Of a stretch of 64,000 nt of DNA, positions 1-64,000 are shown piece after piece. The number at the start of each line of letters is the position of its first letter. Position 1 is the stretch's first letter. The stretch spans positions 725,214,001-725,278,000 of the forward strand of contig NW_027362761.1 of NCBI RefSeq assembly GCF_046119375.1, given 5' to 3'. The notes under the pieces are model-generated. The model was not told the origin of the DNA and made no database searches. It saw only the letters and a list, made by a program, of their open reading frames with translations. The stretch comes from Phyllobates terribilis (Eukaryota). The position numbers were made by a program, and so were the translations under genes.

Positions 1-1228
1 TGCTGTGTTTTTCAGGATCCCAAAGTTCAGCTTTGCTTCTACCACAGAAGCATGTACACAGGTCACCAATGCAAGACATATGTGAAACCATAAAACTATT
101 TTTGGAAAAAGGGCAATTTGATCAAAATATTTAGTGGTAAAAGATTTTTATGTCTATAAAAATAGTGACTATTCGGAACAAAAGAGTTCATATAAGTTCA
201 TGAAAAAATACACAATTACAAATGTAACAGCGGGGGTGGTGAATTGGTTGGGAATATTTTACCTAAGACTTTGGCAGAGCATTGAGTTTGTAGGACACTG
301 TTTACTTTCACATTTTGGTTAGCCCTTGAGTTGCTCAGGTGATGTTCAATTTCACACTTTGGTCAGCCAATCTACTATATTTTGGAGTGACAATTTGTCC
401 AGAAGAGCATTTGTAATTTGCTTCTGATATTTACCTAGAATATCTGGCTTGCAATCTTCATTCAAATTCACTGCAAAACATTTCAATGAGGTTGAGGTGA
501 AAAAAATATGTGAGCTTGCAAAGTCCTCTCACACCAAATGCAATCAACTGTATCTTTATGGACTTTGCTTTGTGTACAGGGGTACAGTCATGCTGGACCG
601 TCTCCATACTGTTTCCACAAATTTGGGTACATGGTATATTGATGCAGATTTCACTTCACTAAAACCAACTCTATTCATGCCAACCCCTGAGAAACAAGCC
701 CATTGTATTATCACTCCACCTAACTTTACAGTCAACACAATATACAATTATATATTGCATGCATCACTAATTTAATTAAAGTGTACTAATCCTAACTGTC
801 ATCCCAGGTGAGAACACCAAAACATTATGGTTTAAACATGAGAAAATCACAAAAATAAATGGATTTCACATACTACTGTACCTGCTTTTTTTCACTAAAA
901 GCACAGCAAAACCTGATACCTATGTTTTTGCTGCATTTTTGCACTTACTCATTGCTTTCTATGGGTAGAAAACACTGCAAAAACGCTGAAAGAAGTGACA
1001 TGCTGCACAGACAATGGGGCTCTCATTGCAGCAACCGCTTGGTATCAGATTGCTAATAATCTGCAGATTAACCCCACATCTGCAGGTTAATAGCAATATT
1101 TTACATGACAGTTCCCCTTAAAGAAAAAGAACCCTGTATACTCATAGTAGGTGAATAAAATAAGAGCAAAAACTGGCAACTTTTGACATGGTGACAGGCT
1201 TTCTTTAAAGGGGTTGACTTTTATATAA

Positions 1229-1566
1229 GGCTATGTGCACACGATCCGTGCTGTCAGCGCTTCGAACGCAGCATACTTTATGTTCATTAAACCATGCGGA
1301 TTCACCGCAATCAATACATTGCACTGATCTAATTTATCTTGCGTAGACTAGTGACTCCGCTAGAGAAATTGACATGCTGCGGTCTGTAAAGACGCGCCGC
1401 ATGTCCGTGTCCGTGGGTGATCCGCAGGTGCACGGGGATGCATAGTGGGCATGGGATTTCTTGAAATTTCATCCACTTTCCTTGTAATGTAGAATGCTGC
1501 GGTTTGCACGCAGTGCAAGTGCACAGCGTCCAATCCGCAGCATTTGATGACCATGTGCTCATATCC
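1229..1566. mobile_element. PIF/Harbinger-type MITE
   Basis: TIRs GGCTATGTGCACACG (1229-1243) and CATGTGCTCATATCC (1552-1566), 12/15 match; flanked on both sides by the 3-bp TSD TAA (1226-1228, 1567-1569). Confidence 0.75.
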
Positions 1567-1835
1567 TAAGTCCTCAGTGGGATCTGACACCGACAACCAC
1601 ATCGATCAGCTGTTATTTCTTCCAGCAGTATCTGAATGTAAGCCAGGTAAAGCAAAACAGCTCTTATTCTTTGAACAGCTGATTGATATGGGTGCCAGGC
1701 GTAGGAGCTGACCTGATATCGACCTAATCTGACAAGTAGGAAGATTTTTTTTCCTTTTCTAGCTCAAAAATATAATTATTTTGGGGTTAATGGAAAACGG
1801 TTGTTAAAAGTTTGTTGCTGCTGCTTTTTCCACAG

Positions 1836-2595
1836 TGTAAAGCTTCCCGGGGACTGTGCTTAGGGCACGCACGCGCCCCCTCTCTTAATGGGGCCGCGCG
1901 CGCCATCCTAAGGAGTCCCCGGCCAATAGCCGGAGGACCTCCCATATATAAGGCACCTCCTCCAAAATGGAGGTGCCCGAGCAATAGTTGTTGCACAGCA
2001 TACTTATCTCTGCTTCAGCCCTCAGGTCCAGTTGCCAGCCTGACTACTGTTCCAGTCCGCCAGTCTGACTACTCTCCAACCCGACAGTCTGTCTTCCGTT
2101 CAACCCGCCAGTCTGTCTATGGGCAAGTCCGTCTGCTTACCAGGAAGCACCTGCCAGTTACCTGCCTGCTACCTGCCGTGCCTGCTAGCCCGCTCACCTG
2201 GGAGCACTCGCCTGTTACCAGCCTGTTACCTGATAACCTACCTGGAGGCGCCTGCTGTCACTTGCCGTGACTACCTGTCTGCTAAACCTAGAGACTTCAG
2301 CCTGCTCTGCCGTCACGTGCCGTGACCACCTGTCAACTAACCCAGAGACTTCTGCCTGCTTGTTGTGTCCATCTGCTATACCGGTCAGTCCCAGTCTGCT
2401 GACCCGTGGGAGCCACCTGCTCTCTTACAAGGTCGTCCCCAGAGTAGCACCTGGTCCCACTGCTCGGTCCCTCCCTGGTCACGGAGTCGCTAGCCGCCGT
2501 ACGACCAGGGTCGGTCTGAGTTGAAACTTAGTTACGCCCCTCTGGGTCCCTCCTTGCACCGCGGCACAGAGGTTCCACCACCCGGATCCGTAACA
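1836..2595 (+). repeat. 5' LTR of the sushi-type element (U3 start truncated or rearranged)
   Basis: From about 1903 it is colinear with 6911-7548. CCAAT box at 1923, TATATAA at 1945, ends ...CCGTAACA at 2595. Confidence 0.9.
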
Positions 2596-2597
2596 GT

Positions 2598-2607
2598 TTG
2601 CTCGGGC
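2598..2607 (+). promoter_or_regulatory. Self-priming primer-binding site
   Basis: TTGCTCGGGC lies just after the 5' LTR, lacks the TGG start of a tRNA PBS, and is the exact reverse complement of GCCCGAGCAA at 1975-1984, 30 nt after the TATA box. Confidence 0.8.
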
Positions 2608-2608
2608 C

Positions 2609-3559
2609 ATGGAACCCAGTGGCACCCAAGCTCCCTCGCTCTCTGATCTATGCCAGGAAGTGTCCCGTCAGAGATCCCAACAGGAAACCCTCCTGAACTT
2701 CCTGCGGAGTGTCAACTCCCACCTGGACACACTGCCTGTTCCTTCTGCGTCCACCTCGAGTCGTATGACTCCCGCTCCGGCAGCGCCGCTGCCCACCAAT
2801 ACCATGGTATCCAGCCCCGGTCCCCGGCTTTCTGCACCTCCACGTTTTGCTGGCAACCCCGCCTTAGCTCAGGGTTTCATAAACCAGTGCACCCTGCACT
2901 TTGAACTCTTGGCTCATCAGTTCATCTCCGACCGGGCCAAAGTGGCCTTCATCATGTCCCATCTCACTGGGGAAGCACTGGCATGGCTAAATCCCCTGTG
3001 GGAGAGAGGGGATCCCCTGGTGTCCGACCTATCGTCTTTCCTCGCTGCTTTCCGGAGAGTCTTCGATGAACCAGGACGAAAATCCTCTTCAGCCTCCTCT
3101 CTGCTATGTCTCCGCCAAGAAAGTCTCACCGTGGGCCAATATGCCATACGGTTCCGTACCCTCGCTTCTGAGCTTGCCTGGGATAACGAGGCTCTGGTGT
3201 CCGTCTTCTGGAAGGGTCTTTCCGGTCGGATTAAGGATGAGCTAGCCGGTCGGGACATTGCTACCACCCTGGATGACCTGGTGTCACTCGCTATCTGGAT
3301 TGACATCCGGTTCCAAGAACGCACCAAAGAGACCACCCGGGAGAGAAAATTCCTCCGCCTTGCTCCTACTTTCCAGAGACCTGCCTCTCAACCAGTCACT
3401 CCCCGGGCGCACTCGCCCGAACCCATGCAGATCGACCAGACCAAAATGGTCAAATATCGCCAAGAGTCACGTCGAGCCAAGGGGAGCTGTTTCTATTGTG
3501 GCAGTAAAGAGCACCTGATCCGTTCCTGCCCGGAGACGTCGGGAAACTTCAGTGTCTAG
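2609..3559 (+). CDS. gag: Gag (retrotransposon Gag, RTL1/PEG10-like capsid plus CCHC zinc knuckle), 316 aa, open
   Basis: PPRFAGNP..QGFINQC..HF motif, RAKVAFIMSHLTGEALAW, EPMQID, and CFYCGSKEHLIRSC zinc knuckle. Confidence 0.93.
   Translation: MEPSGTQAPSLSDLCQEVSRQRSQQETLLNFLRSVNSHLDTLPVPSASTSSRMTPAPAAPLPTNTMVSSPGPRLSAPPRFAGNPALAQGFINQCTLHFELLAHQFISDRAKVAFIMSHLTGEALAWLNPLWERGDPLVSDLSSFLAAFRRVFDEPGRKSSSASSLLCLRQESLTVGQYAIRFRTLASELAWDNEALVSVFWKGLSGRIKDELAGRDIATTLDDLVSLAIWIDIRFQERTKETTRERKFLRLAPTFQRPASQPVTPRAHSPEPMQIDQTKMVKYRQESRRAKGSCFYCGSKEHLIRSCPETSGNFSV
3541..3547 (+). promoter_or_regulatory. -1 ribosomal frameshift slippery heptamer G GGA AAC
   Basis: GGGAAAC is in the correct phase at the gag 3' end (same heptamer as PEG10). 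The -1 frame leads into the protease LDSGA motif at 3664-3678. Confidence 0.8.
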
Positions 3560-6500
3560 GAACGCTCGGAGAGGTCGTCCTAGGCAAAAGTAAGCCCTCT
3601 CCATCCCTGACTTTGTCTGTCTCTATCTCCTGAGGAGAGAACCGTCTCTTTGAAATTGCTCATCTGGATTCTGGAGCTGCTGGAAACCTCATTTCCCAGT
3701 CCCTGGTAGAGAGATACCGAATTCCCACCAAACCTCTGGCTGAACCATTGTCCGTCGCCTCCGTGGATGGAAGACTCCTTCCGGTGACCATCCTGCTCGT
3801 CACTGAGCCCATAACCCTGCAGGTGGGAAATGCTGCACTCGGAGAAAATCTCCTTCCATGTGCTGCCCGGACACTCTTACTCCCTATTGCTAGGTCTACC
3901 CTGACTCCAGACACATGAACCTGTGCTGAACTGGCAATCCGATGAAGTACTCCAGTGGGGGCAGGACTGCCATAGGACCTGCCTGATTCCGGTTCGCCCG
4001 ACTCGTCCACCACCTACCCCAGCTAATTTACCCGGTCTACCGGCTCCTTACTGGTCCTACGCGGATGTCTTCGGTAAAAAGGAAGCAGAGACACTGCCAC
4101 CTCATAGGCCATATGATTGCCCGATCGAGCTGGTACCTGGCGCCACTCCACCCCGTGGGCGTATTTACCCGTTGTCGGCGGCCGAAACCCGGGCCATGTC
4201 TGAGTACATTGAGGAGAATCTGGCTAGGGGATTCATCCGGAAATCTACCTCCCCGGCTGGAGCCGGATTCTTCTTTGTCAAGAAGAAGGATGGCTCGCTA
4301 CGCCCCTGTATTGATTATAGAGGACTCAATCAGATCACGGTAAAAAACAAATATCCCCTGCTGCTCATCTCCGAGTTGTTTGATCGTCTTAAGGGCGCCA
4401 GGATCTTTTCCAAGCTGGATCTATGTGGAGCGTATAACCTGGTCCGAATCCGTCAAGGAGATGAATGGAAGACGGCATTCAATACCCGGGACGGTCACTA
4501 TGAATACCGTGTGATGCCCTTTGGTCTCTGCAATGCTCCCGCTGTCTTCCAAGAATTGGTCAACAACATCTTCCATGATCTTCTTTACTCCTGCGTGGTG
4601 GTATACCTGGACGATATCTTGGTCTTCTCTCCGGATCTTCTCACACACCGGAGGGATGTTCGTCAGGTCCTGCTTAGGCTCAGGCAGAACCACCTTTATG
4701 CAAAATACGAGAAGCGCCTCTTCGAGCAGACCTCTCTTCCATTCCTGGGCTACGTTATCTCCCAGACAGGCTTACGAATGGATCCCGAGAAACTCTCTGC
4801 TGTCCTAAAGTGGCCCCGTCCGGAGGAGTTGAAGGCGATTCAGCGGTTCCTGGGCTTCGCCAACTTCTATCGTCTCTTCATTCCGCACTTCTCTTCCCGG
4901 ACTGCTCCCATATCTGTGCTCACCCGTAAGGGAGCAAATCCTAAGGTATGGTCGCCCGAAGCTGAGGAGGCCTTCCTCTCCTTTAAGCAAGCCTTCTCCT
5001 CTGCACCGGTACTGCACTGTCCGGACTGCAACAAACAATTCTACCTGGAGGTTGATGCTTCCACCTCCGGAGCCGGAGCAGTGCTCACCCAAAAGTCTTC
5101 ATCCGGGAGAATGGTAACCTGCGGCTTCTTCTCCAAACTCTTCTCCTCGTCTGAGCGCAACTACTCCATTGGAGACCGAGAATTGTTAGCCATTAAATTG
5201 GCGCTGGAGGAATGGCGCTACCTGCTTGAAGGGGCTCTATACCTGGTGATCATCTATACGGATCACAAAAATCTGGCATATCTCCAAAATGCCCAAAGAC
5301 TCAATCCGCGTCTGGCCCGGTGGTCTTTGTTCTTCACCCGCTTCGACTTCGTCCTACACTTCCGCCCGGCGGACAAGAATGTCAAAGCCGACGCCTTGTC
5401 CCAATCCTTCCTGTCCTCCGATCAAGAGGAGGAGCCTTTGCACATCATCGACCCCTCCAAGGTGATGAAAGTGGTCCTCTTGGATCTGATTCGTCTTCCA
5501 CCCGGTAAGAAGTTTGTAGCAGTACCAGATCGTGAGAAGGTTCTTCGCTGGGGTCATTCATCTAAACTAGCCGGCCATGCTGGCCAAAAGAAGACCTTCC
5601 TGCTCATCTCCCGGCATTACTGGTGGCCTACCCTGCACAAGGATGTGGTAGACTTCGTCTCAGCCTGTTCGTCCTGTGCCCGCAACAAAGTTCCCAGACA
5701 TCTACCAGCCGGTCATCTCCTGCCTCTTCCCGTACCTGATGCCCCGTGGCAACACATTGCTATGGACTTTAGTACAGATCTCCCTGTCTCTGCCGGTTGT
5801 ACAGTCATTTGGGTGGTCGGCCAACCGCTTCTCTAAAATGGCCCACTTTATCCCTCTGCCTGGTCTCCCATCTGCATCAGAGCTAGCTAAAGACTTCTTC
5901 CTTCACATCTTCCGTCTCCATGGCCTACCCCTCCACATCGTGTCAGATCGAGGGGTTCAGTTCACCTCACGTTTCTGGAGAGCTATGTGTAAGCTGCTGG
6001 ATGTCACCCTGGATTTCTCCTCCGCTTACCATCCACAGTCCAATGGTCAAGTGGAGCGGATCAACCAGATCCTTACCAGCTACCTCCGGCACTTTGTTAA
6101 CTCTCACCATACTGATTGGGTGGATCTCCTGCCATGGGCCGAATTCTCCTACAACAACCATTAGAGCGAATCGTCTTCCAAGTCTCCGTTCTTTATAGTC
6201 TATGGTCAACATCCCCGGATTCCGTTTCCCGTCTCCGCTTCTGTGGACAACCCTGCCGCGGAGTTTCTGGTCAGCGAATTTTCCACCATTTTGGAGAATA
6301 CTAGGTCCGCACTTCTTCAGTCCTCTGAGCGGATGAAGAGACATGCTGACAAGAGACGTCTGGATCCGCCTCAATTCCGTCCGGGAGACAAGGTTTGGCT
6401 CTCCTCCAAACATATTCGGCTCAAAATACCCTCCTACAAGTTGGGTCCTCGGTTCATCGGTCCATTTGAAGTCCTTAAACAAATCAATCCAGTGGCCTAC

Positions 6501-6811
6501 AAATTAAAACTCCCAGCCACCTTACGAATTCCCAACTCCTTCCACGTATCTCTCCTCAAACCAGTTGTCTTTAATTCTTTTTCCAACAATCCAGGTTCTT
6601 CCCCTGCTCCGGTTTCCGCTGAGGACGTTTTTGAGGTAGAGAATATTCTGGCCACCAAAAGGGTAAGAGGAAAAACCTTTTTTCTGGTGGATTGGAAGGG
6701 GTTTGGCCCAGAGGAGAGAACTTGGGAACCCAGGGAGAACATCCATGCTCCGCTTCTCCTTGAAAAATTTCTTTCTGGCCTAAAAAAGAGGGGGCGTAAA
6801 GGGGGGGGTAC
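3547..6811 (+). pseudogene. pol: pol (protease, RT, RNase H, integrase, GPY/F, chromodomain), disrupted
   Basis: LDSGA; YLDD; EVDAS/IYTDHKNL RNase H; HHCC and SDRG..SNGQVE integrase; chromodomain VFEVENIL..FLVDWKGFGPEERTWEP. Stops at 3631, 3902 and 6162; frameshifts near 3830 and 5820. Confidence 0.95.
6782..6810 (+). promoter_or_regulatory. Polypurine tract
   Basis: AAAAAAGAGGGGGCGTAAAGGGGGGGGTA immediately before the TGTAGC start of the 3' LTR. Confidence 0.8.
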
Positions 6812-7548
6812 TGTAGCATTGGCGTCTCTGCCTCCTGCCAGGCAGAGACGCCGTCCCTCTCACCTCCCCGCTCTCCGCGCGGCATCCTCCTGCGCTACTC
6901 TTCCTGCTGCTGCCATCCTAAGGAGTCCCCGGCCAATAGCCGGAGGACCACCCATATATAAGGCACCTCCTCCAAAATGGAGGTGCCCGAGCAATAGTTG
7001 TTGCACAGCATACTTATCTCTGCTTCAGCCCTCAGGTCCAGTTGCCAGCCTGACTACTGTTCCAGTCCGCCAGTCTGACTACTCTCCAGCCCGACAGTCT
7101 GTCTTCCGTTCAACCCGCCAGTCTGTCTATGGGCAAGTCCGTCTGCTTACCAGGAAGCACTCGCCTGTTACCTGCCTGTTACCTGATAGCCTACCTGGAG
7201 GCTCCTGCTGTCACTTGCCGTGACTACCTGTCTGCTAAACCTAGAGACTTCAGCCTGCTCTGCCGTCACGTGCCTTGACCACCTGTCAACTAACCCAGAG
7301 ACTTCTGCCTGCTTGTTGTGTCCATCCGCTATACCGGTCAGTCCCAGTCTGCTGACCCATGGGAGCCACCTGCTCTCTTACAAGGTCGTCCCCAGAGTAG
7401 CACCTGGTCCCACTGCTCGGTCCCTCCATGGTCACGGAGTCGTTAGCCGCCGTACGACCAGGGTCGGTCTGAGTTGATGCTTAGCAACGCCCCTCTGGGG
7501 CCCTTCTTGCACCGCGGCACAGAGGTTCCATCACCCGGATCCATAACA
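6812..7548 (+). repeat. 3' LTR of the sushi-type element
   Basis: TG...CA ends (TGTAGC...ATAACA); highly similar to the 5' LTR except in U3 and for a 57-bp indel. Confidence 0.93.
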
Positions 7549-7859
7549 ATTGTGCTGCTTCATTGCTATGCAATAAGGTTTTCCCCTCATTAGAAGTTTG
7601 TCCTTCCTCTCTCTCTGTCTCTCTCTCTTTGATGTAACTCTGATGTCAGTAACCCCTCCCTTCTGCATTCTTCTTCCTCATTCACTGAACCCCTATGACG
7701 GAAACTAAAGGTACAAGTGCTTCTCACTAAATTAGAATATCATCAAAAAGTAAATTTATTTCAGTTCTTCAATACAAAAAGTGAAACTCATACATTATTA
7801 GTCATTACAAACAGAGTGATTTATTTCTGTTAATGTTGATGATTATGGCTTACAGCCAG

Positions 7860-10497
7860 CTCCCTAGGTACAGCATGAGGCCGCACATAGCTCCCTAGGT
7901 ACAGTATGAGGCCGCACATAACACACTAGGTACAGTATGTGTAACATCCCTGGCAGCGTGCTTGCATAGTGCACCGCCTCCCACTATGCAAGACCGCAAA
8001 CTTGCCTGTCAGTCCAGCCTACAAACCTTGCTCCAGTTCATGCTGTGTGCATGTCTCTTGACTGACTGCTTAGGGCGGCGGCCCGGTTACTTCCTGATTC
8101 TTATAGCTGCTGTGGGCGCACCCCTAATGAGTCTCCAGCCTATTGCTGTGAGTCACTGGATATTTAAACCCCCTCCACCCAGAAGGAGGAGCCTGAGCAA
8201 CACCTTCACTCAGTTAGTCTTTGCTACTGAATTGCCAGGTCCTGTCCTGTTTCTAGTCTGTTTCCGCCACTCTGGGGGCTGTATACCCAGGCCTGTTACC
8301 TGTGACTTCTAGTCTGTTTCCGCCACTCTGGGGGCTGTATACCCAGGCTCGTTCTTGTATCTCATTGCAGTAGCAGTTCCTGTCTGAATTGTATCCTAGC
8401 CTGTTACCTGTTTGTCTCTATGTCCGTACCTTCCCTTTTCCTGCAGTATCTGAACCTGCACCTAACTCCAACTCATTGTCTCTGTACTTCTGTTTGTGAG
8501 TTTTGTGTCCACTCGCTACTTCATAGGAAGTACCTTGTGTGTATCTGGTTCTGCTTGTCCCTTTTCCCTTCCTCTGTATCTTCCTCCTGTGTTCTAGCCA
8601 TCTTTCTGTATTTTCCAGTCTGTTCCATGTGAACAGAGCCCTGTCCTCTCTGCCTTGTCCACCGCACCTGCGGTTTCGCTCCGCTCTGTCTTGCCCACCA
8701 CTTCGGCAGTTTCTCTCTGCTCTGACTTGCCCACCGCTTCGGCGGCTTCCCTCTGCTCTGCCTTACCCACCGCTCCGGCGGTTTCTCTCTGCTCTGACTT
8801 GCCCACTGCTCCGGCGGCTTCCCTCTGCTCTGCCTTACCCACCACTCTGGCGGCTTCTCTCTGCTCTGACTTGCCTACCGCTCCGGCGGCTTCTCTCTGC
8901 TCTGCCTTGCTCACCGCACCTGCGGTTTCTCTCTGCTCTGACTTGCCTACCGCTCCGGCGGCTTCTCTCTGCTCTGCCTTGCCCACCGCTCTGGCGGCTT
9001 CTTTCTGCTCTGCCTTGCCCACCGCTCCGGCAGCTTCTTTCTGCTCTGCCTTGCCCACCGCTCCGGCGGTTCCGCTCTGCTCTGCCTTGTCTACCGCACC
9101 TGCGGCTTCTCTCTGCTCTGCCTTGTCCACCGCTCCGGCGGTTCCACTCTGCTCTGCCTTGCCCACCGCACCTGCGGTTTTCGCTCCGCTCTGCTTGCTC
9201 ACCGCACCAGCAGTTCCTCTCTGCTCTGCCTTGTCCTCCGCTCCAGCGGTTTCGCTTTACTCTGCTTGTCTACCGCATCTGCGGCTCTGTACCTGTCTCC
9301 CAGTCTGTACTGGACCCTATCCAGCCTGCGCTCCAACCTGTTAGTACCTCCCTGTCTGCACTCCAGCCGTGCTTGCCAGTATCTCCCTGTCTGCATACCA
9401 GCCGTGCTTGCCAGTTGCCACCTGTCTGCATACCAGCCGTGCTTGCCAGTGCCCACCTGTCTGCATACCAGCCGTACTTGCCAGTACCCACCTGTCTGCA
9501 TACCAGCTGTACTTGCCAATACTCACCTGCCTGTATGCCAGTCTAACCTGCCTGTTCCTGCATTCCCCGGTGTGGGTCAACAACTGTGACCGGGGTCTGA
9601 CCTGGATTCGCACCTGGTCCCTCTGCTCGGTTCCTCCTTGGTCCACGGAGTCGAATAAGCCGCAGTGCGACCTTGGTATCGGGTTGATACTTAGTTACGC
9701 CCCTCCAGGCACTCCTCGGTTCATGGTACAGTGGGATCACTAATCCCGCTCTCGCCAGTCAGTCTGGGCGCGAGCGTAACAGTATGAGGCTGCACGTAGC
9801 TCCCTGGGTACAGTATGAGGCTGCATACAACTCCCTGGGAACAGTATGAGGCAGCACATAGCTCCCTAGGTACAGTATGAGGCCGCATACAACTCCCTGG
9901 GTATAGTATGAGGCCGCATGTAGCTTCCAGGGTATAGTATGAGGCTGCATTTAGCTCCCTGGGTACAGTGTGAGGCTGCATGTAGCTCCCTGGGTACAGT
10001 GTGAGGCCGCACATAGCTCCCTGGGTACAGTATGAGGCCGCATACAACTCCCTGGGTACAGTATGAGGCCGCATACAACTCCCTGGGTACAGTGTGAGGC
10101 CGCATGTAGCTCCCTGGGTACAGTGTGAGGCCGCACATTGCTCCCTGGGTACAGTGTGAGGCCGCACGTAGCTCCCTGGGTACAGTGTGAGGCTGCATGT
10201 AGCTCCCTGGATTCAGTATTAGGCTGCACGTAGCTCCCTGGATACAGTATGAGGCCGCACACAACTCCCTGGGTACAGTATGAGGCCGCACGTAGCTCCC
10301 TGGGTACAGTATGAGGCAGCAAGCAGCTCCCTTGGTACAGTATGAGGCTGCATGCAGCTCCCTGGGTACAGTATGAGGCCGCATGTAGCTCCCTGGGTAC
10401 AGTATGAGGCTGCACGTATCTCCCTAGGTACAGAATGAGGCCACACGTAGCTCCCTGGGTATAGTATGAGGCCACAGGTAGCTCACTAGGTACAGTA
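7860..10497. repeat. 32-bp minisatellite (GTACAGTATGAGGCCGCACGTAGCTCCCTGGG)n split by a solo LTR
   Basis: About 2.5 units at 7860-7939 and about 22 units at 9782-10497. It explains the overlapping repetitive ORFs at 9721-10502. Confidence 0.95.
7940..9781 (+). mobile_element. Solo LTR (family B) with internal 36-bp VNTR
   Basis: TGTAACA...GTAACA ends, perfect 5-bp TSD GTATG (7935-7939, 9782-9786), TATA-like TATTTAAA at 8161; homologous to 44584-46333. Confidence 0.93.
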
Positions 10498-10987
10498 CAC
10501 ACACACAGTCACACATGCAGTCAGACACCAGCAGCCACACACACACAAAATCATTCACATGCAGTCACACACGCAGTCATGTATATATGTGCAGACTTGC
10601 ACATATACGGGTCGCAGAAATATGCGCACACACACACACAAATACAGACTTATACAAAGACACATACAGGCCTAAACATATTTGAAGACATGCAGAAAAA
10701 TACATATATACAGACATATCACACATACATAGATAAACACAATCATACATGCACACAGACACACAGGGGGTAAGTTGGGAACCAGCTTGTCTCCCGTCCA
10801 GCTCCTCTCCGGTGGTAAGCAATGGGCGCACACTGCGTGATATCACTTCAGCAGACACGGTCGCGCACAGGGCCATGTCTGTTATCTGTGCACAGCTGCT
10901 GGGGGAGCGGCCCGGGGCCCTCCCCGACCCAGTCCACCCCTGCTTGTCGAGATATGTGCGCCGCATCGGCGGCACGGCGCACAAAAC

Positions 10988-11068
10988 ATTATAATGAGGG
11001 CAATCTGGCCATGGGCCCCCCCAGAGCCCTTGGCCCTGGGAGGTAGCCCAGATTGCCCTCATTATAAT
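10988..11068. repeat. Short foldback (mini-MITE remnant)
   Basis: Perfect 21-bp inverted repeat ATTATAATGAGGGCAATCTGG (10988-11008 and 11048-11068) around a 39-nt spacer. Confidence 0.75.
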
Positions 11069-11211
11069 CCGCCTATGAATGGACACCTGAATTAGGCATT
11101 ATGGCACATATTTTCATCACATGAATCTGTGTGCAGATTCATACCAAACAGTCGATTTCTGGACTAATACTTTGCTGAAGTCTATTTTTCCTGTGGATGT
11201 TCAATTCAATT

Positions 11212-11463
11212 GGGCAGCATGGTGGCTCAGTTGTTAGCCCTGCAGCCTTGCAGCGCTGGGGTCCTGGGTTCAAATCCCACCAAGGACAACAGCTGCAAGG
11301 AGTTTGTATGTTCTCCCCGTGTTTGTGTGGGTTTCCTCCCACACTCCAAAGACATACTGATAGGGAATTTAGATTGTGAGCCCCAATGGGGACAATGAAG
11401 ATAAGGTATGTAAAGCGCTGCGGAATATGTTAGCGCTATATAAAAATAAAGATTATTATTATT
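11212..11463 (+). mobile_element. tRNA-derived SINE (V-SINE type)
   Basis: Pol III A box TGGCTCAGTTG, B box GGGTTCAAATCCC, V-domain-like GTGTGGGTTTCCTCCCACACTCCAAAGAC core, (ATT)n tail. Confidence 0.88.
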
Positions 11464-11657
11464 AATTTTAAAATCGGAACAGAGAAACAACTTTATATCT
11501 GAACAAGCCCTCATAGTTAAGTTTTTAAGCTTTTTGTTCAACTTGGTAATGCTCCATTTATTTTCAGTGGATAATGTACTGCCTGCAGGCTTTTTTTTAA
11601 ACCGGTTTGTGTTATTTTTGTTTGCAACGTTTTGCAAAGAATTTTTAGCGATTTTAA

Positions 11658-11800
11658 TCTATCTATATAAATAAAAATGTAAATGTTCCTTTGTTCAAAA
11701 TCTTAAATCTCTGAAAGTTCTTCACCGATTGCTTTGAAATTTTGACACAACGTTGCATTTGAATACACACATGGTTTTTATGTACCTACTATGTTTTTAT
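11658..11800 (+). mobile_element. Helitron 5' terminus (unpaired)
   Basis: A|TCTATCTATATAAATAAAAATGTAA matches the Helitron 5' end at 20393 (TCTACATAAATAAAAATGTAA). No CTAG/hairpin 3' end was seen nearby. Confidence 0.55.
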
Positions 11801-12528
11801 ATACCAGCTGTTGGATGTAAAAGCAACAGCGAGAGGGGGGTGCTACGAGCTCAGGCATAGGCTGACTTTCCCTGGCCACCCGGCATTCTCCCTCCTTAGT
11901 GACATCTCATTCATAAACCCTTCTCCCTCTACTTCATTGCCCAAGCCGCTGCCTGTGCTCTGCTCCTTTCATATCCACCGTGGGGGTTGGGGGGAAGGGG
12001 AATAATGAGACTATCTGTTCGAGGCCGAAAGACGCTGCTGCTCATCAACACCACTGCCTGAGAAGTGGCTGCCTCTGCTCTCTGGCACCACTGCTGCTGC
12101 GACTTCTTCTTCTCCGAGAGAGGCGAAGGCGCTGAGCTGGGCCCGGCCTCGCAGCAGTGGGTGGATAGCGAGCGAGTACAAATCCCACTGTGCCACCGGC
12201 GGGAGTGGCGCTGTGATCTGGCCGGTACCAGCCCGGGACATATCAAGCGGATCACCCCCTCCTCCTCTGCCGCCTGCCTTCATCTCTGCGCCCCCTCATG
12301 TCACATTCCCTGTGTACTAGGGAATCGCATAACTAGCAATCCCTGACATTACCGTCTCTACTGTGACACCTGACAGCAAGTACCGACCTCTTTAGTGACG
12401 TATGCAGAGTACAGGCCTGCCGGGGTCACAGGGTACAGGCTGCCACCATTCCTGCCTGATGTGCACAACTATCAACAGCGCCAGCAGTGCCCCATCTGCC
12501 CATCTGATATACATACTGTGTGTGTATA

Positions 12529-12559
<31 letters not shown>

Positions 12560-12585
12560 TATATACTGTGTATACTTATACTGTG

Positions 12586-14091
12586 TATACTTAACAAAAA
12601 AGTGTGAAACAACTGAAAATATGTCTTATATTCTTGGTTCTTCAAAGTAGCCACCTTTTGCTTTGATGACTGCTTTGCACACTCTTGGCATTCTCTTGAT
12701 GAGCTTCAAGAGGTAGTCACCGGAAATGATTTTCACTTCACAGGTGTGCCCTGTCAGGTTTAATAAGTGGGATTTTGTGCCTTATAAATGGGGTTGGGAC
12801 CATCAGTCGTGTTGTGCAGAAGTCAGGTGGATACACAGCTGATAGTCCTACTGAATAGACTGTTAGAATTTGTATTATGGCAAGAAAAAAGCAGCTAAGT
12901 AAAGAAAAACGAGTGGCTATCATTACTTTAAGAAATGAAGGTCAGTCAGTCCAAAAATTGGGAAAACTTTGAAAGTGTCCCCAACTGCAGTTGCAAAAAC
13001 CATCAAGCGCTACAAAGAAACTGGCTCTCATAAGGACCGCCCCAGGAAAGGAAGACCAAGAGTCACCTCTGCTTCTGAGGATAAGTTTATCCGAGTCACC
13101 AGCCTCAGAAATCGCAGGTTAACAGCAGCTCAGATTAGAGACCAGGTCAATGCCACACAGAGTTCTAGCAGCAGACACATCTCTAGAACAACTGTTAAGA
13201 GGAGACTTTGTGCAGCAGGTCTTCATGGTAAAATAGCTGCTGGGAAACCACTGCTAAGGACAGGCAACAAGCAGAAGAGACTTGTTTGGGCTAAAGAACA
13301 CAAGGAATGGACATTAGACCAGTGGAAATCTATGCTTTGGTCTGATGAGTCCAAATTTGAGATCTTTGGTTCCAACCACCGTGTCTTTGTGCGATGCAGA
13401 AAAGGTGAACGGATGGACTCTACATGCCTGGTTCCCACTGTGAAGCATGGAGGAGGAGGTGTGATGATGTGGGGGTGCTTTTCTGGTGACACTGTTGGGG
13501 ATTTATTCAAAATTGAAGGCATACTGAACCAGCATGGCTACCACAGCATCTTGCAGCGGCATGCTATTCCATCCGGTTTGCGTTTAGTTGGACCATCATT
13601 TATTTTTCAACAGGACAATGACCCCAAACACACCTCCAGGCTGTGTAAGGGCTATTTGACCAAGACGGAGAGTGATGGGGTGCTACGCCAGATGACCTGG
13701 CCTCCACAGTCACCAGACCTGAACCCAATCAAGATGGTTTGGGGTGAGCTGGACCGCAGAGTGAAGGCAAAAAGGCCAACAAGTGCTAAGCATCTCTGGG
13801 AACTCCTTCAAGATTGTTGGAAGACCATTTCCGGGGACTACCTCTTGAAGCTCATCAAGAGAATGCCAAGAGTGTGCAAAGCAGTCATCAAAGCAAAAGG
13901 TGGCTACTTTGAAGAACATACAATATAAGACATATATTCAGCTGTTTCTCACTTTTATGATAAGTATATAATTCCACATGTGTTAATTCATAGTTTTGAT
14001 GCCTTCAGTGTGAATGTACAATTTTCATAGTCATGAAAATACAGAAAAATCTTTAAATGAGAAGGTGTGTCCAAACTTTTGGTCTGTACTG
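12586..14091 (+). mobile_element. Tc1-family transposon, DD38E (Intruder-type), left TIR truncated, inactive
   Basis: Homologous to 31782-33411. Intact right end ...GGTCTGTACTG|TA. Left end starts mid-TIR next to a TG/TA microsatellite. Confidence 0.93.
12877..13928 (+). pseudogene. DD38E transposase pseudogene
   Basis: ATG at 12877, 1-bp deletion near 12950 relative to the second copy, catalytic Glu changed to Lys (SPDLNPIK). Confidence 0.9.
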
Positions 14092-14095
14092 TATA

Positions 14096-17000
14096 TCCTA
14101 CTAATATTATAAATGCGAAAGTTTGTGAGTATGTATGTTTGTTACTCTTTCACGAAAAATCTACCGGACGGATTTGCATGAAACTTTACAGTAATATAGA
14201 TTATACATCGGAATAACATATAGGCTACAATTTGTAATGATTTTATGTAATTTTGGTCGTAATATAACGATACATGTCAATTAAGTCGGAAAAAAATCTG
14301 GCCTCTGAGAGCTATCTTGGCGTACGCTGCCTAAACCGTTTGAGTTACACAAAGATGATGTACCGTAGAATTGTTTGTGTTGAATAGTTCTAAATAAAAG
14401 TCCGCGACAGCATATATCTACCTTTTATGTGGAAGCCACTATGACCAAAATTGTGAACCATAAATTTAATTAAATTAGATACTATTTTACAATTTTACAA
14501 TGCACATTTTAGTATATTTATCAAACTTTTTAGTATATTTATCAAACTCTTATATACACACATACACAGGTGATATTTAAATGGCTGATTTACAGCAGTC
14601 AGAAGAGATTGATAATACAATAATTTGCCCATAGTGGATCATTGTATAGTGAGGTCACAGTTGCTGCCTGTCCACAGTCAGAATACAGGGGTGATCATAT
14701 ACCGTTGCCAGGTACAAGTGTGGCACAGGGGGTTCACACACGACCCCCAGGGACTGACATTTCCTAGAAACTTTGGCAGCTGTCAGTCATGAGCTCACCC
14801 TGATACATTACACTCTGGAAACAGCTGAAGGGAGAAGGATAATTTATGACATTTTCTCAGACTTAAAAAAAAAAAAAAAAAAAACACAGAAAACAGCCCA
14901 TATGTCAGGAACAGGTTACTAGGGAACTACACGTCCCAGCACGGCCTGCCCGCGCCCACAGCCCGGGGGGAGTGTGAGGCTTCCTCCTGCAGTTTGCCCG
15001 GGGGCACCGGGCCGTCATTGTCCTCACACAGGGGGTCCCCGCCGCCATTGTCCCTCCACATAACACCGTATAATAAAACATGCGCTCACCTGCGCCAGCT
15101 GCTGCAGCCGGGAAAGTTCCGAGCGCCTCACCTGGGCGGAGGGGAAGTGACTCACACACGGGGAGGGGCAGTAACCTGAGCGCAGCTCCATGGAGGATGC
15201 ACACACTGCAGCCTGACAGCACCGGCAGCAGCGCTACACAAATGGCGTCCTCCCCTCCTGTGTGCAGCACAGCCCTGTGTGTGTGCAGCGCAGCATGTCA
15301 CCCACAGCACCAGCAGGCTGCTCTCAGCTCCCACAGAGCACTGGGAATGGTTACTATGGGTAACCGCGCCACAGCGGCTCCTCATAGACCAGTCATATAA
15401 AACTGATATCGTCTGTACAGCGATCGTAATATAACTAATTAGATTGTTTTATTATTTTGTTTGAACTTTACTAAGTACCTATTTTGTAATTAGTACTTAT
15501 AAAAATGCCGCGAAAGCGTAAGTCTAACATTTCCCAAAGCTCTAACAAAGCCCGAGCTATGAAAATAATTAGACGTGATGAGACGTCTCAACAAGCCGAG
15601 CAACGAAGGCTTGAGCAGGCGGTGCGTTGTGCGGCACATAGAGCTGCAGAGACTCCAAAACAATCCCAAGTCCGACGTGAACGGAATGCGAAGATTTTGG
15701 CATCTCAACGGGCTGCTGAAACTCAAGAACAGTCCCAAGCCCGACGTGAACAGCATGCGGAGTATCTGGCGTCTCAACCGGCTGCTGAAACTCCAGAACA
15801 GTCCCAAGCCCGACGTGAACAGCATGCGGAGTATCTGGCGTCTCAACGGGCTGCTGAAACTCCAGAACAGTCCCAAGCTCGACGTCAGCAGCAAGCGACT
15901 TACATGGCGTCCCAAAGAGCCACTGAAACTTATGGCCGAATCTCGCAGACGCACTGTTGCTGAAAGGGCAGCACAGCGACGTCAAACATTTACAAGAAAT
16001 ACATGGATATTGTTTAATAAAGCTGCATTTGAGTATGACGAGACTCTTGATTATGAAACTCACAAGCTTATAAAAATAGAAGCAATGACCATAGATTGCA
16101 AATATTGCAGAGCTCTTAAGTGGAAAGAGGAAGCAGCAGGTATGTGTTGTTTGGGCGGGAAAGTAGCTCTTCCTTATATAGACGAGCCAGTTCAACCTTT
16201 AAAAGAGCTTTTCTCTAATGAAACTGATGAATCTCGCCTTTTTCTAAATAATATAAGAAAATACAACATGTGCTTTCCTATGACGTCTTTTGGAGCAGAT
16301 CAAATTGTCTCAATGCCAGGGTTTTGCCCGACTTTTACAATACAAGGACAAGTATACCACCGTATCGGCTCTTTAATTCCTACGTCCATTTCGCAACCAC
16401 AATTTTTACAAGTTTATTTCATAGGTGACGAAGAAGAACAAATCAACAGGCGTACTGAGTGAAGTGCAAAGCGTATATAGAAACATAGTTAAAAAATTAC
16501 AATGAGTACTTCACGACCACAACATTTAATTTGATGCTTAAGTGTAGGCTCCTACTTCATCAGTTTCTGGTCGACATGTATGTAAAGATGGAAAGTGAGC
16601 GCTTAAGGTTCATTTCTTTAAATAAAAAAAAACTGCGCGCAGAAAATTATATTCACTTGCAAGATGCAATAAGAAATGATGCGGATTTGGATCCAAATAA
16701 CTTAGGTCAGATGGTGATTCTCCCGTCATCATTTGTAAATAGCCCGAGATACCTACACGAATAGACACAAGATGCGTTCACATACGTACGTAATTATGGG
16801 AGGCCTGATTTATTTATTACAATGACTTGCAACCCCGCTTGGCCAGAAATCACCAAAGAGCTTATGGCTGGTCAAAATTCAACGGACAGACATGACTTAA
16901 CAGCCCGAGTATTTAGAATAAAAGTACAGAAGTTGGTAGCTCTACTTACAAAAGGTAACATATTTAGTGATATGCAATGCTTCATGTACTCGATCGAGTG

Positions 17001-20000
17001 GCAAAAGCGAGGTTTGCCTCATGTTCACTTACTGCTGTGGTTAAAGGAAAAATTGCATCCGAACCAAATTGACGAAATCATATGTGCTGAGATACCAAAC
17101 CCAGAAACCGATCAAAAGCTCTATGATACAGTGACAAAGAATATGATTCACGGGCCATGTGGTACATTCAATTCTTCATCGCCATGCATGAAGGAAGGAA
17201 AATGTACCAAAAATATCCGAGGAAGCTTTTAAAAGATACTCAAACCAATGACAAAGGTTATCCTTTGTACAGGCGCAGAGCACCAGAGAATGGTGGACGC
17301 ACGACGATTATAAAAACCCGTAGAGGAACACAGGAAATATTGGTGGACAATAGCTGGGTGGTCCCATATTCTCCACTCTTATCAAAAATTTTTAATTCTC
17401 ATTTAAATGTAGAGTTCTGTAATACGGTACAGGCGATAAAATTTATTTGTAAATATATTAATAAGGGTAGCGACCAGGCTATTTTTAACATCCGCCAGTA
17501 AGGGAATGTTAACATTGACCCAAGAGATGAGGTGCAGACCTTTAGAACCGGCCGATATGTTAGTAGTAGCGAAGCAGCGTGGCGGATCTTAGGTCTGCCT
17601 CTGCACGAGAGACACCCAACCGTCACTCATCTCGCGATTCATTTACCCAATGGCGAGAGGGTTTACTTTACGGAAAATAATTTTAGAGACAGATTAGAAG
17701 CACCACCTAAAACTACACTAACTGCATTTTTCCTGTTGTGCCAAAGTGATACGTTTGCAAAAACATTACTTTACATTGATGTGCCTCGCTACTATACTTG
17801 GAATATGGCACGGAAGCAATGGAAACGTCGTTTACAAGGAACACCTGTCGATGGCTGGCCAGGTGTGAAGGCAGGAGACGCTCTAGGTCGCATTTACACG
17901 GTGCACGTTAGCAATTTTGAATGTTATTGCTTGCGTGTGCTGCTGAATGTAATAAGGGGTCCAACCAACTTCTCGGATTTAAAAACATTTGAAGGTCAAG
18001 AACTTGCAACTTTTCGGCAGGTGTGTGAGAAGATGGGGTTGTTGGAAGATGATAACCACTGGGATACCACCTTAGAAGAGGCCGTGCTATGTCACTCCCC
18101 GGCGCAAATAAGAGAGCTGTTTGCCATATTGATATGCACTTGCCATTTATCCAATCCTCTACAACTCTGGCACAAGTATAAAACTGCGTTATCAGAGGAT
18201 ATCATGCACAGATTTGAAAGAATGGATCACGTTAACGATGATCTCTGTTTCAATGAGGCGTTGGGGCTTATCGAGGACAAAATATTAATAATTTATGGAA
18301 AGAAATTGTCCGATTTTGGTCTACCCTCACCGCGGCGTAGAGGAGAGCTGTCGAACGAGTTGATAAAAGAGCTAAGCTATGATACCAACCAGTTAGACGC
18401 TCACGTTTGCGAAACTGAGCCACGTTTGCTACCTGATCAAAGAGAGATTTATCACAAAATAGTAGGACGAGTTGAGAATGGTGAAGGCGGACTTTTTTTC
18501 CTTGATGCCCCGGGTGGTACAGGAAAAACTTTCTTGCTTAATTTACTTTTAGCAAAAATTCGTAGCGGTCATAACGTTGCATTAGCTGTGGCTTCCTCTG
18601 GAATTGCTGCAACATTGCTAAGCGGTGGACGGACGGCACATTCAGTCTTTAAATTACCTCTTAATCTGGTGAACGAAGAAACCCCATCGTGTAATATCAG
18701 CAAGAGCAGCGCCCGTGGCCTCCTGTTGCAACAGTGCAAACTAATCGTGTGGGACGAGTGCACAATGTCACACAAACGCGCCATCGAAGCTCTTGATTGT
18801 TGTCTACAAGACTTACACAGTAAACAAACAATAATGGGTGGTGTGGTTGTTTCATTGGCTGGGGACTTTAGGCAAACTTTGCCTGTCATCGAGCGAGGCA
18901 CTGCAGCAGACGAAATTAACGCATGTCTGAAATCCTCATATTTATGGACCAAAGTTGAAAAGCTGCACCTCACCACCAACATGCGTGTCCAGTTATTCAG
19001 TGATCTAGAGTCGGGCGCGTTTGCTGAGAAACTGCTCGAGATCGGTGAAGGTCGAATCGAAACTGACGAAGAAGGTATGGTTCTATTCACTAACCAATTT
19101 TGTCATGTTGTGGATTCGGAAGACGCACTTATTGCTCAAGTTTTTCCAAATTTGCAACAAAACATCCACAATGAAAATTGGTTATGTGAAAGAACTATAC
19201 TAGCACCAAGAAATGAAACAGTTGCGAAAATCAATAAAATTATCTTGGACCAAGTAATCAGCGATGCAACAACCTACAACTCCATCAACACAGTCATGTC
19301 ATCTGAAGACTGTACGAGCTACCCCGTGGAGTTTCTTAACTCTTTGGAGCTATCCGGGGTCCCATCTCATAAGCTCGAATTAAAGGTCGGTATACCCGTT
19401 TTGTTAATGCGCAACTTGGACGCCCCGAGATTATGTAATGGCACTAGATTGAGAGTCACTGAACTAGGCAGGCACATTGTAAAGGCCACAATTTTAACTG
19501 GAGAAGCTAAGGGTGAAAATATTCTTATACCACGCATCCCAATAATACCCAATAACTTACCCTTTAATTTCAAACGTTTGCAGTTCCCACTTAAAGTTGC
19601 ATTTTCAATGACCATCAATAAATCGCAAGGGCAAACTTTGAAGGTAGCGGGGATACATTTAGGCGCGCCCTGGTTTTCCCACGGTCAGCTATACGTAGCT
19701 TGCTCACGTGTTTCTAAATCGCAAAATCTACATATTTTCGCTGAACGAAAGAAATCAAATAACATAGTTTACAGGAGTATATTGCAGTAAAAACACATAG
19801 ATAAATTACCTGCAGATGTCCATTATTCCAATTACATACTAATTCTTTACTAACACGAACAATATAAAACGCAAGTAACTTCAGTCCGTCCTGTTTATTA
19901 ATCAGTGTTTAGTAATCCGTTTGTGATGAAATTTGATATGGATCATTTCAAGCCTGGGGAAGGACATAGGGCTACTTTTTATAAACACACCATACAGGCG

Positions 20001-20390
20001 AAGATTATATAAAACTGTAAACCTGATTGACTGACACACCTAGCGGTCAACGCACAGCCGAAACCACTGAACTTAGCATCTTGAAATTTGCAGATAGGTT
20101 CTATTATAGCTTAAATGAGCACTAAGAAAGGAATTTTGATAATTCCACCCTCAAGAGTTTCCCTCTTAATATTATAGGGGTTCAAAGATTGTATGGAATC
20201 CGTCAGTTTTGAAGTTAGACATCTGAAATTTTGGATGTACGAGTAACTAAATAAGATTTTTTTTTTTTTACTATTAAGATTATTTTTTTTTGCTATTACG
20301 ATTATTTTATTTTACTATTAAAATGATCTGTCACGAAACTTAATGTGACAGACCAAATTCCACGCGAGCGAAGCCGCGGGTAAAAGCTAG
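14096..20390 (+). mobile_element. Helitron, decayed autonomous (RepHel)
   Basis: A|TCCTACTAATATTATAAATGCG 5' end; hairpin CGCGAGCGAAGCCGCG followed by CTAG|T at 20387-20391; Rep and PIF1 coding remnants. Confidence 0.93.
15505..19790 (+). pseudogene. Helitron Rep-helicase (HUH endonuclease plus PIF1 helicase), frameshifted; helicase part still open (17532-19790)
   Basis: Rep motifs TCNPAW, EWQKRGLPHVH, FICKYINKG; helicase motifs DAPGGTGKT, WDECTM, GDFRQTLP, LTTNMR, TINKSQGQT, HGQLYVACSR; N-terminal 23-aa (69-bp) repeats. Confidence 0.95.
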
Positions 20391-20392
20391 TA

Positions 20393-21008
20393 TCTACATA
20401 AATAAAAATGTAAGTGTGGTGCAGAAGTCTCATTGACAGTTACAGGAATCGTTTGATTGCAGTGATTGCCTCAAAAGGTTGTTCAACAAAATATTAAGTT
20501 AAGAGTACCATCATTTCTGTCCAGGCCTATTTCATGAGTTTAATTTTATTTTTTTTAATTCTGTGGAAGCAGGGTTGAAAAGCAATGTCTGACTTTCATT
20601 TGTTCATTTCCATAGATTTTTAATTTCTTATTACTTTTGTCAGATTCAAGTTATTTCTGAGACCATTGTGGGTTTTTCTTTCATTAAATGAGGGGTACCA
20701 ACAATTTTGACCACGTGTGTATATATTACAATTCCCAATTCGATTGACGTTTGCAATCCCCATCAACAAAGCTCAGGGCCAATCTTTAGAATTGTGCTGT
20801 TTAAATCTAGACACGGATTGCTTCTCACATGGACAATCATATTTTGCATGCTCTAGAGTCGGCAAACCAGACAATCTCTATATCAACACTGACAATGGAA
20901 CAACAAAAAATATTGTAGAAAAAGATTTTAGAAACGTGAGCTTTCTCTTTTCTTTCTTTTCCATTTAACCAGACTGAGCCACAGCAACGCGTGACCGGGT
21001 ACAGCTAG
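20393..21008 (+). mobile_element. Short non-autonomous Helitron carrying a Tc1 3' fragment and a PIF1 C-terminal fragment
   Basis: A|TC start; GCCACAGCAACGCGTGAC hairpin and CTAG|T end; Tc1 C-terminus LIAVIASKGCSTKY* plus TIR (about 20417-20719); INKAQGQ..FSHGQ..CSRVG (20717-20968). Confidence 0.75.
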
Positions 21009-21785
21009 TATATTAATAAATGTTTTTAACTTACATATTTGAAAGGGCGCCTTCCAATACATGGCCAAGGTATATGCCTATATTAGCTGTATAGTCTACC
21101 CTCAACTACTATTTAAAAAAATATATATTCTTCATTTTTTTCTGCATATAGTTGTATTATAAAACATAGTTAAGAATGTCGATAAATAGACATTTTTCTA
21201 ATTATCTATAAAAAAAAGATTGTGAAAACACACAACCTCACATTGTGTGAAGAAAGCCAAACAATTAGTATGATCTTAATGTCTTATTACATTTTGAAGA
21301 AAAAGACACATTTTAAATCACAAAGATCTCTAGCCATATGGGGGTTAAATCAGAACAAAGTGGACACTTGAGTTAGATGAGCAAGACAAGGAATCCATTA
21401 GTTTCATCGTCTCATGAAATAACACAAAACAGGTAAGCTTGAAGATCAATTCATTTTAACAGCTATGCATTGGCTAAATTGATTTGCATTTTTATGCAGA
21501 AAAGAGACAATCAATAAGAAATGCAGATTTAATACCATGTTTCTATATTTCTACAACTAACGTTGATTTGTCTGATTTAATAGTTAATTCAAGGAATAAA
21601 GGAGTTTAATTTCCAGAACTACATTTTTGTTATATTCAGAAAATCCCATTTTCCAAACAAAAGTTGTTTAATAAAAAAATGTTCCACAATATTTCATATT
21701 ATAAAGCCCTTTCTTTCAAGATCTGAACACATCTTTCTATCTCTCATTTTCAAAAATGTTTTAGGTTGGCTTACTGATATGATGA

Positions 21786-24181
21786 TCTAATATATATAAT
21801 TGTCTTATCCCGTCTGTCTGTCTGTGCTTCTGTCCAGGAAATCCCGCATCTCTGATTGGTCCGGCCGCGGCCAATCAGCGACGCGGGATTTAAGAAAAAA
21901 GATGTCGGCCGTTAGCGGCTCATCTGCCGCACGGAGGTCAGCGGCGATGCAGCCGGGAGATGACCGGCGCTAGCTCGGTCATCTCCCGGCAGCTAGCAGC
22001 AGAAGGACCCCGACCGGCGGCGCCGCTGACCTCCATGGGGCTACCGTCGGGAGATCAGCGGCTAGGACCGCTGATCTCCCGACGGCAAGTGTGAACGGAG
22101 GACTGGGGAGCTGCGCCGCCGGTCGGGATACTTCTGCTGCGAGCAGTCGGCCATCTCCCAGCTGCTCGCAGCGGAAGTACCCGCACAGGCAGCGCAGCAA
22201 ACCGGTCCTCACTAATACGATGCTGATTCAGCTAAATTGGCGCGAAATTTAAAACCCCCCTTCTCTGATTGGTCGCGCCCGCACATCAACGCCACTCCCC
22301 GTTCTCAGTAACACGGGTCGCTGATTGGCCGCAGCCGCCGGCCGCGACCAATCAGCAGTATTGGCGCCAAATTTAAACCCCGCTCTGCTGATTGGTCGCG
22401 GCCGCGACCAATCAGCATTATTGGCGCCAAATTTAAACCCCGCTCTGCTGATTGGTCGCGGTGGCCGGCCGCGACCAATCAGCGATTTTGGCGTCAAATT
22501 TAAACACCCCTCTGCTGATTGGTCGCGTTCGCCGGCCGCAACCAATCAGTATTATTGGCGCCAAATTTAAACACCGCTTTGCTGATTGGTCGCGGTTGCG
22601 ACTAATCAGCGATTTTGGTGCCAAATTTAAACACGCTCTCCAGTCCTCACTAACACGGTTCGCTGATTGGTTGCGGGCGGCGGCCACGACCAATCAGCAG
22701 TATTGGCGCCAAATTTAAACCTCGCTCTGCTGATTGGTCACGGTGGCCGGCCGCGACCAATCAGCGATTTTGGCGTCAAATTTAAACACCACTCTGCTGA
22801 TTGGTCACGGTCGCCGGCCGTGACCAATCAGCAGTATTGGCGCTAAATTTAAACACCGCTCTGCTGATTGATAGCAACCAATCAGCGATATTGACGCCAA
22901 ATTTAAACACCCCTCTGCTGATTGGTCGCGTTCGCCGGCCGCAACCAATCAGTATTATTGGCGCCAAATTTAAACCTCGCTCAGCTCATTAGTCGCGACA
23001 GCCGGCCGCGATCAATCAGCGACTGCCGCAGCATGGCCGCGAATTGGTGCTGGATTTTAAACACGCAGGCCACCGTCGGGAGATCAGCGGCACTAGCCGC
23101 TGATCTCCCGACGGTAGCCGCATGGAAGTCAGCGGCGATGCAGCCGGGAGATGACCGGCGCTAGCCGTTCATCTCCCGGCTGCTCACACCGAAAGTACCC
23201 GCACATCAACGCCACTCCCCGTTCTCAGTAACACGGGTCGCTGATTGGCCGCAGCCGCTGGCCGCGACCAATCAGCAGTATTGGCGCCAAATTTAAACCC
23301 CGCTCTGCTGATTGGTCGCGGCCGCGACCAATCAGCATTATTGGCGCCAAATTTAAACACCGCTCTGCTGATTGGTCGCGGCCGGCGATCGCGACCAATC
23401 AGCATTATTGGCGCCAAATTTAAACCCCGCTCTGCTGATTGATCGCGGTGGCCGGCCGCGACCAATCAGTATTATTGGCGCCAAAGTTAAACCTCACTCA
23501 GCTCATTAGTCGCGACCGCCGGCCGTGACCAATCAGCGATATTGGCACCAAATTTAAACACCGCTTTGCTGATTGGTCGCGGTCACGACTAATCAGCGAT
23601 TTTGGTGCCAAATTTAAACACGCTCTCCAGTCCTCACTAACACGGTTCGCTGATTGGTTGCGGGCGGCGGCCACGACCAATCAGCAGTATTGGCGCCAAA
23701 TTTAAACACTGCTTTGCTGATTGGTCGCGGTGGCCGGCCGCGACCAAGCAGCGATATTGGCGCCAAATTTAAACACCACTCTGCTGATTGGTCGCAGTTG
23801 CCGGCCGCGACTAATCAGCATTATTGGCGCCAAATTTAAACACCGCTCTGCTGATTGGTCGCGGCCGTGACCAATCACCATTATTGGCGCCAAATTTAAA
23901 CACCGCTCTGCTGATTGGTCGCGACCGCCGGCCGCGACCAAACAGCATTATTGGCGCCAAATTTAAACCCCTCTTTGCTGATTAGTCGCGACCGCCGGCC
24001 GTGACCAATCAGCGATATAGGCGCCAAATTTAAACACCGCTTCGCTGATTGGTCGCGGTTGCTGGCCACGACCAATCAGCGATTTTGGCGCCAAATTTAA
24101 ACACCGCTCTGCTGATTGCGCCCGATCAGCCGAATACATATTCTAGAATACCCGATGCGTTAGAATCGGGCCACCATCTAG
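21786..24181 (+). mobile_element. Non-autonomous Helitron filled with a palindromic minisatellite
   Basis: A|TCTAATATATATAATTG start; CCCGATGCGTTAGAATCGGG hairpin (24151-24170) followed by CTAG|T (24178-24182). Confidence 0.88.
22310..24120. repeat. About 60-64-bp CpG-rich tandem repeat with palindromic CCAAT pairs
   Basis: Unit approx. CCAATCAGCAGTATTGGCGCCAAATTTAAACCCCGCTCTGCTGATTGGTCGCGGCCGCGA, roughly 25 copies with higher-order duplication. Confidence 0.95.
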
Positions 24182-24339
24182 TAATCTATAAACACCAATC
24201 CGCATTAAACACACATTATCTAATGACAATGGCACCTATCAATGGGTTGGATACATAAAGATATGTGTACACGACCTCTTTTAGACACTGGGGTACCCGC
24301 CTAGTTTTGCAAAAGGTTGATACTTCAGGAAAATATCAG

Positions 24340-25400
24340 CAGTGTTTTTCCTGAGGTGCCTTTTTTGGCATCTTTCGTGTCTTTTTTTTGTTTTTTTTTC
24401 CTGATAGGCATACAATAGCAAGTGCATTTTACATGGAAGGTGCCTGAAGAATGGTCAGGTCACTTCTTTTAACCTCTACACTACCCAGCGATTTTCCATT
24501 TTTTTCCTCCCCTTCTTCCAAGAGCAACAACTTTTTTATTTTTCTGGCCGTATAGCCGTATGAAGGTTTGTTTTTTTTGTGGGATGAGTTGAAGCTGCGA
24601 TCGTTCGATTGCAAGTGCTATAGATAGCAGTGCTTCAGTTGTACTATTGAATGACCTCATTCATTTTACAATATAGTGTACTGGAAATTGTGAAAAAAAA
24701 TTCCAAGTGCATTGAAATTGTAAAAAAGGTGCAATTCTACAATTGTTTTTTGGGCTTTTTAATTTACCATGTTCACTATATGGTAAAACTGACCTGACAA
24801 CATGATTCCCCAGGTCAGCTGATTACACAGATACTAAACATGTATAGTTTTTTATGTATATGTGATGAAAAAAAAATTGTAAATTTGTAAAAAAAATATA
24901 ATTTTGTTTTTGTCGCAATTTTCCGAGACCCATAACGTTTTCATTTTTCGAGATATGGGGCTGTGTGAGGGCTTATTTTTTGCATCCTGAGTTGAGTTTT
25001 TAATTATACCATTTTGGGGTAGATACAATGTTTTAATAGCATTTTATTGCAATATTGCGGCGGGAAAAAACATAATTCTGGCATCTTGATTTTTTTTTCT
25101 CATTACGCTGTTTACTAATTTATTTTATAGTTTGATATATTGGACATTTCTGAACGCACTGATACCAAATAGGTGTATTTTTTTATTTTTTTTAATTGTT
25201 TTATTTTTAATGTGCCAAAAGGGGGTTGATTTGAACTTTTGTGATTTTCATTTTCATATTTTGAAAAACTTTTTTTTTTACTTTTTTCTGTCTTCAAGAA
25301 TTCCCTTAGGAAACTTGAAGTTACGATCGTCCGATCAACCATGCAATATATAGCAGAGCACTGTATTATTATATACTCAAAAGCTTGACATTGCCTGGGG
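24340..25400. mobile_element. Internal fragment of an AT-rich non-autonomous DNA transposon (piggyBac-type, tentative)
   Basis: Poly-T/A-rich subterminal-like sequence resembling 52060-53050 and 59330-59600; no termini seen here. Confidence 0.35.
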
Positions 25401-26515
25401 TTTTTTTTTGGTGGGGGGGGGGGGGGTATTGTGGACTATTAAGCTTGGAGTTAAGTGAACTCCTGGAAATATGAACTGTAAGTTAATGATTAGTGATTCA
25501 GTGCACTAAAATTGAAATAAATTAGAATGCCTACCATATGTAGATGACAGAAAATGCGGATAGGAGAATTGCTGAGGTAATGGGAGATGAAGGCTGGCAC
25601 AAGAGGGCCCAAGGTCTTGTAGACCAAATAAACGCTGTGGGTCTGTACCCAAAAACAAGGGACACGATCATGTGAAAGGTTATACATTGAACGGTGTGGC
25701 CCATAATAGGGACATGTGATGACCTGCTTGAGCAGGAGGCATGAATGGAGTAGAACCAGCCTGTGTGACGCAAATACACCAAAGCAGTGAAGATGTAGAT
25801 CATTTGGTGAGGTGGCGGCTTTAAGCACTAAGATTAATGTCTCAGAGGTTTGCAGTCTTAATTTTTCAGGAACTTTGTGTAAATATGCCTCACAACTAAA
25901 TGCAAATGTATCCTCCACATATTTAGCAGCTTTGCAGCTTAGATATGGTAAGACATGAGTAGGCCCATTTTATTGCCATGTTTTCTAGCTTGCTGCATGT
26001 GCAGATTGTGATGTTGAATTTGTCGGCAGGTGCGGAGCTAGGACCTACAGAGTCATTTTCTATAGGTGTCTATTCTTCAACAGGAACACGGTTACCAGAG
26101 ATTAGAAAGATCTCTGTCTGATGTTCTATCCGACTCTGAAAGGTTGGTCTCAAATCTAAAAAAATGACATTTGCAATAAATATTGCATGCAAAGATGACA
26201 CTTGCTTAACCTTTAATTAAAATGCATAATAATTATTAGCTCTAATGAGATTAACATTATAACAACTTAAAACATCATCTTAATCTTTTCCCTTCTCTAC
26301 TATACTCTTAAGCTATATTCACACACAAAATATCATGGCTTCAATACTAGATATTTTCGAATAGATCCATTGTGAATCAACAGAGTAGAATTTACTGAAA
26401 CTTTCAAATCCCAGCGAATTCAAACAATTCGATTTGCATAGACTAAATAAGAAAATGCCCACTTCCTTTTCACCAATTGCTAAAAAGAGAGCAGGTTCTT
26501 ATGAGTAGAGATGAG

Positions 26516-29500
26516 TAGTGATGAACGAACATGTTCGAAAAACAATCGCCAATTTCAAATTCGGCATGAATATGGCACATTCGGATTCGTGATTGGAAAC
26601 ACAAGCAATTTTTCTTAAAATCGGTAAAATTCAGTAAAAGTGCAGGAAATTATTGTGTTGAAACTGAAGTAATTTTAGCACTTTGGCTAGGATAGTGGTG
26701 ATGTATGATAATCTGGGGACGTTTTTGATGAGGGGAGGGGCTGGGGAGAGCTTAGAGGAGCTCAGAGCAGCAGCATGCTTGTAATCTTTTTTATTTTCCT
26801 AACTTTGTGTGCAAATCGTGACTAGCCAATCATGGCGCAAGAACCATCCACAATGTCCAATGTGCCATTGGCTTCTGAAATCACATGTCCCTCTCTATAT
26901 AAAGAGCGGACATGTTACTTTAGCGCCATTTTGTGACTATAACAGATCATAGACGATGCTCCTGGTCTGCTCCTGGATAATGACAGATTTTAGCTAGTTA
27001 GCTCAGAAAATTTTGTCACATTTCACCCACGCTAACCCTGCCTTCCGCAGTGCTGGTGGTGCCCCAGCTGCATTGGCGACTTCCTCCTCCGCCTCTGCCT
27101 TGTTCTTCTACTGATCCCCCGCTGTCAGGTGGGAAAGCCATCTGTAGTTTCTCTACTAGCGTGTGCTTGTATTCACGCATTTGGCGATCCCTCTCCAGTG
27201 ACAGAAGTAATGATGATACATTGTCCTTGTAGTGGTGATCCAGCAGGGTGACCACCCAGCAATCTGCACTGGTAACAATACGGGCAGCTCAGCTCGGCGG
27301 TCCTTGCACAGGCACAGCATCATGTACTGGCTCATATATGCCAGATTGCCCAGAGGCAACGAAAAGCTGTCCTCAGTGGAAGGTATATCGTCTGGGTACC
27401 TGTATTTTGTCAGAGAAGATGCTCCTGGTTTGCTCCTGGATTCATTAGAGATTTTAGCTAGCTAGGTGGTTGCTTCTAAATCAGATAGTTTAGATAGCTA
27501 GTGTCCTGTGTGGCTGTGAAATCGACCTTCCAGCAGATTTTTTTTCTTGTGCCATTAGTGAGGTCCAGACAAAGCAGCTGGTCACATTTCATAGAACTCT
27601 GTTGTGCACTGCTTCAATTGTACTCCATGCATGCATGAGTACACCTTTAAAAATCTATTTATCTGTTCCTAATGTGATACAGCACGCCATATCTCACCTT
27701 ATCATTTTGTGGTGCTGAAATTCAGCTGTGTGCAGAGCTGTTGCAGAGTAAAAAAAACAATATTTTTCTGTTGCTAACATGAAACAGCTTGCCATATCTC
27801 ACCTTGTCATTTTATGGCAGGTTGTTGGTGCAGAGTAAAAAAATCTAATTTTTTAATAGCGTGCTCCTACCACATCTGAGCAACATGACTGGGAAAAAGC
27901 GAGGTCGTGGTGGAAGGGGAAATAGGCTTGGTGTTCAAGGTATACATGGAATAGGTGGTAATGTTAGTGAAAGCATTATTGAACCAACACTGTCACGTCC
28001 TATCCAAAGACAACTGACAACTTCTGTTACTGGATGGGCTACTCCACTCTTTTTCTTTGGCAGCCGCAAAGCGGTATGCCCTGTAGATGAGGGCCAGAAA
28101 GAGCATGTGTTCCAGTGGATGACAAGCGCTGCATCAAGTGGCCTTTCCTCCTCTTCCTGCACCTCAACATCACACACAGTACAGTCCTCAGTTGTGGGAC
28201 CCCAATTACTCTTGCTTCCCCCCACGTGACAACTCTCCAACCGCCCAACTGACTGTAGGGAACCACAGATGGGTGAGTCTGCAGAGCAGTTCACACATTC
28301 TATGGGCATCAGAAGTCTGCTCCAAAGATTTCTAAGACTCAAGAGGAGGAAAGCATCTGCACCGATGCCCAAATTTTTTTTAGGTTGGATCTGGGGCAGG
28401 ATGAAGCAGAGTCTCAGCAGCATCCTGACCCCCGTCACCAGACAGTAACCTCCGGGGGGAGGTGATCCTGATGAGACTCAGATACCTGAGGCTCACGTGG
28501 ACTGTACTGTGCTGTTAGGGCAGGAAGAGGAGGGTGACTCTCAGGGTGAGGAATGGGATAACACAGAGGATGATGATGAGGTTGTAGATCCCACATGGTG
28601 TGAACCCAGAAGCACGCAGCTGAGTTGGTCATCTGAGGAGGTGAAGGAGGAAGACAAGGAGGTTACGTTGCACCCTACGGCGTAGACACGGAGTGATGCA
28701 ACCACGACCAGCACTGCATCCTTAGCCACAACTGTATCTGTGGCCAGTAGCTGTCGTGGGTCTGCAGTTCGCAGGGGTGTCAATGGTTGTCTAGCCTGGG
28801 CGTTTGTTGACACCGCAAAGGATGAGCCAATTCACATTATCTTCCAACTTTGCAAAAAAAACTCAGTAGAGGGAAAAAGTGCAATAATTTGACTACTACG
28901 TGCATGAACTTTTACATGCACAATCAACATGCATTACTCTGGCAACCTCACTGCGATAAAATCCAGACCAGCGGACTTCAATAACCATCAGCCGCCCCAT
29001 CAACCGCATCTGCTGCTTCTTCCTCCTCCTCTGTTACCGTGCCAAGTATTGTCATGCAGGTCTCTGACCGCAGAACCTCCAGTGTCTACCCTCTCCAGTC
29101 AGGTTGAGTGAGAGCCCGTCAGCTGTAACGGAAGCAGACATTCCTGCTGTTTTTGACTGATCTCATAGAATAAGCACACCACATCTTTCTCAATCCATCT
29201 CATCTCCGCCTGCACCTCACTCACGGTCCAGCAGTTTGTCCGGTTCACCGTACTCCACCCTCTCTCAGCACTGCAGCCAGCCCTCGATCCCGCAGTTGTG
29301 GTCACGTAAAAGATTGCTTCCTCCTACACATGACAAAGCTATGAGGTTGAACTCCACCATCTCCAATCTGTTGACCATGGAAATGTTGCCTTTTCACCTC
29401 TTAGATACAGATGGTTTCTGAAAGCTGATGGCCATCGGAGTTCCCCAGTACCAGTTGCCCAGTCACCATTACTTCTCTAAGAAAGCTGTGCATGCGCTAT

Positions 29501-31440
29501 ACCAGCATGTTGCAGACAACATCACCCGTTCCTTGAAAAAAATCTAGGTATGACAGATTGCATTTCACCACTGACACCTGGAAAAGCAAGCATGGAAAGG
29601 GGCAAAGGGGCATTACATCTCGCTGATGGGGCACTGGGTGACTCTGGTGGCTGTGGGGGCAGGCGGGGAAGGAGCTGCTCCACAAGTCTTGGAATCCTCA
29701 AGCCTTACAGGACAAACCTCTGTATTTCACACTTCTTCCACTTCTTCTGCCTCCTCCACCTCCTGTAGGGCCTCCACCTGCACCCTCAACCTCAGCCTTA
29801 ATGAGACATGCGCTCCAACAGTGCAGAGCGAATCCCCACCACCTCCGTACTGCACAGCCAGGGCTCACCGAATTCAGGTAGTCTTAAAATTAATATGCCT
29901 TGGAGATCAGTCACACAGGTCAAGAGTTGTGGACAGCTATCCAGGCTGAGTTTGAGCAATAGCTGTCTTTGCTGAACCTGGAGTCAGGGAAGTCCGTATG
30001 CGATAAAGGTGAGAACCTGGTGGCGGCCCTACACCAAGGCAACCTCACAAATGTGCCTTGCATGGCTCACATCCTCAACCTGGTGGTACAGCGATTTCTC
30101 TGCCACTATCCTGGGCTGGATGCACTGCTGCAGAAAGCATGGAAGGTGTGTGCTCACTTCCGGAGAGGAACAAATGGAGGTGGAAGAGCTGATATACAAG
30201 CAACAGTCAGGAGATGAAAAGGATAATCATCCTCTTCATGTAAGTGGTTGGAAGGAGGGGATGGAGAAAACAAGCATTAGTGTTACCCAGCCACAAACAC
30301 AGCATGAGCTTGGACCTCATGGAAGAGCCCGACATATGAGTGCCTTTTATCTGTAATATGATCCTCGTATAGTTAGGATTCTAAATAGTGCTGACTACTG
30401 GGTTGCCACCCCGTTAGATCCACATTATAAGAGTAAATTTTACCAGATGCTTCCCGCCCTGGAAAGGGACCCGCGAATGCTAGAGGATCGAAATACGCTT
30501 TTACACAACCTTAACAGACGTTATCCCCAAGACAGCAGTAAGGCATACAGTGTGCATCAGAACTCTAGACTTCTAACCTCCGACACATCAATTTGTCAAC
30601 GCCAAAACATTAGCAGCAGCAGGAGCAGTGTAAGTGGCAGAAACAATTTCTGTGAGTCCTTTCACACATTTTTTAGACCATTTTTTAGACCATTTTTTAG
30701 ACCAGCTAGTGCACCAGCGCAACAGTCCAAGTCTGACACGTGGTGAACCACTGGAGAGGATAGTGCAGGAGTATCTAGAGCTCAATATCAATATAATCAA
30801 AGAGGGTTTGGACCCTTTTACAAAGTGGCCTGAGCTTGCCTGGCACTCCTTGGAGGTTTTATCATGTCTGGAAGCCAGTGTTCTCTCAGAACGTGTCTTC
30901 AGCGATGCTGGTGGTGTCCTGACAGGTGACACATAAGCGGAGCCAGCTGTCCCCTGAAAGTGTAGACTGCCTAACTTTCATCAAGATGAACAAGTCATGA
31001 ATCTCCAAGGACTGCAGACTGTACAGACTAGGCAATGTTGTAGTTTTTAGTGTGCTGCATTGATCTTGTGTAATTGCAGTGTGATATCTATAGCATGGCT
31101 TCGGTGCATGCTGCTGCTGCAGATGTTAACAATAATTTTTGGAAATGAGAGCACTCCTGGTTGGGTCTCCCTCTGCTGTGTTGGCTGTAGTGGAAGAGGT
31201 GTTCGTCCTAATTATACTATTTCTACTCTACTGAAAATTATGCCACTTTGATGATATCAGCCCTGATTTTTTGGAAATGTGGAGACTCCTGTTTGGGTCT
31301 CGATCTGATGGGTTGGCTGTAGTGGAAGAGGTGTTGGTTCGAATTATTTTATTTCTACTCTACTGAAATTGATGCCACTTCGGTGGTATCAGTCCCTAAT
31401 TTTTGGAAATGGGGAGACTCCTGGTTGGGTCGCCTTAATA
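26516..31440 (+). mobile_element. hAT (Ac-like) DNA transposon, decayed; right end not located
   Basis: TAGTGATGAACGAAC TIR-like start; transposase remnants at 28780-31010; 132-bp subterminal repeats at 31135-31430. Confidence 0.8.
28780..31010 (+). pseudogene. hAT transposase with BED finger and C-terminal dimerization domain, heavily disrupted
   Basis: BED-like AWAFVD..CKKKLSRG..TTCM; HFTTDTW; CDKGENL..VPCMAHILNL (CxxH); LDPHYK; SVLSERVFS.AGG..LTFIKMN. Confidence 0.85.
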
Positions 31441-31781
31441 AGTGATGCCTGTAGCAGTAGGCCTCCCAGACCGGCAGGCCTCCACTTACTTTCAGTCAAC
31501 TACCCATGTTGACTGTAGTGAGTTGCAAACTGTTTGATTTCAGTTTGTAATAACCTGCTTATGCTTATAATTTCAAAAATGACCATTTTTTGTTCTTTAT
31601 TAAAATGAAAAGGTTGAAAACTCTGCTGTGCATAATAATTTGGAACATGCATTTTGAGTGCAGTTTGAGTTTTTTATTTTTTTAAAAATATACTGTTATC
31701 ATAGGCAGTTTGTACAAAAACCTTTCAATTGTACTCTAATAGTTATTTGACTGGAAAATTACAATGACTGCAATTCATATA

Positions 31782-33411
31782 CAGTACAGACCAAAAGTTT
31801 GGACACACCTTCTCATTTAAAGATTTTTCTGTAATTTCATGACAATGAAAATTGTACATTCACACTGAAGGCATCAAAACTATGAATTAACACATGTGGA
31901 ATTATATACTTAACAAAAAAGTGTGAAACAACTGAAAATATGTCTTATATTCTAGGTTCTTCAAAGTAGCCACCTTTTGCTTTGATGACTGCTTTGCACA
32001 CTCTTGGCATTCTCTTGATGAGCTTCAAGAGGTAGTCACCAGAAATGGTCTTCCAACAATCTTGAAGGAGTTCCCAGAGATGCTTAGCACTTGTTGGCCC
32101 TTTTGCCTTCACTCTGCGGTCCAGCTCACCCCAAACCATCTCAATTGGGTTCGGGTCTGGTGACTGTGGAGGCCAGGTCATCTGGCGTAGCACCCCATCA
32201 CTCTCCTTCTTGGTCAAATAGCCCTTACACAGCCTGGAGGTGTGTTTCGGGTCATTGTCCTGTTGAAAAATAAATGAAGGTCCAACTAAACGCAAACTGG
32301 ATGGAATAGCATGCCGCTGCAAGATGCTGTGGTAGCCATGCTGGTTCAGTATGCCTTCAATTTTGAATACATCCCCAACAATGTAACCAGCAAAGCACCC
32401 CCACACCATCACACCACCTCCTCCATGCTTCACGGTGGGAACCAGGCATGTAGAGTCCATCCGTTCACCTTTTCTGCGTCGCACAAAGACACGGTGGTTG
32501 GAACCAAAGATCTCAAATTTGGACTCATCAGACCAAAGCACAGATTTCCACTGGTCTAATGTCCATTCCTTGTGTTCTTTAGCCCAAACAAGTCTCTTCT
32601 GCTTGTTGCCTGTCCTTAGCAGTGGTTTCCTAGCAGCTTTTTTACCATGAAGGCCTGCTGCACAAAGTCTCCTCTTAACAGTTGTTGAAGAGATGTGTCT
32701 GCTGCTAGAACTCTGTGTGGCATTGACCTGGTCTCTAATCTGAGCTGCTGTTAACCTGCGATTTCTGAGGCTGGTGACTCGGATAAACTTATACTCAGAA
32801 GCAGAGGTGACTCTTGGTCTTCCTTTCCTGGGGAAGTCCTCATGTGAGCCAGTTTCTTTGTAGCGCTTGATGGTTTTTGCAACTGCACTTGGGGACACTT
32901 TCAAAGTTTTCCCAATTTTTCGCACTGACTGACCTTCATTTCTTAAAGTAATGATGGCTACTCGTTTTTCTTTACTTAGCTGCTTTTTTCTTGCCATAAT
33001 ACAAATTCTAACAGTCTATTCAGTAGGATTATCAGCTGTGTATCCACCAGACTTCTGCAAAACACAACTGATGGTCCCAACCCCATTTATAAGACAAGAA
33101 ATCCCATTTATTAAACCTGACAGGGCACACCTGTGAAGTGAAAACCATTTCCGGTGACTACCTCTTGAAGCTCATCAAGAGAATGCCAAGAGTGTGCAAA
33201 GCAGTCATCAAAGCAAAACATGGCTACTTTGAAGAACCTAGAATATAAGACATATTTTCAGTTGTTTCACACTTTTTTGTTAAGTATATAATTCCACATG
33301 TGTTAATTCATAGTTTTGATGCCTTCAGTGTGAATGTACAATTTTCATTGTCATGAAAATACAGAAAAATCATTAAATGAGAAGGTGTGTCCAAACTTTT
33401 GGTCTGTACTG
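31782..33411 (-). mobile_element. Full-length Tc1-family DD38E (Intruder-type) transposon
   Basis: TA|CAGTACAGACCAAAAG...CTTTTGGTCTGTACTG|TA; TIRs of about 268 bp (31782-32049, 33144-33411). Confidence 0.95.
31945..32997 (-). CDS. DD38E Tc1 transposase, 350 aa, open
   Basis: Paired-like HTH, GRPR, WSDE, QQDND followed by 38 residues to the Glu of NPIE; no stop or frameshift. Confidence 0.92.
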   Translation of the reverse strand: MARKKQLSKEKRVAIITLRNEGQSVRKIGKTLKVSPSAVAKTIKRYKETGSHEDFPRKGRPRVTSASEYKFIRVTSLRNRRLTAAQIRDQVNATQSSSSRHISSTTVKRRLCAAGLHGKKAARKPLLRTGNKQKRLVWAKEHKEWTLDQWKSVLWSDESKFEIFGSNHRVFVRRRKGERMDSTCLVPTVKHGGGGVMVWGCFAGYIVGDVFKIEGILNQHGYHSILQRHAIPSSLRLVGPSFIFQQDNDPKHTSRLCKGYLTKKESDGVLRQMTWPPQSPDPNPIEMVWGELDRRVKAKGPTSAKHLWELLQDCWKTISGDYLLKLIKRMPRVCKAVIKAKGGYFEEPRI

Positions 33412-34839
33412 TAGGTAATTTGGGAAAATCTGCGAAAATATTATTTGCATAATAATTTGGAACACAGTGTAGATATTTAATTATGCCATATTTTTGCCAT
33501 TTAGTGATAATTTCACCACTGACATTAAATTGTGATTTTTTTTTATAATCTTCAAGTACACTTACTACATTCCCTTCATAACATCTTGACATCACTTATA
33601 CTTGCCACTCTTCCCACTACACTTTATATTACACATTGTTATATTCCCCAACAACAGGTTAATCTATTATTAGTAAGTTCTCGTTAATCTTCCCATTCCT
33701 ACATATTTCCTATGCTACTTGTCCATTTTAATTCATTTGCCCCGCTCTTTGATGCCCTCTTCCTACGTTGGGATTGTGCGCATGCGCCGCTTTCTGCCTC
33801 TTCGGGACTTGCAATGACACTCATCACATGACCCACTTGCGTTCCATGCGTTCGGGTCATTGAGCACCAGAAGGAAGATCCCTGTGTGTGTGAGGAGCGG
33901 ACTGTGACGACATGCGCCTACCACATCCCATGGGCGTTGATCTCTCCAGCACTGCTATTGGCCACTTTTCACATAAATATACCAGTCACCCCTCACCTTG
34001 ATATGTCCCTGGGAGAAGTTGGAGGTGAAACGCACGTCGGGGTGAGGGGACGCCGTGGTGACCCATCATTTTTCTCCAGGACCTGCATCCATAGGCCTTC
34101 ATTACAGGTATAGTTTGCTACTCCATCGCCATTTTATATTTATTACAGTCTCAGCATCTATTATTCCTTTCTGGTAGCACTACTTGCCCCTATTTATATG
34201 GACACTGTTCCTCTCTACCACTACATTCTTCATAGCAAGTACTTGATAGCTTTTTTATATACCTAGGGTTTATCTTGGCCACCTACATAGATGCACTTAT
34301 ATTTATACTTACCTTCTCTTTGATGAATTATGGCTAATTTAGCTTCATATAGGTGCATAGCATCTTAAGGTCCTGTTGAGATGTGACATTATTATATTGG
34401 TATATAGATTTTCCACCTGCATTCATTATTGTTTCCACTGTGTCCCCTGTAGGACATTTTTGCCTTTTTATTGTATTTTTAATTGTATGTAAAAAAGGTT
34501 TTGTTTTATTATGGATCGCTTCTGGGTATGGACTTATTGAAGTCTGTTCTTTTGAGTTAAATTTCAAAAGGAAATGCTGTCTGGATAAATTGTGGTTTTC
34601 CTGTGCTGCTGGTATATTCATAAGGAGAAGCTTGTAGGCGATGAATTCATGAAAGGATTGTTTATTAATAGGTTACAAAGTCAATGCATTTGGAAGGTAC
34701 CACAATTTATCTGGACAGCTGTCCCTACACTAAGCAGAGCAGAATAGCGGCGCACCCATGATCCGGCAATTATACAGTCTGGGTCACATGGTGCACTGGC
34801 CAATCACAACCATGGCAACAATTGGCATATTGAATACTG

Positions 34840-36589
34840 AAATTAAAAACACAGTTATACTCACCTAACACCTAATCCCTGAAGCCATTGTTCCCTGTAA
34901 AAAAAAAACACCATAATACTCATACAATCCATACTGTCCCATGATGATCGGATCACTTCTAGAGCAGTCACATCAGCAGATGTGATTGTTCGACCCAGTA
35001 GCCGGCTACTCACTGACAGGAGCGTAATCGCTCTCGCAGTTTATAGCGATGAGCTGCGATGAGAGGGTTCACAGGAGTTTATCAGCTGATGAGCTCCGGT
35101 GACCTCAATTATGGCACCACCGTTGCGTGAGAAAATTCCCAAGCAGCGCCTGTGCAGTAAGTGAGGTCACAGGAGTTCAGCTGATGAACTCCTGTGAACT
35201 CTCTCACGGCAGCTCAGCGCTACACACTGCCTGTGTCAGTGTGCAGTTGGCTGTTGTGTAGAGCAGTCACATCTGCTGGTTTGACTGCTCTACAAGTGAG
35301 ATCGTCGTGGTACACTGTGGATTATTTCATCACTTTGGACAGGTGAGGGATATTGTTGTTTTTTATTTTTATTTTTTTTACAGGTTACAAAGGCTTATGG
35401 GATTAAGCATTAGATGAGTATAAATTAGCTTTTTTATTTTATGTTTTTTACAGCGTAGAATGGCTTCAGGGATTAGGTGTTAGGTGAGTATAACTCTGTT
35501 TTTTATTTTTAAATAAAACTGTAAAACTGTGTGTACTTTTTATTTCAAATGAAGGATTTTTTATATGCCGTGTCTTTATTTACAAACTTTTACTATGGGG
35601 TTAGGAATGGGGGTGACTTATAGACACCTCTCCATTACTTACCCCTGGGCTTCATGTCAGTTGTCAATGAAACGTCAATGGCTGACATGAACCCCAACCC
35701 TATTAACCCACTTGCCACCGCACAAGGGCAAGTGGGAAAAGCCGAGGCTAAGCGTCTGATTTGGCGCATCTGATTGATACGCCATTTCTGGGGAGGCTGA
35801 GGGTTGATGTTATTAGCCTCGGAATGGGGCTAGTATCCATGGCACCTTCCAGAGCTATTAATATCAGCCCATAGCTGTCTGGTTAGCCTTTGCTGATTAG
35901 ATTTTTATAGGGGGACCCTACAACAATTTTTTTCTGTGGTTCCCCTGTAAAGGCTACACAAACAGCTGTGAGATGTTATTAATAGCCAGGGAACATTTTG
36001 ACATAATGGCCCCTTCCTAGGTTATTAATAGCAGCCCACAGCTGTCTCTTTAGCCTTTGCTGGTTAGAATTTATAGGGGTCCCTACGTATTTTTTTACAA
36101 GGGACAATGGTTTCAGGGATTAGGTGCTAGCTGAGTATAACTGTGTTTTTTATTTTTATTTCAATATTTATTGATTTTAACTTTTTTTTTACTTTGAGCA
36201 CAGGCGCCGGCTGATGACTACTTCCATCAGCAGCGCCTGCTCTTGCTGTAATCAGTGACAGCAGGTGTAGGCTGATGGGAGTAGTAGTACTCTCATCAGC
36301 CGACACCTGTGACCAGTGGTAAGCTTTTACCATGGGTCATAGCTGCGGGATCACACTGACATATGACAGCATGATCCCGCAGCGATCTAACTGGCGGTAA
36401 CGATGTTACCGCCGATCAGCGCCCTTGTTTCCCGCAGATGACAGCGTGGGAAACACCCAATGTTCGGGGTGCCGAACCTGAACAGTAACACGGACTTCCT
36501 GAGGAAGTCTGTGTTCGGTCTCTGTGCCTGACCACTAGGTGCTTGGTAGAGACCCCGAAATCTTTACTGTTCGGGTTCACCCATCTCTA
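34840..36589. mobile_element. Non-autonomous hAT-type element fragment with internal inverted arms
   Basis: Right end GTTCACCCATCTCTA resembles the hAT TIR; arm 34840-34905 is inverted relative to 35455-35520 and 36095-36160. Confidence 0.55.
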
Positions 36590-36678
36590 CCAGGAACCCA
36601 TTATCCTACTGTAATCATCTTTAATTATACCAGCGCATAGCAGTACCCTACCTCCACTCGCGTGTTTTAAGCTCACCA

Positions 36679-38354
36679 TGTGTTGTCTGAGCATTGTCAC
36701 GCCCATGGAAGACCCCGGGTCTTCACTTTTTAGTGGCAACGGTGGGATACTACTCAACTCAGCAGATCTGGGGGAGCTGCAGTGGACTGGTGTTCGCACA
36801 CACCGTCCAAAGGGATCCACAACCAGGGAGGCATGTAGACAGACCCAGCAGACCACATGTGAGGCAAACACAGCGGGTTTCGGATGCTACCATGTCCAAC
36901 ATCACCAGCTTTGCCTTGGGGAGGAGGATTGGAGAGGATATACAGCAGCAACAAGAAACAGCAAACACAGGAGCTGTGCCAGCTTCAACGGATTGAATAC
37001 CTGACCACCGACACTCATTGGATTTGATTCAGGAACCACAGGATGCTGAGGACAGCATGTGTGGACGCAATGGATACAAGTCTGATCTCGTCAATTACAT
37101 TTGGAGTTTAATGGCAAGGAAGATATGGAATATGCTCTGAGGAAACTAGATAATACAAAGTTTTGTTCTCATAAAGGAGAGACCTCTTACATTCGTGTCT
37201 GTGCTTAAAGACATGCTGATGAACTGTATCCAATAAGTGGAGAAAGATGATTGGGATCCTATCATGTCTGGCTAATTAAGATTGGGGGAGCAATGTGACA
37301 ATACAGCTTAAAATCTTAATAAACCAGATGATTAAATCAATAAAGCCAAGAGAAATACACTATTGTGTTAATGTTGACTTATAATTGTATGTGTATTTCT
37401 GTGGTTGGTCTACCATGTCCTACTATTTCTATACAACTGAATGTTGACTTATCTTCATTTGGAAAAAATGAATGTTTGCTAATTATGTTAATTAACCTTC
37501 ATGGACCCGGTGGCTTATTGACTCACAAGACAGGAGGACAAACTAAGCAAATTCATTAAATGCTCAAACAATGAGACATGAAGCCCTTTTCCCCCTTGCC
37601 CTGTGGATGTGTACTTAAAAAGGAGATATGCTTCTGTAGCAGTCAGACTTGGGACAGAGATTGAAAGAGACTTAAAACAGAGAATCAAGGAGAAGCAAGA
37701 CGACACTCAGACTCTCTGAGACCATCAGCTTGGAAGTATGGCTTTAACCAAAGAGACACAGATTTGGATTCTACATGATTCTATCCTAAGGGTATTTAGC
37801 CCAGACTGGAAAGATACGGATCTGCTTCATTGACTATCAGAGAGACCATGGATACATTTGAGGAGACCAGGTTGGGGCAATGAAGTCCCCTGGCCCCATG
37901 GATATGTTGTTTGGGGTTGCCAGGAGGGACCCACCAGTCACCTGGAATCCATGGAGACATTCAGAGAAGCTAGATTGGGACCAGCTGGTCATCTGGCCCC
38001 TAGGAAACTCAGAGGCCAGGGTGGGAACCTCGGGTCTCCTGGCCTTGTGCCTCGATGGACTGCTAGCTTCTTATGCTTGCCACTACCTTCTCTGTGTGGG
38101 GGCCCGCCAGAAGCAGGGGGCCACTGGTTGACGTAGCTGGCCCTGGAAGTCCCAAAGTCACAGCTGTTCTATCCCAGGCGGGCAGAGCAGAAGGGTGAGA
38201 CTGTGTAATGTTGTACCATCTTGGATATTTTCTGGGACTGTTCTATGTGTTTATTGTCGGCTTTGTGGTTCAATAAAGTATTGCCACGCTGTTTTACCCT
38301 CACCCTGTGTTGTCTGAGTAGTGTTACGCCCACAGAAGACCCTGGGTCTTCACA
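36679..38354 (+). mobile_element. Internally deleted LTR retroelement: 5' LTR stub, tRNA-Leu PBS, short internal remnant, PPT, 3' LTR (37294-38354)
   Basis: 36679-36726 matches the LTR end at 38308-38354; TAGTGGCAACGGTGGGAT (36731-36748) matches the tRNA-Leu PBS TGGTGGCAGCGGTGGGAT at 16/18; TTGGGGGAGCAA precedes TGTGACA. Confidence 0.8.
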
Positions 38355-39065
38355 ATTATATTTGGTATGGGTTTTTTTGACATGAAGAAAAAACTGGCAT
38401 TTTAACAGGGTCTCCCTCTCTGGTGATTGACAGCACTGGCTTGCCTGGATTGAGAATTGTCTGCAGTGTCTGTTTATACACACATTTAATATTTTATGTA
38501 TTGTCTTTTCATGTGCTTACTATCTATTTAATAAATATTTGTTATATTTTTATACCTAAAAACTCCCTGTGTCTCTTATGGTATTCAAAACATAAGCAAG
38601 ACAGCACTGTCAATCACTAGTGAGGGAGGCGGTGGCATGCAAAACCAGTGAGTGGGAACAGTGCACTAAGCCTCTTGGCCACCAAAATTATGCACTAAGC
38701 ACACCAAATTAGCATATTTTATTAAACTCCATTTTTTGCAGAATAGAGACTGCAATTAGAACACTAAAGGTGCAATTTTTGTAGGGTCTATATCCCCTAC
38801 ATGGCTATGTGCTTAGGTTATGCTGTCAGGTTGGGCTAATAGCTTTAATAGATCAAGTACATTGCTAAGCAGAGGATCAGGTGCAGCAGCTACTTCCATA
38901 CCAAGAAAAAGCCTGTTATAAACATATTGTCATTTGTACAACCAACACACAAGTCCCTAATAATATTAGAGAGATAATAGAAAGATATCTTTTTTACTTT
39001 AGTATAAAACAAATTGTTGTTCTATCACTGCACATAGAAAAGAGAGTGTTGGGATAAACAATGTA

Positions 39066-40691
39066 CAGTAGCATGTAAAAGTTTGGGCACCCCTGGTCAA
39101 AGTTAGTGTTATTGTGAACAGTTAAGCAAGTTGAAGATGAAATGATCTCTAAATGGCCTGAAGTTAAAGATAACAGATTTCCTTTGTATTTTAGGCAAAA
39201 AATATATATTTTTTAATCTTTTACATTTTAAAAATGACGAAAAAGGAAAATGGACCAATGCAAAAGTTTGGGCATCCTGCATGGTTAGTGCCTAGTAGCA
39301 CCCTCTTTTGAAAGTATCGCAGCTTGTAAAAGCTTTTTGTAGCAAGACAAGAGTCTTTCAATTCTTGTTTGAGGGATTTTCATCCATTCTTCCTTGGAAA
39401 ATCCTTCCAGTTCTGTGAGATTCCTGGGTCGTCTTGCATGCACTGCTATTTTGAGGTCTAGCCACAGATTTTCATTGATGTTCAGAAGAGGGGACTGTGA
39501 GGGCCATTGTAAAACCTTCAGATTGCACCTTTTGAGGTAGCCTATTGTGGATTTTGATGTTTGTTTAGGATCATTAACCATTTGTAGAAGCCATCCTCTT
39601 TTCAACTTCAGCTTTTTTACAGATGGTGTTATGTTTGCATCAAGAATTTGTTGAAATTTCATTGAATCCATTGTTCCCTCTACCTGTGAAATGTCCCCTG
39701 TACCATCGGCTGCAACACAACCCCAAAGCATGACTGATCCACCCCCATGCTTAATAGTTGGCGAGATGTTATTTTCCTGAAATTTGGTGGCCTTTTTTCT
39801 CCACACATACCTTTGATCATTGTGGCCAAAGACTTCTATTTTAACCTTTTCGGTCGACAGAACTTGTTTCCAAAATGTATCAGGCTTGTTTAGATGTTCT
39901 TTTGCATACTTCTGATGCTGAATTTTATGGTGAGGCTGCAGGAGAGGTTTTCTTCTGATGACTCTTCCATGAAGGTCATATTTGTGCAGGTGTCTCTGAA
40001 CAGTAGAACAATGAACCACAAAGCTAGAGTCTGCTAAATCTTTCTGTAGGTCTTTTGAGGTCAAGCGGGGGTTCTGATTTGCCTCTCTAGCAATCGTACA
40101 AAGAGCTCTCACTGAAATTTTTCTTGGTCTTCCGGACCTTATCTTGACCTTCACTGTTCCTGTTAACTGACATTTCTTAATTACATTTCAAATTGAGGAA
40201 AGGGCAACTTGAAAACACTTTGCTATCTTCTTATAGCCTTCTCCTGCTTTATGGGCCTCCACCATTTTCATTTTCCGAGTGCTAGGCAGCTGCTTAGAAG
40301 AACCCATGGCTGCTGTTTTTTTGGCATAAAGTTAGAGGAGGCTTGGTTTTTACAAAGCTGGGAAATTTTCATCACCTGGCATTTCCTAACGATGGTAGTG
40401 AACAAGCCATAACCCTAACAGGCTAATTAAGGTCTGAAACCTTGGTCAAAATTATCAAAGCACACAAATCTTCAAGGGTGCCCAAACTTTTGCATAGGCC
40501 CATTTCCCTTATTGTAATTTTTTAAAATGAAAAAAAAAATATATATATATATATTTATTTGCCTAAAATACAACTGAAATATGTCATCTTTAACAATATG
40601 CCTTTTAGAGATCATTTCATTTTCAACTTGCTTAACTGTTCACATTAACAGTGATTTTGACCAGGGGTGCCCAAACTTTTACATGCCACTG
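39066..40691 (-). mobile_element. Tc1 transposon (DD34E-type), decayed
   Basis: TA|CAGTAGCATGTAAAAGTTTGGGCACCCCTGGTCAAA and its reverse complement at the right end plus TA; ORF 39285-40154 with KHGGGSVMLWGC and mutated catalytic motifs. Confidence 0.92.
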
Positions 40692-40697
40692 TATATA

Positions 40698-42142
40698 CAG
40701 TGGAGAAAATAAGTATTTAATACACTGCCCATTTTGCAAGTTTTCCCACCTACAAAGAATGGAGAGGTCTGTAATTTTTATCATAGTACACTTCACAGTA
40801 AGAGACAGAATGTAAAAATTAAAAAAAAAAAAACACAGAAAATCACATTGTATAATTTTTAAATAATTAAATTGCATTTTATTGCATGACATAAATATCT
40901 GATCACCTACCAACCAGAAAGGATTCTGGATCTCACAGACCTGTTAGTTTTTCTTTAAGAAGCCCTCCTTCTCTGCACTCATTACCTGAATTAATTGCAC
41001 CTCTTTGAACTCTTTACCTGTATAAACGACACCTGTCCACAAACTCAATCACACTCCAACCTCTCCACCATGGTCAAGAGCAAAGAGCTGTCTAAGGACA
41101 CCAGTGACAAAATTGTAGAACTGCCCAAAGCTGGGATGGGCTACAGGATAATAGGCCAGCAGCTTGGTGAGAAGGCAACAACTGTTGGCGCAATTATTAT
41201 AAAATGGAAGAAACACAAGATGACTGTCAATTTTCATCGGTCTGGGGCTCCATGCAGGATCTCGCCTCGTGGGGTGAGGATGACCACACAAGGATGCCAG
41301 CACATGTCCAGGCCCATTTGAAGCTCACCAATGACCATTTGGATGATCCAGAGGAGACATGGGAGAAGGTCATGTGGTAAGATGAGACCAAAATAGAACT
41401 TTTTGGTATCAACTCTGCTCTCCGTGTTTGGAAGAAGAAGGATGAGTACAACCCCAAGAACACCATCCCAACCGTGAAGCATGATGGGGGAAACATCATA
41501 CTTTGGGGGTGCTTTTCTGCAAGAGGGAGAGGATGACTGCACCGTATTGAAGGGAAGATGGATGGGGTCATATATCACAAGATTTTGGCCAACGATCTCC
41601 TTCTCTCAGTAAGATCATTGAAGATGGGTCATGGCTGGGTCTTCCAGCATGACAATAATCCAAAACACACAGCCAGGGCAACAAAGGAGTGGCTCTGTAA
41701 GAAGCATTTGAAGGTCCTGGAGTGGTCTACTCAGTCTCCAGACCTGAACCCAATAGAAAATATTTGGAGGGAGCTGAAACTCAATGATGCCCAGCAACAG
41801 CCTGGAAATTTGAAAGATCTGGAGAAGATAAGTTTGGAGGAGTGGGCCAAAATCCCTGCTGCAACTTGGTCAACAACTATAGGAAACGTCTGACCTCTGT
41901 AATTGCAAACAAAGATTTCTGTACCAAATATTAAGTTCTGTTTTTCTATTGAATCAAATACTTATTTCATGCAACAAAAATACAAATGAATTACGTGAAA
42001 ATCATACAATGTGATTTTCTGATTTTTTTTAAGACTCTGTCTCTCACAGTTGAAGTGTACCTAGGATAAAAATTAGAGTTTTCCATTCATTGCAAGTGGG
42101 AAAACTTGAAAAAAGTGTTTCAAATACTTAATTTCCCCACTG
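40698..42142 (+). mobile_element. Tc1 transposon (DD34E-type), internally deleted and decayed
   Basis: TA|CAGTGGAGAAAATAAGTATTT...AAATACTTAATTTCCCCACTG|TA; fragments [29 protein letters not shown]. Confidence 0.9.
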
Positions 42143-42289
42143 TACATATATTTGTTGACTATGGAACTGCCAGACAAATTCATTAAAATGCTGGAGTTGT
42201 ATTCAAATATGGAAGCTAACCTAAAATAACAATCTGGATAAAATGCACTGAATTGTCATTGGAATTTTCAATAAACTTAGGCTGATTTA

Positions 42290-42530
42290 ATGGCCAATTT
42301 TATTATTACCAAAATTGGGGTACTGCTATGGGCTGTTATTATTAAAGATGAGCTAGTTGGAACTTTTCAGACTGAAGGTGAACTCAAAATCAACTACCAA
42401 ACCTACTTACAGTTTATAGAAAACACTCTCTTCAAACAGTGGTACAGGAAAAAGTCTGCATGTTTCAAGAAAACTATGATTTTTATGCAGGATAATGCTC
42501 TATTGCATGCGTCAAAGTACTCTTCTGGAT
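42290..42530 (+). pseudogene. Tc1/mariner transposase fragment of a different subfamily
   Basis: LLWAVIIKDELVG..KINYQTY.QFIE..FKQWYRKKS..MIFMQDNA..H catalytic-domain segment. Confidence 0.7.
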
Positions 42531-42976
42531 TTGATCAACATTAATGGTGTTCTCAATGCTGAGAAAAACATGCAGATACTTATCCATCATGAAATACCAT
42601 CGAGGAGGCATCGGATTGTCTCTAAATTATTTCGGCAATAGGAAATCAATTCAAAACATACTGTACATGCATTGTCATTAAGAACTATCTTCAGCATTAA
42701 GAAGAACAAGTAGTCCTAGAAGTAATCATATAGCCCCACAAAGCCCTGATCTCAACTTAATCTAACCTAGATTATCTAAGATTACTTGAAGGGACAGAGC
42801 GATTTTGTATAAGTCAACATCCATGTAACATCTGTGGTTAGTGTTTGGAGCAACCTCCCTGCCGAGTTCCTTCAAAAGCTGTGTGCAGGTGTACAAGAAG
42901 AATTGATGCTTTGATTCTGTTTTGAAGGCTACGGGTGGTCATAGACAAATCCCGAGATACTGCAGGCCATAGTAAC

Positions 42977-44161
42977 TGTAGCGTCGGCGTCCCTGCCCTC
43001 TGCTAGGCAGGGACGCTGTTCCCCTCACCTCTGCTAGGCAGGGACGCTGTTCCCCTCACCTCTCTGCTCCGAGCCTGGCGTCCTCCTCCCGCTCTGCTGG
43101 CAGCGCGCGCTCCTTCCCGGCCACTGTGCTTAGGGCGCGCGCGCGCTTCCTCCCTCTTAAAGGGGCCGCGCGCGCCGTCCTAAGGAGTCCCCGGCCAATG
43201 GCCGGAGGACTTTACCATATATAAGGCACCTCCTCCAAAATGGAGGTGCCCGAGCAATGTTGTTGCACTGTTCACTACTCTGCTTCAGCCCTCAGGTCCC
43301 GTTGCCAGTTACCTGCCAGATACTTGCCAGATACTTGCCAGATTCCTGCCAGATTCCTGCCAGCCTGATATTCAACTACCTGCCTGCTAGCCTGAGGTCC
43401 GACGGTCTGCCTTACTACTCCTGTCAGTCTGTCTAAGGACCAGCCTGTCCGCTCACCTGGGAGCGCACTTCAGCCACCTGCCTGCTTGCCTGAGGTCCGA
43501 CGGTCTGCCTTCCAACTCCTGTCAGTCTGTCTATGGACCAGCTTGCCTGCTCACCTGGGAGCACACATCTGCTACCTGCCTGCTAGCCTACCTGGAGGCT
43601 CCGCCGTCACGTGCTGTGACCACCTGCCTGTCCAGTGACTCCTGCCCGCTCACCTGGGAGCGCTCATCTGCTGCCTGTCTGCTAGCCTACCTGGAGGCTC
43701 TGCCGTCACGTGCTGTGACCACCCGCCTGTCCAGAGACTTCTGCCCGCTCACCTGGGAGCGCTCATCTGCCGCCTGTCTGTTGGTCTTCCTGGAGGCTCC
43801 GCCGTCACATGCTGTGACCACCCGTTCATCCAGAGACTCTCGCCTGCTCACCTGGGAGCTCACGTCTATCATCAGCCGCCACAGGTTGTACCAACCCTTT
43901 ACCCAGAGACTGCCCCGGTCACTTGCCGTGACCATCTGCCCGTTCATCCAGAGACTGCCCCGGTCACTTGGAGTGACCATCTGCCCGTTCATCCAGAGAC
44001 TGCCCCGGTCACTTGCCGTGACCTCCAGCCCGTTCACTCAGAGACTGTCCCGGTCACCTGCTGTGACTCCCTGCCCGTCTTCCCTGGTCGCCACCCGCTC
44101 CCTTACAAGGACAGCCCCCTTGTATAGTAGCTCAGAGGTTCCGCCTCCCAGACCCGTTACA
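42977..44161 (+). mobile_element. Solo LTR of the sushi-type family
   Basis: TGTAGC...GTTACA, perfect TSD GTAAC (42972-42976, 44162-44166); same TATA, hairpin and GCCCGAGCAA block as the LTRs at 1836 and 6812. Confidence 0.93.
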
Positions 44162-44583
44162 GTAACACATTTAAGCCACATATGTTGCTCACAGTAGCAT
44201 GAGCAACATGTGGCCTTATGTTGTCGTGTTGAGAAATGGCTCCTGGAATATGTTCATATTCCTTTGTGAAGGTCTCTTTATGGTATTGCTCACATTGTCT
44301 CCAAACCGATCTTCAACTATAATTGCATTCAAGACAAAAGTGAGACTCATTGCTGAAGAGGATAAACCTCCATTGCTGCCTCAGCAGTGTCGTTAGGTCA
44401 ATGAAACACCTGTAGCTGGATGTTTTGCTAATAGTCCAATGTCATGCAACTACATTTTGATGGTTTGTGTAGACAATGTTTGATGCCTTAGGCTTGGTAT
44501 GTGACTTCTAATTCCATTTGCAGCACAGAATGGATTACTTTGTGCTAATCTTCGAATATAAGATGAACAACATGAAGAGATAT

Positions 44584-46333
44584 TGTAACATCCCTGGCGG
44601 CGTGCTTACATGGTGCACCACCTCCCACCATGCAAGACCGCAATCTTACCTGTCAGTCCAGGCCGCACACTTTGCTCCAGTACCTGCTGTGTCCATGTCT
44701 CTTATGATTGCTTAGGGCGTCGGCACGGTTTCTGCCTGTTTCTTATAGCTACTGTGTGCACAGTCCTAATGTGTCCCCAGCCTATTGCTGTGAGTCACTG
44801 GATACTTAAACCCCCTCCACCTAGTAGGAGGTGCCTGAGCAACACTTTCTTACAGTATGTTCTGTGCAACAGTGAGTTGCCAGATCCTGTCCTGACTCTA
44901 GTCTGTTTCCGCCACTCTGGGGGCTGAGTACCCAGGGCCGCTACCTGTATCTCTGACTTCTAGTCTGTTTCCGCCACCCTGGGGGCTGAGTTCCCAGGCT
45001 CGTTCCTGTATCTTGTTCCCGGTTCAGTTCCTGTCAGAACAGTGTCCTAGCCCATTACCTGTTTGTCTCTATGTCCGAACCTTCCCTTTTCCTGCAGTGT
45101 CTGAACCTGCACCTAACTCCAACTCGTTGTCTCTGTACTTCTGTTAGGGAGTTTTGTGTTCACTCGCTACTTCATTGTAAGTACCTTGTGTGTATCTGGT
45201 TCTGCTTGTTCTGTTTTCCCGCCTCTGTATTTACCCCCTGTGTTCTAGCTAGCTTCCTGTATTTTCATGTCTGTTCCATGTGAACAGAGCCCTGTCCTGT
45301 CTGCCTTTACCTTCCGCTCTGCTCTGCTTGTTTACCACACCTGCGGTTCCTGCTCCGCTCTGCTTGATCACCGCACCTGCGGTTTTGCTCCGCTCTACTT
45401 GTTCACTGCACCTGTGGTTTTTCTCCGCTCTGCTTGTTCACCGCACCTGTTGTTTTTCTCCACTCTGCTTGTTCACCGCACCTGCGGTTTTGCTCCACTC
45501 TGCTTGTTCACCGCACCTGCGGTTTTGCTCCGCTCTGCTTGTTCACCGCACCTACGGTTTTGCTCCGCTCTGCTTGTTCACCGCTCCAGCAGTTCCGCTC
45601 TGCTCCGCTTGTTTACCACACCTGCGGTTCCTGCTCCGCTCTGCTTGATCACCGCACCTGCGGTTTTGCTCCGCTCTACTTGTTCACTGCACCTGTGGTT
45701 TTTCTCCGCTCTGCTTGTTCACCGCACCTGCGGTTTTGCTCCGCTCTGCTTGTTCACCGCACCTGCGGTTTTGCTCCGCTCTGCTTGTTCACCGCACCTA
45801 CGGTTTTGCTCCGCTCTGCTTGTTCACCTCTCCTGCGGTTTTGCTCTGCTAGTCCACCGCACCTGCGGCTCTGTTCCTGTATCCCAGTCTGTACTGGTCC
45901 CCATCCAGCCTGCGTTCATACCTGCCAGTATCTGCCTGTCTGCATTCCAGCCGTGCCTGTCAGCACCCGCCTGTCTGCATACCAGCGGTGTCTGCCAGTA
46001 CCCACCTGCCTTCATACCAGCCGTGTCTGCTAAGTACCCACCTGCCGTCATACCAGCCGTGCCTGCCAGTACCCACCTGTCTGTATACCAGCTAACCTTC
46101 CTGCTCCTGCATTCCCCGGTGTGGGTCAACAGCTGTGACCGGAGTCTGACCTGGAGTAGCACCTGGTCCCTCTGCTCGGTTCCTCCCTGGTTCACGGAGT
46201 CGACTGAGCCGCCGTGTGACCTTGGTCGGACCGGGTTGATACTTAGTTACACCCCTCCAGGCACTCCTCAGTTCATGGTCCAGTGGGATCACTAATCACG
46301 CTCACGCTAGTCAGTCCGGGCGCGAGCGTAACA
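44584..46333 (+). mobile_element. Solo LTR (family B) with internal 35-bp VNTR
   Basis: TGTAACA...GTAACA, perfect TSD GATAT (44579-44583, 46334-46338); homologous to 7940-9781. Confidence 0.93.
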
Positions 46334-46338
46334 GATAT

Positions 46339-46760
46339 TCACAAGGAAATGTTACACTGGTCCTACACCCGAGATTATGTGTGGGATGGCATAATGTTCT
46401 GTAGCTGGACCCCTCTAGTCTTTATTCCAGGTACATTAAAAGTTCAGATTTACATTGATTTGGTCATAGAACCAGTGATACAGACATTTCTCCAAAGTGT
46501 CCCAGGAGCCATTTTCAACATGACAATGCCAGACCACATGTTAATTGTGAGCAGCCTGCATGACTTAAATGTGCTCCCTTGGTCAGCAGCTTCTTTGACT
46601 TGTCTCCCATTGAGCACATCATTGATCCACAATTGCAAAGGCAGTTGCCAGCACGGCATCTTGATAATTTGTGCTTGCAAGTATGTTCAGCAGCACATTC
46701 CTCAGCCAACCACAAACAACCTCATTGATAGTAAGTGCATGTAATTCTGCGTCTCGCTCA
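46339..46760 (+). pseudogene. Old Tc1 transposase remnant (an opposite-strand piece of the same family lies at about 44200-44460)
   Basis: VWDGIMF..TPLVFIPGTL..QIYIDLVIEPV..FLQSVPGAIF resembles a Tc1 catalytic domain. Confidence 0.6.
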
Positions 46761-46800
46761 TACGTGATAATGAATAATTCGAGATGCTTTGAAAATGATG

Positions 46801-47918
46801 TGTCACTGTTTCAGCCTTTACTGTGGCCTAGGGACGCTGTGAGTGACCGCTCAGCTGCCCTATGGGATCTGAAATGTGATGGACTGTTAGTTTTGTGAGT
46901 GATAGTCCAGTCATCCAATCTGATGCTGAGGCGTGTTGGGCTGTCAGCATTTTGATTGACAGCCCTGCTGCTCAATCTGTCCTAGCTTGCGAGCATTTTC
47001 CCAGGTGCCTGCCGTCCTTAGTGATTTTCTGGCTATTTAGCTGGTTAGCTGTGAGCAGTCCAGTATCAGTTGTAGCTTAGCTTGGTTTGGTGTGTGTGCT
47101 TAGCATTGTGTATGTTCCTTCGAGCTTGTTGCCAGACCTTGGATTTGTCATGACTATTCGTGTGGATTAAGGTTGGAACCTCAGCTCCACAAAAGAAAAT
47201 TAAATGAGACTGTGGGTCTTGCTGCTGTGTAAATTTATTTTGAACCGGCAAGGAGTCAAAAATAGTTTAGACCGGGAACAGCCTTTTTCAAGGACATCTA
47301 TTGCGGGTGCAGGTAGGCAGAGATCTTTCACCCTGCTTGAGCCATTTCCTGAAACCCGGCTCCTACTCCACAAAGGTCCTCCTTGACATGAAAGGGATCT
47401 TACGTTTTATGTTACTGCTCTACAAGATTTCTGCCTACCTGCACCCGCAACAGATGTCCTTGACAAAGACCATTCCTGGTCGAAACGTTGGACAAGATCT
47501 GTTTTTGACTCCTAGCTGGATCAAAATAAATTTACACTGCAGAAAGACCCACAGTCTCATTTAATTTTCCTCCTTTGTGGTGCTGAGGTTCCACCCTCAA
47601 TAAGTCTGGAACTTTCCTCAAGCACACAATTCTTTCAAACGGACAATGTGCCGTTCTTTCTCCTTCCTATTTGTGTGGATTATTCCTTCCGCTCTTGATG
47701 CTCTGACTTCAGGTATTTGACCCCCGGACTTGACCTTTGACTATACATTTGTTTTACTCCCTTGCCTTGACGTACCTTCCTGGCATTTGACCCCGGATTG
47801 TTACCTAACCATGTTTTAGTCTTGCCCCTCTGTACTACATGCCCTCCTGGTATCTGACCTCGGATCTCCTGACTACCCTGTCTCCCGGCTTGTCCGTGAG
47901 TAGTGACTCAGCGTCACA
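46801..47918. mobile_element. Old solo-LTR-like element interrupted by a MITE
   Basis: TGTCAC...GTCACA-like ends and short GACC..GGA..TGAC repeats; no TSD found. Confidence 0.4.
47171..47596. mobile_element. Kolobok/T2-type MITE
   Basis: About 75-bp TIRs (GGTTGGAACCTCAGC...AAATTTATTTTGA and reverse complement), flanked by TTAA and TCAA. Confidence 0.8.
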
Positions 47919-50900
47919 TTATATTTCCATATTGTCATAATCTACATATCATTAACATGTCCATCAATCTTATGATTTTCATTATTCCACAACTTTTCCT
48001 ACTTGGTGTTGCAATTTCAATGGAGAGAAATATGATACATATTTACATATATTAATTGTAATTGATATATACAATCTTATGTGCACAGGAGTCAAGCATA
48101 TGTAACTCACAGATACAATGTAAAAATATTCATCTCTGTTCCTGTTGCAAATTGTTGTTATTCCATATGGACTTTAAGCTGTTTGAAATAAAGAAGAAAA
48201 TTCATTACAGCCCTAAATTTGCTCATGGAGAATTGGTGTTGTCATTGATACCATCCGTGCCTGGGATCTAAAAGCCTTGAACCCAATGAGCTGATTTATT
48301 TTCTTTATTCAAATTTAGAGGTAATATAGAAGTTTTTCTTTGTCGTAAATAGTGTCTAATTGTTGTGAGTATTATAATATGAATATATTAGACCACTATA
48401 TTTTTGTTTTTAGACTTAACAGCTGCACAAAATAGCATTTATGTTACGTCCTTGCTTTACAGATATTTTGATTTACAAAATCCAACAAAGTCAGTGTAAA
48501 ACATCCATAATACGCGCCTTAAAAGGTGCCTTAAAAGTTGGAAATGAGCCTTTAGTTTAGTTTCTTTTCCTCGGATTTCATCACATCTTACGACTGTGAG
48601 CAAAAATGTAAAGGCAAAATATGTCTCGTTCAAAGAGCAAAGACGAATGTAGCTTATAATTTAACATCAATTCTCAAATAAGACGTAAATTATTTATTTA
48701 TAATTACCATTGATCTGAAATTCATAAATTCATTATCTGAAAACCACAGGCTTATTTAAAATGTGTTTTGAATTTATATCCATGACTGGCATATTGCTGG
48801 TAACACAATATAAACCATATAACATCTGCCCAATAATGCATGACATACCATTTGATGTGTCTCCCTTCGATGCTTACAGAAAAAATATCTCTCCTATATT
48901 AACTATTAGGCTGTGTCTGAACAAAAGCGATGTGGTCTCCTATCTCCCTTTCACTGCACACACTCTGGCCCCCCCTCCCTCTTTTCCACGATCAATTTTA
49001 TGATGCTAAACATCGCTTGGTAATGTTTCCGGAATCTCTGTCTCTCCTGTTTAAAAATTCTTAATTAAGCAGATTTTTTTGTTTACACTTGAAGTAATTG
49101 TACTTTAAAAACCAACAATAAACCATTATGCTTTCTCCATTAGGCCGATATCGCTCCCGGGATAGATGTTACTCCGGCACAAATGAGGAAAGAGAAAATC
49201 TCCATCCAGAGATAGAAAGAACCTGCCAAGCTCCGCTTAAGAGGGAAACTTTTCACCATTCTGGTCACAAGATCAGCAAAGAGGATAAGAGAAATAAAAA
49301 AGAAGAAAGACACATACAGTACATCCACCCATCTGTCCACCATTTAGAAGATCTCTGGTTACCAGATAAATGCAGTCATTTTTGGCCCATTTATGATCAG
49401 TTTAAGCAAGCAGGCAATGAAAATTAAATTGTTATTTATTTACAAACTTGTGGTCATTTGCAGATATCAGGTACGTGATGCTCTGTGATAACTGCATTGG
49501 ATAAACAGATGTTGTTTATACAGATCCTGTCTCTGCTAAATGTGGTTCTCCATTAAAAGTCTACACTGTCTTAGGTCTTCATCATACAGATTTCCCTCAG
49601 TTCAATTATTCCATATAGCCACAAGCTTGATAATCCGTAATTTGTTATTTAAGTCTTTATGCATCATTTCTATATTAATTCATATTTGTGTCATTCCCAT
49701 GTATTGCTTTTCTCCATCATTCATTAAAATAAAATGTAAGGTTTGTATTGCACTTGTGCAGGGCTCAACAAATAGATCTAATTGAAATATAATACATAAT
49801 TCTGAAAAATTGATTTAAGTACACAAAGTATGAAAATGACTATAGGTGATATATGTAAACTTAGAGTGTTAAACGTTACGTTTTCTTTATTTGAATCACA
49901 GTACTTGAAAAATGTTAACAAATAAAGAAAACTAACTATTTTAGCTATTAAGGATTAACCAAGGCATTTTATGTGTATTTCAAGAGATATCCTGAATTGG
50001 GATCTATTTGATATAATTGAAAGCTGGGTCTAGATTTAAGTTTTGAACTAGAGAATTTCTTGAACTACCTGAGCCTACCCTACTGGATTTATTAGTCATT
50101 TACGGACAGGACAACATCATAAACTGGGTAAGAAAGTTCCATTCTACTTTTTGTCTTATTCTCCTATTGCAGAAAGTGATGACATTTTTCTCACAGACAT
50201 CTCTCTTGTTTTTTAGATTCTGTGACCATCCATCTATTGTGAAAGGAGCAAAAAAATATAACAAATTTACCTTTCTCAAATAAAAACTTATCCCCAAGTT
50301 GTATTTAATATTGGGTGATTACTTCTTGTTTAGGAATTTACATGATCTTAGGGACAACCTCCTAAATCTATGGAGGAAGCTCTGGTTGTGCTGATTGTAA
50401 AATAAGATTAGGGTCCTTCGGCTAGTAACTTTGTGTCAGTATTCAAGCGATATATGGGACAATACAATTCTAAAGATCCAAACAAAAAAACTGACCAGCA
50501 CATCCAAACTAGTGTGTACAGGTCCCAGCTAAGACTAATTCTAAGAGAAAATATAGCTGCACTCTGAAATGCTAAGAATAATACTTTTAGAAAATTGAAA
50601 CTGCATTACTGTCATGGATAATAGGTAAGTTCTACTTTAGGTACATGGAATATTGGAAAAAATGAAACTATAATATTGCTATAGAAATATTACAGTCAAA
50701 AGAAGGTACTTAGAGCATAAGTTGGCCAATATATGTGAGTCCAACAGCCATTGTCAAGGAGTACATCATTGTTGGGTCCCTGCCCTGATAAGACGCCTCT
50801 CCTAAATTCTAAAGATATAATGCTGGTATATAGGCCATCGATAATTGCCATGGATAATTTCAGTTGTTGTTCATAAGTTCTGATGTGTTCATACTTGGTA

Positions 50901-51531
50901 AATTGCTTAGAATTTGAATAAATCATTAGCAATTATAATATATGTCTATATGTATAATACAATATGTCCAAGTATGCATTTCATGTGGCCAGGGCTTTAA
51001 AAATACTGGAGTGTGAATTTCTTGGGGTTGCTTCACAGGTGTAGGTTTCAGAAAAACGAATATCTATTCCAGTCCTCGAGCCCAGATAGGAATAACTAAG
51101 TTCCATTCTTCTATTTTCACCCTTTGTCAAGATACCGAGCAACAATGTCTCCATTTGCAATTATTTGCTATCCTTAGCAAAACTTAGGCTTTTTAGTTTA
51201 GATTAGATAACATCCATTTTTTAAATGCTTAAAAAAATTCTTTCTAATGCTTTTACAAATGCTCCTTTTTGTAAGGGATATGTCTGATATGAAACATTTT
51301 GTCAGTGTGCATCAGGAATTTGGATATCACTAAGAGTTGATATTACTGCCATTCGACCCTATTCGAGACCTGAGAGTGGTGGTATCTAATTCAGTAACAG
51401 AATTTATTGACCTTCAATCTTCTCCCCTGACTGGAAGTTAGAGCCTGGAACCGTACCTGCTGTATCCAGTCTTTCAAATTGCCTTGGCTTGATCAGAAAA
51501 TGTATATAGCCGCTTATAATGAATATATTAA

Positions 51532-51689
51532 AGAGGTTATCCCACAATCACAACTTACCACCTTGATTCTTGACACGTACTGTATGTTCTTGTGAATGGT
51601 GGGGATTCCAGCAATGAGACTCCCAGCAATCGGCAAATTATCACCTATACTATGTAGAGGTGATATGTTTTGATTGTGGGACAACTCCT
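51532..51689. mobile_element. Short T2/Kolobok-type MITE
   Basis: TTAA|AGAGGTTATCCCACAATC ... GATTGTGGGACAACTCCT|TTTA. Confidence 0.6.
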
Positions 51690-53967
51690 TTTATCCATTG
51701 ATGCAAAATTACACAACTACATATCAATATTTTAAGTGGTTACTCACATCTTGATGTACAGTTATGTTGTGTGGATGTGGATGGCTTATAAATTGGGCCT
51801 GCTCCATCCAGCTGTAACATAAGTCTGATCCTGATTGTCTAGCCATTTGTCTAGCCATTTAGATGATGCAAAATGTAAGTGATTATACAAAGGGACACGG
51901 CTACTTTTATCATATCATTGTCTGGCTATCAACTAATCATGGAATCAGGGCCACTAGGGCCCTAACATTGGCCCCCAGGTCTGCCATCTTTATATAACTA
52001 ACAGAAGCAACGCCTAATGGACTTTCTGTCTGTATCCCACTGACAAGCATAATAGACTTCTATACATAAGTGCTTCAGTGTATTATATCAGCAATTTTCT
52101 CAAACATGTCCTAGTGGAAAAAATGTTTAAAAATATTAAAAAAACAGGCTAAAATAAAATAATTTTAGATAGCTCATAACAGGTAAAATAACATACACAA
52201 ATTAAACCAAACATGAACATATGTAGGCACATTTTTAGCTTGATAGATAGGGATATTAAATGTGGATAATTTGTGACAGAGAAGTTGTCTCAATATGGCA
52301 CACATCATTGAAATAGTATGTTTTGATAGTACATCTTCTGTTTTATTGAAAATAAAATTTTTATATTAATAAAAAATCTAAAAAAAAATAAAAAATCACT
52401 TAAACTTTTCATTAAAATTTTATTGTGTAAAAAATATAATAAATATGTGTAATTGATATCACTGTCTGAAATTGGCCGAACCATAAAATAATCATAATAT
52501 TTATCCCCTACAGTGTTCTCATATAAAAAGAATAAAAAAATGACAGAAATGCAGTGTTTTTGTTCATTCCATCTTCTAAAAACTAATTGAATATTAAAAA
52601 TATTCATATGAACCTTAAATCATTGAAAATGTCAACTCACCGTGCAAAATCAAGCACTCAGATAACTCTATCAACTCAACTCAATTTAGCAAAAATAAAC
52701 GTGCTAAAGCAGTAAGGTTTAAAAAATCCACCAAATAAAGGTCATGCCCTTTATACTGTGAGATTAATAGCATAAAAGAAAAAAAAAACTATTGTAGAAA
52801 TGCTGTAGAATATTGTAGTTTTTTTTTTTCTCGCAAAGATTTTCAAACTAATATGTGACCCAAAATCATTCCACCAAAAAATATGACGTACTCTGCAGAA
52901 AACAGTCCTCACAAGGCTGTTGATGGCACTATGGCATTTGGAAGGTTGAAATCAGCACTGTAAATAAAATCATTTTTATAAAGTCTAAAACTAGCTGTAC
53001 CAGAGAGGGGAATAAAAGAAAGAAAGGTAATTAATTCCCCTAAAATATCTAAATTATATTTTCTTGTGGAGGAATGGCATTTTTTTGGCACCTGAATAAA
53101 GTTCTTCAACTACTTGAAAGAGATGAACGAATATTTTGAAAGTCAAATTTACCAGATTTGCCTAAGAAATTTGATTTGCAGGGAATCGATTCACCAAGAA
53201 TCAAAAGTATTCCAAAGCCTCAATATTCTCTTTTCCTCACATAATAATCTTCTTTACTGCTGTGCTGTCACACACAGGCAAAGTTGAAAAATGTTTGAAT
53301 TTACTGAGTTCAATGAATTTCTAAAAATTCAACACAAATATGGTTTACATTGACCCAATTTGCAAGTTATTATGGGAGTGCTTGCTTTACTCCGTACACT
53401 CTGGTGCTATTTTCGTGTTGTGTTACCCTGATCTTGACTCTGCTTGTGACCCTGAATACGTCTAACTCCATGATCCCCACTGTACTTGACTTTAGCTAGT
53501 CTGACTTTGCTGATTTTGTGCTCCTGGCATCCAGCCTGGGTATTGCTCAAACTTCTTCAGTTTTGAATTCTGGTTTTATCTCTCCTGTTAAACTGGCTAG
53601 TTCAATTATCCATCCGTGCTTCAAGCTCATTCCTGCTGCCAGCAGCTGCTCTGTGGACACAACCCAGGAGGCCCTGCTGTAAGTTCAGATCACTGTATAT
53701 GGGTTAAAAGGTGTGCTTAGGTTTCCTCTGTGACCTGCTAGAAGGAGTGGTTAAAGACAAGTCTGACCAAGGTTGCCTTTTTGAACTGATGGCCTCAGAA
53801 AGATTTTACAATCTGTGCACAGCATTAAATAGATCCCCTAGCCCTGATAAGGATGGTGTATTCTTTTTGAAAATTAATCTCAGAATGATGCTTTTATCCG
53901 GTCTGAACACTCAGCATTTTATAAATCAAGCTAAATACTGCCAGATTTGATGAGTCCATGTGTATTC

Positions 53968-56219
53968 ACAGTGTAAACTCTTTTGCAAACTGCTCCAGGT
54001 CTCTCATATTTGAATGGTGCCTTCTCCCAACAGCAATTTTAAAATCTCTCCATAGGTGATCAATGGGATTTAGATCCGGACTCTTTTCTGGCCACTTTAG
54101 AACTCTCCAGCATTTTTCATCTATTTCTGGGGGCTTCTGAAGTATGTTTGGGGTCATTGTCCTGCTAGAAGACCCATGACTTAGGACACAATCCCAGCTT
54201 TCTGACACTGAGCACTATATTGTGTCCCAAAATCCTTTGTTAGTCTTCAGATTTCATTATGCCTTGCACACAGTCAAGGCAGCCAATGCCAGGGGCAGCA
54301 AAACAACTCTAAAACATCTTTGAACCTCCACCATATTTGACTGTAGTTACTGTGTTCTTTTCTTTGTAGGACTCATTCTATTTTCGGTAAACAGTAGAAT
54401 GATGTGTGTGGAGACACAGGGGTCTCCCGTGGGCAGAATACTACTCAGACAACACAGGGTGAGGGTAAAACAGTGTCACAATACTTTATTGAACCACCAA
54501 ACAGACAATAAACATATAGAACAGTCCCAGATGCAAATTACAGAGTCTCACCCTTCCGCTGACTCACCGGGATTTGAGCAGCTGCAACTCCGAGGGGCTT
54601 CCAGGGCCGACTACCCCCACTAGTAGCAGCCCGCTTTTGGCAGGCACCCACAGAGAAGAGGTAATGACAAGCTTAAGAAGCTGACAGTCCACTACGTGGC
54701 CAGGAGACATGAGGGTCACAAACTCGCTTTTACAAACATATCCATGGAACCAGGTGACCGGAGGGTCCCAACCTGGCTTTATCCAAGCTTATCCATTGGT
54801 TCCAGATGACCAGAGGGTCCAAACCTGGTTACCCCAACATCTCCATGGGACCATGTGACCGGAGGGTCCCAACCTGGTTTCCTCAAATGTATCCATGGGT
54901 TCTGTGATAGTCAATGGAGCAGATCTGTATTCCTCCAGCCAGGGCCGTGGTCCCTTAAGCTGGCATCCTGTAGAATCCAAATCTGTGTCCCTCTTATTGG
55001 AGCCATGGTGTCCTGTAGAGCTATCACTTAGAGTGTTCCTGGCTGGGGTTTTGTAAAGGTATTTTTGATACAAAGGCATATCCCCCTTATATAATTCACA
55101 ACTGTCCTTCGAGACTTTATCCACAGGTCAGAGGGGAGGTGAGATGAGTTTAACTTTCATTGTTTCAGCATTTAATCAATCTGCATTTTGTTTGTCCTGC
55201 TCTGTTTTGCAGGTCAACAAAACTAGCTGGCCTGGTACAATATGTAATCAGCATATTAGCAAAAATCATTGTTCCATGACCCTGAGTCCCTGTCCTCCTC
55301 AGATAACAGACAATAAGTTACAATAAACATCAGTTCAAGTGTCATCATTCAGACAATATGACAAAGTCTCCTGACCTACTTAAAATAGACATTTGGATAA
55401 TTAAGATTAAATTCTGTGTCGTCACAATGTACTTTTCCAAAAAGCTCTATCTTGGTCTCATCTGTCCACAAGACACTTTCCCAGAAGGATTTTGACTTAC
55501 TTACGTACATTTTGGCAAACTAAAGTCTAGCTTTTTATGTCTGTGTCAGCAGTGGGTTTCCCCTGGGTCTCCTCCCATTCACACTGACACTTATGCACCC
55601 TGAGCCTGCAGGACAGCTTTAATTTCTTTGGAACATGATTGGGGCTGCTGATCCACATCAGGATTATCCTGTGTTGCAACCTTTCATCAATTTTTCTCTG
55701 CCAAGTCCAGGGAGATTAGATACAGTGCCATGGGTTGTAAACGTCTTGATTATATTGCGCACCGTGAAGAAAGGAACATCAAGATCTCTGGCGATGGACT
55801 TGTAAACTTGAGATTGTTGATATTGTTCAACAATTTTGGTTCTCAAGTCCTAAGATAGTTCTCTTTTCCTCTTTCAGTTTTCCATGCTTAGTGTGGCACA
55901 CACAGACACACAATGCAAAGATTGAATCAACTTCTCCCCTTTTTATCCTGTTTCATATTGCCCACACCTGTTACCTGTCACAGGTGAATTTGAATGAGCA
56001 TCACATGCTTGAAACAAAGTTGTTTACCACAATTTTGGAAAAGTGACATCAATTTTGTCAGGCCCATTTTGGTTTTTTTTTTGTGTGAAAGAATGTCCAA
56101 TTTGCATTTTTTCTACATTTTTTTGTTGTTCCAATACACACAAAAGAAATAAACATGTGTAACTGCAATCATTTTCCGGGAGAAATACTCAAGGGTGCCA
56201 ACACTTTAAGCCATGACTG
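53968..56219 (-). mobile_element. Decayed Tc1 transposon interrupted by a solo LTR
   Basis: WPEKSPDLNPID at about 54050-54090; N-terminal RTKIVEQY..YKSIARDL.VP at 55664-55846; TIR end ...CCATGACTG at 56219. Confidence 0.85.
54407..55426 (-). mobile_element. Solo LTR related to 37294-38354
   Basis: The reverse complement starts TGTGACGACACAG and ends ...GTCTCCACA, as in the 37294 LTR; near-TSD ATGTG/ATGTA. Confidence 0.85.
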
Positions 56220-56664
56220 TGATGCTTTAATTTAAATATTTAACAGATTAACAATTACAGTATAAAATGTGATGAAACTATTTACAGTACCACATTGTGC
56301 TTTGTTTCTATTATTGTCAGATTACCTACTCTTCAATACACAACATTCTCTTTTTTAGCTGCGGAGGCCACATAAAGTTGAATGCCATGCCCGCACTGAG
56401 GTTTTACACAGAAAATTGTGCACTCACTGGCCTGGTGTTTAGCTGAATACAGTAGCTGCCCTATGAGATCATGCTCATATAACCCAAAAGCATGTTATTT
56501 CTTTTGGCTAGGACCGTCCTTGATTATTAATGTACTTCTTTGTTCTTTGCATTGACACTTAAAGGGTAATCCCAACATCGCTCACTTCCACCTTGGGAGA
56601 TGTGTGGTACTGGTGATGTCATGTCTACAGATACTTGTCTAAACACATGCACAATCAGGTTTTT

Positions 56665-58172
56665 ATCATTTTAAGGGTAGGTTCATTTTAACATTGAGAG
56701 ATAGAATATCCCCCAAAAAATCAAGAAAATCACATTGTATAAATTAGATAAATTTATTTGCATTTTGCAGTGAGAAATAAGTATTTGATCCCCTCCAAAC
56801 CATTATGAGTTCTGGCTCAAACAGACCAGTTAGACCTTCCTATTCAACTCGTTACTTGCATTAAAGACAGCTGTCTTACATAGTCACCTGTATAAAAGAC
56901 TCCTGTCCACATACTCAATTAATCAGTCAGACTCTAACCTCTACAACATGGGCAAGACCAAAGAGCTTCCTAAGGATGTCAGGGACAAGATCATAGACCT
57001 GCACAAAACTGGAATAGGCTACAAAACCATAAGTAAGACGCTGGGTGAGAAGGAGACAACTGTTGGTGCAATAGTAAGAAAATGGAAGAAATACAAAATG
57101 ACTGTCAATCGACATCGATCTGGGGCATCAAGCAAAATCTCACCTCGTGGGGTATCCTTGATCAAGAGGAAGGTGAGAGATCAGCCTAAAACTATACGGG
57201 GGAACATTTTAATGATCTCCAGGCAGCTGGGACCACAGTTACCAAGAAAACCATTGGTAACACATTACGCCTTAAAGGTTTAAAATCCTGCAGTGCCCGC
57301 AAGGTCCCCCTGCTCAAGAAGGCACATGTGCAGACCCGTCTGAAGTTTGCCAATGAACATCTGGATGATTCTGTGAGTTATTGGAAGAAGGTGCTGTGGT
57401 CAGATGAGACAAAAATTGAGCTCTTTGGAATTAACTCAACTTGCCGTGTTTGGAGGAAGAGAAATGCTGCCTATGACCTAAAGAGCACCATCCACTGTCA
57501 AGCATGGAGGTGGAAACATTATCCTTTGGGGGTGTTTCTCTGCTAAGGGCACAGGACTATTTCACCGCATCAGTGGAAGAATGGATGGAGCCATGTACCG
57601 TAAAATCCTGAGTCCCTCTGCCAGGACATTAAAAATGGGTCGTGGCTGGGTCTTCCAGCAAGACAATGACCCAAAACAAATAGCCAAGGCAACAAAGGAG
57701 TGACTCAAAAAGAAGCACATTAAGGTCATTGAGTGGCCTAGCCAGTCTCTAGACCTTAATCCAATAGCAAACTTATGGAGGAAGTTAATGCTCCGAGTTG
57801 CCAAGTAGCAGTCTCAAAATCTGAATGATTTACAGATGATCTGCAAAGAGTAGTGGACCAAAATTCCTCCTGACATGTGCGCAACCCTCATCATCAACTA
57901 CAAAAAACGTATGACTGCTGTGCTTGCCAACAAGGGTTTTGCCACCAAGTATTAAGTGTTGTTTGCCTGAGGAATCAAATACTTATTTTTCACTGCAAAA
58001 TGCAAATAAATTTATCTAATTTATACAATGTGATTTTCTTGATTTTTTGGGGGGATATTCTATGTCTCAATGTTAAAATTAACCTACCCTTAAAATTATA
58101 GACTGTTCATGTCTTTGTCAGTGGGCAAACTTACAAAAACAGCAAGGGATCAAATAATTATTTCCTTCACTG
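56665..58172 (+). mobile_element. Tc1 transposon (DD34E-type), frameshifted, left TIR truncated
   Basis: [19 protein letters not shown].., [16 protein letters not shown]; right end ...TTATTTCCTTCACTG. Confidence 0.88.
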
Positions 58173-58304
58173 TGTCTGTAGACAAGATGTCTCCAGCGCC
58201 ACTTAATTTCCAATGTAGAGGTGACACAGAATAACCCTTTTAGTTGAATACATTTCCACATATTAAGGAGGACTTTTCACTTGCTAAAAAAATTGAATAA
58301 CATA

Positions 58305-58728
58305 CCTTGTAAAAATCCCTGAGCACCTGTGATTTTGCCACTCTTTTCCGTTCTGCGCTGCTTCATTCTGTTGCAAAAATATTTGTATTTGTTGCTTTTG
58401 GAGCACAATATGTAAAATCTCTACCAACTGGGTATTTCTTCAGAATATTCTCTTTCATGCCTCTTTCTTAAATGCTGCCATTTACAGCTTGGCAGCAGAT
58501 CTATCAGTCTAAGGTGCTGCTGAGCTGTGATGGGCAGCGTCTGGGAAGGAGGGCAAAAAACGCACATTTCCAGAAAAGACTTTGAAGAAACGCCTAGTTG
58601 AACTGCAACCAGAGATTTCACACATTGCGCTTCAAAAGCAACAAATGTGAATAGCTCCACAATGGAGCAACACAGCACAAAATGGAAATGAGTGCCAAAA
58701 TCAATGGAGCTCAGGGATTTTTACAAGG
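58305..58728. mobile_element. MITE with TA TSD
   Basis: Perfect 20-bp TIR CCTTGTAAAAATCCCTGAGC, imperfect inverted arms extending about 110 bp, TA on both sides. Confidence 0.8.
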
Positions 58729-59724
58729 TATCTAACTCAATTTTTTGAGTAAATGAAAGGTCCTATTTAACTAAATGTCTTCTTACCATATTTTGTATTT
58801 TAATTATTCCTTTAGTTTTATTTTTTTAGGTTGTACATATTTTTATTCACTGGTTTGCTTATATGCTGAATACATTTAACAACATTTGTAATATAATGAA
58901 ATATGCAGCTTTGTTATAAATGTGATTTAAATGTTAATTTTAAATCATACAAAATATGTATTGTACATTTTTTTCATGTAATGACAAGTCTCAGGGTACT
59001 CTCATCAGGACATAAGAGTAACATTATGGATGGCCAAAAAACAGAGAAGGTTTGTAGTCAAGTATCTGAAGCTCAGGACGCATATTGATTCAGGGAAAAA
59101 TCCTATACTGTTCTCCCAGCGCACAATCCATTTGTGTTTGTCTGAACAACACTAATTAAGTCTGTTGGATAAGAAGGAACTTTAAAATCAGACCCAAATA
59201 TTTAACCATTTGTGCTTATGTCTTATGTCTTTATTCAGTAGCCCACACTACTGTTTTCTACAATGTACTCTGCGAGACACGTTAATGTAAAAAAGGGACA
59301 TTCCAGTTATTTAGTCTAATGTAAGAAGAGAATGTTTGTGTTTGTGTCAAATTATGTGTTATTGAATATGTTTTTTAAGCATTTAAACATACATTTATTT
59401 CCTTTATTTTTCCACCGATATCGCCCAATTTCAGAAAAAAAAAGAGAAAATATAACAGTGACATAAAAATGAAGCCACATGTTTCGCGAAAAAAAGATGC
59501 AAAAATTATTTAGACATCCAAACAAGAATGTTACAGCTCTTTAAACCACATGTATGAAAAAAACTAAAATATGTCTGGTCAGGAGCGGGGGCTTGATTAC
59601 CTCACACTTAAAGTGGCACTTACTTCACTTGCAGTTTTGTACTCCTAGGTAGGCCCCTCCAGATGTGGTAATATCTCTCCTTTACTCTCAGGCTGTTACT
59701 TTCCATAATTCTTCCACTTGCAGG

Positions 59725-60945
59725 TGACGCGCCCCCTGGGCCATGTTCAAGGGATACCCGGAGCCGGATCTGGATGGGGGTAGTAGTCCTTGTGGCGGTG
59801 ACCCGGTCCGTGCCCAGGGTGTCAAACTAAGTGTGTGGCAGTCTTGGTAGATGTTGTTTCTGTGTCGACTACGCCACCCGTTGATTTGCGGTCACAAGGC
59901 CGCCGATGCAGAACAGTCCGCTGAGGCCGGTAGTGTGTGTGCAGCAATGGTGGTATAACCCCCAACGGGAGGGGTATGGCCTCAGGGCAGCTGGTGCGGA
60001 TGATGGGGGTAGTGATAGTGCAGAAAGGAGAGTCAGAGACGTGAGATGCAGTTTCAGGGTTTTTACTCACAGGTGTTCCTTCAGTCACTCTGGCCTTGAG
60101 TGACCACCCGAGCCGTGCTGCATCCACCAGGTGCGGGACTCGGCTAACCCCCAGGCAGTTCCGGAGCGTGGTCCTGAGCTTCCCTCTCACTCTCTTTCTC
60201 CTGGCCGTCCCCACCAGGGATCCACCTTTGTCCGGTTCCCTTGGGCCTTCTATGGTAAAACCTTCTCTGGCTTTCCTGACCCTACTCTTGGTGTACCTTC
60301 CTGGTGGATGTGGTGAGGGTTGTGGCAAAACTTGACCACGACCTCCGGTTCCTGGTTAAGGGTTACTTTTGCCTCCGCCAGCTTGGGATCCGGTGCCCTC
60401 TTCTGCCAACCCTTCACCCTTTTTAGCTCACTCGTGGGATCTCAGGGTTCCCTCTTGGTCTTATGCCTCTGGGCCTTTCTTCTTCCTCTCTGCCTCAGGC
60501 CTGGCCCTGGAGCTGGGCCCAGCCGGAGCCACAGCTCCTTGTCAGCCCTCCTGGCTGAACTCTCCTTCAGCTTCCCCTCAGGCTGAACTCGACCGACCGA
60601 CCCTGTCCTAAGATGGTGCCCACCTTATATACTCCCTCTATGTGTGAGCCCAGGTGACCAGCACCCAATGGGCTCCTAGCTTTACCCAGAGTACTCCCCC
60701 TATCTGCCCCTACACTACTGGGATGTTCCACCCCCCCTCCCACTCCAGCCAGGGACAGACGCTGTCGTACCTGCACATCTACTTGGTGGGAGTACCGTAG
60801 TTCTGGCCCCCGGAAATGGGATGTATGTAGTGCATGCAGCCTACTAAGCTCAGTCCCACACTCCATCCTTACCCGGGAGTGGAATACCACACCTCTGGTT
60901 TGAGGTGCAATACCCCTGTAGCAGCCGAGACCTCAGGGTGCTACA
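59725..60945 (-). repeat. 3' LTR (1221 bp)
   Basis: Minus strand reads TGTAGCACC...GCGCGTCA; TATATAA near 60630; 59725-60329 matches 63396-64000. Confidence 0.93.
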
Positions 60946-60955
60946 TTCCCCCCTG
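60946..60955 (-). promoter_or_regulatory. Polypurine tract
   Basis: Minus strand CAGGGGGGAA abuts the TGT start of the 3' LTR. Confidence 0.8.
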
Positions 60956-61465
60956 GTAAATCACAGCACGTCCTCGGGCTGTAAAAGAATAAAAACATAC
61001 CAAAACATACAAACTTTTTAAAACATACACCAACATATAAAACATTTTCCTTTGCCATAATAAAACATCTGACAAATGCCACCGGAACTCTTTTGGCACA
61101 TTAGACATATTATTACTCTAGCAGCATAAAATTTTCAATATAACTTTTCCATATAAAACTCTTTTATATAAAATGTTCTTGAATTTCTGGCCACTGTGCA
61201 CTTGTGACCAGGTAAAGTGCAACAGTACAAAAACAGTTCCTTATAAAACCGGTAGGGGGCGCCTTAAGAAGCGCAACTATTTACAGGGCGGCCGCTCTCA
61301 GTCCTCGGCCAGTGGGGATAAGGAATGGCTGTTCACAGTCCTCAGCCTGTTAAGGGATAGGGACACACGGGTAACAGTTTGCTGGTCCCAACGGGGACTA
61401 TACTTTACTGGTAACAGTTCTTGTACCCTTACGGGTAACTATTTACAGCTTCACTGTACCGTACT

Positions 61466-63496
61466 TTAATAACGGCATCCTCCTGCTCCTTCTTGAGGGT
61501 AACCTTCAAACCCGTCCGGGTCCTCTTGTCCTTCCTCAAACCGCAGCTCTTCCTCAGTCAATCTGTGCACATGGAGAGCATATGGACCTTTGGCACATTG
61601 ATGCCGGGTGAAGGTGACCTCATCACCCAGGTAAAGATCACGTCCTCTGTGTCCCTCCGGCAGATGGCTCTCGACGTCCCTGCGGGTGACAAAGACGTCG
61701 CCGGGGGTTCTGTGGTCCCGGATAAAACCCCAACCGTGCTGCAGTTGAAACTTGATTACGGTCCCGGTGGCGCGGGGACCATGGGCTGCACGGGGGTTTC
61801 GTCTGGTCCGGCTTTTCTGTTCCGCACTCTGTACTTGCAGCCGCTCCTCGCGGACCCGCCTCTCTCGCCGTTCCCGGTCGAAGACCTCCAGCTGTTGCCG
61901 GCAGCACTCTGCTCGCTGGGCTGCGGCCGCCCGAGTCTCGTGGGTGAACCCAATGAGGTTTTCTCCAGTGGGGTCCCATTCGAATTGGGCCTCCTCCAAC
62001 GGGAGCGGGGTGATCTTGGCGGGCGCCGGAGCCGGAATCAGGGGCTCACACAGAGGCCTTTCCTTCCGGAGTCGGGGATGGAGGTACTCCGGTGGCCACT
62101 CAAAGGGCTGCCCATCCGGGCAAGTGTGCTGGGCGAACAGGTCTTCACCCAAGGGTAGCACGGTGGAGGTTGAGGGCGCGATGGTAGTAGCGGCGCCCGG
62201 ATTCACCAGGCCTTGCGACCAGGCCGGTGGCGCTCTAAAGGTAAAGGGCACTGTGGAGACGGCGGCGCCCGGGGGCACTCGGCCCTGCGACCAGGCCAGT
62301 GACTTGGTGGAGATAGAGGGCTCTGTTGGAACTGCGGCGCCCGGGGGTACTCGGCCCTGCGACCAGGCCGGAGGCGTCTCCTGCTTGGCCGCGCTCGGGG
62401 TTGAGGCGCGTGACGTCACAGGGGGCGTGGCCGCGGCTCCTGCTTGAGGCCTAGTCTGGAGCGGTGGCGGTGCAGCGACGGGCACGGTAGGGGGAATTTC
62501 GGGCTCTGCGACGGGGAGCTGGGGCAGGCTCACGGTTTCTAGGCTTGGGGTAGTGACGTCCCCTTTACCTGACTCCATCTCTTCAGCTCCTTCCACGGCG
62601 TCGTCTCCGGCCTTCATTCCTCCTGCACCATCCTCAGAGGCGGTCAGACTCCTCGTCTCGGGTGGCGTGCTCCGCTGGCGGGTTCCAGCCTGCTGGGCCA
62701 TCTCCCTACTCCACTCAGTCAGCGTTTCTTGCTGCACCTGGGCCATCCTCCGTGCGAGGCCCTCCAGCGCGGTCTGTGCACGCTCCCGGTCTCGGGGGAG
62801 CTGTGCCAGGATCTCCACCAGGTCTTGTGGGGTGGTGGCTTGCAACAGGCTCCTGACCACAGGGTCGGTGCTGCCTGACTCTCCCTCCATCTCCGGGTGC
62901 GACCTCTCCAGACTCTTCCAGGCTGCACCCATCCTCACTCTTTTGTTCTTGATCCGCCCATACTGAGGGCGGTCCTGGGGCAACTTGGTGATTGTCAGTT
63001 CCAGGGGAAGACCCCCCACGCTGACGGACATCTCAATCATTGCAGTCTCTGCTGGTGGGGGCGGTTTCCGCTTTTGGCGCCATTCCTGGACCTGGCCCAC
63101 GATGGGAGGTGGCCTCTTGCCACCCTCTGGCACGCCCATAATGGCGTCCGCTCTGCCAGGGCGGGAAATCATCTCAGATGGCGGGAATCGTCTCCTAATG
63201 GCGGGAAACTCCGTGGATGGCGGGAAAAGGCTGCAGATGGCGGGCAAACGGCGGGAAACGACCCGAGATGGCGTCCGATGGCGGGGACCCTCCGGAACCG
63301 GCGGGAGACTTCTTCTTACGGTAAATATGAACTTTTCTTCAGGCACGCAGTACCCGGTGGTTGCGGGCACGTTATCCTGCCGACTACGCCAAAATTGACG
63401 CGCCCCCTGGGCCATGTTCAAGGGATACCCGGAGCCGGATCTGGATGGGGGTAGTAGTCCTTGTGGCGGTGACCCGGTCCGTGCCCAGGGTGTCAA
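61466..63496 (-). CDS. Retroelement ORF (up to 676 aa): helical N-terminal region, Pro/Ala-rich linker with 3 x 24-aa repeats, C-terminal cold-shock domain (61562-61771)
   Basis: Uninterrupted frame of 2031 nt; TGTVIKFQLQHGWGFI..GDVFVT..LYLGDEVTFT...AKGPYALHV aligns with CSD RNP1/RNP2. The true start is probably a Met downstream of the PBS. Confidence 0.82.
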   Translation of the reverse strand: MTPWARTGSPPQGLLPPSRSGSGYPLNMAQGARQFWRSRQDNVPATTGYCVPEEKFIFTVRRSLPPVPEGPRHRTPSRVVSRRLPAICSLFPPSTEFPAIRRRFPPSEMISRPGRADAIMGVPEGGKRPPPIVGQVQEWRQKRKPPPPAETAMIEMSVSVGGLPLELTITKLPQDRPQYGRIKNKRVRMGAAWKSLERSHPEMEGESGSTDPVVRSLLQATTPQDLVEILAQLPRDRERAQTALEGLARRMAQVQQETLTEWSREMAQQAGTRQRSTPPETRSLTASEDGAGGMKAGDDAVEGAEEMESGKGDVTTPSLETVSLPQLPVAEPEIPPTVPVAAPPPLQTRPQAGAAATPPVTSRASTPSAAKQETPPAWSQGRVPPGAAVPTEPSISTKSLAWSQGRVPPGAAVSTVPFTFRAPPAWSQGLVNPGAATTIAPSTSTVLPLGEDLFAQHTCPDGQPFEWPPEYLHPRLRKERPLCEPLIPAPAPAKITPLPLEEAQFEWDPTGENLIGFTHETRAAAAQRAECCRQQLEVFDRERRERRVREERLQVQSAEQKSRTRRNPRAAHGPRATGTVIKFQLQHGWGFIRDHRTPGDVFVTRRDVESHLPEGHRGRDLYLGDEVTFTRHQCAKGPYALHVHRLTEEELRFEEGQEDPDGFEGYPQEGAGGCRY
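63374..63391 (-). promoter_or_regulatory. Primer-binding site, tRNA-Ser
   Basis: TGGCGTAGTCGGCAGGAT is an 18/18 complement of the vertebrate tRNA-Ser 3' end (ATCCTGCCGACTACGCCA), 4 nt from the LTR end. Confidence 0.93.
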
Positions 63497-64000
63497 ACTA
63501 AGTGTGTGGCAGTCTTGGTAGATGTTGTTTCTGTGTCGACTACGCCACCCGTTGATTTGCGGTCACAAGGCCGCCGCTGCAGAACAGTCCGCTGAGGCCG
63601 GTAGTGTGTGTGCAGCAATGGTGGTATAACCCCCAACGGGAGGGGTATGGCCTCAGGGCAGCTGGTGCGGATGATGGGGGTAGTGATAGTGCAGAAAGGA
63701 GAGTCAGAGACGTGAGATGCAGTTTCAGGGTTTTTACTCACAGGTGTTCCTTCAGTCACTCTGGCCTTGAGTGACCACCCGAGCCGTGCTGCATCCACCA
63801 GGTGCGGGACTCGGCTAACCCCCAGGCAGTTCCGGAGCGTGGTCCTGAGCTTCCCTCTCACTCTCTTTCTCCTGGCCGTCCCCACCAGGGATCCACCTTT
63901 GTCCGGTTCCCTTGGGCCTTCTATGGTAAAACCTTCTCTGGCTTTCCTGACCCTACTCTTGGTGTACCTTCCTGGTGGATGTGGTGAGGGTCGTGGCAAA
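63396..64000 (-). repeat. 5' LTR (partial, cut by the window edge)
   Basis: Matches 59725-60329 except at 63577 and 63992. Confidence 0.93.

What the first reader, a model, noticed from the sequence alone, without database searches (positions are those of the whole stretch)
59725..64000. Young pol-less LTR retroelement whose only long ORF carries a cold-shock domain
Seen: all cis signals for reverse transcription are intact (near-identical LTRs with 2 substitutions in 605 bp by eye, 18/18 tRNA-Ser PBS, PPT, TG..CA ends). The 2.45-kb interior has no protease, RT, RNase H, integrase or CCHC knuckle. It holds one open ORF ending in a 70-aa domain (61562-61771) with RNP1-like HGWGFI, RNP2-like VFVT and the CSD tail LYLGDEVTFT..AKGP.A..V. 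Established: cold-shock domains (CspA, YB-1/FRGY2, Lin28) are OB-fold single-stranded nucleic-acid chaperones and are not a standard LTR-retrotransposon domain. Inference: this is a non-autonomous family that keeps its own chaperone. It could replace the nucleocapsid knuckle in tRNA annealing, strand transfer or packaging, or protect or mask its RNA in oocytes. I know of no description of this, but I cannot search to confirm novelty.
Basis: partly seen in the sequence, partly recalled or inferred. Interest (0 to 1): 0.92.

Follow-up and report, generated by a model that had tools for sequence, protein, structure and literature searches.

The report
Pol-less frog LTR retrotransposon encoding cold-shock protein
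This is a young copy of a poison-frog jumping-gene family that has lost every retroviral gene. It carries instead one conserved protein ending in a Y-box-type cold-shock RNA-binding domain, a combination I found described nowhere, although cold-shock domains captured by bird endogenous retroviruses are already published.

Summary
On the minus strand lies an LTR element. Its LTRs differ at 2 of 605 comparable bases, and the inferred LTR length is 1221 bp. The primer-binding site is an 18/18 match to tRNA-Ser. There is a G-run polypurine tract, TG..CA ends and a 2450-bp interior.

The interior has no gag capsid, CCHC knuckle, protease, RT, RNase H or integrase. Its one long ORF ends in a cold-shock domain (CSD) that passes Pfam's threshold. 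The predicted fold superposes on CspA, YB-1 and CRHSP-24.

It is not a one-off deletion. Four relatives fetched from Ranitomeya variabilis and Anomaloglossus baeobatrachus share the architecture: LTRs of about 1.0-1.3 kb measured in three of them, an interior of 2.3-2.7 kb, a tRNA-Ser-like PBS, the same PPT block and a single intronless CSD ORF. Two of them show target-site duplications.

In the CSD, codon positions 1 and 2 are 49-75% identical between copies and position 3 is 27-39%. That indicates long purifying selection.

The protein's function and the pol-bearing helper are not identified. My best reading is a trans-mobilised parasite whose helix-plus-CSD protein coats or chaperones its own RNA. 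This is a new variant of a known kind. Bird ERVs with captured CSDs are the closest precedent.

The parts
59725..60945 (-). 3' LTR, 1221 bp, starting TGTAGCACC and ending GCGTCA on the minus strand. It holds a TATA-like box at + 60626-60631 and an AGTAAA at + 60062-60067.
   Evidence: The direct repeat with 63396-64000 has 2 mismatches in 605 nt. The inner boundary is set by the PPT followed by TG. The LTR start is homologous to those of the relatives in L001-L003 (A4). The TATA and AGTAAA come from a pattern scan only.
60946..60954 (-). Polypurine tract AGGGGGGAA, directly abutting the LTR
   Evidence: G-run PPTs sit at the same place in L001-L003 (A4) and in L004.
60955..60995 (-). Conserved block upstream of the PPT: a pyrimidine tract plus CAG, then CCCGAGGACGTGCTG
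   Evidence: Aligned across the window and L001-L003 (A4). BLASTN identity of window to L002 and L004 is 74-76% here although the ORFs no longer match at DNA level.
60996..61465 (-). AT-rich 3' untranslated region (41% G+C over 60946-61465)
   Evidence: No Pfam hit for its ORFs.
61466..63139 (-). The only long ORF: 557 aa from ATG 63139 (context GCCATTATGG), stop codon included. The frame stays open upstream to ATG 63172 and to ATG 63415 inside U5.
   Evidence: This frame has one stop over 61466-63139, the ORF's own, against 8-21 in the other five frames. Homologues are P0001 at 66% identity and other dendrobatoid proteins.
61565..61768 (-). Cold-shock domain with GWGFI (RNP1-like) and VFVT (RNP2-like)
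   Evidence: Pfam PF00313 at 31.4 and 35.4 bits, cut-off 27. AF2 predicts five strands with pLDDT 87-91. Foldseek matches CspA at TM 0.88, rmsd 1.7 A, and all top 50 hits are CSDs. The family profile matches YB-1/YBX2 best, E 6e-9.
61799..61942 (-). Long helix (aa 400-447), basic in its second half, immediately before the CSD
   Evidence: AF2 pLDDT 81-96. Aa 399-458 hold 16 K+R. The same arrangement is seen in the family alignment (A2).
62162..62376 (-). Three 72-nt tandem repeats encoding 24-aa units of the form PPAWSQG..PGAA
   Evidence: The three peptide units are also present in P0001.
62684..62863 (-). N-terminal helical region (aa 93-152)
   Evidence: AF2 pLDDT 71-86. It is 44% identical to aa 2-86 of the Phyllobates model P0038.
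63146..63303 (-). Array of about ten C(C)CGCC(AT) units at 10- or 20-nt spacing, between the PBS and ATG 63139
   Evidence: All five exact CCCGCCAT matches in the 64-kb window lie in 63178-63285. One to three CCGCCA(T/A) copies sit in the leaders of L002, L003 and L004.
63374..63391 (-). Primer-binding site, 18/18 complementary to the 3' end of tRNA-Ser, 4 nt after the LTR
63396..64000 (-). 5' LTR, its last 605 nt only; the rest lies beyond the window end

Best explanation
This is a recently inserted member of a non-autonomous LTR retrotransposon family of dendrobatoid (poison and rocket) frogs.

Shown:
- The element keeps the cis signals for reverse transcription and integration: LTRs with TG..CA ends, a tRNA-Ser PBS, a PPT, and conserved flanks around the PBS and PPT.
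- It has no gag capsid and no pol.
- Its one ORF encodes a variable, largely disordered N-terminal half, then a long helix that is basic in its second half, then a Y-box-type cold-shock domain.
- The CSD has been under purifying selection across deeply diverged copies.

Inferred:
- The element is transcribed from its 5' LTR.
- Its RNA is reverse-transcribed from a tRNA-Ser primer and integrated by RT and integrase supplied in trans. The supplier would be a still unidentified pol-bearing LTR element or endogenous retrovirus that recognises the same cis signals.
- The ORF product binds the element's own single-stranded RNA, preferentially in cis as it is translated. It would form an RNP that stabilises or chaperones the RNA and raises its chance of being taken up by the helper's particles.
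- In working principle the protein would resemble LINE-1 ORF1p (coiled coil plus RNA-binding module) or Y-box mRNP proteins. It would not resemble a retroviral Gag.
For: Anatomy in the window.

Family:
- An exhaustive phmmer search finds relatives that extend beyond the CSD only in Phyllobates terribilis, Ranitomeya variabilis, R. imitator and Anomaloglossus baeobatrachus.
- Four loci gave DNA, and none has a gag or pol domain inside the element.
- L004: 1284-bp LTRs at 99.5% identity, PBS 4 nt after the LTR, 2.3-kb interior, intact 481-aa ORF, TSD GGCCC.
- L002: 1150-bp LTRs with 2 mismatches, TSD TAAA. Its interior is 2.7 kb once a later RT-bearing insertion is discounted.
- L003: LTRs at 98.7% identity, with a gypsy element nested in the 3' LTR and a decayed ORF.
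- L001: a rearranged copy.
- LTR-to-LTR spacing is 3522-3866 bp in the relatives against 3671 bp in the window (3866 is L002 after discounting its 4880-bp insertion).

Selection:
- Between the window protein and P0001 the CSD is 88% identical and the other regions 53-67%.
- In gap-free CSD codon alignments of five elements, positions 1 and 2 are 49-75% identical and position 3 is 27-39%. dN is 0.33-0.72, and dS is saturated in 9 of 10 pairs.

Actual use of tRNA-Ser:
- The window and L004 share near-identical sequence on both sides of the PBS but carry different PBS 18-mers. Both begin TGGCGT and end AGGAT.
- That is the pattern expected when the PBS is recopied from the primer tRNA actually used.

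CSD fold and type.

The PBS-flank and PPT-flank DNA (71-76% identity, window to L002/L004) is better conserved than synonymous sites of the ORF. This is expected if those signals must fit a helper's machinery.
Against: - No RNA-binding, expression or mobilisation data exist.
- No helper was found. The Ty3/gypsy elements in the window and in L003 share neither LTR sequence nor a Ser PBS.
- Of the four stacking residues of YB-1's binding surface, only two (F74 and F85 equivalents) are kept. The W65 equivalent is variable (K/A/D/S) and the H87 equivalent is T/N/A. Nucleic-acid binding is therefore plausible but not assured.
- The idea that the leader's repeat array is the protein's binding site lost support. 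YB-1's CAUC motif is enriched in the window's leader but is absent from the leaders of L002 and L004 and occurs once in L003's.
- The N-terminal half is poorly conserved and poorly modelled.
- DNA context is known for only five copies.
Confidence: 0.5

Rival explanations
1. Deletion lineage of a complex endogenous retrovirus. On this reading the CSD ORF began as an accessory or captured gene of a replication-competent retrovirus, as in bird ERVs. The pol-less form is its defective derivative. The protein is a post-transcriptional regulator (RNA export, translation or stability), not a packaging or chaperone protein.
For: - CSDs sit at various positions in gag-pol-env ERVs of birds and were acquired repeatedly (PMC12287698).
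- A G-run PPT followed by AATG, long LTRs and 4-5-bp TSDs are compatible with a retroviral origin (the resemblance to the MLV PPT is from memory).
- A conserved 3'-splice-site-like pyrimidine tract plus CAG lies just before the PPT. Splice-donor-like sequences follow the PBS (seen by eye).
Against: - All five elements seen at DNA level lack gag and pol and have nearly the same size.
- The ORF sits in the gag position directly after the leader.
- No retroviral protein matched any part of the ORF by sequence or predicted fold.
Confidence: 0.2
2. The protein acts on the host rather than on the element's own replication intermediates. For example, it could compete with or mimic Y-box proteins to escape translational masking or small-RNA silencing in germ cells.
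For: - The family profile is closest to the YB-1/YBX2 CSDs, including the long beta3-beta4 loop.
- That loop, RRDVE.HL..GHPGRDL, is the most conserved family-specific stretch. This hints at a partner other than RNA.
Against: - Nothing tests this directly.
- Identity to YB-1 is only about 30%.
- The Y-box proteins' C-terminal basic/acidic islands are not evident.
Confidence: 0.12
3. A passenger: a transduced host sequence with no role in the element's spread, as with gene fragments carried by some plant LTR elements.
For: LTR elements and retroviruses do transduce host genes (established knowledge). The N-terminal half evolves fast.
Against: - Synonymous sites are saturated while the CSD protein is kept, in copies from different genera.
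- Young copies have intact ORFs and the oldest one seen (L003) is decayed.
- No host orthologue was found outside this family.
Confidence: 0.08
4. A host, or domesticated, gene family that only happens to lie near repeats.
For: RefSeq annotates members as 'uncharacterized protein LOC...'.
Against: - LTR pairs, PBS and PPT flank the ORF in the window, L002, L003 and L004, and TSDs are seen in L002 and L004. L001 is rearranged.
- The five gene models checked are intronless.
- Two Phyllobates models are evident chimeras with a Harbinger transposase and with R3HCC1.
Confidence: 0.03

Closest known systems
Bird endogenous retroviruses that encode a cold-shock domain (Mol Biol Evol 2025, PMC12287698)
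   Same: A retroelement bounded by LTRs carries a pfam00313 CSD. Acquisition is proposed to help the element's proliferation.
   Different: Those are gag-pol(-env) ERVs of the ERV-A/B and ERV-G groups, with the CSD as an extra domain at varying positions. Here gag and pol are absent and the CSD protein is the only product. The host is a frog lineage. No sequence comparison with the bird CSDs was possible.
Non-autonomous LTR elements mobilised in trans: LARD/TRIM, mouse ETn (by MusD) and VL30 (by MLV), mammalian MaLR, barley BARE2 (from established knowledge)
   Same: Intact LTRs, PBS and PPT, no pol, and dependence on a helper's proteins.
   Different: Those interiors are non-coding or encode a Gag. 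None is known to me to encode a conserved non-Gag RNA-binding protein.
LINE-1 ORF1p (from established knowledge)
   Same: A long helix directly followed by an RNA-binding module, in the first-ORF position of a retrotransposon. This is the mechanism proposed here: RNP formation in cis with chaperone activity.
   Different: A different element class (non-LTR, target-primed). ORF1p uses an RRM plus a C-terminal domain, not a CSD. Oligomerisation of the frog protein is untested.
Y-box proteins YB-1/YBX2 (Xenopus FRGY2)
   Same: They are the best profile match. The CSD aligns through the long beta3-beta4 loop with a single one-residue gap. Y-box proteins package mRNA into mRNPs.
   Different: Identity is about 30%. 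The W65 and H87 equivalents are not kept. The flanking regions are different, and it is not an orthologue.
Acutely transforming retroviruses and maize Bs1 (gene transduction, from established knowledge)
   Same: LTR elements that have lost replication genes and carry a non-retroviral ORF.
   Different: Those are recent captures of recognisable host genes. Here no host source gene is detectable and the ORF has a long history of selection inside the element family.

Membership tests
LTR retrotransposon / endogenous retrovirus (structural definition) | Two long direct terminal repeats | tested here: met
   603 of 605 positions are identical. The 5' copy is cut by the window end.
LTR retrotransposon / endogenous retrovirus (structural definition) | LTRs begin TG and end CA | tested here: met
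   The CA end is at 59725-59726 and at 63396-63397. The TG start at 60944-60945 is inferred from the PPT and is homologous to the LTR starts of relatives.
LTR retrotransposon / endogenous retrovirus (structural definition) | PBS complementary to the 3' end of a tRNA just inside the 5' LTR | tested here: met
   18/18 match to the human tRNA-Ser antisense template in PMC3299991. A 4-nt spacer separates it from the LTR.
LTR retrotransposon / endogenous retrovirus (structural definition) | Polypurine tract just inside the 3' LTR | tested here: met
   AGGGGGGAA at 60946-60954, conserved in relatives.
LTR retrotransposon / endogenous retrovirus (structural definition) | Target-site duplication | not testable with these tools
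   The outer end of the 5' LTR lies beyond base 64000. Relatives show TSDs: TAAA in L002 and GGCCC in L004.
Non-autonomous LTR element family | No RT, RNase H, integrase or protease in the interior | tested here: met
   Pfam on all ORFs of 50 aa or more finds only CSD. The ORF fills 1674 of the 2450 interior bases, so pol would not fit.
Non-autonomous LTR element family | The same defective architecture recurs in independent copies | tested here: met
   L001-L004 from two other species.
Non-autonomous LTR element family | An autonomous partner sharing the cis signals | tested here: not met
   None was found in the window or the four loci. The gypsy elements present differ in LTR and PBS. A whole-genome search was not possible.
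Cold-shock domain (Pfam PF00313) | Profile score above the curated cut-off | tested here: met
   31.4 and 35.4 bits against a cut-off of 27. P0001, P0004 and P0006 also pass; P0002 and P0003 fall just below.
Cold-shock domain (Pfam PF00313) | Five-stranded OB-fold barrel | tested here: met
   AF2 strands at 456-526 with pLDDT 87-91. Foldseek target-normalised TM-score is 0.85-0.88 to CspA, CspC and CspE.
Cold-shock domain (Pfam PF00313) | RNP1 and RNP2 aromatic and basic motifs | tested here: inconclusive
   RNP1 is kept as GWGFI. RNP2 is VFVT, with Thr/Asn/Ala in place of His. The W65 equivalent is not conserved.
Cold-shock domain (Pfam PF00313) | Binds single-stranded nucleic acid | not testable with these tools
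   Needs recombinant protein.
Retroviral / retrotransposon Gag | Capsid (CA) domain | tested here: not met
   No Gag family in Pfam. No Gag among phmmer hits. All top 50 of the 66 Foldseek PDB matches at E <= 0.001 are CSDs. Aa 154-339 are predicted disordered.
Retroviral / retrotransposon Gag | CCHC zinc knuckle (NC) | tested here: not met
   No C-x2-C-x3-5-H-x3-5-C pattern in any of the six frames.
Retroviral / retrotransposon Gag | N-terminal membrane-targeting (MA) signal | tested here: inconclusive
   MGVPEGG at ATG 63139 fits the myristoylation pattern by eye, but the start codon is uncertain.
Vertebrate Y-box protein family (YBX1-3) | Orthology-level similarity of the CSD and Y-box flanking domains | tested here: not met
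   It is the best profile match, but at about 30% identity and with different flanks.
ERV with captured CSD (bird type, PMC12287698) | Retroviral gag-pol(-env) plus a CSD | tested here: not met
   The CSD is present; gag and pol are absent.

The most novel reading that the evidence does not exclude
A Gag-less, Pol-less LTR retrotransposon lineage has replaced Gag with a helix-plus-cold-shock-domain protein. The protein would coat its own RNA in cis, as LINE-1 ORF1p does, and so let the element parasitise the particles and enzymes of an unrelated helper. That would be a convergent 'ORF1p solution' inside the LTR world, kept for long enough that synonymous sites are saturated.
Probability: 0.3. 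Interest if true: 0.85.

Novelty: new variant of a known kind. Interest (0 to 1): 0.66.

Why it matters
Non-autonomous LTR elements are usually thought of as non-coding hitch-hikers or as Gag-only parasites. A family that discards both capsid and polymerase yet keeps a different RNA-binding protein under selection raises two questions. What does a parasite of retroviral machinery minimally need? And can a general mRNP-type chaperone substitute for nucleocapsid functions?

The question is directly testable. The copies are young: LTR identity is 99.5-99.8% in the window element, L002 and L004. ORFs are intact in the window, L001, L002 and L004. The cis signals are well defined.

The family also explains several 'uncharacterized protein' models and chimeric gene models in poison-frog annotations.

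Tried and rejected
- N-terminal half. phmmer against PDB, a word-seeded search of aa 1-170, Pfam and Foldseek against PDB and BFVD gave no informative relative. No Gag, MA or CA assignment is justified.
- Helper candidates. The chromovirus at 1902-7556 in the window and the gypsy element nested in L003 were rejected, since they share no LTR similarity and have no Ser PBS.
- Leader repeats as a YB-1-type CAUC binding array. CAUC is enriched about seven-fold in the window's leader, and that RNA is no more structured than shuffled versions (z +0.9). But CAUC is absent from the leaders of L002 and L004 and occurs once in L003's. The conserved core is CCGCCA(T/A). It also resembles a YY1 site on the other strand and the Kozak consensus (both from memory). 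I therefore dropped the idea as evidence.
- Rfam: no match in 59000-64000.
- tRNA genes: none in the window or in L001-L003.
- Phyllobates terribilis DNA could not be fetched. dN/dS against the closest relative, P0001, was therefore impossible.
- Formal dN/dS among the fetched copies failed because dS is saturated. Identity by codon position was used instead.
- The second PBS type (TGGCGTCACGAACAGGAT) is assigned to a tRNA-Ser(CGA) isodecoder from memory only. A literature string search found nothing.
- Literature searches found no description of a pol-less LTR element with a CSD ORF.

Full report
**1. What is in the window**

The element lies on the minus strand. The stretches 59725-60329 and 63396-64000 are direct repeats that differ at two positions: 59906 A/C, and 60321 T/C at a CpG. 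No other copy of any part of the element exists in the 64-kb window, by BLASTN or TBLASTN.

In minus-strand sense the 5' LTR ends in ..GCGTCA. Four bases later comes TGGCGTAGTCGGCAGGAT (+ 63374-63391). This 18-mer is unique in the window, with 0.01 matches expected by chance even when three mismatches are allowed. It is identical to the first 18 nt of the antisense template for human tRNA-Ser printed in PMC3299991. It is therefore complementary to the tRNA's 3' end, CCA included.

At + 60946-60954 the purine run AGGGGGGAA abuts TGTAGCACC. This inner boundary is inferred, because the 5' LTR is cut at base 64000. It is supported by homology to the LTR starts of relatives.

A TATA-like box (+ 60626-60631) and an AGTAAA (+ 60062-60067) lie in the LTR. 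These are pattern matches only.

With K = 2/605 and assumed rates of 0.8-2 x 10^-9 per site per year, the insertion is roughly 0.8-2 million years old.

**2. Coding content**

The frame of the long ORF has one stop over 61466-63139, the ORF's own stop codon. The other five frames have 8-21 stops over the same span.

ATGs downstream of the PBS lie at 63172 and 63139. The second has the good context GCCATTATGG and gives 557 aa.

Pfam finds one family, CSD (PF00313). It scores 31.4 bits on the 676-aa ORF and 35.4 bits on the C-terminal piece, against a cut-off of 27. It covers aa 577-644, which is + 61565-61768. None of the other ORFs of 50 aa or more in the element has a hit. No CCHC pattern exists in any frame. 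The ORF fills 1674 of the 2450 interior bases, so a pol gene would not fit.

**3. The protein**

An AlphaFold2 model was built on a seven-sequence family alignment. It is confident for three parts:
- helices at aa 93-152 (pLDDT 71-86);
- one long helix at aa 400-447 (pLDDT 81-96);
- a five-stranded barrel at aa 456-526 (pLDDT 87-91).

Aa 154-339 are predicted disordered. That region is rich in proline and alanine and holds three 24-aa repeats encoded by 72-nt tandem repeats.

In a Foldseek search of the PDB, all top 50 hits are cold-shock domains. They include CspA (1mjc, TM 0.88, rmsd 1.7 A), CRHSP-24, YB-1, Unr and Lin28B. Against predicted viral structures, only phage and giant-virus CSDs match, and no retroviral protein does.

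A profile of nine family CSDs matches YB-1 and YBX2 best (39 bits, E 6e-9). The alignment runs through the long beta3-beta4 loop with a single one-residue gap. The single-sequence alignment to the best bacterial Csp needs a five-residue gap there. The domain is therefore of the eukaryotic Y-box type, though only about 30% identical.

The YB-1 F74 and F85 equivalents are kept, and Y72 is replaced by Trp. The W65 equivalent is variable, and H87 is replaced by Thr, Asn or Ala. Nothing resembling a capsid domain was found by any method.

**4. It is a family**

An exhaustive phmmer search of 1.84 billion representative proteins gave 35 hits. Only six extend beyond the CSD, and all are from dendrobatoid frogs: Phyllobates terribilis (P0001, 66% identity), Ranitomeya variabilis, R. 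imitator and Anomaloglossus baeobatrachus. The other hits examined are multi-CSD proteins, named ones being from dinoflagellates, and match the CSD only.

A word-seeded search of the C-terminal part added two Phyllobates gene models. Both are evident chimeras of this ORF, one with a Harbinger transposase and one with R3HCC1. That is what dispersed repeat copies produce in automated annotation.

DNA could be fetched for four loci:
- **L004 (Anomaloglossus).** The LTRs are 1284 bp and 99.5% identical. TGGCGTCACGAACAGGAT lies four bases after the 5' LTR. The interior is 2.3 kb and holds an intact, intronless 481-aa ORF. A G-run PPT is present, and GGCCC is duplicated at the two ends.
- **L002 (Anomaloglossus).** The LTRs are 1150 bp with two mismatches. 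It has the same PBS, the PPT AAGGGGGAA and the TSD TAAA. A 4.6-kb RT-bearing insertion with a 263-bp duplication interrupts the interior. The insertion has a YIDD motif, a weak RVT_1 hit, and a GIY-YIG-like tail by eye, so it looks Penelope-like. Without it the interior is about 2.7 kb.
- **L003 (R. variabilis).** The LTRs are 98.7% identical and it has the same PBS. A complete Ty3/gypsy element is nested in the 3' LTR. The ORF is decayed: a stop separates its N-terminal part from the rest, and key CSD residues are lost.
- **L001 (R. variabilis).** This is a rearranged copy with LTR pieces 94-96% identical and a degenerate PBS.

LTR-to-LTR spacing is 3522-3866 bp in these loci, taking L002 without its 4880-bp insertion, against 3671 bp in the window. 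No gag or pol domain lies inside any of the elements. The 'one-off deletion' refutation therefore fails.

**5. Selection**

Between the window protein and P0001, the CSD is 88% identical and the other regions 53-67%.

In gap-free 67-codon CSD alignments of the five elements with DNA, identity is 54-72% at codon position 1, 49-75% at position 2, and only 27-39% at position 3. That third-position value is about what composition alone gives. dN is 0.33-0.72, and dS cannot be estimated in 9 of 10 pairs because it is saturated.

The domain has therefore evolved as a constrained coding sequence across very deep divergence. The 'neutral decay' refutation fails as well.

Phyllobates alone holds three lineages only 55-63% identical in the CSD, as expected of an old, diversified repeat family.

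**6. Cis signals are the best-conserved DNA**

The window element matches L002 and L004 at DNA level only around the LTR end, PBS and leader (71%) and around the PPT and LTR start (74-76%). The ORFs are no longer alignable as DNA.

The region before the PPT contains a conserved pyrimidine tract plus CAG, followed by CCCGAGGACGTGCTG (A4).

The window and L004 have near-identical sequence on both sides of the PBS but different PBS 18-mers. Both begin TGGCGT and end AGGAT. The second type looks like another tRNA-Ser isodecoder. That assignment is from memory, and a string search of the literature found nothing.

A block replacement of this kind is what recopying of the PBS from the primer tRNA produces (established retrovirology). 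I read it as indirect evidence that these elements really are reverse-transcribed from tRNA-Ser primers.

**7. How it most likely works**

Shown:
- intact cis signals;
- no capsid and no polymerase;
- one conserved helix-plus-CSD protein;
- recent insertions in at least three genomes (LTR identity 98.7-99.8% in the window element, L002, L003 and L004).

Inferred:
- RT and integrase come in trans from an unidentified helper that recognises the conserved LTR ends, PBS flank and PPT flank.
- The protein is kept because it helps the element's own RNA. The most economical reading is that it binds that RNA as it is translated, forming a protective or chaperoning RNP that favours uptake into the helper's particles. 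Y-box proteins do this for mRNA, and LINE-1 ORF1p does it for its own transcript.

I put about 0.5 on this. The rivals are listed separately: a deleted complex ERV whose CSD gene is an accessory regulator; a host-directed function; a passenger; a host gene.

**8. A lead that weakened**

The window's leader carries about ten C(C)CGCC(AT) units at 10- or 20-nt spacing. All five exact CCCGCCAT matches of the 64-kb window lie within 108 nt. The leader RNA is no more structured than shuffled versions.

YB-1 prefers CAUC (PMC3458536), and CAUC is enriched in this leader. However, the leaders of L002, L003 and L004 have only one to three CCGCCA(T/A) motifs, and CAUC occurs there once at most. The unit length is not a multiple of three, so the array is a nucleic-acid-level repeat.

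The conserved core equally resembles a YY1 site on the other strand and the Kozak consensus (both from memory). I therefore do not count it as evidence for the CSD's target.

**9. Start codon**

In L002 the ORF is open from an ATG 31 nt after the PBS. L003 has the homologous ATG. The window has TAC at that place, yet its frame stays open up to an ATG at 63415 in U5 with a good context. The 557-aa product is thus the minimum.

**10. Comparison and novelty**

The closest published case is the set of bird ERVs with captured CSDs (PMC12287698). Those keep gag, pol and env.

Known non-autonomous LTR elements (LARD, TRIM, ETn, VL30, MaLR, BARE2; from established knowledge) are non-coding or Gag-only.

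My searches found no description of an LTR family whose sole product is a CSD protein. Repbase and Dfam could not be consulted.

I rate it a new variant of a known kind. The anatomy and the family-level evidence are robust, and the function is still open.

Noticed in passing
window 63146-63303 (-): An array of about ten C(C)CGCC(AT) units at 10- or 20-nt spacing lies between the PBS and ATG 63139. CpG observed/expected for 63140-63395 is 1.17. The core recurs one to three times in the leaders of L002, L003 and L004. Its function is unknown. Candidates are a YY1-like site cluster, an amplified Kozak region, or an RNA-level signal.
   Followed up: partly
window 63374-63391; L004 9739-9756; L002 4735-4752; L003 9473-9490: Two different PBS 18-mers occur in the family, between conserved flanks. 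This looks like switching between tRNA-Ser isoacceptors. The identity of the second tRNA rests on memory.
   Followed up: partly
window 60955-60995 (-); L002 12285-12320; L003 11915-11945: A conserved pyrimidine tract plus CAG, which resembles a 3' splice site, lies 30-35 nt before the PPT. GT-containing donor-like sequences follow the PBS. Whether a spliced RNA exists is unknown.
   Followed up: no
window 63139-63496 (-): The main frame stays open upstream through the repeat array and the PBS to an ATG at 63415 in U5 (context AACATGG). In L002 the homologous frame opens at an ATG 31 nt after the PBS.
   Followed up: partly
window 62162-62376 (-): Three 72-nt tandem repeats encode 24-aa units of the form PPAWSQG..PGAA. 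The three units are kept in the Phyllobates homologue P0001, so this may be a short linear motif.
   Followed up: no
window 1902-7556 (+): An older Ty3/gypsy chromovirus with LTRs about 87% identical. It has gag with a weak, below-cutoff zinc-knuckle hit, RT, RNase H, integrase and a chromodomain. It is unrelated to the CSD element.
   Followed up: partly
window 7827-10605: Large minisatellite arrays with periods of 31 and 35-36 nt.
   Followed up: no
window 12969-13928, 31945-32997, 39285-40154; 17532-19790: Three Tc1/mariner transposase ORFs and a PIF1-type helicase ORF (Helitron-like). The window is mostly repeats.
   Followed up: no
window 58263-58422 / 58611-58770: A 160-nt inverted repeat, 78% complementary, lies about 1 kb from the element's 3' end.
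   Followed up: no
L002 5104-10246: An RT-bearing insertion has entered the CSD ORF in frame. It has a YIDD motif, a weak RVT_1 hit and a GIY-YIG-like tail by eye, so it looks Penelope-like. The result is a 1142-aa open frame and an exact 263-bp duplication (5104-5366 = 9984-10246).
   Followed up: partly
L003 12973-18579: A complete Ty3/gypsy element (gag, protease, RT, RNase H and integrase on the minus strand) is nested in the 3' LTR of the CSD element, with the duplication GGGCC. Extra partial LTR copies of the CSD family lie at 5748-7550.
   Followed up: partly
P0038, P0039 (Phyllobates terribilis RefSeq models): These gene models fuse part of this ORF to a Harbinger transposase and to R3HCC1 respectively. 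They are likely annotation chimeras caused by copies of this family.
   Followed up: partly
L004 7784-8450, 13320-13853, 16836-21446: The Anomaloglossus element sits inside a satellite-like repeat. A large tandem array fills the end of the locus.
   Followed up: no
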